Assembly (NCBI RefSeq): GCF_030028105.1
Contig: NC_092379.1
Location: 28,141,821 to 28,205,820, forward strand
Origin: Mobula birostris
Taxonomy: Eukaryota
Reading direction: 5' to 3'
Length of the DNA stretch: 64,000 bases
Below the pieces are notes generated by a model, which made no database searches, had not been told where the DNA came from, and saw nothing but the letters and a program-made list of their open reading frames with translations. The translations under genes and the position numbers were made by a program. Within the stretch, counting starts at the first letter, position 1; each line of letters opens with the position of its first letter. This document shows, in pieces, positions 1 through 64,000 of the stretch.

Positions 1-551
1 AGTCTGTGAGTGCTGAAGAATTAAGCTGTGGATCATCAATAGAGATCTATTACATTTTTCTTTGTGTGCATCACCGCTAATTGGGCAGGGGTTCAGTAGC
101 AGTAACCTATTACATTTTGAAGCTGGTTACCATTCTAATTAATATGGGGGGGGGGGGTGCGTAGCGCGGTAAATTGACCCGCACAGAACGGAGCAGAAGT
201 TTGGCCAAATACAGGGGAAGAGGCTCTCTCCTCTGCAGTCTATCCGGATCTTATAAATACGTTTTGAGGTAAGCTTACGACAATTTGTCTGTCGCAGCAT
301 CCAGCCTTAGACCGGCTGTTAAGAGGGTAAATCCCCCACGCGAAGGTCAGTACCCTGAAGTGGATGCAGAGAGATACGGCACAAGATTAATGGGGAATAG
401 GTGTAATAGGTTATACGGTGGTAAATCCGCACACTGAAGTATTAGCATCCAGCCTTAGACCGGTTGTTAAGAGAAGGCATCCCCCACGAGAAGGTCAGGA
501 CCCTGAATTGGATGTCATAAAAGGAGGCGGCTGACCCAACCGACTAGGAAG

Positions 552-1605
552 TATGGAGCAACCATTAGGTGAGTTTGTAAATAACACGCTATTATTGAAA
601 TTATGCAGTGATGACCCTGACAGAGAAAATGGTTACCGAAGTTTGTCAGCATGCGTAAATCAGAAATTGGGTAGTGAAATTTGGCCTTATGGGGTGGGGG
701 GGGGCGCGAAGGTGGAAACCCGGGACTGAGATAAATATCTGAAAACAGAGGAAGCAATTTGGAGAAGTAATGCCGGTCAAAAATGGAAGGTTTGGATGCC
801 CAATTGGGGGCACAGTGCACGTCTAACAAGGATTTGTGTATGTGATAATGAAGGAACTTTGAAACCGTGGGAGGCATTAAAAGGACGGTGTGATGATTAT
901 GATACGAATAGGGGAAAACAGTATAGGGAAACCAAATATATCCAGGTTAAGGATAGACGACAAGGTAAGTATGAAGCCGGCAAAAGTAAAACTGAGGTAC
1001 CTCTTGACCTGTCTGGACTGCCCATGCTGTTTGATGATAATGAGACTGAGGAGGAGGAGTCTGGCGCACCCGTCCCCAGCCCACAGTGCCGCCACCCCCA
1101 TATGACGTTGACGCCACCCAACCCAGGCGCTTCAGAATGCACCCCCCCCCCCACGAGTTCAATAGCCTCCCAAACCAGGGGACAACTTCGGCAAAAGAAG
1201 GGTGATAGGCGCAAGACTAGGAGGCGACGAAACCTTTTTGCCGGAGACGGGACCCTAGTAGACCCTGAGACCGATACTGACTATAACTTTGGTGCTGATA
1301 ATGATGATCCCGAAGACCCTAGTCCACCACCTATACTAGATAATGTAATAACGAGTCCGATGAGACCCAGAGAGAGTGGGATCCAATGGCAATATCCTAA
1401 CAGGACCGTTACAAATCCTAATGCAGGACAGCAGGCCCAGGAGGCTACTATCCAGGTTTATACCACTTGGGAGCCCCAAGAAATGTGTATAATCATGAAC
1501 CAGGTCCTGAACAGAAAAAATGATCCCGAGGGATTTATCGCTTATATGATTGGGACAATCCAAACGTCTCTGGCTATTCCCCAGGATGAATTCCCCGGCT
1601 TCTGA
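552..1605 (+). pseudogene. ERV gag, frameshifted and 3'-truncated
   Basis: MEQPLGEF...EIWPYG matrix-like start, proline/acidic-rich middle, capsid-like start (YTTWEPQEM). Runs directly into RT sequence, so the end of gag, the protease and the start of RT are deleted. Confidence 0.65.
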
Positions 1606-1904
1606 GTTGCAGTGCCTTTTTGCATTTACCTTTCAAGATCAGCAGTACACTTGGACGAGGTTACCCCAAGGTTTCGAGCACTCTCCCACCATTTTCTAAC
1701 ACATATTGCACAGGCAGCTTAGAGATTTACAATTTCCCATGGGCCCTAAGGTAAATCTGTCCGTGGACGACCTCCGGCTGGCAAACCCGTCATAGACATC
1801 AAACACATGACACCAATACACTTTCAAATGCCCTGCATTCGTGGGGATACATGATCCCACCCCAAAAAGTAAAGGCAGCCGAAAGGCAAGTGAGATTTCC
1901 TTTC

Positions 1905-4900
1905 AGGTAGGTTGGTTACTGCTATTGGGGAAGCTTTATACTAGATTTGCAGGGGCATGGGAACCAGAGTGCCAGAGCTGACAGTGGGGGCTGGGGTGCA
2001 AATAAATGATGTTAAAAGTCCAAGCAAAGCCGCAAATAGAAAGGTTGTAGGTTGCGGTAAAAATCTTCTGAGGTGTATATATTTCAAAGCTAGGAGTATT
2101 GCGAGGAAGGCAGACGAGTTCAGGGCGTGGATTGACACGTGGAATTATGTCGTTATAGCAATTATTGAAACTTGGCTACAGGAGGGGCAGGACTGGTAGC
2201 TTAATATTTCAGGGTTCCGATGTTTCAGATGTGATAGAGGCGGAGGAATGAAAGGTGGAGGGGGTGGTAGCATTTCTTGTCAGTGAAAATGTAACAGTAG
2301 TGCTCAGGCAGGACAGATTAGAGGGCTTCTCTACTGAGACCTTATGGGTAGAGCTGAGAAATAGCGAAGGTATGGCCACATTAGTGGGGGTGTATTACAG
2401 ATCACCCAATAGTCAGCGAGTATTGGAGGAGCAAATCTGCAGAGAGATAGCAGGCAACTGCAGGAAACATAAAGTTGTGGTGGTAGGGGATTTTAATTTT
2501 CCACATATTAATTGGGACTCCCTTACTGTTAGGGGTCAAGATGGGTTAGAGTTTGTAAAATGCGTTCAGGAACGTTTTCTAAATCAATACATAGAGGTAC
2601 CAACTACAGAGGATGCAATATTAGATCTCCCATTAGGAAACGAGTTAGGGCAAGTGACGAAAGTGTGCCTAGGGGAGCACTTTGGTTCCAGTGATCATAA
2701 CACCATTAGTTTCAACTTGATCATGGATAAAGATAGATCTGGTTCTAGGGCTGAGGTTCTAAACTGGAAGAAGGCTAAATTTGAAGAAATGCGAAAGCAT
2801 CTGAAAAGCACAGACTGGGACAGGTTGTTCTCTGGTAAAGATGTGATCGCTAGGTGGGAAGCCTTCAAAGGAGAAATTTTGAGAGTGCAGATCTTGTATG
2901 TTCCTGTCAGGATTAAAGGCAAAGTTAATAGGAATAGAGGAACCTTGGTTCTCACGGGACATTGCAACCGTGATAAAGAAGAAGAGAGAGTTGTATGATA
3001 TGTATGGGAAACAGGGAGTAAATAAGTTTCACCAGTAGTATACACATTGCAAGAAAATACTTAAGAAGGAAATTGGGATGGCAAAAAGAAGACATGAGGT
3101 TGCCCTGGCAATCAAAGTGAAGGACAGTCCATTGAGCTTTTGCAGGTATATTAAGAGTAAAAGGATTGTAAGGGATAAAATTGGTCCTCTTGAAGATCAG
3201 AGTGGTCGGCTATGTGCGTTACCGCAGGAAATGGGGGAGATCTTAAATGCGTTTTTTGCGTCTCTGTTTACTAAGAAAACTGGCATGAAGTCTATGGAAT
3301 TAAAGGAAACAAGTAATGAGATCATGGAAACTTTACAGATTGAAAAGGAGGAGGCGCTTACTATCTTGAGGCAAATTAAAGTGGATAAATCCCCAGGACC
3401 TGACAGGGTATTCCCTCGGACCTTGAAGGAGACTACTGCTCTCATTTCAGGGGCCCTGGCAGATATATTTAAAATGTCGGTGTCTACGGGTGAGATGCTG
3501 GACGACTGGGAGAATGGCTCATGTTGTTCTGTTGTTTAAAAAAGAATCGAAAATTTATCAGGGAAATTATAGGCCGGTAAATTTGATGTTGGTAATGGGT
3601 AAGTTATTGGAGTGAGTACTAAGAGACAGAATCTACACGCATTCGGATAGACAGGGACTTATCAGGGAGAGTCAACATGGCTTTGTGCGTGGTAGGTCAT
3701 GTTTGGCCAATCTATTGGAGTTTTTCGAGGAGGTTACCAGGAAAGTGAATGAAGGGAAGGCAGTGGATGTTGTCTACATGGATTTCAGTAAGGCTTTTGA
3801 CAAGGTCCCGCATGGGAGGTTAGTTAGGAAAATGCAGTCGCTAGGTATACATGGAGAAGCGGTAAATTGGATTAGACATTGGCTCAATGGAAAAAGACAA
3901 AGAGTGGTAGTAGAGGATTGCTTATCAGAGTGGAAGCCTGTGACTAGCGGTGTGTCACAGGGATCAGTGCTGGGTCCATTGTTATTTGTCATCTATATCA
4001 ATGATCTGGATGATAATGTGGTAAATTGGATCAGCAAATTTGCTGATGATACAAAGATTGGAGGTATAGTGTGCACCTCACAGGAGACTTTCAAAGCTTG
4101 CAGAGGGATTTGGACCGGCTGGAAAAAATTGCTGAAAAAAATGGCAGATGGAGTTTCATACAGACAAGTGTGAGTTATTGTACTTTGGAAGGACAAACCA
4201 AGGTAGAACATACAGGGTACATGGTAAGGCACTGAGGAGTGCAGAAGAACAGAGGATCTGGGAATACAGATACAAAATTCCCTAAAAAGTGGTGTCACAG
4301 GTAGATAGCGTCGTAAAGTGAGCTTTTGGTACATTGGCCTTTATTAATCAAAGTTAAGTATAAGAGCTGTGATGTTATGGTGAGGTAATATAAGGCACTG
4401 GCGAGGCCGAATCCGGAGTATTGTGTTCAGTTCTGGTCACCAAATTACAGGAAGGATATTAATCAGGTTGAAAGCGTGCAGAGAAGATTTGCAAGGAAGG
4501 TTTACCAGGAGAAACTCAGTTATGGAGAAAGTTAAATAGGTTAGAACTTTATTCCTTGGGGCGTAGAAGAAAGAGGGGAGGTTTGATGGCGGTATATAAA
4601 ATTATGACGGGTATAGATAGAGCGAATGAAAGCAATCTTTTTCCACTGAGGCAAGGGGAGAAAAGAACCAGAGGACATGGGCTAAGGGTGAAGGGGGAAA
4701 AGTTTAAAGGGAACATTGGGGGAGGGGGCTTCTTCACACAGAGAGTGGTGGGAGTATTGAATGAGCTGCCAGACGAGGTGGTAAATGCGGGCTCATTTTT
4801 AACATTTAAGAATAAATTATACAGATACATGGATGGGAGGTGTACGGAGGGATTTGGTCCGTGTGCCATTCAGTGGGATTAGGCAGAAAATGGTGCGGCA

Positions 4901-4957
4901 CAGCCAAGAAGGGCCAAAGGCCTGCTTCTGTGCTGCAGTTTTTCTATGGTTTCTATG
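1905..4957 (+). mobile_element. CR1 LINE (ORF2 endonuclease-RT, decayed) inserted in ERV pol
   Basis: APE motifs (GVYYRSPN, GDFNFPHINW), RT motifs (QGSVLGPLLF, KFADDTK), CR1 C-terminus and TTTCTATGG tail. ERV RT motifs resume on both sides. Boundaries approximate. Confidence 0.92.
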
Positions 4958-7356
4958 GAAAGGCAGCTCACCCCTGCAAAGATGACCCTAATCCTTGCAA
5001 CTCCCTGCCCATTACGCCAAAAGCCATACGTGCTTTCCTTGGCCTGTTAAACTTTTGTAGACAGTGGATTCCGAATGTTGCTCTGTGTGCAAGAGATTTG
5101 AACCTTCTGGCTTCCACCACGCTTAAGGGGCCTCTAAAACTAACTGCGCAACAGAAAGAAGCCTTTGAGTAATTGAATAAAAATCGTTCTCGAGGGCGCC
5201 TGTTTTCGGCCGCCCACTCGTTGACCATCCGTTCCAGCATTTTGTGAATGTTTTCGATGGCTGCGTCACTGCAGTGCTCACTCAGACTCATGGGGATAGG
5301 CGCAGCCCTGTTGCCTATTATTCCACTAAGTTAGATCCCGTAGCGCAGGAAATAACCCCCGGCTAAGAGATGTTTCCGGCGATTTACTCCATAGTTACGA
5401 GTGCTTCCAACATGACTCTCCGAAAGCATGTTACAGTGTATTCGTCCCATGCCATTGCAGCCCTGTTGACCTCCTATCAGAACGAAAATCTGACCCAGGC
5501 CAGAATAAGTCGCTATGAAATAGCTTTACTTAATAGCCCACTCCTGAACTTTGCTTACTGTAATGCCATCAACCCCGCTCCGTTTTTAGAGACGGATCCC
5601 GTTGTGTTGACAGAACCACTTCATGACTGTCTGCTACGGAACCATTTTGTCACCACACCACGCCCCGAACTCTCAGATGTAGCTATTCCAGGGGCACAAC
5701 TTGCCCTATACGAGGATGGCTGTTTCACCGTATTTGAGACCGGGGAACTCTTCTGCGGCTACGCCGTTGTCGGCGATGAAAACATGCACAAAAGTGGCGT
5801 TCTCCAGCCCCCAGTCTCCGCCCAAAAAGCAGAACCTTTTGCTCTCACTCGCGCCTGCATTCAGCTAAGGACAAAAAAGGCCAATGTTTATACAGACTCT
5901 CGCTACGCAGTTGGGGTGGCAGTTGGGCAACTCTGGACGCAGCGGAGGTTTAGTCAAGTTCTCCGGGACCCCCATCCAGATTGCCATTTATGTAAACAAT
6001 CTCCTCCAGGCTAGGCCCCTCACCGAAAAAAAAGGTCATTATTAAGTGATCGGCTCATCTAAAAGACGAATCTGCAGTGACTAAGGGAAACTACATGGCT
6101 GACTTGGCAGCCAGGCAGGCTCACCGGAGTAGACCATTATAGTTTCCACAGCAAAGCGATTGGACTTCACCGTGACTAAATCACCACGAGCGCCGGGCAC
6201 TCCAGACAGGGCTACAGTTCAAAAACTCCAGGGGGACGCCCTGATTCATAAAAACAGCTCTCGAAGGCACACGGATGTGCGCATTCGGTGTCCACAGGAC
6301 TCTATCATGACCCAGTGGACCAAGTTGTATTCCTGATGCTTTGTTGCAAATGCTACTTGATTGCCTGCATACGAACACCCACCTTGGCAAGGAGGGAATT
6401 AGTATTATTTTGCTCCGCACATGGTGGCACCCAAGGCTGGAGAAGGCTGCCAGAGCAAACATGCAAGCCTATTTGATTTGCCAAAAAAAAACCGCGGGAA
6501 AATGAGTAAGATTTGCCCCAGGGAAAAAAAAAAACCGTTACCAAGTGGTCCTTTTGAATGTATTCAGTTCGATGTTATCAAACGACCGCGTGTACAGTGT
6601 TCTAAGTATTGTTTAGTGATTGTAGATGTGTTCAGTAGTTGGATTGAAGCCTTTCCCACTACTAATAATAAAGCTTCCACTCTGGTAAGGTTGTTCCTTA
6701 CAGAGATTATATCAAGATTCTGGGTACCCAGACAGATAGGTTCTGACAATGGCCTCATTTTATGGGAAAAATAAACAAAGAGCTGTGTGAGGTGCTGCTG
6801 ATTGAGCAGCAGTTTCATTGTGTCTACCACCCGAAGGCTGCAGAAATGGTGGAGGTGGCTAACGTCATCCTTAAAATACGTTGTCTAAGTTAATGTCCGA
6901 AATTGGACTGCGCTGGCTGAAGGTCCTTTCGTTAGCTTCATACCAAATGAGAATTACCCCATATTCAACTACAGGGGTAATGCAGCTGAATTTGTCTGTG
7001 GACGCCCTGAAAGGATCCTATGAGACGCTAACACGCAGCCTCCGACCCAAGTTAACTTTAATGTCATCGGGGATGAATTGCAGAAGTACTTTCGCCAACG
7101 AACATCCTCTCTAAAGTTTCTCCATTCGCAGGTAAAGAATACCCTTAAGGATTCCGGAGGACGAGGAACGGAGTGCCTGGAGTTGAAAATTGGAGTATCG
7201 GTGCTGATCAGGGACTGGGAGCGTCCCAAACTTGAACCCCGGCGGAAAGGTCCATTCCAGATACTACTGCAAACGCCGACGCTGGTAAACGTACAAGGCC
7301 AGGAACTTTGGATACACCTCAGTGACGGTAAAAGATGGCTCCCAGGCCGCAATTAA
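4958..7356 (+). pseudogene. ERV pol remainder (RT C-terminus, RNase H, integrase)
   Basis: ORFs 4840-5172, 5370-6014, 6421-6774 and 7078-7356 carry gamma/epsilon-like RT, RNase H and IN motifs, including the C-terminal LEPRRKGPFQILLQTPT. Confidence 0.88.
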
Positions 7357-8475
7357 TCATTTGCGGAGTTATTTCTTTGTGGTGTGCTGCAATTGATTCT
7401 TTAGAGGACAATTTGTTTTATCGAGCTGATCACCGGCTGCATGGTAACCATACTGTATGTTATTCTTTGGTAAAGTGTGCAGATACACTGGTTGTAGCTA
7501 ACCCAGCAGGGCTATTCTGTATAGAACATGACGTAATTGAGGAGGACAGACCAGGGGTAGAATGTAAAGGAATAGAGGGAAAGTTTCGAAGAGAGATCAG
7601 GGGAAAATGTATTGAGGGAATAGATGACAACTATGGCGCGGACACTAGGCGTTTGGAGACGGGAGAACGGCATGCAATGGGGGACGAGAAAGAGTGGGTT
7701 CCTAGCACACGCTGTTGAAGCACCAGGGATTATCTTTTCCGTTTCACGGGAAAGGGATGGGGATGCGTTTTCGCCAGGGTACCCCGGGAAATACCTAGAT
7801 TGAAGAGACGTTGTTTGGACCACAGCTGTAAGATAGAGAAGGGAATATTCTCCTGCGAATATATCCAAGAGCAATGCGTGTCCTTCGCTAAGGGAATTCA
7901 GTATGTATGTGGATATTGTGTTGGCACTCATCTGTCATCTGGTTCAGGGAGTTTTGAATACTCCTCCCTGTATCGCGAGGAGTACTGAGAGTATAATGAA
8001 ATAGTAATTCGTACGAATTCTTGCTACAGGACCAAAACAGGATACGTTTTCTTGTTTAACGGCACCTATACTACGGCCACCACCATTCTATCTACTCTCT
8101 CTGCGGTTGCAACAATTGGGGTGTGGTGTATACGCCATAGTCGGAGAAAAACGCATCACCCATGTTACTGATGAATCATACGATGCAACCCATTCCATCC
8201 AATCTATTAAGAAACAATTGGAAGACTTCAGGCAAGGTTCTGAGAAAGGGCTTGGCTTGTTCGGATGGTTGCTGGGAGGATCTTCGAGGGCTTACTTACT
8301 GCACGGGTTGATTGTTTCCATTGCTATAATTGTCGTGTATTGCGCGATAATGACTTTGCCTAAACGCTGGCTGCAGAATTTTCACGGAAAGGCTGATGAT
8401 GCCCTTCTCGAACCCCATTTAATTAGAGACCATGATATGCTAAAAGGGGGGAATGACAGAGAAGAGGAGAGGTAA
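7335..8475 (+). pseudogene. ERV env, frameshifted and internally deleted
   Basis: Hydrophobic signal-like N-terminus (MAPRPQLIICGVISLWCAA), Cys-rich SU-like fragments, degenerate CX6CC region (GVYAIVGEKRITHVTDES) and a transmembrane segment (LLHGLIVSIAIIVVYCAIM). Confidence 0.75.
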
Positions 8476-8956
8476 ATATGGGTATAGACTAAGAGCAGTG
8501 ATCAGCTATTGATCAATTAATTTATGAGTACCTTATGTTAATTTCGCTGGGCAAGTCAGAAAGAAACCCTACCCAGCAAAATGTGACATACTAAACATTG
8601 TTCTCTGAAAATGCTAGATAAAGGTTCAAATAAGGAATTACCTGTTCATACCGAAGCATTTTGAGGCATAATTAAATATTGGTAAAAGAATGATTGAAGG
8701 GACATCGCAAGGTATAACTAAATATGGGAAGGATAGCTTAGGGGATAGAACGTTCGAGAGAAAGGGGGACGTGTCATTATAAGCAACTGATGTTGTATCC
8801 AGGCAGGCTTTGGCATGAAATAATCATAACTAACCTTAGATGATTTTACATCTAAAACTATATTAGCATATGGTCGAAACAATTAACATGTGATTGAAAC
8901 TATTCTAAAACCGTTAACTCGGGTAATTGTAAGATTTCCTGTCGACGGGATGATCA
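8454..8956 (+). repeat. ERV 3' LTR (~500 bp, TGA...TCA)
   Basis: Starts TGACAG immediately after the PPT. The right end at TGATCA is inferred from terminal symmetry only. Confidence 0.6.
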
Positions 8957-9299
8957 ATGTTATAAATTGTGAAGATTTGTGATTCGCGGGAGAGTAGTGT
9001 CCGTACTGGCTCTTTGGGAGATCAGTCTGTACTTCCCCCATAGCATGCTACGAATAAAGGGTAAAGCTTGAGAAAGTATTTCGTGTGTTATTGCGTTTGC
9101 GGTGTCTGCGTTCTTGCATCGGGTCAATCCGCCGTGACACCAGGGCATCTCTTTGGAAACAGGACGTAGTGCCGAACTCCTACACAGAACATTGAACACA
9201 ACGAGACGGTTCCCAACACAAGATTGCGGCGAACGGCCGGACCTATCTAGCGAAGACGAGTGCAAAAAGAGCGATAGTTCCAAACAACGATAGACAGTT

Positions 9300-10102
9300 T
9301 CTTATCTTGACACAGCAAGGCTCTGCTCTTTCTCCAGCGGTAGAACTTGACGGCGAAACAGGCATGGCGTCAGAAGGAAGTGGAAGAGAAAGGAACAGTG
9401 CAGCCTCAGGTTAACGGCAAAGACGGCCTGGCTTACCCAACGGAGGCAAGAAGAGGAAGGGACAGATTCAACAGCAGAGAAACGGCAAAGACGGCCTAAC
9501 TTGCCCACGAAGGCGAGGACGGGATAGTGACGGGACGAACCAGCATACACACTCGAACCCAGGGACTCTTATATTCCCAGCCCCAAGACAAGCATCAGGT
9601 GCCTATGATTAAACCCAACTGAAACAAGGGACAGCGGGAAGACCCGAAGTCCGGAGTCCACGGACCAGACCGTGAACCGGAACGTGGCCTTCAAGAGCCA
9701 GACCATGTCAGTAGCACCCCGTTTATGGGAGTCTCCAGGCGACCGAATAGGCTCTCCAGGACATAGGCCGACCTGGGCGGGTGCGGGGTGGGGGGGTATT
9801 CAATCAGCAGAAAACCCGTGAAGACGAGAGTTAGATGACAGTGTCTGCGTTGCTGGGTCCATGTATGGCTGGTTCTTTCTGTCATAGCCGGGGCGCTGGG
9901 AGGCGGACCCAAATGCAAGACATAGACACTGAAGTACGACGAACTGAACTGCATTAGGATCAGGGACAGGACAGGGCACAGACTAGGAGCTGGGACTTGG
10001 GCTAGGACTTTGTTCAGGAAAACGGGACAAAGGCAAGGAACTGGGAAATAAGAGTCTGGGCTTGGACTCCGAGTCTAAGTCTGGAGAAGGACCCAGAACC
10101 TG
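9300..10102 (-). mobile_element. Non-autonomous Gypsy-type LTR element: partial 5' LTR (10102-9880), 169-bp internal region, partial 3' LTR (9710-~9300)
   Basis: On the minus strand an LTR ends ...GGCTATGACA and is followed by GAAAGAACCAGCCATACATGGACCCAGC, then a PPT-like TAAACGGGGTGCTAC and a new LTR start TGACATGGTCTGG. Both LTR parts resemble the solo LTR at 56791-58567. Confidence 0.7.
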
Positions 10103-12470
10103 TGTACCTTACGAATACCTGTCACAATATGTTGACAGACCGACTAGGGGGAATGCCATACTAGATCTATTATTAGGTGACGAACCGCGTCAGGACACAG
10201 ATCTCTCAGAGGGGGAGCAGCTGGGTGACAGTGACAACCGCTCCTTGGCCTTTAACGTTATCATAGAAAAGGATAGAATTAGAGAGAACAGGATTTTTTT
10301 TTAATTGGGCAAAAGCAAATTATGAGGCTACAAGGCTAGAACTTGCTTGTGTGAATTCGGATGATGTTTTGCAGGGAAATGTACTTTGGAGATGTGTTCG
10401 TTGTTTAGCGATCTCTTGCTGGATGTTCAGGATAAATTTGTCCCGGTGAGGAAGATAAAGAATGGCAGGGTGAAGGAACCATGTGTGACTAGTGAGTTGG
10501 AAAATCCAGTCAATTGGAAGAAGGCAGCATACATGAGGTTTAGGAAGCAAGGATCAGATGGGTCTATTGAGGAATATAGGGCAGAAAAAAAGAGCTTAAG
10601 AAGGGGCTGAGGATAGCAAGAAGCGGGGGCATGAGAAGGCACTGGCGAGTAGGGTAATGGAAAACCCCAAGGCATTTTTCAATTATGTGAAGAGCAAAAT
10701 TATGACAGGAGTGAAGGTTGGACCAATTAGAGAGAAAGGTGGGAAGATGTGCCTGCAGGCTGTGGAAGTCAGCGAGGTCCTCAATGAATTCTTCTCTCCG
10801 GTATTCACCAATGGGAGGGAACTTGATGAAGGTGAGGACAATATGAGTGAGGTTGATGTGATGGACCAGCTTGATATTTAAGGAGAGGAGGTGTTGGAGT
10901 TGTTAAACTACATTAAGATGGATAAGTTCCCGGGCCTAATGGAACATTCTCCAGGCTGCGACACGAGGCGAGGGAAGAAATTGCTGAGCCTCTGTCTACG
11001 ATCTTTATGTCGTCGTTGTCCGCGGGAATGGTACCGCAGGATTGGAAGGAGGCGAATATTGTCCCCTTGTTCGAAACGGTAACAGGGATAGTCCGCGAAA
11101 TTATAGACCAGTGATCCTTACGTCGGTGGTGGGAATTCTGTTAGAAAAGATACTTAGACATAGGATCTCTGGGCCTTTAGAGAATCATGGTCTGATTAGG
11201 GTCAGTCAGCATGGCTTTGTGAAGGGCAGATCGTGTCTAACAAGCCTTATGGAGTTCTTTGAGGAGGGCACCAGGCATATAGATGAGGGTAGTGCAGTGG
11301 ATGTGATCTACATGTATTCTAATGAGGAATTTGACAAGGTTCCACACGGTAGGCTTATTCAGAAAATCAGAAGGCATGGGATCCAGGGAAGTTTGACCAG
11401 GTGAATTCGGAACTGGCACGCCTGCAGAAAGCAGAGGGTCGTGGTGCAGGGAGTACATTCGGATTGGAGGGTGGTAACTAGTGGTGTCCCACAAGCAACG
11501 GTTCTGGGACCTCTGCGTTTCGGGATTTTTATGAACGACCTGGATATGGGGGTAGAAGGGTGGGTTGGAAGGTTTACAGAAGACACAAAGGTTGGTAGTG
11601 TTGCGGATAGTGTACAGGATTGTCGAAGATTGCAGTGAGACATTCATAGGATGCTGAAGTGGGCTGAGTAGTAGCAAATGAAGTTCAACCCGGAGAAGTT
11701 TAAGGTGGTACACTTTGGAAGGACAAACTCCAGGGAAGAGTACAAAGTAAATGGCAGGATAGTTGGTAGTGTGGAGGAGCTGAGGGATCTAGGAGTACAT
11801 GTCCGTATCTCCCTGAAAGTTGCCTCACAGGTAGATCGCGTAGTTAAGTAAGCTTATGGAGTGTTAGCTTTCATAAGTCAAGGGACAGAGTTTAAGAGTC
11901 GCGGGGCAATAATGTAGCTCTCTAAATCTCTGGTTTGGCCACACTTGGAGTACTGTCTCCAGTTCTGTTCGCCTCACTATAGGAAGGATGCGGAAGCATT
12001 GGAAAGGGCACAGAGGAGATTACCAGAATGCGGCCTGGCTTAGAGGGTATGCATTATGATCAGAGATTAATGAAGCTAGGGCATTATTCTTTGTTGAAAA
12101 CAGAGGATGAGAGGAGACATGATAGAGGCATATAGATATTAAGAGGAATAAATAGAGTGGACAGCCAGCGGCTCTTCGCCGGGGCACCACTATTCAGTAC
12201 AAGAAGATATGGTTTTAAGGTAAGTGGTGGGATGTTCAAGGGGTATATTAGAGGAAGTTTGTTTTTTTTTTACTCAGAGAGTGGTTGGTGGGTGCAATGC
12301 ACTGCCTGAGTCAGTGGTGGAGGCAGACACACTACTGAAATTTAAGAGGCTGCCGGACAGGTATGTGGAGGAATTTAAGGCGGGAGGTAGGGTTTAAGGA
12401 TCCGCACGACATTGTAGGTCGAAGGGCCTGTAATGTGTTGTACTATTCTATGATTTATGTTCTATGCTCC
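10103..12470 (+). mobile_element. CR1 LINE, 5'-truncated and decayed
   Basis: CR1 ORF2 fragments (NYRPVILTSVVG, QHGFVKGRSCLT, VPQATVLGP) and a TTCTATG-type tail. Confidence 0.92.
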
Positions 12471-12899
12471 AAACATTACCTCGGAGCTCCTGAACTCCAT
12501 CCTGTGATTTTCGGATCTCAACGAAACAGTAGGTCTGTCACAATTCTTTGGGGCTGCTAAATATGCTCCTATATACTCTATATTGAGCCTGCAGAGAACC
12601 AGCTGAGAGCTGAGAGGTCCTGTGTAGGGTAGATAAATCACTGCATTTATCACAAACTCTACGTAGAAGTTGTTCAGATCACAAAGCCGCGCTTCTGAAG
12701 GTATGTCCGTGATCAAGGGTCTGTTTGGGTTTTAAAGTCTTCGGTTCCTTAGAAGCATTGTCAGGGTATTAAATGTTCCGGGCAGAATTCAAAAAATGGG
12801 CTGATAAGGGTAAATAATTAGCCATAATAAAATGATGGAGAAAACTCGACGGGCCGAATTCTGCTTATTCTGCTCCAATGTAGCATATTATTCTGGTTT

Positions 12900-14055
12900 G
12901 CTGAAAATTCGGTGCTTCGTTGTCGACTGAAGTAGTAGGAATTATCTGGCAGCCATGCAGAAAAACTCTCTGCAACAATACCGAAAAGCTAATCATCGGA
13001 GCCGGCTGACTTCAGTCATCTCTCCGTTCCAAATGGTGCGGTTCTTCAACAAAGACGTTGAGCGACGTTTCGATGACAGACTTCACCTTTTTCCAGGCAG
13101 GCAGCTGCGGAAGGGTTTGAACTTAACCCAGTATATTGAGGATGGCTTTCAAATGCGACAAGTTACAGGCTTATTATTCGTTGACTAAACAGCAGCATAC
13201 GACATTGTGAATTACAGAAGCCTTCGACTGAAATTATCTAAAATGTTAAAGAACGAAACCACAGTCAAAGTAATAAGTAGCCTCCTAGAAACTTGTAGAT
13301 CTTATGTAGAAAGGAATGGAATTGATAGTAGGTGGTGTCTACAGAAGAACGGACTACCACAGGTTTCAGTCCTGGCACCTCTTCCATTTACTGTCTGCAC
13401 AAATGATCAGCCAACCTTTCCTAACACAGGCAGGTTTATTTATGCAGACGACTTTTGCATAGCATCACAAGCTAACTTCTTCCCAGAAGCTGAAGTACGA
13501 CTTACAGCAGCCCTCGAAGCAATGAACCAGTATTAATGAAAAAATGTCTCTGAATCGAAATACATCAAAAACTCAAGTGTGCGCATTCCACCTGAGGAAT
13601 CGAGAAGCAGCTCGGAAATTCATGATCTTCTGCTGTGAGAAGGAGTTCGAACATCATCCAACTCCAATTTACCTGGGCCTGACACTGAATAGGACGCTCT
13701 CATTTGCCACCCATATCCTAAACCACCGAGGGAAAGTTGCCTCTCGGAATTCCGTCTTGAAAAATTAGCATGCACGAAATTGGGAGCTAATGCCAACACA
13801 CTTAGATCAACTGCCCTAGCACTCTGCTATGCACCTGCAGAATACTGTGCACCTGTGTGGGGCAAATCAGCCCATGCGAAGAAAATAGACCGGTTGCTTA
13901 ACGAAGCCTGCCGAGTAATCACGGGCTTACTGTGCCCCACACCCGCTAACTTTATTTATAAACTTGCAGGCATTGCTCCTGCAGAGATCCGTAGACACAC
14001 GACAACAAAAACTGAAATAAGTAAACCGAACTCGGATCCACGGCACCCACTGCAG
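12900..14055 (+). mobile_element. I-group (Ingi/Vingi-like) non-LTR retrotransposon RT fragment, 3'-truncated
   Basis: LNLTQYIEDGF..TGLLFVD, GLPQVSVLAP, FIYADD, YLGLTLNRTLSF, WGANANTLRSTALALCYAPAEYCAPVW. A LINE RT is certain; the clade call is from motif memory. Confidence 0.7.
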
Positions 14056-15749
14056 ATTCCGGAACCTGTTCATACGCTTTCAGTATATGCTGCTTCACAA
14101 TATCATAATCAATTGCTTGCTCAGGAGTTAAAGCTGTGTAAACTTGTTGTGCTTTACCTTTAATTACACTTTGTATCATCACTGCCCCTCTATCTTTCGG
14201 CCACTCTGAAATCAGACCAGTAGATTCAAAATGCTGGCAATATGTATCCACTTCTGCTTTCTTAAATGGAGGAGCCAATATAACTTCCCGACTAGCAACA
14301 AACGGTTTCCTGGAAACAGAGGACTGATTCTCGGACTTCAATTTCTCCATCGCTAGCTCAAACACTCTCTGTTTATCTGCTTCTCTAGCTACAAATTTAT
14401 TTTTTTTTTCCAGTTCGCTTCTCTTTCGGCCACCTCCGCTTTAAATAATTCCAACCTTATCTGTTCGATATGTAATGCATCTCTAGATCACTCATTGGAA
14501 ACATATCTAACATTTCTTTCTCCCAAATTTGAATAACTTTCCGCCATTTTCCTATGAATTAATGGATTTGTTGTAACTTTCGAAATTGCTTTATGGTCCA
14601 ACATTCTAGGATACATCACCCTACCTCGCCTTTGCTAATATCTCCCGGTCTGCTGATCCCAGTAAGTGGTCAACATTCTTGGCTGCCGGATAACACCCAC
14701 AGAACAATCAGACAAAATGATCGTGTTTTTTCCCTTGTCCAAATCAAACTGATAGTTAAACAAGCACTTAAGCTCAAAATCGGAACATAACCCGGACGAG
14801 GCCCCAATTTCTCTTAAGTGGTCGGTAACAATGAATATAGAACTGAGTCACGTTTTATAAAAAAACATAGACGTTTATCAAGCACTGCTCAACAATATTA
14901 AACAGTAAACAAACAACTTACTTAACAGGAATTTATCTGCTAAACGGAAAATTAACGAACAGCCAAGCTCTGGAATAGTTTTTAAACTGGTAACTACGAA
15001 CACAGTCTTAAAGTTTTAAATTCGGAAGCCCAAGTGATTTATACAGTCAGTAGGGAGAGACTTCCCGGAAAGCTGATTTCTTCGAAGCTGTGAGGTTGCT
15101 GCTGATCCCAGCCGAGAGATACCTTTTCCAACGGATACACTGCGAAAGAAATAAATCGGCTTAAAGGAACTGATCTTTTTTTTTTTCTCTCTTGGAGGGT
15201 GAACACTGCACAAACCTTCCTGATCTTGCAAGTGTTATCTCAGATGCAGGCCACTATTCCTCAACTAAGATTCAATTAGATCGATGCTTTATAAAACCGC
15301 CGAACAACACCAACTTTACTCAATCCTTCGGGCTCCCGTACTTTGGTAAGGTCTTCATTCTCCAGTACCAGACTGTAAAGGCAAAATAAAGGAGGAACAA
15401 ACAGGAACTGGCAGCTGCTGGTGAAACTGCCGGCACAACGTTTTTTTTTTCCCCTTAAAATAGAAAGTAAAACTTCACTTTAAAACGAAACTGCGTCATG
15501 AGACGAATACGCAGCAAATTAACTGACGAACTAACAAAACTCCGTGACAACAGGGGTTTCCCCTTTATATACCTATTGGAACATGTCATCACGTGATCTC
15601 ACATCGGCGGGAAAATTACATCGTGTGACCTCACACTGGCGGGAAAATTACACCACAGCAGCATCGCAAGACAGTAGCGTCATGCTCACAAGATACTCAA
15701 CTATATCATGGTCATAAGACAGTCACAGGATACCACGAGGTATGTAACA
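14056..15749 (-). mobile_element. Gypsy (Gmr1/SCAN-type gag) element fragment: 5' LTR (~14807-15749), tRNA-Pro PBS, gag N-terminus
   Basis: On the minus strand: LTR start TGTTACATACC at 15749, TATA-like GGTATATAAAGGGG near 15570, PBS TGGGGCCTCGTCCGGG at 14806-14791 (1 mismatch to the tRNA-Pro 3' end), and gag motif PPFKKAEVDTYCQHFE...WPKD...GKAQQVYTAL...KAYEQVPE. Confidence 0.82.
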
Positions 15750-15949
15750 CAGTTCATATCTGAAACGTTGGATAACGAGTTGTCAATGAGAAATATGAGA
15801 ATAATTGCAGTTGCTGGAAATTTAAAGCAATAGGCAAAATGTTTGAAGAATTCAGCAGGTCAGGCTGTAATGATGGAAAAGAGTAAACAGTTAACATTTC
15901 GGGCTGAAACCCTTATTTACAACTAGTATGGAATGATGCAAACGTCTTC

Positions 15950-18401
15950 ATGGTATGCATCCCTTGAAGACTCTTCACAGTGGAGTAGTCAATAACAAAC
16001 AAGAGAAAGTCTGCATATGCTGGATACCAACACAGAAATCCAGAGGAACATCTATGAAAAATATTAAAGAGTCGGAGTTTGGGCCTGGATTCTTTTACAC
16101 GAGAATGCACTGTTTGCTTTGTTGCTATGTTGATGACAAACTTGTGTCAGTATCATCTGAGGAAGAAGCGGTTTCTCCTTATCAAGACGCTGTATCAATT
16201 TGTGGAAAGGCTGTTGAACAACTCTCAAACTCTATAAGCAACAGACATAGTGTTCTCACTGTGTACCAGAGGAGCAATGAGGGAAATACATGACGGACTT
16301 GAATGTGGATTAAGATATAGTTTCAGTGGAGAAGATACTCTGTATGGAATAATGCATTCCGTCTGATAAATTCAATTTTATGATCGCAATCCAAGTCAGA
16401 CTACTGACTATAAGGGGGCGGGGTGGGGGTGGTGTCGTTTCACAGTTACTTCCAGATATAATCATTTAGGAATATTGAGACCAGTGGTTCTGGCTGGTCA
16501 GAAGATACTACAACATCAGTCAACGGAAGATCTTAGCTGGGTTGACAGTGTAGAGACGTCAGTTGTTCTTCAGTGGACAAGCTGGCTAGAAGAACGTTAT
16601 CAATTGGAAGGCTCCAAGGTTGTTTGAACTTTGAAGCTCCTGGCTGATGGAGAATTTAGTTTTGCAAATTTACAACGTTTTTTAGACACAAATGAAGATG
16701 GCTATGGAGCAGTGACATTCCTCCAGTTACACAATCCGCCCTCTAAAGTGCACAGTGCTTTTATCATTCGAAAGTGTAAACTAGCTTGTTTTTCAAGCTG
16801 GACTTCCATCCGTCGTATAGCTCCCTTCTGCTAGGATGGCAAGCTGTACGGACACTTTGTCGCTTTGTGATGCAGTGCATTGGTCTGATACTACCTCTCC
16901 ATGCAGGATAGGAAGAATGCAATATCCAGGTTACGAACTTTCGTTGCAGCAAAGTTCCAGAAATGTTTAAGCTCTCACAGGCATCCCAATGGAGGCTTGT
17001 TAACGTTTAATACAACCTGCCAGATGTGCCACCAGAGGTTTGAAGTTTGATAGTTTTCTCAAAAATGCGATATCTGTGTGAGTACCTCAATATCCTCCTA
17101 CGCTCGTAAGGGAATGGCCGGCGATAACCACTGCTAGCTTATCTGTAAGTCAAAAAGCGTGTTAAAATAAATGTAGAAAATATTAAAAAGGAGGAAGAAG
17201 CATAATCCATCCAACACGTATAACATTTATAAGTTATCACTTCTTAATTTGGACACGTTTGAAGAAAACGGTGGCCTGAAATCTTAAGAACCTGTTATCT
17301 TTCTTCGTCTTAAGAGAAAACAATGGAACATTGCAATGGAAGGGATTTCCACATTAATTTTCAAATTTGCAAATTAAAGGAAGTGTGGAATTTAATAGAA
17401 TTAATTTCACACTGAATCCAGAACCTGAAGGTACAGTTTGGCTAGCTGGTGCACAGCTTGGTAGCTTAGCTATGATCGAAAACTCTAAGCATATTATTAT
17501 AGTGGCAACGGATATTTATATCTTAGTAAGTCTTCTGTTGGATATATTTCAAAACTTGGATGCATCAGCAAGGGAGATGAGGCTGCGTACAGGGTTACGG
17601 TGGGAAACTTTGTCACATGATGTGAGCAGATTTCTTTGCAGCTTAATGTGAAAGAGACTAAGGTGCTGGTGGTGGACCTGAGGAGGGCTAAGGCACCGGT
17701 GACCCCTATATCCAACCAGGGGGTCAGTGCGGACATGCTGGAGGATTACAAATACCTGGGGATACGAACTGAGAATAAACTAGACTGGTCAAAGAACACT
17801 GAGGCTCTCTACAAGAAGGGTCAGAGCCGTCTCTATTTCCTGAGGAGACTGTGGTCCTTTAACATCTGTCGGACGATGCTGAGGATGTTCTGCGAGTCTG
17901 TGGTGGCCAGTGCTATAATGTTTGCTGTTGTGTGCTGGGGCAGCAGGCTAAGGGTACCAGACACCAAAAGAATCAATAAACTCATTAATAAGGCCAGTGA
18001 TGTTGTGGGGATGGAACTGGACTCTCTGATGATGGTGTCGGAAAAGAGGATGCTGTCCAAGTTGAATGCCATTTTGGACAATGACTTCCATGCACTACAT
18101 AATGTACTGGTTCGGCACAGGAGTACATTCGGCCAGAGACTCATTCCACCGAGATGCAGCACAGAGCGTCATAGGAAGTCATTCCTACCTGTGGCCATCA
18201 AACTTTACAACTCCCCGCTTGGAGGGTCAGACACTCTGAGCCAATAGGCTGGTCCTGGACTCATTTCCATCTGGCCTAATTGACATATTATTATTTAATT
18301 ATTTATACTTTTATATTGGTATATTTATTCTCTATTCCTAGTTGGTGCAACTGTAACGAAACCCAATTTCCCTCGGGATCAATAAAGTATGTCTATCTAT
18401 C

Positions 18402-18432
<31 letters not shown>

Positions 18433-19500
18433 CTATCTACCTATCTACCTATCTGAAATGTGAGATATTGTGAAAGGAACTAAACACTGTCTAGGTTGCG
18501 CCAAAATGTTGGATTCCCGGCGCTGACCTTTCGCAGGTGTGTTCTTTGCCGACGGTTGCACACAGCTCCAGGATATCAACCCACAGCGTTTATATATGTA
18601 TATATATGTATATATATAATTGCCTCTAGTTGAAACTCAATTTACACGTGTAGGAGTGGGCTGCCTTGGACATTTTAAGGTGAACGGAAGAAACAGCGCA
18701 GTGAAGAAGTGTGTGGTTATATTAACCCGTTCATGTATACGAGTTCTTTACATTTAGCCGGAATCTTCTGTGGTCACACATTATTCTGTTAGCTTTATAG
18801 CAAAGGAAGTACAAGTTAGAGAACCTCTCTCGGATATTACGACAGACGTTTTTGAAACTGAGAGTGAGGTAGGCCGAACCATTGAAAACTGGAGCCATTC
18901 AGAGATCATTGATGTCCTCCTACAGACAGGAAAGAAGTGGATTTCGAACTGCATCCACAGGTGGCTCATATCATAGTGCAAACTGGTGATATTAATTAGA
19001 TCAGAGTGAACGTATCTCAGTCCCAACATGAAGGTATAGAATCTGGACGAAGAGGGTTTCCACGCAGTACTTTGCAAAGAAATGGCTATTATCAATGTGG
19101 TGCAATCACTAATGCATGCCCTGACCACACTGATTTGGAGGAATAAACATCAAACCATCTGTTGGTTCTGAAGAACACACAATGCCCTTCAGAGAAGTTC
19201 CTAAAAGAAGGCATTTTTGCTTGCCGTAAATGGAAGCAACTAGAATATATGACGAAAATGCTCGGAAACGGTGGGTCAATGACTACTTACCATTGTTACC
19301 GGAACGTCATAAAATCTCAAGTTTAGCGCACATTTTCTTCGCAGGAGATATTATGATTATAGTTCAAACGTAGCACCTCAAGAACACATTGAACATTCAA
19401 GTCTTTCAAAAAAGAAGATGATTTCCGCAGTAGGTGTGCATCAAATCTGTCTGTCCGGTCACGTTTATAAACAAGATGAGTCTTTCACTGGAGCCACTGT
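15950..19500 (+). mobile_element. Highly decayed BEL/Pao pol fragments, interrupted by Rex1 pieces
   Basis: RT YVDD..SVSSEEEAVSPYQD..SIC..ISNR.SVL at ~16000-16300. Integrase-region KWI(F)N at ~18940 and NHLL...RKWKQLEY...RWVNDYLPLL at 19150-19330. Confidence 0.7.
17556..18453 (+). mobile_element. Rex1/Babar-like LINE 3' end with (TATC)n tail
   Basis: 203-aa ORF LQLNVKETK..YKYLG..KLDWSKNT..KKGQSRLYFLRRL...SFLPVAIKLYN, then AATAAA and a TATC microsatellite at ~18390-18453. Confidence 0.9.
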
Positions 19501-20084
19501 TTTGAGTAACTACAGTCCTAGAACTACTGGTTGATTGTCTTGAAGATTTTCACTTGACTTACTGCCTTGACAACTCCATTATGTGATGGTGTCCTCTGGT
19601 CTAGGACATCTGCATATATGTTAAGATTTTGTATGGATGAAGATATTATATCTACTATTTTAGTTGATTGTAGTAATTATGATATTGCAATAACTGATGG
19701 CGGAGATGTAGTAGCCCTTTATCTGTTGTCTGTCTGTCTGTATCGTATGTTATGTTGTTAGATTAATTGTTCCGATCATTCATCATTTGACATTGGGATT
19801 GTTCAACGAAAATTGTATAATCACATATTCAGCCTTTGCGCCGTAGATTTAGCATAGTTTTGGATTTTTTGAGTGTTTATTTCACTATTGCGCTTATTTT
19901 GCTAATTGTGCTTTGTTTTTCGTTGAACTCTACAATATCGCTAATTTTGAGGCACCTGTCTTTTTAATTGTTTCGTAATAAATTATTGAACGTCATTTGT
20001 CGACCTGATAATCAGTTATTTGGAAGCACATAATACACTGTTAATTCGCTTGTTCATCATCTCTGAGGATTTATTTTATTTTTT

Positions 20085-22540
20085 CCAAGGTGATGCTACG
20101 AGTATTAAACAGGAAATTAGAAATGTGTGCAATAAAGGAACAGCAGTTATAATGGGTGTCTTCAATCTACATGCAGATTGGGTGAACCAAATTGGTAAGG
20201 GTGCTGAGAAAGAGGATTTCTTGGAATGTGTGCGGGATGGTTTTTTGAACCAACATTTCGAGGAACCAACTGGAGAGCAGGCTATTCTGGACTGGGTATT
20301 GAGCAATGAGGAAGGGTTAATTAGCAATCTTGTCGTGAGAGGCCCCTTGGGTAAGAATGACCATAGTATGGTGGAATTCTTCATTAAGACGGAGAGTGAC
20401 ATAGTTAATTCAGAAACAGAGGTTCTGAACTTAAAGAAGGGTAACTTTGAAGGTATGAGACGCGAATTAGCTAAGAAAGACTGGCAAATGAGACTTAAAG
20501 GGTTGACGGTGGATATGCAATAGCTAGCATTTAAAGATCGCATGGATGAACTGCAACGATTGTTCATCCCAGTTTGGCAAAATAATAAATCAAGGAAGGT
20601 AGTGCACCCGTGGCTGACAAGGGAAATTAGGGATACTATCAATTCAAAAGAAGAAGCATACAAATTAGCAAGAAAAAGTGGCTCACCTGAGGACTGGGAG
20701 AAATTCAGAGTTCAGCAGAAGAGGCCAAGTGGGTTAATTAGGAAGGGGAAAAAAGATTATGAGAGAAAACTGGCAGGGAACATAAAAACTGACTGTAAAA
20801 CTTTTACAGATATGTGAAAAGAAAAAATTGGCTAAGACAAATGTAGGTCCCCTACAGACAGAAACAGGTGAATTGATTATGGGGAGCAAGGACATGGCAG
20901 ACCAATTGAATAATTACTTTGGTTCTGTCTTCACTTAAGGAAGACCTAAATAATCTTCCGGAAATAGTAGGGGACAGAGGGTCCACTGAGATGGAGGAAC
21001 TGAGGGAAATACATGTTAGTAGGGAAGTGGAGTTAGGTAAATTGAAGGGATTGAAGGCAGATAAATCCCCAGGGCCAGATGGTCTGCATCCCAGGGTGCT
21101 TAAGGAAGTAGCCCAATAAATAGTCGATGCATTAGTGATAATTTTTCAAAACTCGTTAGATTCTGGACTAGTTCCTGAGGATTGGAGGGTGGCTAATATA
21201 ACTCCACTTTTTAAAAAAGGAGGGAGAGAGAAACCGGGGAATTATAGACCGGTTAGCCTAACGTCGGTGGTGGGGAAAATGCTGGAGTCAGTTATCAAGG
21301 ATGTGATAACAGCACATATGGAAAGCGGTGAAATGATCGGACAAAGTCAGCATGGATTTGTGAAAGGAAAATCATGTCTGATGAATCTCTTGAATTTTTC
21401 GAGGATGTAACTAGTAGAGTGGATAGGAGAGAACTAGTGGATGTGGTATATTTGGATTTTCAAAAGGCTTTTGACAAGGTCCCACACAGGAGATTAGTGT
21501 GCAAACTTAAAGCACACGGTATTGGGGGTAAGGTATTGATGTGGATAGAGAATTGGTTGGCAGACAGGAAGCAAAGAGTGGGAATAAACGGGACCTTTTC
21601 AGAATGGCAGGCAGTGACTAGTGGGGTACTGCAAGGCTCAGTGCTGGGACCCCAGTTGTTTACAATATATATTAATGACTTGGATGAGGGAATTAAATGC
21701 AGCATCTCCAAGTTCGCGGTTGACACGAAGCTGGGCGGCAGTGTTAGCTGTGAGGAGGATGCTAAGAGGGTGCAGGGTGACATGGATAGGTTAGGTGAGT
21801 GGGCAAATTCATGACAGATGCAATATATGTGGATAAATGTGAAGTTATCCACTTTGGTGGCAAAAACAGGAAAACAGATTATTATCTGAATGGTGGTCGT
21901 TTAGGAAAAGGGGAGGTGCAACAAGACCTGGGTGTCATTATACACCAGTCATTGAAAGTGGGCATGCAGGTACAGCGAAGTGGTTAAAAAGGCGAATGGT
22001 ATGCTGGCATTTATAGCAAGAGGATTCGTGTACAGGAGCAGGGAGGTACTACTGCAATTGTACGAGGCCTTGGTGAGACTACACCTGGAGTATTGTGCGC
22101 AGTTTTGGTCCCCTAATCTGAGGAAAGACATTCTTGCCATAGAGGGAGTACAAAGAAGGTTCACCAGATTGATTCCTGGAATGGCAGGACTTTCATATGA
22201 TGAAACATTGGGTGAACTAGGTTTATACTCGTTGGAATTTAGAAGATTGAGGGGGATCTCATTGAAACGTATAAAATCCTAAAGGGATTGGACAGGCTAG
22301 ATGCAGGAAGATTGTTCCCGATGATGGGGAAGTCCAGAACGAGGGGTCACAGTCCGTTGGCTATATTTAAGAGGGAGTTAGGCATGGCCCTTGTGGCTAA
22401 AGGGATCAGGGAATATGGAGGGAAGGCTGGTGCAGGGTTCTGAGTTGGATGATCAGCCATGATCATATTGAATGGCTGTGCAGGCTCGAAGGGCCGAATG
22501 GCCTACTTCTGCATCTATTTTCTACGTTTCTATGTTTCTC
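20085..22540 (+). mobile_element. CR1 LINE (second subfamily), 5'-truncated
   Basis: EN end, SPGPDGLHPRVLKE, NYRPVSLTSVVGK, QGSVLGPQLF, KFAVDTK, and a TTTCTATG tail. Confidence 0.93.
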
Positions 22541-24099
22541 TGAGTGGCGACGAGGTACTTTGAAACCAGCCCGAGACAATTCATCATTATCATCATCAGC
22601 TGCCATGCCCAGTTTGAACTTTGACTGCGATGGCCCATATACACCTGATTCGGATTAAGTGAATCAATTAATTGCTATTCTTTTCAGTTCTCTGGCTGCC
22701 GTCTTCATTCATCATTTGTCTGTGCCTTCATTTTGCTTTTCTCCCTTCAATCTTTCCCATAATTATCGTGCATTAAAACTCCTCTTTCTTAGTCACATAT
22801 CCAGTGAGTTATGATTACCTACTTAATTGACATCACTATTTTTTTTTTCTTCTTCAGAAAGATCATAGAGACGTTCCGGTAAAAACAAACAAACAAAAAA
22901 AAAACAACAACAACAACTACAACAAAAGAACACATGCTTCCGGAACATTCGTAATCTCCGTGTTCGTAAACAGAGAGTACGGGTAATAATAATACAACGT
23001 AATCATAAACTGCTCAATATATAAAGAAGGACTGAGCTTTTTTTTTTGCTTTCAGAAGCGGAATCAAATCTGACGTACTTGAATGGAGGAAATTAACAGA
23101 ACACTGACAGTTTGTTGATGGTCTTTGTGAAAACAGATTGATCGTTTAGTTTAGATTGTGGAATTTTACGAGAGAACATTCAAAAACATTTGCTGGTAAC
23201 ACAGCTCATATTTTTAAAAAAACAGTTAACATGGATGTATCAGTGTAAACCGCAGCAGACACCCAATTCAGTTGCGGTCAGGAATGAAATTGAGCGTGAA
23301 AAATTTACAACGTCTTAGCAGATACGGGCCTGCTGACGAAATTGTGTTTCCCTTTTTGTAGGGGCTCCGACACATCAGAGCAATGCAATTTTAAAGGTGA
23401 AAGTTGCAGAGGTATGTAACAAGGTAAGGCATGTAGGACAAACAGGAATAAATGGACTGCACAAGGATGAGCAGAGAAAAAAAGTCAAGATTCAGTTTCC
23501 AAAGAACACCAATCAGCCTGACATTGACGGTAAAGCTTCATAAAGAAAAGTGTCAACGGACGTGTAGCCTTGAGATTCATAATCTGTAAACTAACAAGAG
23601 ACGATCAGTAAGGGATAAATAGAATAGAACCATAAAATAATAGACACTCTCTCGGCTGCGACAGTCAGTCTTTCCAATGAGCGTGAAAAAGAAGCTGGCA
23701 GATAATCAACCTATTGTGGAAAACAGATGACTACTGTAGGAATGACATCAGTAAAGGAAAATGCAACAGTCAACAAGACCGACAATGTGGTTCGCTGTTG
23801 GCTGAGAGGACTACAACCTGTTTGGAGATGCATCCAGCGTTTGCTTGCCAAATCCCTGCAATGTCAACTGAAAGTGAAGTGAGAAAGGTTCTGGATAATG
23901 CCACAGCTGTGTTAGCATATTTCAGAAATTTCCCAGCAGATCAAGAGTACAATAGTATCAACTGAATATTTCCCACACTAGTTATACATTGCATTTCCGT
24001 TCCTTGCATCATCCCTACTTTGGAGTGTAAAACCTTTTAACCAGCACTGGGTCGGGAACCAGGTTACATTTATTAATGATCATCAATCATTCATGTCTA

Positions 24100-24560
24100 T
24101 TCTAGATCCAGATAAGCATGTTTCACTGTGGGTAGCGGTCCGACTACAGAGACGAACAACTGAGACAAACTGAAAACTTCTCAAACAAGGAGCACAATGT
24201 TTCAGTTTGAGGCAAATAGTTCTGGCGAGGAAATATGTTGGTGATCAAAAGCGAGTGTTTGAAAAGATTAAGGGCAGAACTGGATCACTGCCCTGGACAG
24301 TAGAGATTATGTTCTATATCCTCCGGAGACGACGCATTGAACAATTGGGGAAATCAGAATCAATCGATGAAATGAAATGACTCCAGAGAATTCAGAAAAG
24401 CCTTCTGGATTCCCAGACTCAATTCCTATCACCCCCCAACAAGGAGGTCCTGAGCATGATATCGGTTTATTGCAACAAATTTCACCTGACAGGTAGAATT
24501 ATACTCCGACTACCCTTGACAAGAAAGAAGATACCCCACGGGTATAGAAAATTATCCAGT
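24100..24560 (+). mobile_element. Decayed Gypsy integrase C-terminus
   Basis: VLARKYVGDQK..KIKGRTGSLPWTVE..RRRIEQL resembles the VLVRDY...W..G.I..RTGPLSY.V...WRRH.DQL tail of Gypsy integrases. Confidence 0.55.
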
Positions 24561-25029
24561 GACATTGAACCTGCGGGTCTGAATGGGGCAATTCAAACTT
24601 CACTGTGCTGTGGATGTTAATAGTTTAAATATATTGTTTGGTTAAGCATTCTTTGTATGGTTACATATCTGACTACATGTTTCATAAATTAAGTGCATGA
24701 GCGGTAAAAGTCATTACGCCGCCCGATGAAAGTAAAACGCTATGTAGAAACGCTTTCTATACTCCTGTCTGTTTCCTTAGATCATTTTGACTCAATAACA
24801 GTGAAGTCGGATATGAATCACGGAGTGTTCCTTGAAGCCAGATGGTGGTATGAACGCCGTCTTCCACGCATCTCCCTAGCGGTCTATAGAACCAGTGTGG
24901 TGAACATCCGATCACTGGGAGTGTTTTAATGCACTATCCATCAAGTGGAGAGTTTGGCATTCTATATATTGATTTTGTTAAATCTACAGTAGTGAATGCA
25001 TGGATGAACACCACAATTTATTCTCTTTT

Positions 25030-25760
25030 CTTACACATAAGGACTCTTCACCGGGGCTGAGCACTGGGATTTTTGAATGTAGGCATTCCGTAGTGCTTCG
25101 GAGATATACTCATTCAAGGCTTGGGTCTCAGGATGAGCGAAGAATAACAGACGAATCAGGGAGTTAGGATTCCCAGCAGGTGTGGTCCTCCTGCTGCTGT
25201 GAGGCAGCAGAATGCAGACTTCTATTTTACCGAAGGCAATGACGAAGTAAGTGTATTCCTGTGGGAGGTTGTGAGATGTATCGGCTGAAGTCAAATAAAG
25301 TTGCAGGAAGATGACTTCCCCAGCTCATCAGTGAACCGGATGTCTCTGCGAAATGACGGTGGTAACTCAACACGATATGAGTTTTAGTTGAGTCGGTAAG
25401 TACAAATTTGTGGACACGACCTGTTTATTCCCCGATGCTCAAGTTCACAGGTCTTCTGGGCGTTCTGACCATCTTAGTCACAACAGGAAGTCCATCACGT
25501 TCCGTTTATGCAGAGGGGGTAGAGATCAGCTGGATAGAGAGTCGGACTTGCACACAGAGAGCCATTTCCAGAAGGTTGCATCCTTTACGGAGTCCATTAT
25601 GGATTTCTATACAGGTAGAGCTGTCGCGGTGTGGAGGAAGACAGAGTGAGAGAATCAGGCTTTGTTACTGGAAGGACAAAGAAGGAAACTCGACTCCACC
25701 TGCTTGCAACGTTTCTTGGGCGAAGTGGAAAAACGATGTGTAGGTGATCGGAGGCTGCAC
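25030..25760 (-). mobile_element. Decayed Sushi/Ty3-like Gypsy gag-pol fragment
   Basis: Zinc-knuckle relic CPYCAASDH and RT N-terminus PETQALNEYISEALRNAYIQKS on the minus strand. Confidence 0.6.
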
Positions 25761-26599
25761 AGTAAGGGCAAATTATGTTACTGCACTGGTCCTTCATACT
25801 CTTGTGGGTGGGAGCTGCATGTGTCTGGGCAACAAGTATCTCCTGCTACCAGCGTTGGGTCTGTACGCCTTGATGATAAGGATCCTGCTGGGAAGGAAAC
25901 AAGCTTTCTGGGTGATATTTTAGCTGGTCGTACCATCAGCAATTTGTAAATTATGATGGCTAGAGGGTTAGAAGTCTTTATGTTCGTTGGACCTCTCACC
26001 GGTGTACAAACCGCACAGCGCCCTGATATACTCTGATGCTAATAGGCGAATAGCCCTTCCGCATTCCAGTCGTAACATCGAAGATGACGTCGAGAACGGA
26101 GCATGAAACACAGCAGGCGTAGTATCTGATATGCTAATCACTTTCCACTTCCTTGATTGTCGAATACCGGACGCAACCCAACAACATATTAGTAATATTT
26201 ATTACAACTAACGGTTTTATTTTCCCAATTAGAGGTGGCCCCGACAGAGTCGCCAATTTAAGAGAGAGATTAGGAGGGCTGTCTTGGCTCTGTACATGGA
26301 GCATAGAGATGGCAGGATGTCGAAGTGTAAGATACCACGAAGACAGGAAGTTGCAACATCGTGTTGAAGATCTGTTGAAGCGTTCGTAGACTGCAATGTT
26401 GGACTCAGAGCTATGAGGTAGAATGGCGTTGTATTGCTGTTGCGATATGACAGGTTGTTTGAAATTGGCGAGCAGGTGATCAATGGTTTCCTGCTGCTTT
26501 GGGATCGTGTGCTTCTGTCGGCAGTTGATTTCATTTAGGAGACCATATTTTGTTGCTTCACTAACTAGTTCACCCATCCTGTGAGAAATGTAGAACAGG

Positions 26600-27600
26600 C
26601 TTCACCTAAAAAACAGAACAGCGGATCCGACTTACAAGTAAACGCCCACGCCAATCTGAAGATAACACATCCAAATATGCAGTTGACGATGGAGGTGGAG
26701 AAGAATTGTTGCCTCCCATCCTGGACATTCTAACACGACTGACACCGGATGCTAGTATTGGGCATAGCCTCTACAGGATGGCAAATAACACGGACTTATA
26801 CATCAAAATAATAGTCGCCATCAAGCATCACAACGTGGAGCCGTGTTTTCAATGTTGATTAACCATGGGAAAACTATTTCGGAACAGGAGATTATTGAGC
26901 ACGACTTTCCTGCAGAATGGGTACCATGGGAATGAAATTAATCGGGACCTTAAAAGGGAAGACAGAAAAAAAATACAGGGCACCTCAGATCGTGGAAGAA
27001 GCTACCGCCTGTTTTCCTTATTTCCCCGTTGGTTCTGGAAAATCTTTAGGATCCTGAAGAAGTGACGGATAAATACCTCCCACAAACAGGAAAGGGAGCT
27101 CACATTTCAGGTTATGCGGTTAAATAATGACCCGGGTCTCCGTGCGGCTAGATTCCCTATGCGTACACAGCAGCCAATTTCAGCCAGACGGGAGGAGCGG
27201 TGGAAGCTCGAAGTGGGCACAGGAGGTGTATGCATTTGGTTTACTTGGAGAAGTCTGCAGCAGCAGAAGTTGACATAGGCAATGACTACATGATTGCATT
27301 CGACGGCGCAAAGCTACCGTCCTGCGCCGATGGCTTTGGGACCACTTGGTAAAGAAAGCATTGAAATAAGACCAGAGAATTAGAAGGTCATCAAAGGGAA
27401 AGTTGACACTATAAGTTAGAACTGGAATAGATGTCTACACACAATAGGACGACGGAACATATTAGTTGAGGACTCGCCAATGAAGAAGGACTGACGATTG
27501 GAATTGAGTATATATCTCACTGGACTAGACATGTCTACAGTCATTCCTCATGAAAATGACAGAGTTTCGCATCGAACCGTAGATTATAATCGACACTTTG
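26600..27600 (+). mobile_element. Penelope-like element 3' part (RT thumb and GIY-YIG), decayed
   Basis: MEVEKNCCLP(FLD), TFLQNGY..EINR, DPGLRAA, LEKSAAAE, LVKESIEI, plus a degenerate hammerhead-like tail near 27548-27585. Confidence 0.75.
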
Positions 27601-27959
27601 ACACTTGGAACCGGCAGTAAGTCGAGGGGAGTATATGCGGCATCAAGTATCGCACATTCTCTCATATGGAATTTCTACATACCAATTAAGAAGGCTTTGC
27701 TGACCACATTTTACAAACTCTACCTCATCGATTCCTTCTACCGCATGGGAGCTCCAGACAATATGTGGGAAGTTAATATCACCTATTTAACAACCTCGTG
27801 TTTCTTGCATTATTCTGTGATGTCTCCACAAATCTCTTCCTTTACGCCCGTTATTATTGGGTGACCTGTAATATAGACCCATTGATGTGGACATGCCTTT
27901 CGCAATTCCCAGTACAGTCATTACGCCTCACTTAGTTGAGTTATTTACATTGTGCTGAC

Positions 27960-28560
27960 TGAGCATTGTCACGACTTTTCACTGACTGGTAACACAATCG
28001 TTTCTCATTTAATTCATGCTCTTCTGTCTCGTCCTAAGCAAAGGAACAGCGGGATACTGAGTTGTTATTCCTGCCAATTCCGCAACCAAGTCTCAGTAAT
28101 GGCTACAATATCATAATTTCCTGAGTCCATCCATGTCCTGAGCTCATCTGACTTTCTAAAGATACCTCTAGTAGTGAAATAAACGCAGTTCAGGACATCC
28201 AGTGCAACATTCTCAAAGTTTTGTTTGCTGACATTGTCCGAAATGTTAACAACGTCTGTCTCCCTAGGATCTGCTCTTACACTTTACCGCCCAACACTAC
28301 CAAGTCTTCAGAATAGGACATTGTTCCTCTTCTAATTTAATTGCAACCGTCTGTTCTGTACAAGACGGACTTTCCCTGGAAGACAGTTGAATATAATCCA
28401 AAAATCTCGCGTACTCCCTCATAGAACAACTCCGTATTTAAGTGTATCATTTTCCAACTTCTGGCCTCACGAGGACGTGGCACAGGGAACAATGCTAAGA
28501 TCACAGCTCCGGAGATCCTATCCTTTAGCGTAGCATCCAACTCCTTCAGATCACTGCAGA
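27960..28560 (-). mobile_element. Decayed CR1 ORF1 (esterase-like) fragment
   Basis: VILALFPVPRPREARSWKMIHLNTEL resembles CR1 ORF1 VVISGLLPVPRASEARNR.I.QLNTWL. Confidence 0.5.
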
Positions 28561-29390
28561 ACCTGGTGAGTCTTACTATTAATGTCATTGTTACTTACGT
28601 GGGGCACGACATCTGGCTGTTCAAACACCCATCTAAAAATCTGAAAAATCGGTTCAGGAAGTCCTGGACACTGGCACTCTGGTTCAACAGTTCCGTGCGA
28701 GTAGCACTTACAGGGCGACATAAAGATCGCGATGCCGGTATTCAGCAGCAGTTCAAGAAATGCAGCTATGATCCGCGCAACGTGAATATGGCAGCAAAAC
28801 AACACTACAGGAACAACATCGAGACACAACTTTTACCAACCACCCACTCAACTTACGACAAGGTCTGTTCACCATCGCAGACTCAGAGCTAAAGGCAGTG
28901 GACTTTCTAACATCGCTTCCTCTCTCCCAGACGAGATACATCTTTATACTCTTGATTCCCTGTGGCCAATACTGAGCCCCTGTGGATACTAGCAGATGAT
29001 GTGACCGGCAGCCTGGCCATTTCTGAGGCTGAAATACCCAGGTGTTTCCAACGAGTGGACATTCGCCAGACTGTGGGACCGGACGGCATCCCAGGGCGGG
29101 TACTCAGGATGTGCTGGGCACAAAAGGCAGATTGGTTTACAGACATTTATAATCACTCCGTCTCCCAATGTAGAGTGCAATCCTGCTTCAAAGCATCGGT
29201 TATCCGTCATTGTTCCTGTACCTAAAATGACCAAGGTAACATGTCCGAACTCCTGGCATACTGTTGGACTCTCCTCGGTAACAAGCAAATGCTTTTAGTG
29301 GTAGTTAGGGGCTACATCTAAGGCATACTACAACCCACAGTGAACCCCTACAGTTCACCTATCGACATAACCGTACAATAGATGACGCGA

Positions 29391-30856
29391 TAGGCCCAGT
29401 TATGCCTGCCTCATCGTTGGTTATGTGACGCAACTATGCCTGCCTCTTCGTTGGTTATGTGGAACAGAATATGCTCCAAACCTCTACTGGTACTGTTCCT
29501 CAACTTTTCCGTCGCTACATTGGTGCTGCTTCCTGCACCCATGCTGAGCTCGTCAATTTCATCGACTTTACTTCGAACTTCCTCCCAGCCCTCTAATTCA
29601 CTTGGCACTTCTCTCCCCTTCCTTGATCACTCGGTCTCCATCTCTGGAGAGAGACTGTCCACTGAAATCTTCTATAAGCCCAATATAACTACCTCGACTA
29701 TACCTCTTCCCACCCTGCCACACGCACAAATGCCATTCCGTTTTTCCAGTTCCTCCGTCTACTCCCAAGATGAGGCTTTCCGTTCCAGGACATCTCAAAT
29801 ATCCTCTGTCTTGAAGGGTCGTGGTTTCCCTTCTGCCGTCAACTCTGATGCCCTCACCCGCACCTCCTCCATTTCCCGCACTTCGGCACTCACCCCATCC
29901 ACCAGTCACCACAACAGGGACAGAGTTCCCCTTGTCCTCACCTACCATCCCAGCAGCCTGCGGATCCAGCAGATTATCCTCCGCAACTTCCGCCACCTTC
30001 AACAAGACCCCAAGAATATGCACATCTTTCCCTCTCCGCCCATATCCGCCTTCCGCAGAGATCGTTACCTCCGCTACACCCTGGTCCACACGTCTCTCCC
30101 CACGGATCTCCCACCCGGCACTTATCCCTGTAAGCGTAAGTTTTATACTTGTCCCTACACCTCCTCTCTTGCCACCATTCAGGGCCCCAACCAGTCCTTC
30201 CAGGTGAGACAACACTTCACTTGTGAGTCTGTTGGGGTCATTTGTTGCATCATTGCTCCCGGTGTGGTCTCCTCTACATCGGTGAAACTCGAGGCAGGTT
30301 GGGGGACCGATTCGTCGAGCACAACTGCTCCGTGCGCCACAACAGACAGGATCTCCCGGTTGCCACCCACTTCAACTCTGCTTCACATTCTCCTTCCGAT
30401 ATGTCCATGCATGGCCTCCTCTACTGCCATGATGAGGCTAAACTCAAGTTCGAGGAGCAACACCTCATATGCCGTCTGGGTAGTCTCCAGCCACTTAGTA
30501 TGAACATTGAATTCTCCAACTTCCCGTAATTCCCTTCTCCCTTTTCCCCCATCCCAGTTTTACTGCCCCCTCCCCCAGCTGCCTATCACCTCCCTCATGG
30601 TCCCGCTTCCTGCTACTACCCAGTGTGTTTTCCTCTATTCCTTCTTCAACTTTCCTGCCTATCTCTCCCTGCTTCCCCATCCATACCTCTTTATCTTTTC
30701 CCGTTCTGCTTTTTCACCTGGCTCCTACCAGCCTTCTCCTTCCCACCCTTCCCCCACCTTCTTTAGAGGGCTTCTGCCCCCTCCCTCTTCAGTCCTGACG
30801 AAGGGTTCCGGCTCGAAACGTTGACTGATCATTTATCCTCCAGTGTGTTGTCAGTG
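29391..30856 (+). mobile_element. Penelope-like element (RT plus GIY-YIG endonuclease and 3' terminal region)
   Basis: (GPS)YACL(F)VGYV, SLPFLD, RGFP, DRVPLVLTYHP, CSRCGLLYIGETRGRLGDRFVEH, EEQHLICRLGSLQPLSMNIEFSNF. A ~28-bp direct duplication sits at the 5' end. Confidence 0.92.
30790..30827 (+). ncRNA. Minimal type I hammerhead ribozyme motif of the Penelope element
   Basis: CAGTC-CTGACGA-AGGGTTCCGGCTC-GAAA-CGTT-GACTG: 5-bp stem I (CAGTC/GACTG), core CUGANGA and GAAA, palindromic AACGTT stem III, GUU cleavage triplet. Confidence 0.75.
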
Positions 30857-33704
30857 TAGCTCTATACACCGCCCTTACACATCTAGAGAAGTGGGTTGCT
30901 GATGTATGAATGCTGTTCTTGGACTACAGTTCAGCATTCAAAACTGTCCCTACCCAGAGCTACAATCGTCTAATTAAGTTTGCTGAGGACACTACATGAT
31001 TGACCTAAACTCAAAAAATAATGAGGGAGACCAGAGAGAAGAATTCACCACCCTGATACATTGGCATCGACAAAACAACTTCTCTCCCAATGTCGCAGAA
31101 CACAAAGAAAAAGCAAAAAAGCTGGTTGTGGACTACAGGCAGAATGGAGACAGGCTAATCACAATTGACATCAATGGATCTTTATACCTCAAGTTCTTCG
31201 GCATGCAAATCACTGAGGATCTGACTTGGTCGGTACATACCGGTTGTGTGCTAAAAAAAGGCAAAAAATGGCGTCTTTTACCTCAGAGGGTTGAAGAAGT
31301 TTGATATTGAACTCCAGATCCCAAGAACGCTCTACTGGAGCACAAATGAGAGCATCCCGACTGGCTGCCTCACTGCCTGGTGTTGGAACTGTACTTTCCT
31401 CAATCGCTGACCTCTGCACAGAGCGGTGCGGACAGCGCATCTGTAGGTGCGACCTGCCCACTATTCAGGACATTTACAAAGAGAAGTGTGTAAAAAGGGC
31501 ACGAAGGATCATTAGAGACCCGGGACACCCCAAGCACAAAATGTTCCAGCTGCTACTGTCCGGGATACGGGACTGCAGCATAAAATCCAGGACCAACAAG
31601 CTCCAGAACAGCTTCCTCCACCAAGTCATCAGACGTATTAACACATGCTGATACAATTGTATCTCTGTGTTATTTTGACTGCCCTGTTGTACATCGTATT
31701 TATTATATTTTTTTAATTACGCATTGCATATTTAAAAGGAGATGTAACGGGAAGATATTTACTCCTCATGTAAATGAAGGATGTAGGTAATAAAGTCAAT
31801 TCTATTCGATTCAATTCATATTTCTTCTCTGTCACAGAAACAGACACGATGCCTGAGTGTACACCGCTGTGATGTTTCTCTGCTACCTCATGCCCCCAGC
31901 ATTATCCAAACTAGCATATCTGTTGTTGAGGGAGATTTCCACAGGGCACTCTGCACTGGCTGTTTAAGTCCTTTGTCTTTCTTGTCACCCACTTTCCTGC
32001 CTCCTGTAACTCTGGTGCACCCACCATCTTTATGCCCAATCTATCACGCCCTCAGCCTTTCGAAACCTCCAGCGTTCATCCAGTTCCAGTTTCGGCTCCA
32101 TAAAACGGTGTGTAAGAATCTGAAATTGCATGAATTTCATCCATGAGTAGTCGTCAGTGATACTGGCAAACTCCAACTCTTCCAATATCCAACAAGGAGT
32201 ACATGCAAATATTAAGGTCTCGATAATGATTGCGGCCAGACACTCCGAATGCTCACTCCTTCCCATACATGTTGCATGGCCGCTGAGTTAGTACCGCATT
32301 TTTTGTGTATACCGTTCAAGTTTTCTGCCTGGCATATTACAGCTCATGCTGAGCAAATATAAAGAATGAAACAAAATAACAATAAACAAACTACGGGGAA
32401 AAAATCCTGCTACATTTCGCATTCTCTTAACCACGCCTAATCTCGCTGAAACATCGAAGAAGCCATTCCTCAAATTCATTTTCTGACCCTGTCGATTCCA
32501 CCGACTGCCGTACCGCTTTCCCCTACCTTTTTCGAATTTGTTCTCGTTAATCATTCCATATCACTTTTCAAGACACGAAAATGCCTCGAATTGGTGGGTT
32601 ATACATTCGAATCGGCGAACGCGAGAGAGCTCCGTCTTATCATCTTTGCGATCTCCAATTGGCAGTAGTTTTAAACACCAAACGGCCGCGAGTAGATGCC
32701 TTATTTTCTCAATCGGCGAACCTGTCAGAGCTATGTTTTCTCACGTTTGTAACACCGATAAGCTCTGGTTAAAAGATCAAACAGCCGCCAGTTGACGCCG
32801 TGTATACTCAATAGGCAAACTTGAGTGAGCTCCGTCCCAACACGCTTCGGATCTCCGACTGGCCGCAACTGAAATACATATTTCATGAATTTCCATTTCC
32901 AACAGTTCGCATACGTGATTGTTCATTGCACATCGTAGCCGAGATTTCACTTACATCATTTTCAATTTCTTTATTTCTGTATTCATTTATTCAATCGTTC
33001 ATTCATTCATCCGTTGATTAAATAACTACATAATTAAATTATTTATTGTTTATTTATTTGCTTAAATTTCAATACAGTTGGTGGCGTAATATGCAAGATT
33101 ACGAAAGACAAATCGGTAACTGTGGAGGTGCAAGGAAATTAAAGCTCTGCAGAGTATTTGTGGTGAGATCTCACCGAACCCCAGTGTAATAACAAAACCC
33201 TAGACAAATCTACGTTCAATACTAAAGCAGTGTATTAGTCTTCCTATTCGACTGTGGCACTTTGCATTTCCACTTTTCCCTCAACCATGAGCATTTTCCA
33301 GCCTCACCAGTATTAAATACATGTTTTGCTTTTTTTTATTGTAGCTCTGCAGAGCAGTACCTCACATTCGACGTAATTTGTTGCATTTGCCTTGCGTATG
33401 CGCTGAGCTTCTCTTTGTTTTCTTCTGGCCTCTTTAACCCGAGGTTCCTTCAGCTAGAACAGAGAAAGTTGTGCAGTACAGCATAATATTGAACCTTCGG
33501 AATACCGTGCGGTGGAGACCGATATAAATCAGTTCATCATCCTTCTAACGTTTCGCCACACCCTGCACTTACCTTTGTCCTCCATTTATCCTATATCGAC
33601 ATGGCAGCAATTTTCTCGATTATCAGTTTATCAACTCTGCCTGCAGCAGTTTGTGCGGAGTTTAGAATTTTACAGGAGGTTTGCATTGGAATTCTCCAAG
33701 AATG

Positions 33705-33783
<79 letters not shown>
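33705..33783 (+). repeat. (AAT)n microsatellite
   Basis: Pure AAT run. The paralogous site at 43086-43136 is (GAT)n(AAT)n. Confidence 0.98.
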
Positions 33784-33786
<3 letters not shown>

Positions 33787-34315
33787 CATATCAATAATAA
33801 TACAATATAACCACTGACATCTCACTGAAACTGCCTTCCACTCAACTTACTGCAAAGCTGCGGACTCTTGCCCTGTCTTTTGCCGCAGTGGATATTATTT
33901 TATCCGAAACAGACTTCCAGATTTTCCAAACCCCTGGACACAAATGACAAGATTGACATCGAATGTGAATAGAAGGGAAAGAAGGGTTGCCTGTTTTACG
34001 CCTTTGGTCAAGCACACTCAAATTGAAACTGCTTGCCGGCAGATTTCCTCTCATCCATACTTTCTGTGGAAGAACAGTAGCCATGAGGGATTGGTGCATC
34101 CAAAGGCTGAATGTGCCATCATACTCTTCCGAGGCTGAGGGAGAGCTTGTCAGCCCATCCCCGTACATGCCGTCAAGATCAGAGCATAGACTGATTGCCG
34201 TTCAAAAATATAAGAACTGAAACATACTTGAAAACCCGAGGCACACGTTACAACATTAATAAAGAACAAATAACCTTTTTTTTTTTCGGAAGAAAAGTGT
34301 CCGGTTCAAGGCGAA

Positions 34316-34374
34316 TGACTCAGACTCATCAATTTATAAGCCATCTCCGTCACACAGGTTGAACGATAGGAAGT
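34316..34374 (+). promoter_or_regulatory. Candidate promoter of NAR-TCR V1
   Basis: TGACTCA (AP-1/CRE-like), TTTATAA and GATAGGAAGT (GATA/ETS-like) ~180-235 bp upstream of the leader ATG. Partly conserved at ~43668-43726. No Ig octamer seen. Confidence 0.35.
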
Positions 34375-34550
34375 CATGGGCGGGGCTTCCTCGCTCGGTT
34401 CAAAGACACGAAACAGAATCAAAACCAACAACTGTCCCTCAACAACCTGTTGTTAACAGTTTATTGTCCGTATTTGAAGTACATTCTACCATAACTCTGC
34501 AGGCCGTGAGCTTCATCTCCTCGACACTTCAGCAATATTCCTTGTTGACG

Positions 34551-35000
34551 ATGGGAGTCTTCCTTCTTTTCACACTCTGGCTCTGCTTACGGCGTGAGTA
34601 CCTTTTAAACATCTACATTACATTTACTTTAAATCTGTCTGAGCCCTCTGAGATTCAACCGGCTTAGATTATTTGTGCGGTTCATCTATGACTGCAACTC
34701 ACTTTTCTCCGTTTCTTTTATTCCTAGGTTCATTGAGTCAGTCGGTGACTCAGAGCCCGTCCATTGTAAACTCGAATGAGTGTCAGACTGCCACTATCAC
34801 CGGCAGTTTCAAGCCTGGTTCTGCTGTTGAATATCGCTTTCGACCAACTCAGCGGCCGAACGGAAAGAAGTCACCCGCGGGGGGAGATTTTTTTACTTTG
34901 ATTAAGAAAACGGACATGCAGTTTTCTTTGGAAATTCGGGACCTGCGATTGGAAGACAGCGGTACCTATTACTGTCAAGCTGTGTACAGATGGCGTTCAG
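34551..35000 (+). pseudogene. NAR-TCR V segment 1: leader exon 34551-34593, V exon 34728-35000; probably non-functional
   Basis: Leader MGVFLLFTLWLCLR, GT-AG intron, IgNAR-like V ending FSLEIRDLRLEDSGTYYC. Cys23 codon is GGC (34802-34804). A 22-nt deletion after 34841 is compensated by an extra T at 34888-34894. Confidence 0.88.
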
Positions 35001-35038
35001 CACAATGATGGGCTTCGGCTTTGTGCTGTACAAAAACT
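35001..35038 (+). promoter_or_regulatory. RSS of NAR-TCR V1 (22-bp spacer)
   Basis: CACAATG, 22 nt, ACAAAAACT directly after the YYCQAVYRWRS coding end. Confidence 0.93.
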
Positions 35039-35366
35039 TTCGCTGTAGCTTATTCCTGATTAAGACGGAGCAGAATGGATCTGCGGGTAAGTTCATCTTC
35101 CTGTCTCGCTGTGGATCCGTCCTAAAGTCCAGCAAGCTGTCAGTTTTTTTTTTTCTAAACATGTACATTCTTTATGTTCCCACCTCGAGTGTGCGCAGAT
35201 TTTGCTGCCTACCTGAGGCATGTGTCAATAAATGTCGACAGAGAATTAAAAAAAAAACACATTCTTTTCGCCAACGAGAGACAGAATCGTTCCTAAACAC
35301 TTGGAACCAAAAAACGCCAGCGCTGCGAATTTAATTCCTGCTCGACGCTTTCATTGATTCGCCAGC

Positions 35367-35438
35367 AGATTTCAAATTCACGTAAGATACTGTGTACAGT
35401 TCGGAACGAGCACAGTGGAAGAGATCTGAACCAAAATA
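35367..35438 (+). other. NAR-TCR D segment 1 (coding 35395-35410) with 12/12 RSSs
   Basis: AGATTTCAA-12-TACTGTG [TACAGTTCGGAACGAG] CACAGTG-12-ACCAAAATA. No stop in any forward frame. The 5' nonamer is weak. Confidence 0.85.
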
Positions 35439-35726
35439 GAAAATCATAAAAATAAAAATAACTCATTGTTTAAACAAGTTATTCTACATATTCCATACCA
35501 AAAAAATACTAACCGGGCGTTGTTCACCTTCTAATCTGTTTATATTATTTTAAAATTCCATATTGCATATGTATTTTTGATTGAAACGTATGCTATGTGT
35601 TTTTTTTCTTTTCGGAATCGGTGTGCGGTGCGTGTTTCTATTTTATTTTAATTTGGTCTTGCTTTCTCGCAGAGAGCATATTGGAAAGCCTATTGTAGCG
35701 TTTCCTAAGCAGATTCGCGTGAGTGT

Positions 35727-35823
35727 AGTTGTTGTATAGTGGAGACTGAGAACAGGATCATTGTGTATGAATGGGAGACTCATACTCTAGAAGGAACAGG
35801 GACAATGGTCACGGTGAGACCCG
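35727..35823 (+). other. NAR-TCR J segment 1 (coding 35766-35823) with 23-bp RSS
   Basis: AGTTGTTGT-23-CATTGTG, then YEWETHTLEGTGTMVTVRP and a phase-1 donor GTAAGT. Confidence 0.92.
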
Positions 35824-36840
35824 GTAAGTATCCACAGACATCGACCATTCTTCAAATATCGCACCCATTTTCACTATCGTTTGATAGATGATAGATTGAT
35901 TTAAGATCTTGTGTGGTGTGATTCTGTAAACTGAATCTACACTCACTGTGTAGAAAGGCAAGGTGGTAAACTGAATTAACCGAGGGAGATGGAGAGGGAG
36001 ATTTCTGCTATGAGTAAGGATGAAATACTGGTATAATCGTCGCAGAATGAATCCAACAGGCTGTTGTTAGACTGATTGAAATTATTGTTAGCAGCTTAAG
36101 GCATAAACGGCAAGCAGAAAAAAAAAATATATATGAATATGCCACCGAAATGCAAGAAATAATGAATCTTGTTTTCTCCAATTTATTCTCAAGCAGTACA
36201 GTGAATTGCATAATCAATTGATGAAAAATTAAGAAAAGAGAAGGGAACAAAACCTTTATATTGCCGCGTGCTAAACGCCAATTGAAAATAAATCTTCGCC
36301 TTCAACTGCTTAGAAAATTTTCTCACCAATCTGTCCCGTTCAGTCTCATTACTCTGAAGAAAATGTAACAATGCAAGAGGCTGTAAGTTATGGGGGATAT
36401 GTTATTTTAAAAAAAGAAGCAATTCTGGATGGAGCATCTATCATTTCGAAAAATAAAACAGGCAAATCCATCATTATTCCGAATCAAACTGACCTTTAAA
36501 ATAAACACCATAGAGCTCATAAAAAGGAGTTCGGCCCATTTTATGTTTGTAGACTCTCTGCAATTGTTCTTTGAAATTAGTTCTTCCTTCCACATAGATG
36601 TCCAAAATATGAAACATGTTTTGATAATAGCAAAATGTCCGCAAATTAGCATGAGTCCTTGATTTTATTTCACTGCAGCAATTTAGATAATAATTGTCAA
36701 CAACAATAAATATTGTTTACTCACATTTCAAACGAAGCAAGTTTGCGTGAAAGAAAAAAATCTCCTTAACGTATTTGGGACGTTTTTTTTTCTGAGAGTT
36801 ATCGGTAAATCAGCAATAATCTTCCTTTATATTCACACAG

Positions 36841-37142
36841 AATCCATTTCTCCACCGTCTCAGACTCCTGAACTGCAAACTACACTTGCCGATACTGCCA
36901 TTTAACCTGTGGATATGACGTGTAATGTCGCAACACAATACACTGGTATCGCCAGCTTCCAGAGCAGGTACCCATATTCCTGCTCCAGGGTCAAACTTTC
37001 GGTGCACAATATAAGACAAACAATGCCGGAGAACGAATTACTGGTTTTCTCGATCCTGGTAAGAAAATCAGCCAGCTGACGATCTCCAAAGTGCAACTGG
37101 GAGACGCTGCTGTGTATTACTGTGCAATGAGTCGGTTTGCAG
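36841..37142 (+). pseudogene. Leaderless supporting TCR-delta-like V segment 1, pseudogene
   Basis: Acceptor CACACAG, then WYRQLP..LTISKVQLGDAAVYYCAM. A 1-nt deletion gives TAA at 36903-36905, and TAT>TAA at 36923-36925 relative to copy 2. Confidence 0.9.
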
Positions 37143-37181
37143 CACTGTGATGCCGCGCATGGACAGCGCTGTTCAAGAACT
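37143..37181 (+). promoter_or_regulatory. 23-RSS of supporting V1
   Basis: CACTGTG, 23 nt, TCAAGAACT. Confidence 0.88.
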
Positions 37182-37203
37182 ACGGTGCTTCTCGTTATAA
37201 GCA

Positions 37204-37242
37204 CACAGTGCTAGGAAGCAGCGAGGGAACAATACAAATACT
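37204..37242 (+). promoter_or_regulatory. Second 23-RSS downstream of supporting V1
   Basis: CACAGTG, 23 nt, ACAAATACT, 22 nt after the first RSS. Confidence 0.8.
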
Positions 37243-37834
37243 CCTTTGGTTTTATCATATGAATACACCAAAGCCGAGAACGGAGACAACGGCAAGAAAC
37301 TGCAGTGTGGTGGGATTTTTAGTAGAATGATAACAGAGACAATAAGAGTACCATAATCAACACCCAAAATATGCTGGGAGAAATCATTATGTCCTGATGG
37401 AAGTACTTGGTTCGAAACATCATTTCCATGGAAGTTGCCGGATCTACCGATTCCTCAAATTTCTACTTATTGAAGACACACAACTTATAAGAATATATTC
37501 CTGGAACAAAGAGGCATGATTGCCTTCAGGAAATTCGCTTTTTAGATCAGAAGTGCGTAAGGCATAGCAACAGAATTGGGCCAATCAGCCTATCCAGTGT
37601 GGCCCGCCATTCCATCATTATTGTTTCCGGTTCTGAATACATTCACCAGTATATCCATGTGGTACATGCAATCTACCAGCCATTTTGAATGAAGGAACAT
37701 CGCAAATCCGTTTGCGCCGTGTGAACGTCGGCAGAAAAGTAACGGACATTAAAATGTTACAAATTCTAAACAATAAATGTGTAATCTATTGTTTTGGAAT
37801 GATACGGAATCACGAACTACAGGTATCATTACGA

Positions 37835-38262
37835 TTCCAGAAACATATACACATAGAAAACCTACAGCACAATACAGATCCTTCGGCCCACAAAGTTGTG
37901 CCCAACATGTCGCTACCTCAGCAATTACTAGGGTTACCTATAGCCTCTATTTTTTTCTAATCTCCATGTACCTATGCTAAAGTCTCTTAAAATATCCTAT
38001 CGTATCCGCGTCCATCAGCGTTTCCGTCAGCCCAGTCCACACAATCACCACTCTCTGTGTAAAAAAAAAAACTCACCCCTGACATCTTCTATGTACCTAC
38101 TCCCAAGCACCTTAAACCTGTGCACACCTGTGGCAGCCATTTCAGCCCTAGGAAAAAGCCTCTGACTATCCACACGATCAATGCCTCTCATCATCTTATA
38201 CTCCTCTATCAGGTCACCTCTCATCCTCCATGGCTCCAAGGAGAAAACGCCGAGTGCGCTCA
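37835..38262 (-). mobile_element. Short CR1 3' fragment
   Basis: FSLEPWRMRGDLIEEYKMMRGIDRVDSQRLFPR on the minus strand plus a CR1 tail. Confidence 0.85.
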
Positions 38263-38861
38263 ACCTGTTTTCATCAGCCATATCCACGCCCATGCCCTTA
38301 TCACAAAACAACTTTAGGGAGTCTGACTGTGTCTTCTTAGGTTTTAAAATGCGTTCACCAGAGAGTATTAACGTGCAGTCGATGCTGATTGAGATGTGTT
38401 CCGTTGCGTTCAGTTTCTTCCGATAGCGTGAATCTCATTTAATTGAAACAGCACGCTTTGGCAATTACATGCTCCTCCAATTGACCGGATTGCTATAATT
38501 GGAAGTAATCGAGATAACTGGAGAAGCGCTGTGAAAGAAACATTCGAACGTTAGTTATTATAAGGCAACGTCTTAATCCCTCCCACTCATTGCAGATAAC
38601 CTATGTTTTGTCATTCCTTGACTTGGCTTTAGTTCTGTCTGAAATGACACCTGTTCGTACTGGGATCCCCTAGTAGTGCACTAAAAATGCATTCACTTGA
38701 AGTAGAATTGCTGGTTCTGTATATTGGAAACCAAAATAAATAATTTACCTCCATTGTTTATATGTTTTGATTCATTGCTCGTCCCATGCCTATCTAAATA
38801 ACTGCAATTATATTATCTATTTATATTAATATATAAATATAATACTGTGTAAATATTCTTT

Positions 38862-39055
38862 GGGAGGCACAGTAGCGTAGCGGTTAATGCGACTCTATTA
38901 CAGTTCTGGGATTAACAGTTCGGAGTTCATTCTGTTTCATCTGTATGTAGTCCGCGTGTCCTCTACATGGAATGCGTGGGTTTTCACTGACTGCTCTCCT
39001 GTCCTCTAACAGTTCAGAGACGAGCGCCGGGAAATGGTTAGACATTGTAAGTTGT
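38862..39055 (+). mobile_element. tRNA-derived V-SINE (HE1-like), decayed
   Basis: GGCACAGTAGCGTAGCGG A-box-like head and a TGCGTGGGTTTTC..TGCTC V-domain-like core. Confidence 0.6.
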
Positions 39056-39062
39056 TCGATTA

Positions 39063-40990
39063 TTAACCATATAACCATATAACAATTACAGTACGGAAAC
39101 AGGTCATCTCGGCACTTCTAGTCCGTGCCGAACTCTTACTCTCACCTAGTCCCACCGACCTGGACTAAGCCCATAACCCTCCATTCCTTTCCTGCCAATA
39201 TAACTGTCCAGTTGAACTTTAAACCACAACATCGAACTTGCTTCAACCACTTCTGCTGGAAGCTCGTCCCACACAGATACCACTCTCTGAGTAAAGAAGA
39301 TCGCCGTCATGTTACCCCAAAACTTTTGTCCTTTATCTCTCAGCTCGTGTCCTCTTGTTTGAATCTCCCCCACTCTCAATAGAAACAATCCTATCCACGT
39401 CAACTCTATCTATCCGCCTCATAATTTTAAATACCTCTATCAAGTCCCCCCTCAACCTTCTATGTTTTAAAGAATAAAGACCCAACTTCTTCAACCTTTC
39501 TTTGTAACATAGGTGACAAAACCTAGGTAGAATTCTCGTAAATCTTCTCTGTACTCTCTCCATTTTGTTGACATCTTTCATATAATTCGGTGACCAGAAC
39601 TGTACACAATACTCCAAATTTGGCCTCTAACAATGCCTTGTACAATTTCAACATTATGTTCCAACACTGATACTCAATGCTCGGATTTATAAAGGCCAGC
39701 ATACGAAAAGCTTTCTTCACCACCCTATCCACATGAGATTCCACCTTCAGGGATCTATGCACCATTATTCCTAGATCCCTCTGGTCCACCTCATTCCTCA
39801 ATGCCCTACCATTTACCATGTGCTTCCTATTTTTATTAGTCCTACCAAACTGTAACACCTCAAAGTTATCGTCATTAAACTCCATCCGCCATCTTTCAGC
39901 CCACTCTTCTAACTAGCGTAAATCTCTTTGCAAGCTTTGAAAACCTACTTCATTATCCACAACTCCACCTAGCTTCGTATCATCTGTATACTTATTCATC
40001 CAACTTACCACGGCATCATCAGATCATTAATGTATATGACAAACAACATTGGAACCAGTACAGATCCCTAAGGCACACCACTAGTCACTGGCCTCCAATC
40101 TGACAAACAGTTATCCACCACTACTCTCTGGTGTCTTCCATCCAGCCACGGTTGAATCGTTTTTACTACTGCAATACTAATATCTATCGATTGAACATAC
40201 CTAACTAACCTTCCGTGTGGAACCTTGTCAACGGCCTTACTTAGGTCCATATAGACAACATCCACCGTTTTACACTCGTCAACTTTCCTAGTAACCTCTT
40301 CAAAAAGTTCAATAAGATTTGTCAAACATGACCTTCCACGCACAAATCTTAATGAGACCCTGTCTCTGCAGTTAATTATATATACTATCTCGAAGAATAC
40401 ATTACATCAATTTTCCCACCACTGACGTCAAACTCACAGGCCGACAATTGCTAGGTTTACTCCGAGAACCCTTTTTTTAAACAATGGAACAACATGAGCA
40501 ATACGCCAATCTTGCGGCACCATCCCCGTTTCTCATGACATATGAAATACTTCTGTCAGAGCCCCTGCTATTTTCACAATATAAAACTTCCCTCAAGGTT
40601 CGAGGTAATACCTTGTCAGGACCCGGAATGTTATCCACTTTGATATTCCTTAAGAGCGCCAGTATTTCCTCTTCTTTAATCATCATAGTTACCATAACGT
40701 CCCTACCTATTTCCCTTACCTTACACAATTCTACATCCTTCTCCTTAGTGAATACGGAAGAAAATCAATTGTTCAGAATCTCCCCCATCTGTTTTGGCTG
40801 CACACATAGTTGTCCACTCTGATTCTCTAAGGGACCAATTTTATCCCTGACTAACTTTTTGCTATTAATATAACTGTAGGAACCTTTGCGATTTATGATC
40901 ACCTTACTTGCCAAAGCAAAGTCATATATTCTTTTAGCTTTTCTAATTCATTTCTTAAGATTCTTTTTCCATTCATTATATTCTTTGATT
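39063..40990 (-). mobile_element. CR1 LINE, truncated and internally deleted
   Basis: Minus-strand RT motifs (RGRSCLTNLIELFEEVT, EYCVQFWSP) and an ATATGGTT tail of the same subfamily as 47472-59850. Confidence 0.9.
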
Positions 40991-43903
40991 AGGTTCCGGA
41001 AAAATCAGGATTGTCAGTGTTTTCTGGGGTGGTGCAGTTCGAAGGGCTGGAGTGGGTTATTCTGCGCTGCATCATGAAATAAACAACTAAATACAACTTG
41101 CAAGGAATTAAAACAACATTTACTAATGAAGAGACATGGTAAATAAATAGGTGCATAACCGATTGCCAACCAGACAACAATACTTAATGTATTTTATTTT
41201 CTCTAGAAACACTCAAATTGCATTTTGATTTTTTCGCTTCCAAACTGGGAATTTTATTTTAAACTCAATGGCCAATTGGAACGTATTTTCGTGAACTGTT
41301 TCTTTTTAACAAGATGAGTTGAAAGCGTGTGGAAAGCAGTTCACAATTTATATTGCAAATACAAACTACTCACCAGTCATTTCGTGGGAAGGAGAGTGGA
41401 ACATCCTGGGAAATCGGTGATATCACGCCCTCAGCCTTTCGAAACCTCCAGCGTTCATCCAGTTCCAGCTTCCGCTCCATAAAACGGTGTGTAAAAATCT
41501 GAAATTGCATGAATTTCATGAGTAGTCGTCAGTGATACTGGAGAACTCCGAGTCTTCTCTTCCAATATCCAGCAAGGAGTGCATGCGAATATGAAGATCT
41601 CGATAATGATTCCGGCCAGACACGCCGAATGCTCGCTCCTTCCCATACATGTTGCATGGTCGCTGAGTTAGTACTGCATTTTTTGTGTATTCCGTTCAAG
41701 TTTTCTGCCTGGCATATTATGCTCATGCTGCGCAAATATAAAGAATGAAAGAAAATAACAATAAACAAACTACGGGGAAAAATGTCTGCTACATTTCGCA
41801 TTCTCTTAATCATTCCTAATCTCGCTGAAACATCGAAGAAGCAATTCCTCAAGATCGTGTTGTAACACTGCCGACTCCACCGACTGCCGCACCGCTTTTC
41901 CCTACCTTTTTCGAATTTTTTCTCGTTAATCATTCCATATCACTTTTCAAGACACGAAAATGCCGTGAATTGGTAGGTTCTGCATTCGAATCGGCGAACG
42001 CGAGAGAGCTCCATCTTATCATCTTTGCGATCTCCAGTTGGCAGCAGTTTTAAACAACAAACCGCCGCGAGTAGATGCCTTATTTTCTCAATCGGCGAAC
42101 CTGTCAGAGCTATGTTTTCTCACGCATTGTATCTCCGATAAGCTCTGGTTAAAAGATCAAACAGCCGCCAGTTGATGCCGTGTATACTCAATAGGCAAAC
42201 TTGAGTGATCTACGTCTCAACACGGTTCGGATCTCCACCTGGCGGGAATTTAAATACATATTTCATTAATTTCCATTTCCAACAGTTCGCATACGTGATT
42301 GTTCATTGCACATCGTAGCCGAGATTTCACATACATCATTTTCAATTTACTTATTTCTGTATTATTTTATTCACTCATTCATTCATTCATCTTTTGATTA
42401 AGTACCTACATAATTAAATTATTTATTGTTTGTTTATTTATTTGCTTAAATTTCAGTACAGTTGGTGGAATAATATGCAAGATTATGAAAGACAAATCGG
42501 TAACTGTGGAGGTACAAGAAAATTAAGTTCTGCAGAGTATTTGTGGTGAGATCTCACCGAACCCCAGTGTAATAACAAAACCCTAGAAAAATCTACGTTC
42601 AATACTAAAACAGTGTATTAGTCTTCCTATTCGACTGTGGCACTTTGTATTTCCACTTTTCCCTCAACCATGAGCTTTTTCCAGCCTCACCAGTATTAAA
42701 TACACACTTTGTTTTTTTTTTATTGTAGCTCTGCAGAGCAGTACCTCACATTCGATGTAATTTGTTGCATTTGCCTTGCGTAGGCGCTGAGCTTCTCTTT
42801 GTTTTCTTCTGGCCTCTTTAACCCGAGGTTCCTTCAGCTAGAACAGAGGAAGTAGTGAAGTACAGCATAATATTGAACCTTCGGAGTGCGGTGTGCTGGA
42901 GACCGATATAAATCGGTTCATGATCCTTCTAACGTTTCGCCACACCCTGCATTTACCTTTGTCCTCCATTTATCCTATATCGACATGGCAGAAAATTTCT
43001 CTAATATCAGTTTATCAGTCTCTACCTGCAACAGCTGCTGCAGAATCTAGAATTTTACAGGAGGTTTGCATTGGAATTCTCCAAGAATGATGATGATGAT
43101 GATGATGATGATAATAATAATAATAATAATAATAATATATCAATAATATTACGATATAACCACTGACATCTCAGTAAAACCGTCTTCCACTCAACTTACT
43201 GCAAAGCCGCTGTCTCTTGCGCTGTCTTTTTCCGCAGTGGATATCAACTTCATTTTATCCAAAACAGACTTCCAGATTTTCCAAACCCCTGGACACAAAC
43301 GACAAGATTGACAACGAATGTAAATAGAAGGGAAAGAAGTGTTGCCTGTTTTAAGCCTTTGGTCTAGCACACTCAAATTGAAACTGCTTGGCTGCAGATT
43401 TCCTCTCATCCATACTTTCTGTGGAAGAACAGTAGCCATGAGGAATTGGTGCATCCACAGGCTGAATGTGCCATCAGACTCTTCCGAGGCTGAGGGAGAG
43501 TATGTCTGCCCATCCCGCGTACATGCCGTCAAGATCAGAGCATAGACTGATTTTCGTCAGAAAATATAAGAACTGAAACATACTTGAAAACTCGGGGCAC
43601 ACGTTACAACATCAATAAAGAACAAATAACCGTTTTTTTCGGAAGAAAACTGTCCGGTTCAAGGCGAATAATTCAGACTCGTCAATTTATAGGCCATCTC
43701 CGCCAGTCAGGTTGAACGATAGGAAGTCATGGGTGGGGCTTCCTTACTCGGTTCAAAGACACGAAACAGAAACAAAACCAACAACTGTCCCTCAACAACC
43801 TGTTGTGAAGAGTTTACTGTCCGTATTTGAAGTACATTCTACCATAAATCTGCAGGCCGTGAGCTTCATCTCCTCGACACTTCAGCAATATTCCTTGTTG
43901 ACG

Positions 43904-44378
43904 ATGGGAGTCTTCTTTGTTTTCACACTCTGGCTCTGCTTACGGCGTGAGTACCTTTCACACATCCGCATTACATTTACTTTAAATCTGTCTGAGCCCT
44001 CTGAGATTCAACCAGCATAGATTATTCGTGTGGTTCGTGTATGACTGCAACTTACATTTCTCCGTTTTTTTGTTGTATTCCTAGGTTCATTGAGTCAGTC
44101 CGTGACTCAGAGCCCATCCATTGTAAACTCGAATGAGTGTCAGACTGCCACCATCACCTGCAGTTTCAAGCCTGGTTTTACTGGTACATATCGCTTTCTC
44201 ACTGGAAAATTCTTCAGGCAGACCAACTCAGCGACCGAACGGAAAGAAGTTACCCGCGGGGGAAGATTTTTTCCTTTGATTAAGAAAACTGACATGCGGT
44301 TTTCTTTGGAAATTCGGGACCTGCGATTGGAAGACAGCGGCACCTATTACTGTCAAGCTGTGTACAGATGGAATGCAG
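43904..44378 (+). CDS. NAR-TCR V segment 2, apparently intact: leader exon 43904-43946, V exon 44085-44378
   Basis: MGVFFVFTLWLCLR|RSLSQSVTQSPSIVNSNECQTATITC...KFFRQ...GGRF...FSLEIRDLRLEDSGTYYCQA. There are 47 residues from the W41-equivalent to Cys104, the CDR2-less spacing of IgNAR V, with GGR, FSL and EDSGTY in register. Confidence 0.92.
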
Positions 44379-44416
44379 CACAATGATGGGCTTCGGCTTC
44401 GCGCTGTACAAAAACT
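44379..44416 (+). promoter_or_regulatory. RSS of NAR-TCR V2 (22-bp spacer)
   Basis: CACAATG, 22 nt, ACAAAAACT. Confidence 0.93.
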
Positions 44417-44744
44417 TTCACTGTAGCATATTCCTGATTCAAACGGAGCACAATAGATCTGTGGTTAAGCTCATCTTCCTGTCTCGCTGTGGATCCGTCC
44501 TACAGTCCAGCTAACTGTCAGTTTTTTTTTTTCTAATCATGTACAGTCTTTATGTACCCACCTCGCGTGTGCGCAGGTTTTGCTCCCTACCTGAAGCATG
44601 TGTCAATAAATGTCGACAGAGAATTAAAAAAAAAACACATTCTTGTCGCCAACGAGAGGCAGAATCGTTCCTGAACACTTGGAACCAGAAAACGCCAGCG
44701 CTGCGAATTTAATTCCTGTTCGAATCTTTCATTGATTCGCCAGC

Positions 44745-44816
44745 AGATTTCAAATTCACGTAAGGTACTGTGTATATTTCGGAACGAACACAGTGGAAGA
44801 GATCTGAACAAAAATA
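44745..44816 (+). other. NAR-TCR D segment 2 (coding 44773-44788) with 12/12 RSSs
   Basis: AGATTTCAA-12-TACTGTG [TATATTTCGGAACGAA] CACAGTG-12-ACAAAAATA. Frames YISER, IFRNE and YFGT are all open. Confidence 0.87.
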
Positions 44817-45166
44817 GAAAATAATAAATATATAAATAACTCATTGTTTAAACGAGTTATTCTCCATATCCCATACAAAAAAAATACTAACCTGGCGTTG
44901 TTAACCTTCTAATCTGTTTATATTATTTTAAATTTCAATATTGCATATGTATTTTTGATTGACACGTATGCTATGTGTTTTTTTATCTTTTCGGAATCGG
45001 TGTGCAGTGCGTGTTCCTATTTTATTTTAATTTGGTTTTGCTTTCTCACAGAGAGCATATCGACCTGCCGGCAAATGGGGAATATTCTTGCTATGTGTTG
45101 CATTAACAACCCTCGAAACATTGGGAAGCCTATTGTAGCGTTTCCTAAGCAGATTCACGTGAGTGT

Positions 45167-45263
45167 AGTTGTTGTATAGTGGAGACTGAGAACAGAATCA
45201 TTGTGTATGAATGGGAGACTCATACTCTAGATGGAAAAGGGACAACGGTCACCGTCAGACCCG
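45167..45263 (+). other. NAR-TCR J segment 2 (coding 45206-45263) with 23-bp RSS
   Basis: AGTTGTTGT-23-CATTGTG, then YEWETHTLDGKGTTVTVRP (NAR-type DG.G motif) and a phase-1 donor GTAAGT. Confidence 0.93.
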
Positions 45264-46262
45264 GTAAGTATCCAGAGACATCGCCCATTCTTCAAATATC
45301 TCACCCATTTTCACTATCGTTTGATAGATGATCGATTGATTTAAAATCTTGTGTGGTGTGATTCTGTAAACTGAATCTACACTCAGTGTGTAGAAAGGCA
45401 AGGTGGTAAGCTGAATTAATAGAGTGAAATGGAGAGGAAAATTTCTACTATGAGTAAGGATGAAATGCTGGTGTCATCGTCGCAGAATGAATCCAACCGA
45501 CTGCTGTCAGACTGTGGGAAATATTGTTAGCAGCTTAAGGTATAAACCGCAAGCAGAATATATATATATATATATGAATATGTCACCGAAATGCAAGAAA
45601 GAATGAATCTTGTTTTCTCCAATTTATTCTCAAACAGTACAGTGAATTGCATAACCAATTGATGAAAAATTAAGAAAAATGGGAACAAAACCTTTATATC
45701 GCCGTGTGCTAAACTCCATTGAAAATAAATCTTCGCCTTCAGCTGCTTAGAAAATTATCTGACCAATCTGTCCCGTTCAGTCTCATTACTGTGAAGAACA
45801 TGTTACAATGCAAGAGGCTGTATGTTATTTGAAAAAAAAGAAGCAATTCTGGGTGGAGCATCTATCATTTCGAAAAATAAAACAGAAAAATCCATCATTA
45901 TTCCGACTGAAACTGACCTTTAAAATAAACACCACAAAATTGATATAAAGGCGTTCGGCCCACTTTATGTTTGTAGGCTCTCTGCAACTGTTCCATGAAA
46001 TTAGTTCTTCCTTCTGCATAGATGTCCAAAATATGAAACATGTTTTGATAATAGCAAGATCTCCGCAATTTAGCACGAGTCCCTGATTTTATTTCACTGC
46101 AGCAATTCAGATAATAATTATCAACGACAATAAATATTGTTTACTCACAGTTTAAACGCAACAAGTTTGCGTGAGAGAAAAATCTCCTTAACGTATTTAG
46201 GACGTTTTTTTTTCTGACAGTTATCGGTAAATCAGCAGTAATCTTCTTTTACGTTCATACAG

Positions 46263-46565
46263 AATCAATTTTACCAGCGTCTCAGACCCCTGAACTGCAA
46301 ACTACACTTGCCGATACTGCCATTATAACCTGTGGATATGACGTGTATTGTCGCAACACACTGCACTGGTATCGCCAGCTTCCAGGGCAGGCACCCATAT
46401 TCCTGCTCCAGGGTCAAACTTTCGGACCACAAGATAAGACAAAACATGCCGGGGAACGAATTACTGGTTTTGTCGATCCTGGTAAGAAAATCAGCCAGCT
46501 GACGATCTCCAAAGTGCAACTGGGCGACGCTGCTGTGTATTACTGTGCAATGAGTCCGTTTGCAG
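46263..46565 (+). CDS. Leaderless supporting TCR-delta-like V segment 2, intact
   Basis: Phase-1 acceptor puts it in frame with J2: (E)SILPASQTPELQTTLADTAIITCGYDVYCRNTLHWYRQLPGQAPIFLLQG...LTISKVQLGDAAVYYCAMSPFA. Canonical C23, W41 and C104, plus an extra CDR1 Cys. Confidence 0.93.
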
Positions 46566-46604
46566 CACTGTGATGCCGCGCATGGACAGCGCTGTTCAAG
46601 AACT
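46566..46604 (+). promoter_or_regulatory. 23-RSS of supporting V2
   Basis: CACTGTG, 23 nt, TCAAGAACT. Confidence 0.9.
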
Positions 46605-46626
46605 AGCATGATTCTCGTTACAAGCA

Positions 46627-46665
46627 CACAGTGCTGGTAAGCAGCGAGAGAACAATACAAAAACT
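46627..46665 (+). promoter_or_regulatory. Second 23-RSS downstream of supporting V2
   Basis: CACAGTG, 23 nt, ACAAAAACT (consensus heptamer, 8/9 nonamer). Confidence 0.85.
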
Positions 46666-48831
46666 CATTTGGTTTTATCATGTAGATACACCACAGCCGA
46701 GCACGGAGACAACGGCAAGAAACCGCAGTGTGGTTGGATTTTTAGTAGAATGATAACAGAGGAAATAAAAGTACCACAATCAACACCCAGAATATGCTGG
46801 GAGAAATCATTATGTCCTGATGGAAGTTCTTGGTTCGAAACATCATTTCCACAGAAGTTGCCGGATCTACCGACTCCTCAAATTTCTACTTATCGAAGAC
46901 ACGCAATATTCAAGAATATATTCCTGGAGCAAAGAGGCATGATTGCCTTCAGGAAATTCACATTTTAGCTCAGAAGTGCGTAAGGCATAGCAACAGAATT
47001 GGGCCAATCAGCCTATCGACAGTTGTGAAGGAAAGCACAAGCATAAAAGGTTCTACGATGAGTTGTTTTTGTGCACAGTGTAAAGATTATTAACCCTGAT
47101 GCACTTTGTTACAAAGAATCTGCTCCAATATTTCACGGAATTAGATACACTGAAACAGGTTGATAGTTCATAAACTTTAAAGTGAACAGTGTTATAAGGA
47201 AAATAATCAATAAACGGCTGGGCCTAATTGGGGTGTTAACTAAAACTCACAAATGGGAAACGAGGCCTATACTGCGACTGAAAAGGAAATCTAAACATTA
47301 TCAGAATATCGCTTGTCGTCAGAACCAGTTGACTCGAAAGTCCAATTTCTCAGAGAAGAGCGAAAGCAAACAGGCAGCGAAGCTCTGCTGTGGTATGTCC
47401 AAGTCTCGGTAAGTATGAGGACGACAAGTATGGAGTTAAATACTATCACGTTTAAATAATAATCTAGAATAGCCCAGTGGCTGTGCCCCTTTGCAATATG
47501 TACTTCTGTTTGAGTACTGTTGGTGGGGGGCGGGGAACAGCTTACCTAGGAGAACCAACAGTGGCCGTGCCTCCGACACAGTGCCTGGCCCTGTAGCTCA
47601 GAAGGGCAGGGAAAGGAAGACGAGGGCAGTCGTAAAAGGGGACTTGATAGTTAGGGGGTCAGATAGGCGATTCTGTGGACGCAATCAGGACTCCGGGATA
47701 TTAGTTTGCCTCCCTGGAGCCAGAGCCCGGGATGTCTCTGATCGTGTCCAAGGTATCCTGAAGTGGGAGGGTGAGAAGTCAGAGATCGTGGTAGCCATAG
47801 ATACCAATTACATAGGTAGGAAATTCATATGGAGTTAGGATGGGAGTTGAGAAGAAGGACCGCAAAGGTAGTAATCTCGGGATTTCTGCCAGTGACAATC
47901 GACAGTGAGATTAGGAATGGAATGAGGTGGAGGACAAATGCGTGGCTGAGAGATTGGAGCAGGGGTCAGGGATTCTAGGTTCTGGATCATTGGGACCTCT
48001 TTAGGGGCAGGTGTGACCTGTACCAAAAGGACCGGTTGCACTTGAATCCTAGTGGGACAAATATCCTGGCAGGGATATTTGCGAAGGCTACTGGGGAGAC
48101 TTGAAACTAAAATGGTTGGGGGGGTGGGAATCAAATTGAAAAGGCGAGGATAGAGGAGGTTAGTTCATAAATAGAGGAAGCTAGTAGACTGTGTGTGAAT
48201 GAGGATAGGCAGGGGACAGAGAACGGGAGCACTCAGACCGAAAATGTATTCGAGAGGGAGAAGAAGATAACAGAGTTGTTGGCACCATTAGGGATAAACA
48301 GAGAGTAAGAGGTGGAGACTTTCTTAAATGCATCTGTTTTAATGCTAGGAGCATTGTAAGAAAGGTAGATGAGCTGAGGGCATGGGTTGATACCTGGAAA
48401 TATGATGTTCTAGTTATTAGTGAAACATGGTTGCAGGAGGGGTGTGGTTGACAACTAAGTATTCCTGGATTTCGTAGCGTCAGGTGTGCTGGAATCGGAA
48501 GGAGCATGAGGGGCATGTGTTGCATTGCTTGTCATAGAAAATATTAAAGCGGTGCTTTGGCAGGGTAGATTAGAGGACTCGTCTAGGGAGCCTACTTGGG
48601 TGGAATTGAGGAATGGGAAACGTGTAATAACGCTAGCAGGGGTGTATTATAGACCACCTAATGGCGAGCGAGAATTGAAGGAGCAAATTTGTAAGGAGAT
48701 AGCAGATGTTTGTAGTAAGCACAAGGCTGGAATCGTGGAGGATATTAATTTTCCACTCATAGACTAGGTGCGGCGGGGTCCTGAATTACCCCTATGAGCT
48801 GTGCTCGATTATCCCTATGAGTGTGCTTTTG

Positions 48832-48833
<2 letters not shown>

Positions 48834-48908
<75 letters not shown>
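48834..48908 (+). repeat. (GA)n microsatellite
   Basis: Pure GA run inside the solo LTR. Confidence 0.98.
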
Positions 48909-48910
<2 letters not shown>

Positions 48911-49015
48911 ATTTAACACCAACAACTTGTTTTTAAAAGAGAGAGAGAGAAATGAAGACTGCTCACAGTTTGTTTATACTTTCTTCAAGGATATTTGCCT
49001 GCTTCTACATTTCTT

Positions 49016-52000
49016 CTTTTTAAATCTTTTTATTGAATTAGTACACAAAAGGTAAACCATATAGGCACTAATACACTGTTGCAATATAACTTTACAAGAG
49101 ATATTAAAACACAACAAAGAATTAGTACAAACAGTGCAGTTTAGATATAAAATAACAAGGTAATATATTAGTATACTAATTTTCACAGATATCAATAAGG
49201 AAAGGAAAAAAAAAACAAAATAACCACCACCCCAAAAAAACCCACTGTGCAACTGATCTAAAAAGCAAAGCAAAACAATGGGCTAACTAGGAATCAAGTA
49301 GAGTTAAACAACTTAAAACAATCACGTCCTCAAACCAGACCTCCATTAAAAACAGTTAAGAAGCAAGAGGGGAATGTAAATATGGACCGAGAGAGGAAAA
49401 AAAAAATTGCATTTAATGAAAATGTTGAATAAAAGATCTCCCGGTCTGTTCAAATTTAGCTGAAGAATCATAAAGATTACTTCTAATTTTCTCCAAATTT
49501 AAACACAGTATCGTCTGGGAAAACCAAAACAACGCAGTTGGAACAGTAGTCTCCTTCCAAAGTTGTAAAATATATCTTTTCGCCATTAAGGTAAGAAATG
49601 CAATCATTCTACGGGCTGAAGAAGAAAGATTACTGGAAATTTTAGGTAATCCAAAGATAGCAGTAATAGGATGGGGAGTGATATCTATATTCAATGCCTT
49701 TGAAATAATATTAAAAATGGCTCTCCAAAAAGTTTCCAGAGTAGGACAAGACCAACACATATGAGTTAAGGAGGCTATCTCCCCATGACATCTGTCACAA
49801 AGAGGCTTAATATGAGAATAAAAACGAGCTAATTTATATTTGGACATACGTGCTCTATGGACAACTTTAAATTGAACTAGGGTGTGTTTAGAACAAATAG
49901 AGGAAGTATTGACTAGTTGTAAAATATTCGTCCAGTCATCCACCGAAATAATAAAGCCCAATTCCTTTTGCCCAGTCTGACCTAATCTTATCGAATGGAG
50001 CTTTCCTATGTTTCATAATAGTATTATAAATAATAGCTGTTGCACCTTTCTGACATGGATTAAGGTTAATTACAATATCTAAAATATATGTAGGAGGTAA
50101 CGTTGGAAAGGAAGAGAGTATAGTACTTTGGAAATTTCTAACTTGGAGATATCTAAAAAATGCATTTTTGGTAAGTTATAATTGTTAGATTATTGTTCAA
50201 AAGACATAAGGGAACCATCTAAAAATAAATCCAAAAACCGTGAAATTTCATTAGTCTTCCAAATTTGAAAAGTACGGTCCGTGGACGAACGGTGAAAGAA
50301 TATGTTGCCTAAAATAGGAATCGCAAGCCCAAATTGATTAAGATCGAAAAATTTTCGGAATTGAAACCAAATACGTAAGGTGTATTTAACTATCGGGGTA
50401 CAAACCTGTTTGTGGCGTTTCAAATCAAAAGCAAGAGATGAACCTAAAATGGAGCTAAGTGCATAACCTTGAGCAGATTCTAATTCCAATACTACCCATT
50501 GAGGAATGGATATTGTATCTTGATCAAGTAACCAAAATTTCATGTGTCGAATATTAATTGCCCAATAATAGAACCTAAAATTAAGTTATGCTAAACCTTC
50601 ATCTCTTTTAGCTTTCTGTAGATGTATTTTACCCAGTCTCCGGTTTTTATTTTGCCAAATAAATGAAGAAATTTTAGAGTCAGCTTTGTCAAAAATGGAT
50701 TTTGGAACAAACATCGGTAGTGCCTGAAAGACATGTAAAAAATTTGGCAGAATAAGCATCTTAACCGCATTAATACGACCAATCAAAGTTAAATATAATG
50801 GAGACCACTTAAATGAAAGTTGAGTAATATGATCAATTAAGGGTAGGAAATTAGTCTTAAATAAATCTTTATGTTTACAGGTAATTTTAATCCCAAGATA
50901 TGAAAAATGATTATTAATCAATTTAAACGGAAGGTTCTGATACAAGGGAAGTTGCTTATTAATCGGGAAAAAAGTTCACTCTTACTGAGATTAAACTTGT
51001 AACCGGAAAAAAAGATTAAATTGTGCTAATAAATCTAAAGCAGCAGGGATAGATTTCTGAGGATTCGAAATACATAAAAGTGAGTCATCAGCATAGAGTG
51101 ATACTTTATGGGACTTTAAACCCCGAGATATCCCAATAATATTCGGAGATTCGTGAATAGCAAATGCAAGAGGTTCTAATGCAATATCAAATAATACAGG
51201 ACTAAGAGGACAACCTTTTCTAGTACCTCGAGAAAGAGGGAAAAAAAAGCTGAGCTAAAAGAGTTAGTACGAACTGAGCCCATAGGAGAATGATATAACA
51301 ATTTGATCCAGGATATAAATTTCGAGCTGAAATTAAGCATTTCAAGCACCTTAAATAAGTAAGGCCATCCGACTCTGTCAAAGGCTTTTTCAGCATCTAA
51401 GGAAATGAGGCACTCAGGATCGTTTTGTGAGGGAGTACAAACAATGTTTAACAGTGTGCGAATGTTATGAAAAGAGTAACAACCTTTAATAAAACCCGTT
51501 TGGTCTTCCGAAATAATATAAGGAAGTGCTTTCTCTAATCTTTTTGCTAATACTTTAGAAAAAAGAAAAGAGTCAACATTTAATAAGGATATTGGTCTAT
51601 AAGATGCACATTGAGCAGGATTTTTATCCTTCTTTAATATCAAAGATATCGATCCTGTACAGAAGGATTCGGGAAGTTTACCAAGTTTTAATGAAGCCTC
51701 CAGAACCCTAAATAACTAAGGGATTAATGAAGATGCAACAAATTTATAAAATTCTGCGGTAAACCCATCAGGGCCAGGAGCTTTCCCCCGGTTCATAGAC
51801 AAAATGATATTCTTAATCTTATCAGTGGTATAGGAAGTGTCTAGCATAGAAGATATATCCTGTGAAATCTTAGGGAAGTCTAGGTTAACTAAAAAGTCAT
51901 ACACATATTTAGAGTCTCGTGGAGACTCTGATTGATATTAGGAGAAATAAAAATCAAAACACGATTGATTAATCTCAGCTTGATCAAATATCAGCAGATC

Positions 52001-54902
52001 TTTTTCATTATAAATCTGATTAATTTGAAATTCCGTATAATTATTCTTCAATTGATTAGCCGACAGTTTACCAACTTTGTCACTATGTACATAAAATTCG
52101 CTTCTTGTTTTCATTAATTGATTTACAATCGAGGACGAAAGTAATAAACTGTGTTCCATTTGAAGTTCAGTTCTTTGTTTATACAACTTCTCAGAGGGAG
52201 CTGTAGCATATTTCTTATCAATTTCCTTAATCTTGTCCACAATAACCAGCTACTCCTGCTTCAACCTCCTGTTTCAAAGCAGCAGAGTACGAGATGATCT
52301 GACCACGAATATAAGCTTTAAAAGTATCCCAAAGGATGTTCATAGAAATTTCTTCTGTATAGTTGATTGTAAAAAATAGATCAATCTGTTCATTCATAAA
52401 GTAGTCCTGAAGAAACAGCGAATTAAAAAGCCATTGTCTATTATTTTGCGTATTGTCCTGAATTTTAATAGAAAGCTTAAGTGGAGCATGATCCGAAATG
52501 GTTATAGAGTCATGTTCACATTTAACCACTGAAGAAATAAGACAAGAGTCAATAAAAAAAAACTCAATTCTTGAATAGGAACGGTGAACATGTGAAAAAA
52601 CAAAAACGTCTTTTTTCCTGAGGATGCAAAAAACATCAAATGTCCGTCGACCCGGAATCTGAAAGGAAAGAGTTAATCAAGGTTGCAGATTTATTGGGTA
52701 AGGGCCGTAAAGGAGCCGATCGGTCCAAAGCTGGAGATAAACAAGTATTAAGATCCCCGCCCCAGATTAGTGAAAACTCATTTAAATTCGGGAACAGATT
52801 AAATAATGATTTATAAAATTCTGGTCAGTCCATGTTAGGAGCATAAATGTTAACCAAAACTACTTTTTTATTAAAGAGTAGACCACTAACCAATAGAAAT
52901 CTACCATTCGGATCAGAAATAATATCGTGTTGTACAAAAGTGATTGCGGGATCTATAAAAATAGAGACTCCTCGAATCTTAGCGTTAGAATTCGAATGGA
53001 AGTTTTGACTCTTCCAAAACTTACAAAAACATAGTCTGTTCCTCCCCACGCCCCACTCCGCACATGACTCTTTTGTAAGAATAAGACATGTGCTTTAAGT
53101 CTCCGGAATACTTTAAAAACTGTTTACCTTTTAATTGGATGATTAAGACCGTTAGTATTCCAGGAAACAAATTTAATAGTAGACTCCATAAACCCATAAG
53201 TCAACCCGCAAAAAATAGGAGGATTGGCAATAGGTTCGACCCACGAACCCGGAAAGTGAACAGAACAAACAAGAGATAACAGGAAGGAGAACGCGACCAA
53301 TACTTCCCTAATGTAAATAGCTCAAGAAGAAAAAAAATAAAAAGTGAAGCCCCTCCTACCGCCCCCCTCCGTGACCCCAAAGTTAAATCTAAAATAGACC
53401 GGCCAGAAAGAAGCGAGCACTAGAACTACCCCCATGACTTCCGATAGACGCTCACTAAAAAAAAGTGTATGTAAAAGGATCAGCTAAAGTTATAAAACAG
53501 TAGAGCTATAAAAAAAAGCACACCGATTAAGACAAACGCAATATAATACATAGAAAAACAAGTAAACATAAAGAAAACCATTACGAACAACAGACCTTAT
53601 AATTAAACAAGAAAATGAGATAATTAACACAGACTAGCTAGGAAAATCTACAAAAAGTACATTTGAAAACTACAAAGTTTAAGGCCTCAAAGTAAATACG
53701 TAAAATGATGCAGAGGGAATAGCCACCCAGAATCCCCAGGGAAAAAGAAAGGAATGACGCTGTTAAAAAAAGTTTGGCAACCATGTTAATTAAACCGAAA
53801 AAAAAACGTTTCTGCCTTCATATAAAGCGAAATAATATTAAACCCAACAGATTAACTGCTTCCGATCAAACAGAGATGATTTAATAATTGCGATTAAGAT
53901 GCTGAAGGTGAAAATTGATCCAGGTAACTCTGGGCATCCGATGGAGAGTCGAAAAACCGAGAAGATCCATCAGGCGAAGGAATATTTAAAAGTGCAGGAT
54001 GAAGCTACACTGGTTTTACATCCATCTTGCAGAATTCCAACATCACAGATGTGTAATGGACACGTTGATATCGAATCTGCTTACTAATGTCTCCACGAAA
54101 CGAAAACAAAGATCCGAGAAATCAATGTAACCTTTAGGTCGTGCAAAACGAAGCAATTTTTCCTTGTCTTGAAAATAATGAAATCGTAAACTAACATGCC
54201 GAGGTTTACCTGACTTAGACGAATATAATGGGACTCTGTGAGCCCGATCCACTAGTGGTGGTTGGTCACGAAATAAGGTAGGAAATGCATCTTTTAAAAG
54301 TTGAGAAAAAAACTTTATAGGGTCATCAGATTCAGCAGCCTCACGAATACCAATAGTTCGAATATTCTGTCGTCGCATTCTGCATTCTCATTCAGAGTTT
54401 TTAAAAGTCAGAGAGTCAGGTTTTTTTCTTCATTACAGTAATTGTTTCTTCAATTTTCCCCATCTTGAGTTCATTTTGTTGCGTGGATTTTTGAAGATTA
54501 GATATGGCAGTCTGACGTGTAGTGATAGATGTTTCCATTTTATCGATTACATCAATAATTTTCTGCAGTTTAGTTGAAATTTCCACACGGATCAGATCCC
54601 TTATAGTAGTTGAAATATCCGGTTGAATTAGATCCGATATAGCTTTCAAAGTTAACGGTGGTTCAGTCGCAGGAGGATCGGTAACTTTCGGTCTAACCGG
54701 AGGTTTGCCGTCTTTCCCGTTCTTAGACATAGCAGACCTTAGAAACATCCAACTATCAAAAAACACAATTTGTTGCAAGGTATTACAAAAATCGGTGCCT
54801 TAATAGTTAGCTTAAATGTAGCTGATCATAGGAAAAAACTCAGAGGTAATCGAGGGAGTCAAGAACAGGAATTCACTTCATGAGCTCTACTGGAAGTCTC
54901 CC
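49016..54902 (-). mobile_element. Full-length, decayed L1-clade LINE (5.9 kb)
   Basis: 5' start GGGAGACTTCCAGT. ORF1 (RRQNIRTIG..VDRAHR). ORF2 EN (DPNGRF, VNIYAPN), RT (KAPGPDGF, YRPISLLNVD, SLDAEKAFDRV) and zinc motif CDRC...THMCWSCP. AATAAA with an A-rich end. 15-bp TSD GCTTCTACATTTCTT (49001-49015) / GCTTGTACATTTCTT (54903-54917). Confidence 0.93.
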
Positions 54903-56790
54903 GCTTGTACATTTCTTACACCGGCAAAGGAAGGAGGAGTTATTTCAGAGACAGCTGATGCTCAGCACGGGAAGATAAAAGACAAGGTCAGATGATAGAC
55001 CTCAGATACATGGTTTGGGACACTGAATGAGCTTTGTTGTGCCCGCAGAAAAAGTGGGTTTTTGGAGGATCGATCAGGCTGATTGATCAATGGCTCTTGC
55101 AGTGGAAAGGAAAGGGCAGTGACCGGTGAGGAGTTCTCCATCAGTCCACCCTTGCCTAGTTGATAGCTCCACCACAGATAACCAGTCGTCTTTGCTGTGG
55201 TCACAGTCGGTGACTTTTAAAGAATTTCGGTGGAAAAGGAGAATATCGACGGCGTCAGCTCACCCGAAAACGCAAATCTCTTCCTCTCTCTCTCTCCCTC
55301 TCTCTCCATCACTAACCAACTCAATACCACAAACTGAACTGAACTGAACTTCACTCATCATCGTAAGACTGTATCTTTTCACCCCTAAACATGAAGAAGC
55401 TTGATTTCCATATATTTCCACACTTATTGATATACTTATAGATAATCATGACTAACATGTTGATTTATCTACATTTATATTGCTGTAATGCATAGTTACT
55501 AATAAATAATATTAGGTAATAGCAATAATGAACTACAAAGTGCTTTCCATCTCTGCTGGTTCTTTATTCCCGTCACGGGGTACGTGACCCTGGGAAACCC
55601 ATTCTGTAAAAGGAATGGATGGTTTGGAGTTTGTAAAATGTGCGCAAGATATTTTTTTTTTTGCAGCAATACCTAGAGGACAAACTAGAGAAGGGGCAAT
55701 GTTGGATCTCCTGTTGGGGAGTGAGATAGGGCACGTGACAGATGTATGTACTGGGGAGAACTTCGCGTCCGGTGACGATAATGCCATTAGTTTCAATATC
55801 ATTACGGAGAAGGATAGGACTGGACCCAGGGTTGAGATTTTTGATTGGAGAAAGGCTAACTATGAAGAGATGCGAAAGAATTTAGAAGGAGTGGATTGGG
55901 ACAATTTGTTAATGGGAAGAACGTAATAGAGAAATGGAGGTCATTTAAAGGTGAAATGTTGAGGGTACAGAAACTTTATGTTGCTGTTCGGTTGAAAGAA
56001 AAGATTAACAGTTTGAGAGAGCCATGGTTTTCAAAGGATATTGGAAGCTTGGTTCGGAAAAAAAACAAAAAAAAAAAAAACAGAGAGATCTACAATAAAT
56101 ATAGGCAGCTTGGAGTAAATGAGGTGCTTGAGGAATATAAAGAATCTAAAAAGAATCTTAAGGAAGAAATTAGAAAAGCTAGAAGAAAGTATGAGGTTGC
56201 TTTGGTAGGTAATGTGAAAATAAATCCAAAGGGCTTCTAGAGTTATATCAATAGCAAAAGGATAGTGAGGGATAAAATTGGTCCTTTAGAGATTCAGAGT
56301 GGACGGTTATGTGCAGAGTCAAAAGAGCTGGGGGCGATTTTGAACAATTTATTTTCTTCGGTGTTCACTAAGGAGAAGGATATTCAATTCTGCAAGGTAC
56401 GGGAAACAAGGAGGGTAGTTATAAAATCTATGACGATTAAAGACGAGGCAGCACTGGCGCTTTTAAGGTATATGAAAGTGGATAAGTCTCCAGGTCCTGA
56501 CAGGATATTCCCTCGGACCTTGAGGGAAGTTAGTGTGGATATAGCAGGGGCTCTGACAGAAATATTTCAAATGTCATTAGAAACGGGGATGGTGCCGGAG
56601 GATTGACGTATTGTTCATGTTGTTCATTGTTTAAAAAAGTTTTTAAGAGTAAACCTAGCAATTATCGGCGTGGGAGTTTGACGTAAGTCGTGGGTAAATT
56701 GATCGAAAGTATTCTTAGAGATTGTATATATAATACTCTGGATAGACAGGTTCTAATTAGGAACAGTCTACATGGATTTGTGCGTGAAAG

Positions 56791-58567
56791 TGTCATGGTC
56801 TGGTCCGTGAATTCCGTATTCCGATACACGGACTGGTCCATCGACCCTTGCTCCAGGTTTTTCTGTCTACCCGGTTTCTGATCTTGTTGAGCTAACTGAG
56901 TCCCCTGATGTTCGTTGGGACTGGCTGCATACACACCTTCAGACAAGGGCGTGGCTGCTGTATTCTTCTCGTCCTTACTCCTCGTATCCCTTACTCTGCC
57001 TTTTGTTTCCTCGCCTGAAGCCCTGCCTTGTCTTGCCGGTATCTCTCGCAACGCCTGATGTTCTCGTCTCGCCTTGCTTTGCCTGAGGCCGTGCCTTGTC
57101 TTTCTGGTAACTCTCGCCTCGCCTGCAGTCTTGCCCTGGAACCACCCTGTACTTAGTCCCTTCCTGTTCCTTGCCTCCGTAATGTAAGCCAGGTCGTCTC
57201 GCCGTTCCCTGCGGTTGGTTCTGTCCCTTCCTTTTCCTTGCCTCCGTCGGGTAAGCCAGGCCCTCTCGCGGTTATCTGCGGTTGGTTCTATCCCTCTTCA
57301 CCCTTGCCTTCTTCGGGTAAGCCAAGCCGTCTCGCCGTTACCTGCGGTTGTTCTGCCCCTTTCTGTCCCTTGCCTCAGTCGGGTAAGCCATGCCGTTTCG
57401 CCGTTACCTGCGTTTGGTTCTGTCCCTTCCTGTCCCATGCCTTGGTCGGGTGGTGAACTGCGCCCTGCCCAGGAGTACCGCGCCCTGCCCAGGTGATCCG
57501 CGCCCTGCCCCGGAGGAGCCTAACTAGCCTCAAGCCTGAAGCCTGCAACCTCCTGCCTAGCCTCAAACCTGAAGACTGCAGCCTCCTGCCTAGCCTCAAA
57601 CCTGAAGACTGCAGCCTACTGCCTAGCCTCAAGCCTGAAGACTGCAGCCTACTGCTTAGCCTCAAGCCTGAGGAATCCAGCCTCCAGCCTCGCCTCAAGT
57701 CTCCTGCCTCCAGACTCCAGCCTCTCATCGTGTCCTGCCTCCATCCTGCAAAGTCGCCTCACCTCAAGTCTGTAGCCTCCTACCAAACCTCGCCTTAAGT
57801 CTCTAGCCTCCTGCCAAACCTCGCCTCAAGTCTCTAGCCTCCTGCCAAGCCTCGCCTCAAGTGTCTCGCCTCCTGTCAATCCTCGCCACAGGTCATCTGC
57901 CTCCTGCCAAGCCTCGTCTCAAGTCTCCTGCCTCCTGCGAAGCCTCGCCTCAAGTCTCCTGCCTCCTGCCAGCCTCGCCTCAAGTCTCTTGCCTCCAGTC
58001 ATGCCTCGCCTCAAGTCTCCTGCCTCCTGCCAGCCTCGCCTCAAGTCTCTTGCCTCCAGTCATGCCTCGCCTCAAGTCTCCTGCCTCCTGCCATGCCTTG
58101 CCTCAAGTCTTCTGCCTCCTGTCAAGCCTTGCCTCATGTCTGCTGCCTCCCTCAAGCCTTGCCTCAAGTCTTCTGCCTCCTGTCAAGCTTCGCCACAGGT
58201 CTCCTGCCTCCTGCCAAGCCCTGCCTCAAGTCTCTAGCCTCCTGCCAAACTTCGCCTAAAGTCTCTCGCCTCCAGCCAAGCCTCGCCTCAAGTCTCTAAG
58301 GCTCCAGCCTCGTCCTGCCTGCCAGTTAATCTTCGCCCCGGCCTGGTTCTGGGGTCCGAGCCAGAGACAAGACCCAGGTACTGGGTCCTTGTCCAGTCTC
58401 TGGCTCGGAGTCCAAGCCCGGGCTCCTAGCTCTTCTCTCTTGTCCTGTTCCGGTTTCCCGGTTGTCCTATCTATGTCCTTGCCATCGCCCTGTATCCTAG
58501 TCCTGTACCTAGTACTTCAGTGTCTGTGTCTTGCACTTGGATCCGTTCCAGCCACCGCTTTATGACA
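56791..58567 (+). mobile_element. Solo LTR (1777 bp) with internal tandem arrays
   Basis: TGTCAT...ATGACA termini, 5-bp TSD GAAAG/GGAAG, CR1 RT continuous across it. Confidence 0.88.
57525..58290 (+). repeat. Minisatellite arrays inside the LTR (33-bp unit, then a ~30-31-bp unit)
   Basis: CTCCTGCCTAGCCTCAAACCTGAAGACTGCAGC repeats, followed by GCCTCGCCTCAAGTCTCCTGCCTCCTGCCA-type repeats. Confidence 0.9.
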
Positions 58568-59979
58568 GGAAGGGCATGTTTGACAAATCTTATTGAATTT
58601 TTTGAAGAGGTTACTAGGAAAGTTGAGTAGGGTAAAGCGGTGCATGTTGTCTTTCTGGAATTCAGTGAGACCTTTGACAAGGTTCCACATGGAAGGTTAT
58701 TTAGGAAAATTCAATCGTTCGGTATTAATATTGAATTAGCAAAATGGATTCAGCAGTAGCTGGATGGGAGGCTCCAGATATTGGTGGTGGATAACTGTTT
58801 GTCACATTGGAGGCCGGTGTCTAGTGGTGTCCCTCAGTGATCTGTACTGTATCCAGTGTTGTTTGCTATATTTATATATTCATGATCTGGATAATGGGGT
58901 GGTAAATTGGATTAGTAAATATGCAGATGCTACTAAGATAGGTGGAGTTGCGGATAATGAAGTAGGTTTTCAAAACAGGCAGATTGATTTAGGCCAGCTA
59001 GAAGAGTGGGCTGAAAGGTAGCAGATGCAGTTTAATGCTGATACATCTGAGGTTAGGTGATACATTTTGGTAGGGCTGTTAAAAACAGGACATATATGGT
59101 AAATGGTAGGGCAGTGAAGAATGCAGTGGAACAGAGGGATCTAAGAATAATGGTGCGTAGTTGCCTGAAGTTAGAATCTCATGTGGGTAGGGTGGTGAAG
59201 AAAGCTTTTGGTATACTGGCCTTTATAAATCCGAGCATTGAGTATAGGAGTTGAGATGCAATGTTGAAATTGTATAAAGCATTGGTCGGGCCAAACTTGG
59301 AGTATTGTGTACAACTTTGGTCACCGAATTATATGAAATATGTTAACAAAATTCAGAGAGTACAGGGAAGATTTACCACAATGTTACGTGGGTTTCATCT
59401 CCTATGTTAGAAAGAAAGCTTGAACAAGATGAGTCTTCACTAGTTGGAGCATAGAACGTTAAGGGTGTCTTGATAGAGGTATTTAAAATCATGAGTGGGT
59501 AAGATAGAGTTGAAGTGGATAGTTTTGCTTCGAATTGAGAGTGGGGGTGACTCAAACAAGAGGATATGAGTTGAGAGGTAAAGGGCAAATGATTAAGAGT
59601 AACATGAGGAGTAACTTCTTTACTCAGGGTCTGGTAGCTGTGAGGAAAGAGCTTCCAGCAGAAGTGGTTGGTGCAGATTCGATGTTGTCATTTAAAGTTA
59701 AATTGGATAGCGATATGTACGGGAAATGACTGGAGGATGATGGGGTGAGTGCAGGTCGGTGGGACTAGGTGAAAGTAAGAGTTCGGTACGGACTAGAAGA
59801 GCCGGGATGGCCTCTTTCCGTGCTGTAATTGCTATATGGTTATATGGCTAATTACTAGCTGCCAGGTACAAGTTCACAAGCGCAATTGCTGTATCTACCT
59901 TGCGGCCCAATCATTGGTTCTGACAAACCCAATTGAAAAATGGAGATAATAGAGCTGAAATTTCAAAGTTTAGAGCAAA

Positions 59980-60480
59980 TGTATTATCAAATTGCGCACG
60001 TCTCACATTTGTCCTTGAGATTCTGATGTGCAATTTCCTTATTTGAGTCATCAGTGCATTGCAACGTATAAAAATTATGATGCATTACAATAAAAGTGTA
60101 TATATAATAAACAAAGAAATAGCAGTGCAAAAACTGAGAGGGGAGGTACTAAGGGACTGCATTGGGCTCATGGTCTACACAGAAATCTGAGGGCAGCGGG
60201 GAGACAACTCTGCCTGACAAGTTAAATGTGAGGGCATATCCTCGGTGATGGTGGTTGGGGTGGAGTCTTCTGTGATTAATGCGGTCCTTTTAAAGTATCG
60301 CCTTTTGAAGGTACCCTGGATGCCTGGGAGTGTTGTGTCAATGATGAAGCTGGCTGTGTTTAAAATGTTCTGCCGTTTGATCCTGTGCAGCTGCCCCACC
60401 ATCCCAGACGCAGATGCAACCAGTTATAATGCTGCACAATGTTTATCTCTGGAAATTACCGTGAGTATTTGATGGAAACC
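59980..60480 (-). mobile_element. Decayed Rex1-like 3' fragment
   Basis: ILNTASFIIDTTLPGIQGTFKRRYFKRTALITED resembles the Rex1 C-terminus. Confidence 0.6.
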
Positions 60481-63239
60481 AATTCTCAAGTTTCATGTGA
60501 CATTTCGCCGCTGTAATGCCTTCTTTGTAATTGTGCCCAGTATAAATCCACAGTACTGTCAATAGTCACGCGTTTGATATTGCTCATCCTTTCACTTTCA
60601 CTTACGTTTGGTTTGTCTTCCATCCGCTTCCATTCCTGAAGTTCAAAATGAATTTTGGTCTTACTAAGACTACAGTCAAGTAGCTGATCTCTATAGCTGC
60701 CATACGCCTCTTCGTCACTATCTGAAATTATGCAAACAATATTTTGTTGTCGTGAAATTTATCCATAGCGTTAGAGTTGAGCCAAGCCACAGTATCGTGC
60801 TTGTAGTAAGGGTCGATGATTGGGTATGGTTGAAGTGCGGCAATGTTGCTCGTCATCAAGGATGAGATGTATGTTATTTCCAATGCGTACAGCAGGTGAT
60901 CTCCCATTAGAAGATCTAGTCCAGTTGCGGGGGGAGGTATTGACTCCCGGGTTTTGAGGGTGTTGATTAAAGCTGAGTCCTGCTGATGGCTAAGCAGAAA
61001 GGCATCCCAAAACTGATTTTTTTATACAAAATTAAATCTCAAAAGGAAGTCTCCAACTATGCGATGTAAAGTTGACCCAACTGTTTGTTATTATTCTCCA
61101 GGCATTTTTGTCTTATTTTCACTTGCGACAAAGTTGTGGTGACAATAATGAAACTATCAAGAAACATTTCATCATTTTCCTACTTTAGAGACATTTGACA
61201 ATGTTGCAGTTAAGGATTGCATCATTTGAATTTTACATGTTTGAAATTTCTCTACAGATTTAGCTGTGTATCAGCAGAACTCACATCTTGAATGTGTTGA
61301 TACCTGGATTTTTGTGTTAGGTTTTCAGTAACTCTAGCCGTTGATATTCACATCTACCGTGAAGAAACAGAAATACCTGCTGCAGCTCTTCTATTTCCGC
61401 CTTTGCATCATACTTGAATTCGGTAATATATTTACGCAAAGAAAAGCAGAACGCTGTATAACAGCAGAGCTCGAGCTCGTTTAGCGGGCTCTTGTACATC
61501 TTCGTGTGCAGGTTCAACCTAGCAAATATCTGAGAAGAAGATAGAAAATATAAATTTTCCCATATTCCGTGGTCTGCAAGTTAACATGACGCAATGGGAA
61601 TGCCCGCCCCCACGATTGCCCAGTAAGCAGAGTCTACAAACACTCGGAGGCACTGGAAGCAACTGCACAAAATAAACTCTGGGCTTTCTTCATGTTTCAA
61701 AGAGGACTACACAAATAATAAACGCAATCATCTTCTCAATAAATTCTTAAGTTATTCAGAGAAAAGCTAAATTCGTAGCCACCAATGGGAAACGAAGAAA
61801 TATGGCGTGCCAGAAGTTTTACCTCATGTCTGATCTCTCTTATGTTCTGCCTGAAATCGACCAAAGATTATTACTGACTGCATTATCTCCTGTGTGGCAT
61901 AGTTACTTCGTAACACTGCCTTTCATATTTCTGGCATCGTCTGACTCAACGTGTAAGCGCAGATTGATGACAGTTTTCTCCAAGACGCCCTCCAGCTGCA
62001 TCACCTTCGGGCACTGCCGAGCGTCACTTTGCAAATAAGGTTGACATACAAAGAATTTGATCCACTTTTTACATACTTTGGCCGGTTGCGAGCTGACCTT
62101 TCGAATCCTGCACCACGTTTAAGAGACTTTTTTGCTGTGTCACGGTTTTGATACTATTGGATGTCTCTTGTGGTTCGTTGCTTCAGACAGAGTTTGTTGT
62201 ATTTTTATTCCGACAGTCCCTTTCCATTGTATGGTTACAGAATTACATAGCCGGGGAACGTTACTGAGAAGGTTGATTTCTCCTCGGTAACTTGTTTTTC
62301 ACTGTGATAATCGACACTAATCTAAAACACTACTTTGATACCGGAGGTTAGTCTAGAATTGTACTGCAATATTCGAACACACTCCAGCTACCCTGCAACG
62401 ACGCTTATTAAATTTAAGGTTGTAGTTTGTTCGAGATGTTGATTGTGATATATTATTTATTTTACTGTTACACGGGGGTCATCAAAGCACTGTGGTACGG
62501 TTGCTTTTTTTAAAACAACTTTCCAAATAAAAAAAAAAGAACAATGATTTCAATGTAACTTATCAAGGAAATCGTGTCCATCCAGATATGTTCCGGAACA
62601 GACAACAACGACAAAAATTGTTGCGGATTCCAACAGAGAATGTAAATCTCAAAGCGACGGATCAGACCAATGGTACGACATAACAGCAAAATATACATAA
62701 CCATCCTTAGACTGACAATGTGTCACAATATATTTTGCACTGGACAAGAATTCGCTCTCAAATTCCACTAGCTCGATAGAGGGCGAAGTCATCAACATAA
62801 ATATTGCTGGCAAGGCACTGTGGAAACAAACCCTAACGAATGTCTGAAGGCTTAATTGAATAGTTTTAAAATATCGAGTGTTCAGCACGAACGCAATGGC
62901 ATTCTCTTATATATTTTATTTATGTTTTTGCTTTTTGATATTTTAACTATGCTCACACCATAATTTGATTACATGACTCCTGTGGTGTTTAACATCACGG
63001 AACATTCAGCCTCAAACATTACGTTACCACAGTGGTCAATAACAATAGATGAAATTTTGAAGGCGTGACCGATGAATAGACCAAATATTTTTGAAAGACG
63101 TGTTCATATTCTGATCAGACAAAACTTCCCATCAATATCAAAAGGACCCACAGTAACGTGATCTGACAAAACAACCATAATATCGCTGGGGATTTCAGTC
63201 AACGACTTGTAAACACACTTCTGATATATTTCATAAACA

Positions 63240-63850
63240 TAATGACTCTCACATCGATCTTTACTATACCTCTTTCCACACATTCATTGGTAAAAAATGT
63301 CACCTTTTCTCATTGTTTCCCAGTCTCCTCCGTGTTCTCCTCTCAGTCTGATGCTTTCACTAAAAGCGAAAGAACATCTGAGATGACATCATTCTGTAAA
63401 GTACGGGGTTTCCCTTTCTCAAAAATTGATACATCCCTCGCACCCATCTACTCCATTTTGGATCGACCCATCGCCATGAGAGGGATTAATTTTCCATTGT
63501 ACTTACGAGACACAGCCAGCACATCACTCCACGTAACTTCTGCTATCGTCCACGAAATATATTTATAAGCACAACTTTCTCTCAACCTTTACAATGTTTG
63601 TGTTTTCTACAGGGATCACCCTCTCTGTGACTCTATTGTCATGCGCATCTGAATACGGGTCTCCATGCAGTCACTTATCTCTGCCAATGGAATATCTGAT
63701 GAAGTTACTCATTCACCCGCTCGCTTACCACCAATCATGGTCATGAAACAGTCTTTCCAGATGATTCAGTAGTTTATCTCCCTGTCGTTCGTGGGAATCT
63801 TTTTTTTTTCTGACTCTCCAGGTGCTGCCTAGCCTGACGCAATGACATCC
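63240..63850 (+). mobile_element. Decayed Penelope-like fragment
   Basis: RTSEMTSFCKVRGFP and nearby sequence parallel the element at 29391-30856. Confidence 0.6.
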
Positions 63851-64000
63851 AGCTAAGTTGGTAAGCTTCGTCGTGCATCTTCGCTCTGTCCCCTAAAACA
63901 AGTTCAAAGTTCAAAGAAAATTTACTAGCAACGTATAAACATGTCACCATAATATACCGTCAGATCATTTTCTTGGGCGCCTACTGTGGAAATTCATCAA

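What the first reader, a model, noticed from the sequence alone, without database searches (positions are those of the whole stretch)
43904..46665. Complete NAR-TCR cassette: a doubly rearranging, two-V-domain T-cell receptor unit
Seen: leader, CDR2-less IgNAR-like V with RSS, D, J with a phase-1 donor, a 999-nt intron, and a leaderless TCR-like V that is in frame with J and has its own 23-RSS. Known: this is the NAR-TCR architecture described in nurse shark (Criscitiello, Saltis and Flajnik 2006), where the supporting V rearranges to TCR-delta D/J. Inference: the window lies in the TCR alpha/delta locus and encodes NARV-D-J-Vdelta-D-J-Cdelta chains. The system is not new, but the ORF track only shows it as unrelated fragments.
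Basis: partly seen in the sequence, partly recalled or inferred. Interest (0 to 1): 0.85.

Follow-up and report, generated by a model that had tools for sequence, protein, structure and literature searches.

The report
Germline NAR-TCR cassette in a ray
This 2.7 kb stretch is an intact germline cassette for the shark and ray "NAR-TCR", a T-cell receptor delta chain with an extra antibody-like domain on top. The system is already known, and this is one more copy among many in this genome.

Summary
The parts are:
- leader, 43904-43946
- VNAR-like V without CDR2, 44085-44378, with a 22-nt-spacer RSS
- one D, 44773-44788
- J, 45206-45263, with a phase-1 donor
- a 999-nt intron
- leaderless second V, 46263-46565, in frame with J

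All published NAR-TCR hallmarks are present: a Cys in the a-b loop, Phe in place of the canonical Trp, and a Cys in CDR1 of the supporting V.

RNA contigs from public runs come from 90-97% alike paralogues or alleles, not demonstrably this copy. They show the leader splice, NAR V-(D)-J junctions, J spliced onto the supporting V, and supporting-V junctions into a J.

Those junctions sit at the proximal heptamer (46566).

Relatives in other elasmobranch assemblies have the same anatomy. One gene model runs on into a TCR-delta constant region.

An upstream tandem copy (34551-37242) is a pseudogene.

Not shown here: the constant region for this copy, its own expression, and its orientation relative to D-J-C-delta. 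Unverified scan notes place D-J-C-delta about 4.35 Mb before the window.

The scan has already found this cassette type many times elsewhere in this genome.

One unexplained extra: a 61-nt-period row of 23-RSSs follows supporting Vs in the window and in two other assemblies, with a degenerate second unit in a third.

The parts
43904..43946 (+). Leader exon (residues MGVFFVFTLWLCLR plus the first base of a split codon), GT donor at 43947
   Evidence: Read directly from the sequence. RNA contigs of paralogues in runs X2 and X4 show the joint 43946>44085 with GT..AG ends.
44085..44378 (+). NAR-TCR V exon. It is VNAR-like and has no C'-C'' (CDR2) region, an extra Cys in the a-b loop (NEC), FFRQ in place of the WYRQ-type motif, and 64 residues between the canonical cysteines.
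   Evidence: Pfam V-set E 3.4e-9. Best PDB sequence matches are VNAR domains, E 1e-13 to 1e-7. Aligned with NAR-TCR gene models of other elasmobranchs at 44-55% identity, with the hallmark residues invariant.
44379..44416 (+). RSS of the NAR V: CACAATG, 22-nt spacer, ACAAAAACT
   Evidence: RSS scan. The same 22-nt spacer is found in the NAR V RSS of loci L001, L002 and L003. RNA V-J joints leave the V at 44371 and 44379.
44766..44816 (+). Single D segment, 16 nt at 44773-44788 and open in all three frames. Its 5' heptamer is TACTGTG with a weak nonamer. Its 3' 12-RSS is CACAGTG-12-ACAAAAATA (44789-44816).
   Evidence: It is conserved in the twin cassette. A D with a 12-RSS lies at the same distance, about 400 nt after the V RSS, in L001-L003.
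45167..45263 (+). J segment. The 23-RSS is at 45167-45205 (heptamer CACAATG read on the minus strand). J coding is 45206-45263 (YEWETHTLDGKGTTVTVRP plus G), with a phase-1 GT donor at 45264.
   Evidence: RNA joints enter J at 45213 and 45217, with 28 and 33 non-germline letters between V and J.
45264..46262 (+). J-to-supporting-V intron, 999 nt, GT..AG, containing a (TA)n run at about 45549-45586
   Evidence: An RNA contig laid from 46262 onward is preceded by 25 letters of J-like sequence (run X2). Another RNA contig joins the NAR V end to 46274 with no intron (run X4).
46263..46565 (+). Leaderless supporting V exon of TCR delta/alpha type. It has a Cys in CDR1 (GYDVYCRN), WYRQ, a full-length CDR2 region, and ends in YYCAMSPFA.
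   Evidence: Pfam V-set E 1e-10. Aligned with supporting Vs of NAR-TCR gene models at 40-56% identity, with the CDR1 Cys conserved.
46566..46604 (+). Proximal 23-RSS (CACTGTG-23-TCAAGAACT). This is the cleavage site used in the transcripts that were seen.
   Evidence: RNA contigs leave the germline at 46565 (runs X4 and X7), 46560 (X6) and 46548 (X4), and three of them continue into the same J-like sequence. It is identical in the twin cassette. It is positionally homologous to the first RSS in L001-L003.
46627..46665 (+). Distal 23-RSS (CACAGTG-23-ACAAAAACT), the second unit of a 61-nt-period RSS row. A degenerate third unit follows at 46688-46748. Its function is unknown.
   Evidence: No RNA contig junction was seen at this site.
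34551..37242 (+). Upstream tandem twin cassette, about 91% identical. The duplicated unit is 32042-37594 matching 41421-47017. It is a pseudogene.
   Evidence: In the NAR V, the first canonical Cys is changed to Gly, and a 22-nt deletion plus a 1-nt insertion put about 14 codons out of frame. In the supporting V, a 1-nt deletion creates a TAA stop and a frameshift. The D, the J and both RSS units are retained.

Best explanation
This is a germline, apparently functional NAR-TCR cassette of a ray, and it is one unit of a large multi-copy family. I infer the following steps.

1. In a developing T cell, RAG joins the NAR V (22/23-RSS) to the cassette's own D (12-RSS on both sides) and J (23-RSS).
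2. RAG separately cuts the supporting V at its proximal 23-RSS (46566) and joins it to distant TCR-delta D/J segments.
3. Transcription starts more than 100 nt upstream of the ATG.
4. Splicing removes the 138-nt leader intron and the 999-nt J-to-V intron, giving L-NARV(DJ)-V-delta(DJ)-C-delta.
5. The resulting three-domain chain has a single-domain, antibody-like binding site on top of a conventional delta V. The conserved extra cysteines, one in the a-b loop of the NAR V and one in CDR1 of the supporting V, probably tie the two domains together.

Shown here: the anatomy, the hallmark residues, and RNA proof of both splices and both rearrangements, at family level.

Inferred: that this particular copy is used, that its partner segments and constant region are delta, and the interdomain disulfide.
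For: - Anatomy and reading frames were read directly from the sequence. RSS sites occur only at the expected positions and obey the 12/23 rule.
- The NAR V matches VNAR structures best by sequence and lacks the CDR2 region. Both V exons are V-set domains.
- The hallmarks listed in PMC1845163 are all present.
- RNA contigs show five things:
  - the leader splice 43946>44085;
  - V-(D)-J joints 44371>45213 and 44379>45217, with 28 and 33 inserted letters;
  - a contig spanning from the NAR V end into the supporting V;
  - J-like letters directly before 46262;
  - supporting-V junctions at 46565 (twice), 46560 and 46548.
- Three of those junction contigs, from three runs, continue in frame into the same J (...KETKLIFANG).
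- NAR-TCR gene models from other elasmobranch assemblies share the layout.
- The C-terminal part of one such model, P0005, matches human TCR-delta constant chains best. The top nine PDB hits have E about 1e-10, against 1e-5 for Ig constant regions.
Against: - Every RNA contig that covers 44251 or 46427 differs from this copy there. Expression is therefore shown for the family, not for this cassette.
- The sequence of the constant region attached to these transcripts could not be read.
- The J used is not in the window.
- According to unverified scan notes, D-J-C-delta lies about 4.35 Mb before the window, while this cassette reads towards higher coordinates. Joining would then need an inversion or a second D-J-C cluster.
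- The proximal nonamer is only a 6/9 match.
- One junction contig (run X6) shows a direct V-J join with no D or N letters.
Confidence: 0.88

Rival explanations
1. The cassette looks intact but is silent or rarely used. The transcripts seen would then all come from other copies of the family.
For: All RNA contigs differ from this copy at several positions. For example, at 44251 and 46427 every covering contig carries the other base. The proximal RSS nonamer is weak. The neighbouring twin is already a pseudogene. Scan notes indicate that many other copies exist.
Against: All exons are open, all splice sites and RSSs are present, and all hallmark residues are kept. Four contigs in run X2 and one in run X4 are at least 99% alike over the part that was laid. 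Logan contigs drop rare variants, and the individuals sequenced may differ from the assembly.
Confidence: 0.2
2. The supporting V is used with TCR-alpha J and C (direct V-J joining) as well as, or instead of, TCR-delta.
For: One contig (run X6) joins the V at 46560 straight to the J, with no D or N letters. In nurse shark the same V segments serve both delta and alpha chains in most delta V families (PMC5931798). The J motif KLIF occurs in both alpha and delta J segments; this last point is from my own knowledge.
Against: Three contigs from three runs use the same J, which fits a small J-delta pool better than the dozens of J-alpha segments. Two have 12-13 inserted letters, and a fourth has at least 25 letters before any J, as expected when a D is used. 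The gene model P0005 links this cassette type to a delta constant region. All literature describes NAR-TCR as a delta chain (PMC12227049; PMC6795676).
Confidence: 0.1
3. It is an IgNAR heavy-chain V-D-J cluster rather than a TCR cassette.
For: The first V is most similar to VNAR domains. IgH clusters lie on the same chromosome according to unverified scan notes and PMC12227049.
Against: There is one D, not three. J is followed by a second V exon in frame, not by constant exons. None of the 10 downstream ORFs scanned has a C-set domain. The a-b loop Cys and the missing Trp are NAR-TCR marks, not IgNAR marks. RNA shows J spliced to the second V.
Confidence: 0.01

Closest known systems
NAR-TCR (NAR-TcR) of cartilaginous fish. 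First described in nurse shark (Criscitiello, Saltis and Flajnik 2006), found in elephant shark (PMC1845163), and mapped in three sharks and a stingray (PMC12227049).
   Same: The layout is the same: leader, VNAR-type V, own D and J, splice onto a leaderless delta V that has its own RSS. The a-b loop Cys, the missing Trp and the CDR1 Cys in the supporting V are all present. There are two independent rearrangements.
   Different: Nothing differs in kind. This is another copy in a ray, 44-56% identical at protein level to the representative gene models found. The conserved row of extra 23-RSSs behind the supporting V is not mentioned in any paper I could read. The 2006 paper itself was not available to me.
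IgNAR heavy-chain clusters (VNAR)
   Same: The N-terminal V is a single-domain-type V without CDR2, and VNARs are its best sequence matches.
   Different: IgNAR has three D segments and its J is spliced to constant exons. It keeps the canonical Trp and lacks the a-b loop Cys. Here there is one D and J is spliced to a second V.
TCR-mu of marsupials and monotremes
   Same: It is a three-domain TCR chain with an unpaired, antibody-like N-terminal V on a supporting V (PMC3457774).
   Different: TCR-mu is convergent. Its N-terminal V is VH-related and its supporting V is germline-joined or lacks a D. It is a separate locus in mammals.

Membership tests
NAR-TCR | N-terminal V related to IgNAR V and lacking the CDR2 (C'-C'') region | tested here: met
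   The nine best single-V-domain PDB sequence matches are VNARs, best E 1e-13, with no gap from FR2 to FR3. There are 64 residues between the canonical cysteines, against 71 in the supporting V.
NAR-TCR | NAR V has a normal split leader | tested here: met
   ATG at 43904, a hydrophobic leader and a 138-nt intron. The GT..AG joint is seen in RNA.
NAR-TCR | Cys in the a-b loop and no canonical Trp of the WYRK-type motif (PMC1845163) | tested here: met
   The residues are NECQTATITC and KFFRQ. Both positions are invariant or nearly so in eight NAR-TCR gene models. In the VNAR alignment the Phe aligns with the VNAR Trp.
NAR-TCR | The cassette has its own D and J, with RSSs that allow V-D-J joining | tested here: met
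   The order is V 22/23-RSS, D with a 12-RSS on each side (the 5' nonamer is weak), and J 23-RSS. RNA V-J joints carry 28 and 33 inserted letters.
NAR-TCR | J is spliced in frame to a leaderless supporting V | tested here: met
   Phase-1 donor at 45263/64 and acceptor at 46262/63, with the frame kept. RNA contigs of paralogues show this junction.
NAR-TCR | Supporting V carries a Cys in CDR1 | tested here: met
   The residues are GYDVYCRN, and the Cys aligns with the CDR1 Cys of all eight relatives.
NAR-TCR | Supporting V rearranges through its own RSS | tested here: met
   RNA contigs leave the germline at or just before 46565 and run in frame into a J. This is family-level evidence, not evidence for this copy.
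NAR-TCR | The chain ends in a TCR-delta constant region | not testable with these tools
   Only the first 30 letters beyond each junction are returned. Indirect support comes from a relative's gene model, P0005, which ends in a region that matches TCR-delta C best.
NAR-TCR | The cassette lies within the TCR alpha/delta V region, placed so that it can reach D/J/C-delta | tested here: inconclusive
   There is no D-delta, J-delta or C in the window. Unverified scan notes place D-J-C-delta about 4.35 Mb before the window, with NAR-TCR cassettes on both sides of the window. The orientation is unknown.
IgNAR heavy chain | Three D segments, with J spliced to IgNAR constant exons | tested here: not met
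   There is one D. J is followed by a V exon. No C-set domain was found in the 10 of 26 downstream ORFs scanned.

The most novel reading that the evidence does not exclude
The supporting V of NAR-TCR cassettes is followed by a conserved tandem row of two to four 23-RSSs with a 61-nt period, not by a single RSS. In the one comparison available, this row is specific to supporting Vs.

The distal, better-consensus signals may be kept by selection for a function. They might capture or load RAG for a V that lies megabases from its partners. They might permit a staged or second rearrangement. They might act as deleting elements. The junctions seen in RNA use only the proximal signal.
Probability: 0.3. 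Interest if true: 0.6.

Novelty: new member of a known kind. Interest (0 to 1): 0.3.

Why it matters
The cassette itself adds no new biology. It is useful for annotation, because gene finders see only fragments of it. It documents, with RNA junctions, that the doubly rearranging delta chain is in active use in this ray lineage, and that copies are born and die by local tandem duplication: an intact copy sits beside a 91% identical pseudogene.

The part worth a specialist's attention is the RSS row. Two results stand out. Transcripts use the weaker proximal signal while a stronger one sits 61 nt further on. The same periodic row is also found in other elasmobranch genomes. Together these offer a natural system for asking how RAG chooses among adjacent signals.

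Tried and rejected
- The search for homologous proteins with the NAR V found nothing. Its length filter excludes the longer gene models.
- AlphaFold on the NAR V alone gave mean pLDDT 42, which is unusable, so no fold search was made.
- The PDB sequence search and the ESM Atlas search with the supporting V returned only generic V domains, mostly antibody light chains. They cannot tell a delta/alpha V from an Ig V.
- I tested whether the distal RSS is a tandem copy of the V's 3' end plus its RSS, using the window alone. TRF found nothing. The alignment score above shuffles came from the RSS motifs themselves. The 22 nt before each heptamer gave p of about 0.05 in one cassette and no signal in the other. 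Only the cross-species comparison made the 61-nt repeat evident.
- The J seen in RNA was searched for in the window with up to 3 mismatches and gave no match.
- Ten downstream ORFs have no Pfam domain at all. The upstream ORFs are LINE debris.
- Criscitiello 2006 and 2010 and Ott 2021 are not held in the paper library. The defining features were therefore taken from papers that cite them.
- Two relatives' loci could not be fetched because the files were too large.
Full report
**What is there**

- The leader exon runs from the ATG at 43904 to 43946 and ends in phase 1, before GT.
- After a 138-nt intron, the first V exon (44085-44378) is open and ends in the residues YYCQAVYRWNA.
- It is followed at once by CACAATG, a 22-nt spacer and ACAAAAACT (44379-44416).
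- A 16-nt D (44773-44788) lies between a TACTGTG heptamer with a poor nonamer and a good 12-RSS (44789-44816).
- The J (45206-45263, ...LDGKGTTVTVRP) has a 23-RSS on its 5' side (45167-45205). It ends with one extra G before GT.
- Exactly 999 nt later, an AG acceptor opens a second V exon (46263-46565). G+AA forms a Glu codon and the frame runs on into a complete V domain that has no leader.
- A scan of all 64 kb for heptamer-spacer-nonamer sites found seven. All seven are at the expected places of this cassette and of a twin 9.35 kb upstream. Chance is not an issue.

**What the two V domains are**

Both exons are Pfam V-set domains.
- Against all PDB chain sequences, the first V matches shark VNAR domains best, E 1e-13 to 1e-7. 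The alignment has no gap between FR2 and FR3, so it shares the VNAR loss of CDR2.
- There are 64 residues between its canonical cysteines, against 71 in the second V.
- PMC1845163 lists the marks that separate NAR-TCR V from IgNAR V. They are a leader, a Cys in the a-b loop and no canonical Trp. For the associated delta V they are no leader and a Cys in CDR1. All of these are present here: NECQ, KFFRQ and GYDVYCRN.

An exhaustive HMMER search with the first V found two-V gene models from other elasmobranch assemblies.
- Aligned with eight of them, the window's domains are 44-55% (first V) and 40-56% (second V) identical, with the hallmark residues conserved.
- One model, P0005, continues into a region whose best PDB matches are human TCR-delta constant chains. 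The top nine hits have E about 1e-10, against 1e-5 for Ig constant regions. It includes the charged transmembrane motif.
- Three loci fetched from such models show the same order and spacing. Each has a V with a 22-nt-spacer RSS, one D with a 12-RSS about 400 nt on, a J with a 23-RSS about 380-420 nt further, an intron, and then a leaderless V. These are L001 from GCA_020745735.1, L002 from GCA_009764475.2 and L003 from GCF_021869965.1.

**RNA evidence**

Seven public RNA runs of two coded organisms were laid on the cassette. They are Logan contigs, and most are 90-97% alike to the window, so they come from paralogues, alleles or a sister species. They show:
- the leader splice 43946>44085 with GT..AG ends, in two runs;
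- two V-to-J joints (44371>45213 and 44379>45217), with 28 and 33 letters between that match neither side, as expected of D plus added nucleotides;
- a contig that runs from the NAR V end across a junction into the second V at 46274;
- a contig laid from 46262 that is preceded by 25 letters of J sequence (three mismatches to this J), which is the predicted J-to-V splice;
- four contigs that leave the germline at 46565 (twice), 46560 and 46548.

Three of those four, from three runs, continue in frame into the same J (...KETKLIFANG). The inserts are 12, 0 and 13 letters.

So both rearrangements and both splices of the NAR-TCR scheme occur in this lineage.

No contig proves that this copy is the one transcribed. 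Every contig covering 44251 or 46427 carries the other base.

**Which RSS the supporting V uses**

The finding's end coordinate (46665) is the nonamer of a second signal. Directly after the V lies CACTGTG-23-TCAAGAACT (46566-46604). Then, 22 nt later, comes the near-consensus CACAGTG-23-ACAAAAACT (46627-46665).
- The RNA junctions sit at or just inside 46565, so the weaker proximal signal is the one used.
- Use of the distal signal would leave an in-frame TGA at 46571-46573 in the coding end.

Comparison with the fetched loci shows this is a shared feature.
- L001 has four 23-RSSs, at 7080, 7140, 7201 and 7262.
- L003 has three units, at 20032, 20093 (heptamer spoiled to TACAGTG) and 20154.
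- L002 has one good unit and one decayed unit.
- The window has two good units and a decayed third (46688-46748), whose spacer shares an 11-nt run with L001 unit 3.
- The period is 60-61 nt throughout.
- Among the non-first units, heptamer and nonamer positions hold about 1.2 bits each. The 22-nt stretch between signals holds 0.4 bits.
- The one conventional V available (L002, minus strand) has a single RSS.

I could not explain the row. Within the window alone, the idea that it is a duplicated V end plus RSS is not statistically supported.

**Surroundings**

- The duplicated unit 41421-47017 matches 32042-37594 at about 91% identity.
- The upstream twin is dead. Its NAR V has lost the first canonical Cys and has a 22-nt deletion and a 1-nt insertion. 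Its supporting V has a 1-nt deletion that creates a stop.
- There is no other V in the window.
- None of the 10 downstream + strand ORFs scanned has a constant-type Ig domain.
- The rest of the window is LINE debris and simple repeats.

**Locus context**

Unverified notes of this scan say the following.
- The genome is a ray.
- NAR-TCR cassettes occur from about 3.47 Mb before to about 2.2 Mb beyond this window.
- TCR-delta D-J-C lies about 4.35 Mb before it.
- IgW clusters lie further out.

This matches the linkage map in PMC12227049, which already shows NAR-TCR V genes in three sharks and a stingray.

If those notes are right, this + strand cassette points away from that D-J-C. Joining would then need an inversion, as happens for inverted V genes at other antigen-receptor loci (my own knowledge), or else a second D-J-C cluster. 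I could not test this.

**Verdict**

- The system is known, and the scan has already reported it many times on other DNA of this genome. This is a new member of a known kind, with modest interest.
- The only thing that is not ordinary is the conserved RSS row and the use of its weakest, first member.

Noticed in passing
window 46566-46748; window 37143-37325; L001 7080-7322; L003 20032-20214; L002 8502-8623: A tandem row of same-orientation 23-RSSs with a 60-61-nt period follows the supporting V in this ray and in three other elasmobranch assemblies (two to four recognisable units). Heptamers and nonamers are better conserved than the 22 nt between the signals. The single conventional V available for comparison has only one RSS.
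   Followed up: partly
window 34551-37242: An upstream twin NAR-TCR cassette, about 91% identical, is a pseudogene. The NAR V has a Cys-to-Gly change and a frame-disturbing indel pair. The supporting V has a 1-nt deletion with a stop. Its D, J and RSS units are still intact.
   Followed up: yes
window 45061-45119: A 59-nt stretch just upstream of the J RSS is present in the intact cassette and absent from the twin (the alignment break between 35680 and 35681).
   Followed up: no
window 46541-46616 versus 37118-37193: The end of the supporting V plus the whole proximal RSS is identical over about 48 nt between the two copies. The copies otherwise differ at about 9% of sites. This could be chance (about 1%), gene conversion or constraint.
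   Followed up: no
window 2255-6011: LINE-type retrotransposon fragments, with Pfam hits to endonuclease-reverse transcriptase, RVT_1 and RNase H. Related repeats lie at 39062-40983 and 56133-59852.
   Followed up: partly
window 57157-58562: Long proline/serine/leucine-rich tandem-repeat ORFs are open in all three + frames. This is a simple repeat array with no Pfam hit in the piece tested.
   Followed up: no
window 46655-46900: One RNA-run contig (run X2, 609 nt, about 93% alike) covers sequence beyond the RSS row of a paralogue. It could be a germline read-through transcript of an unrearranged supporting V, or DNA carry-over.
   Followed up: no
L002 2272-2537 (minus strand): In assembly GCA_009764475.2, a conventional leader-type TCR V with a single 23-RSS lies about 2.7 kb upstream of the NAR-TCR cassette, in the opposite orientation. 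This shows mixed V orientations in that locus.
   Followed up: no
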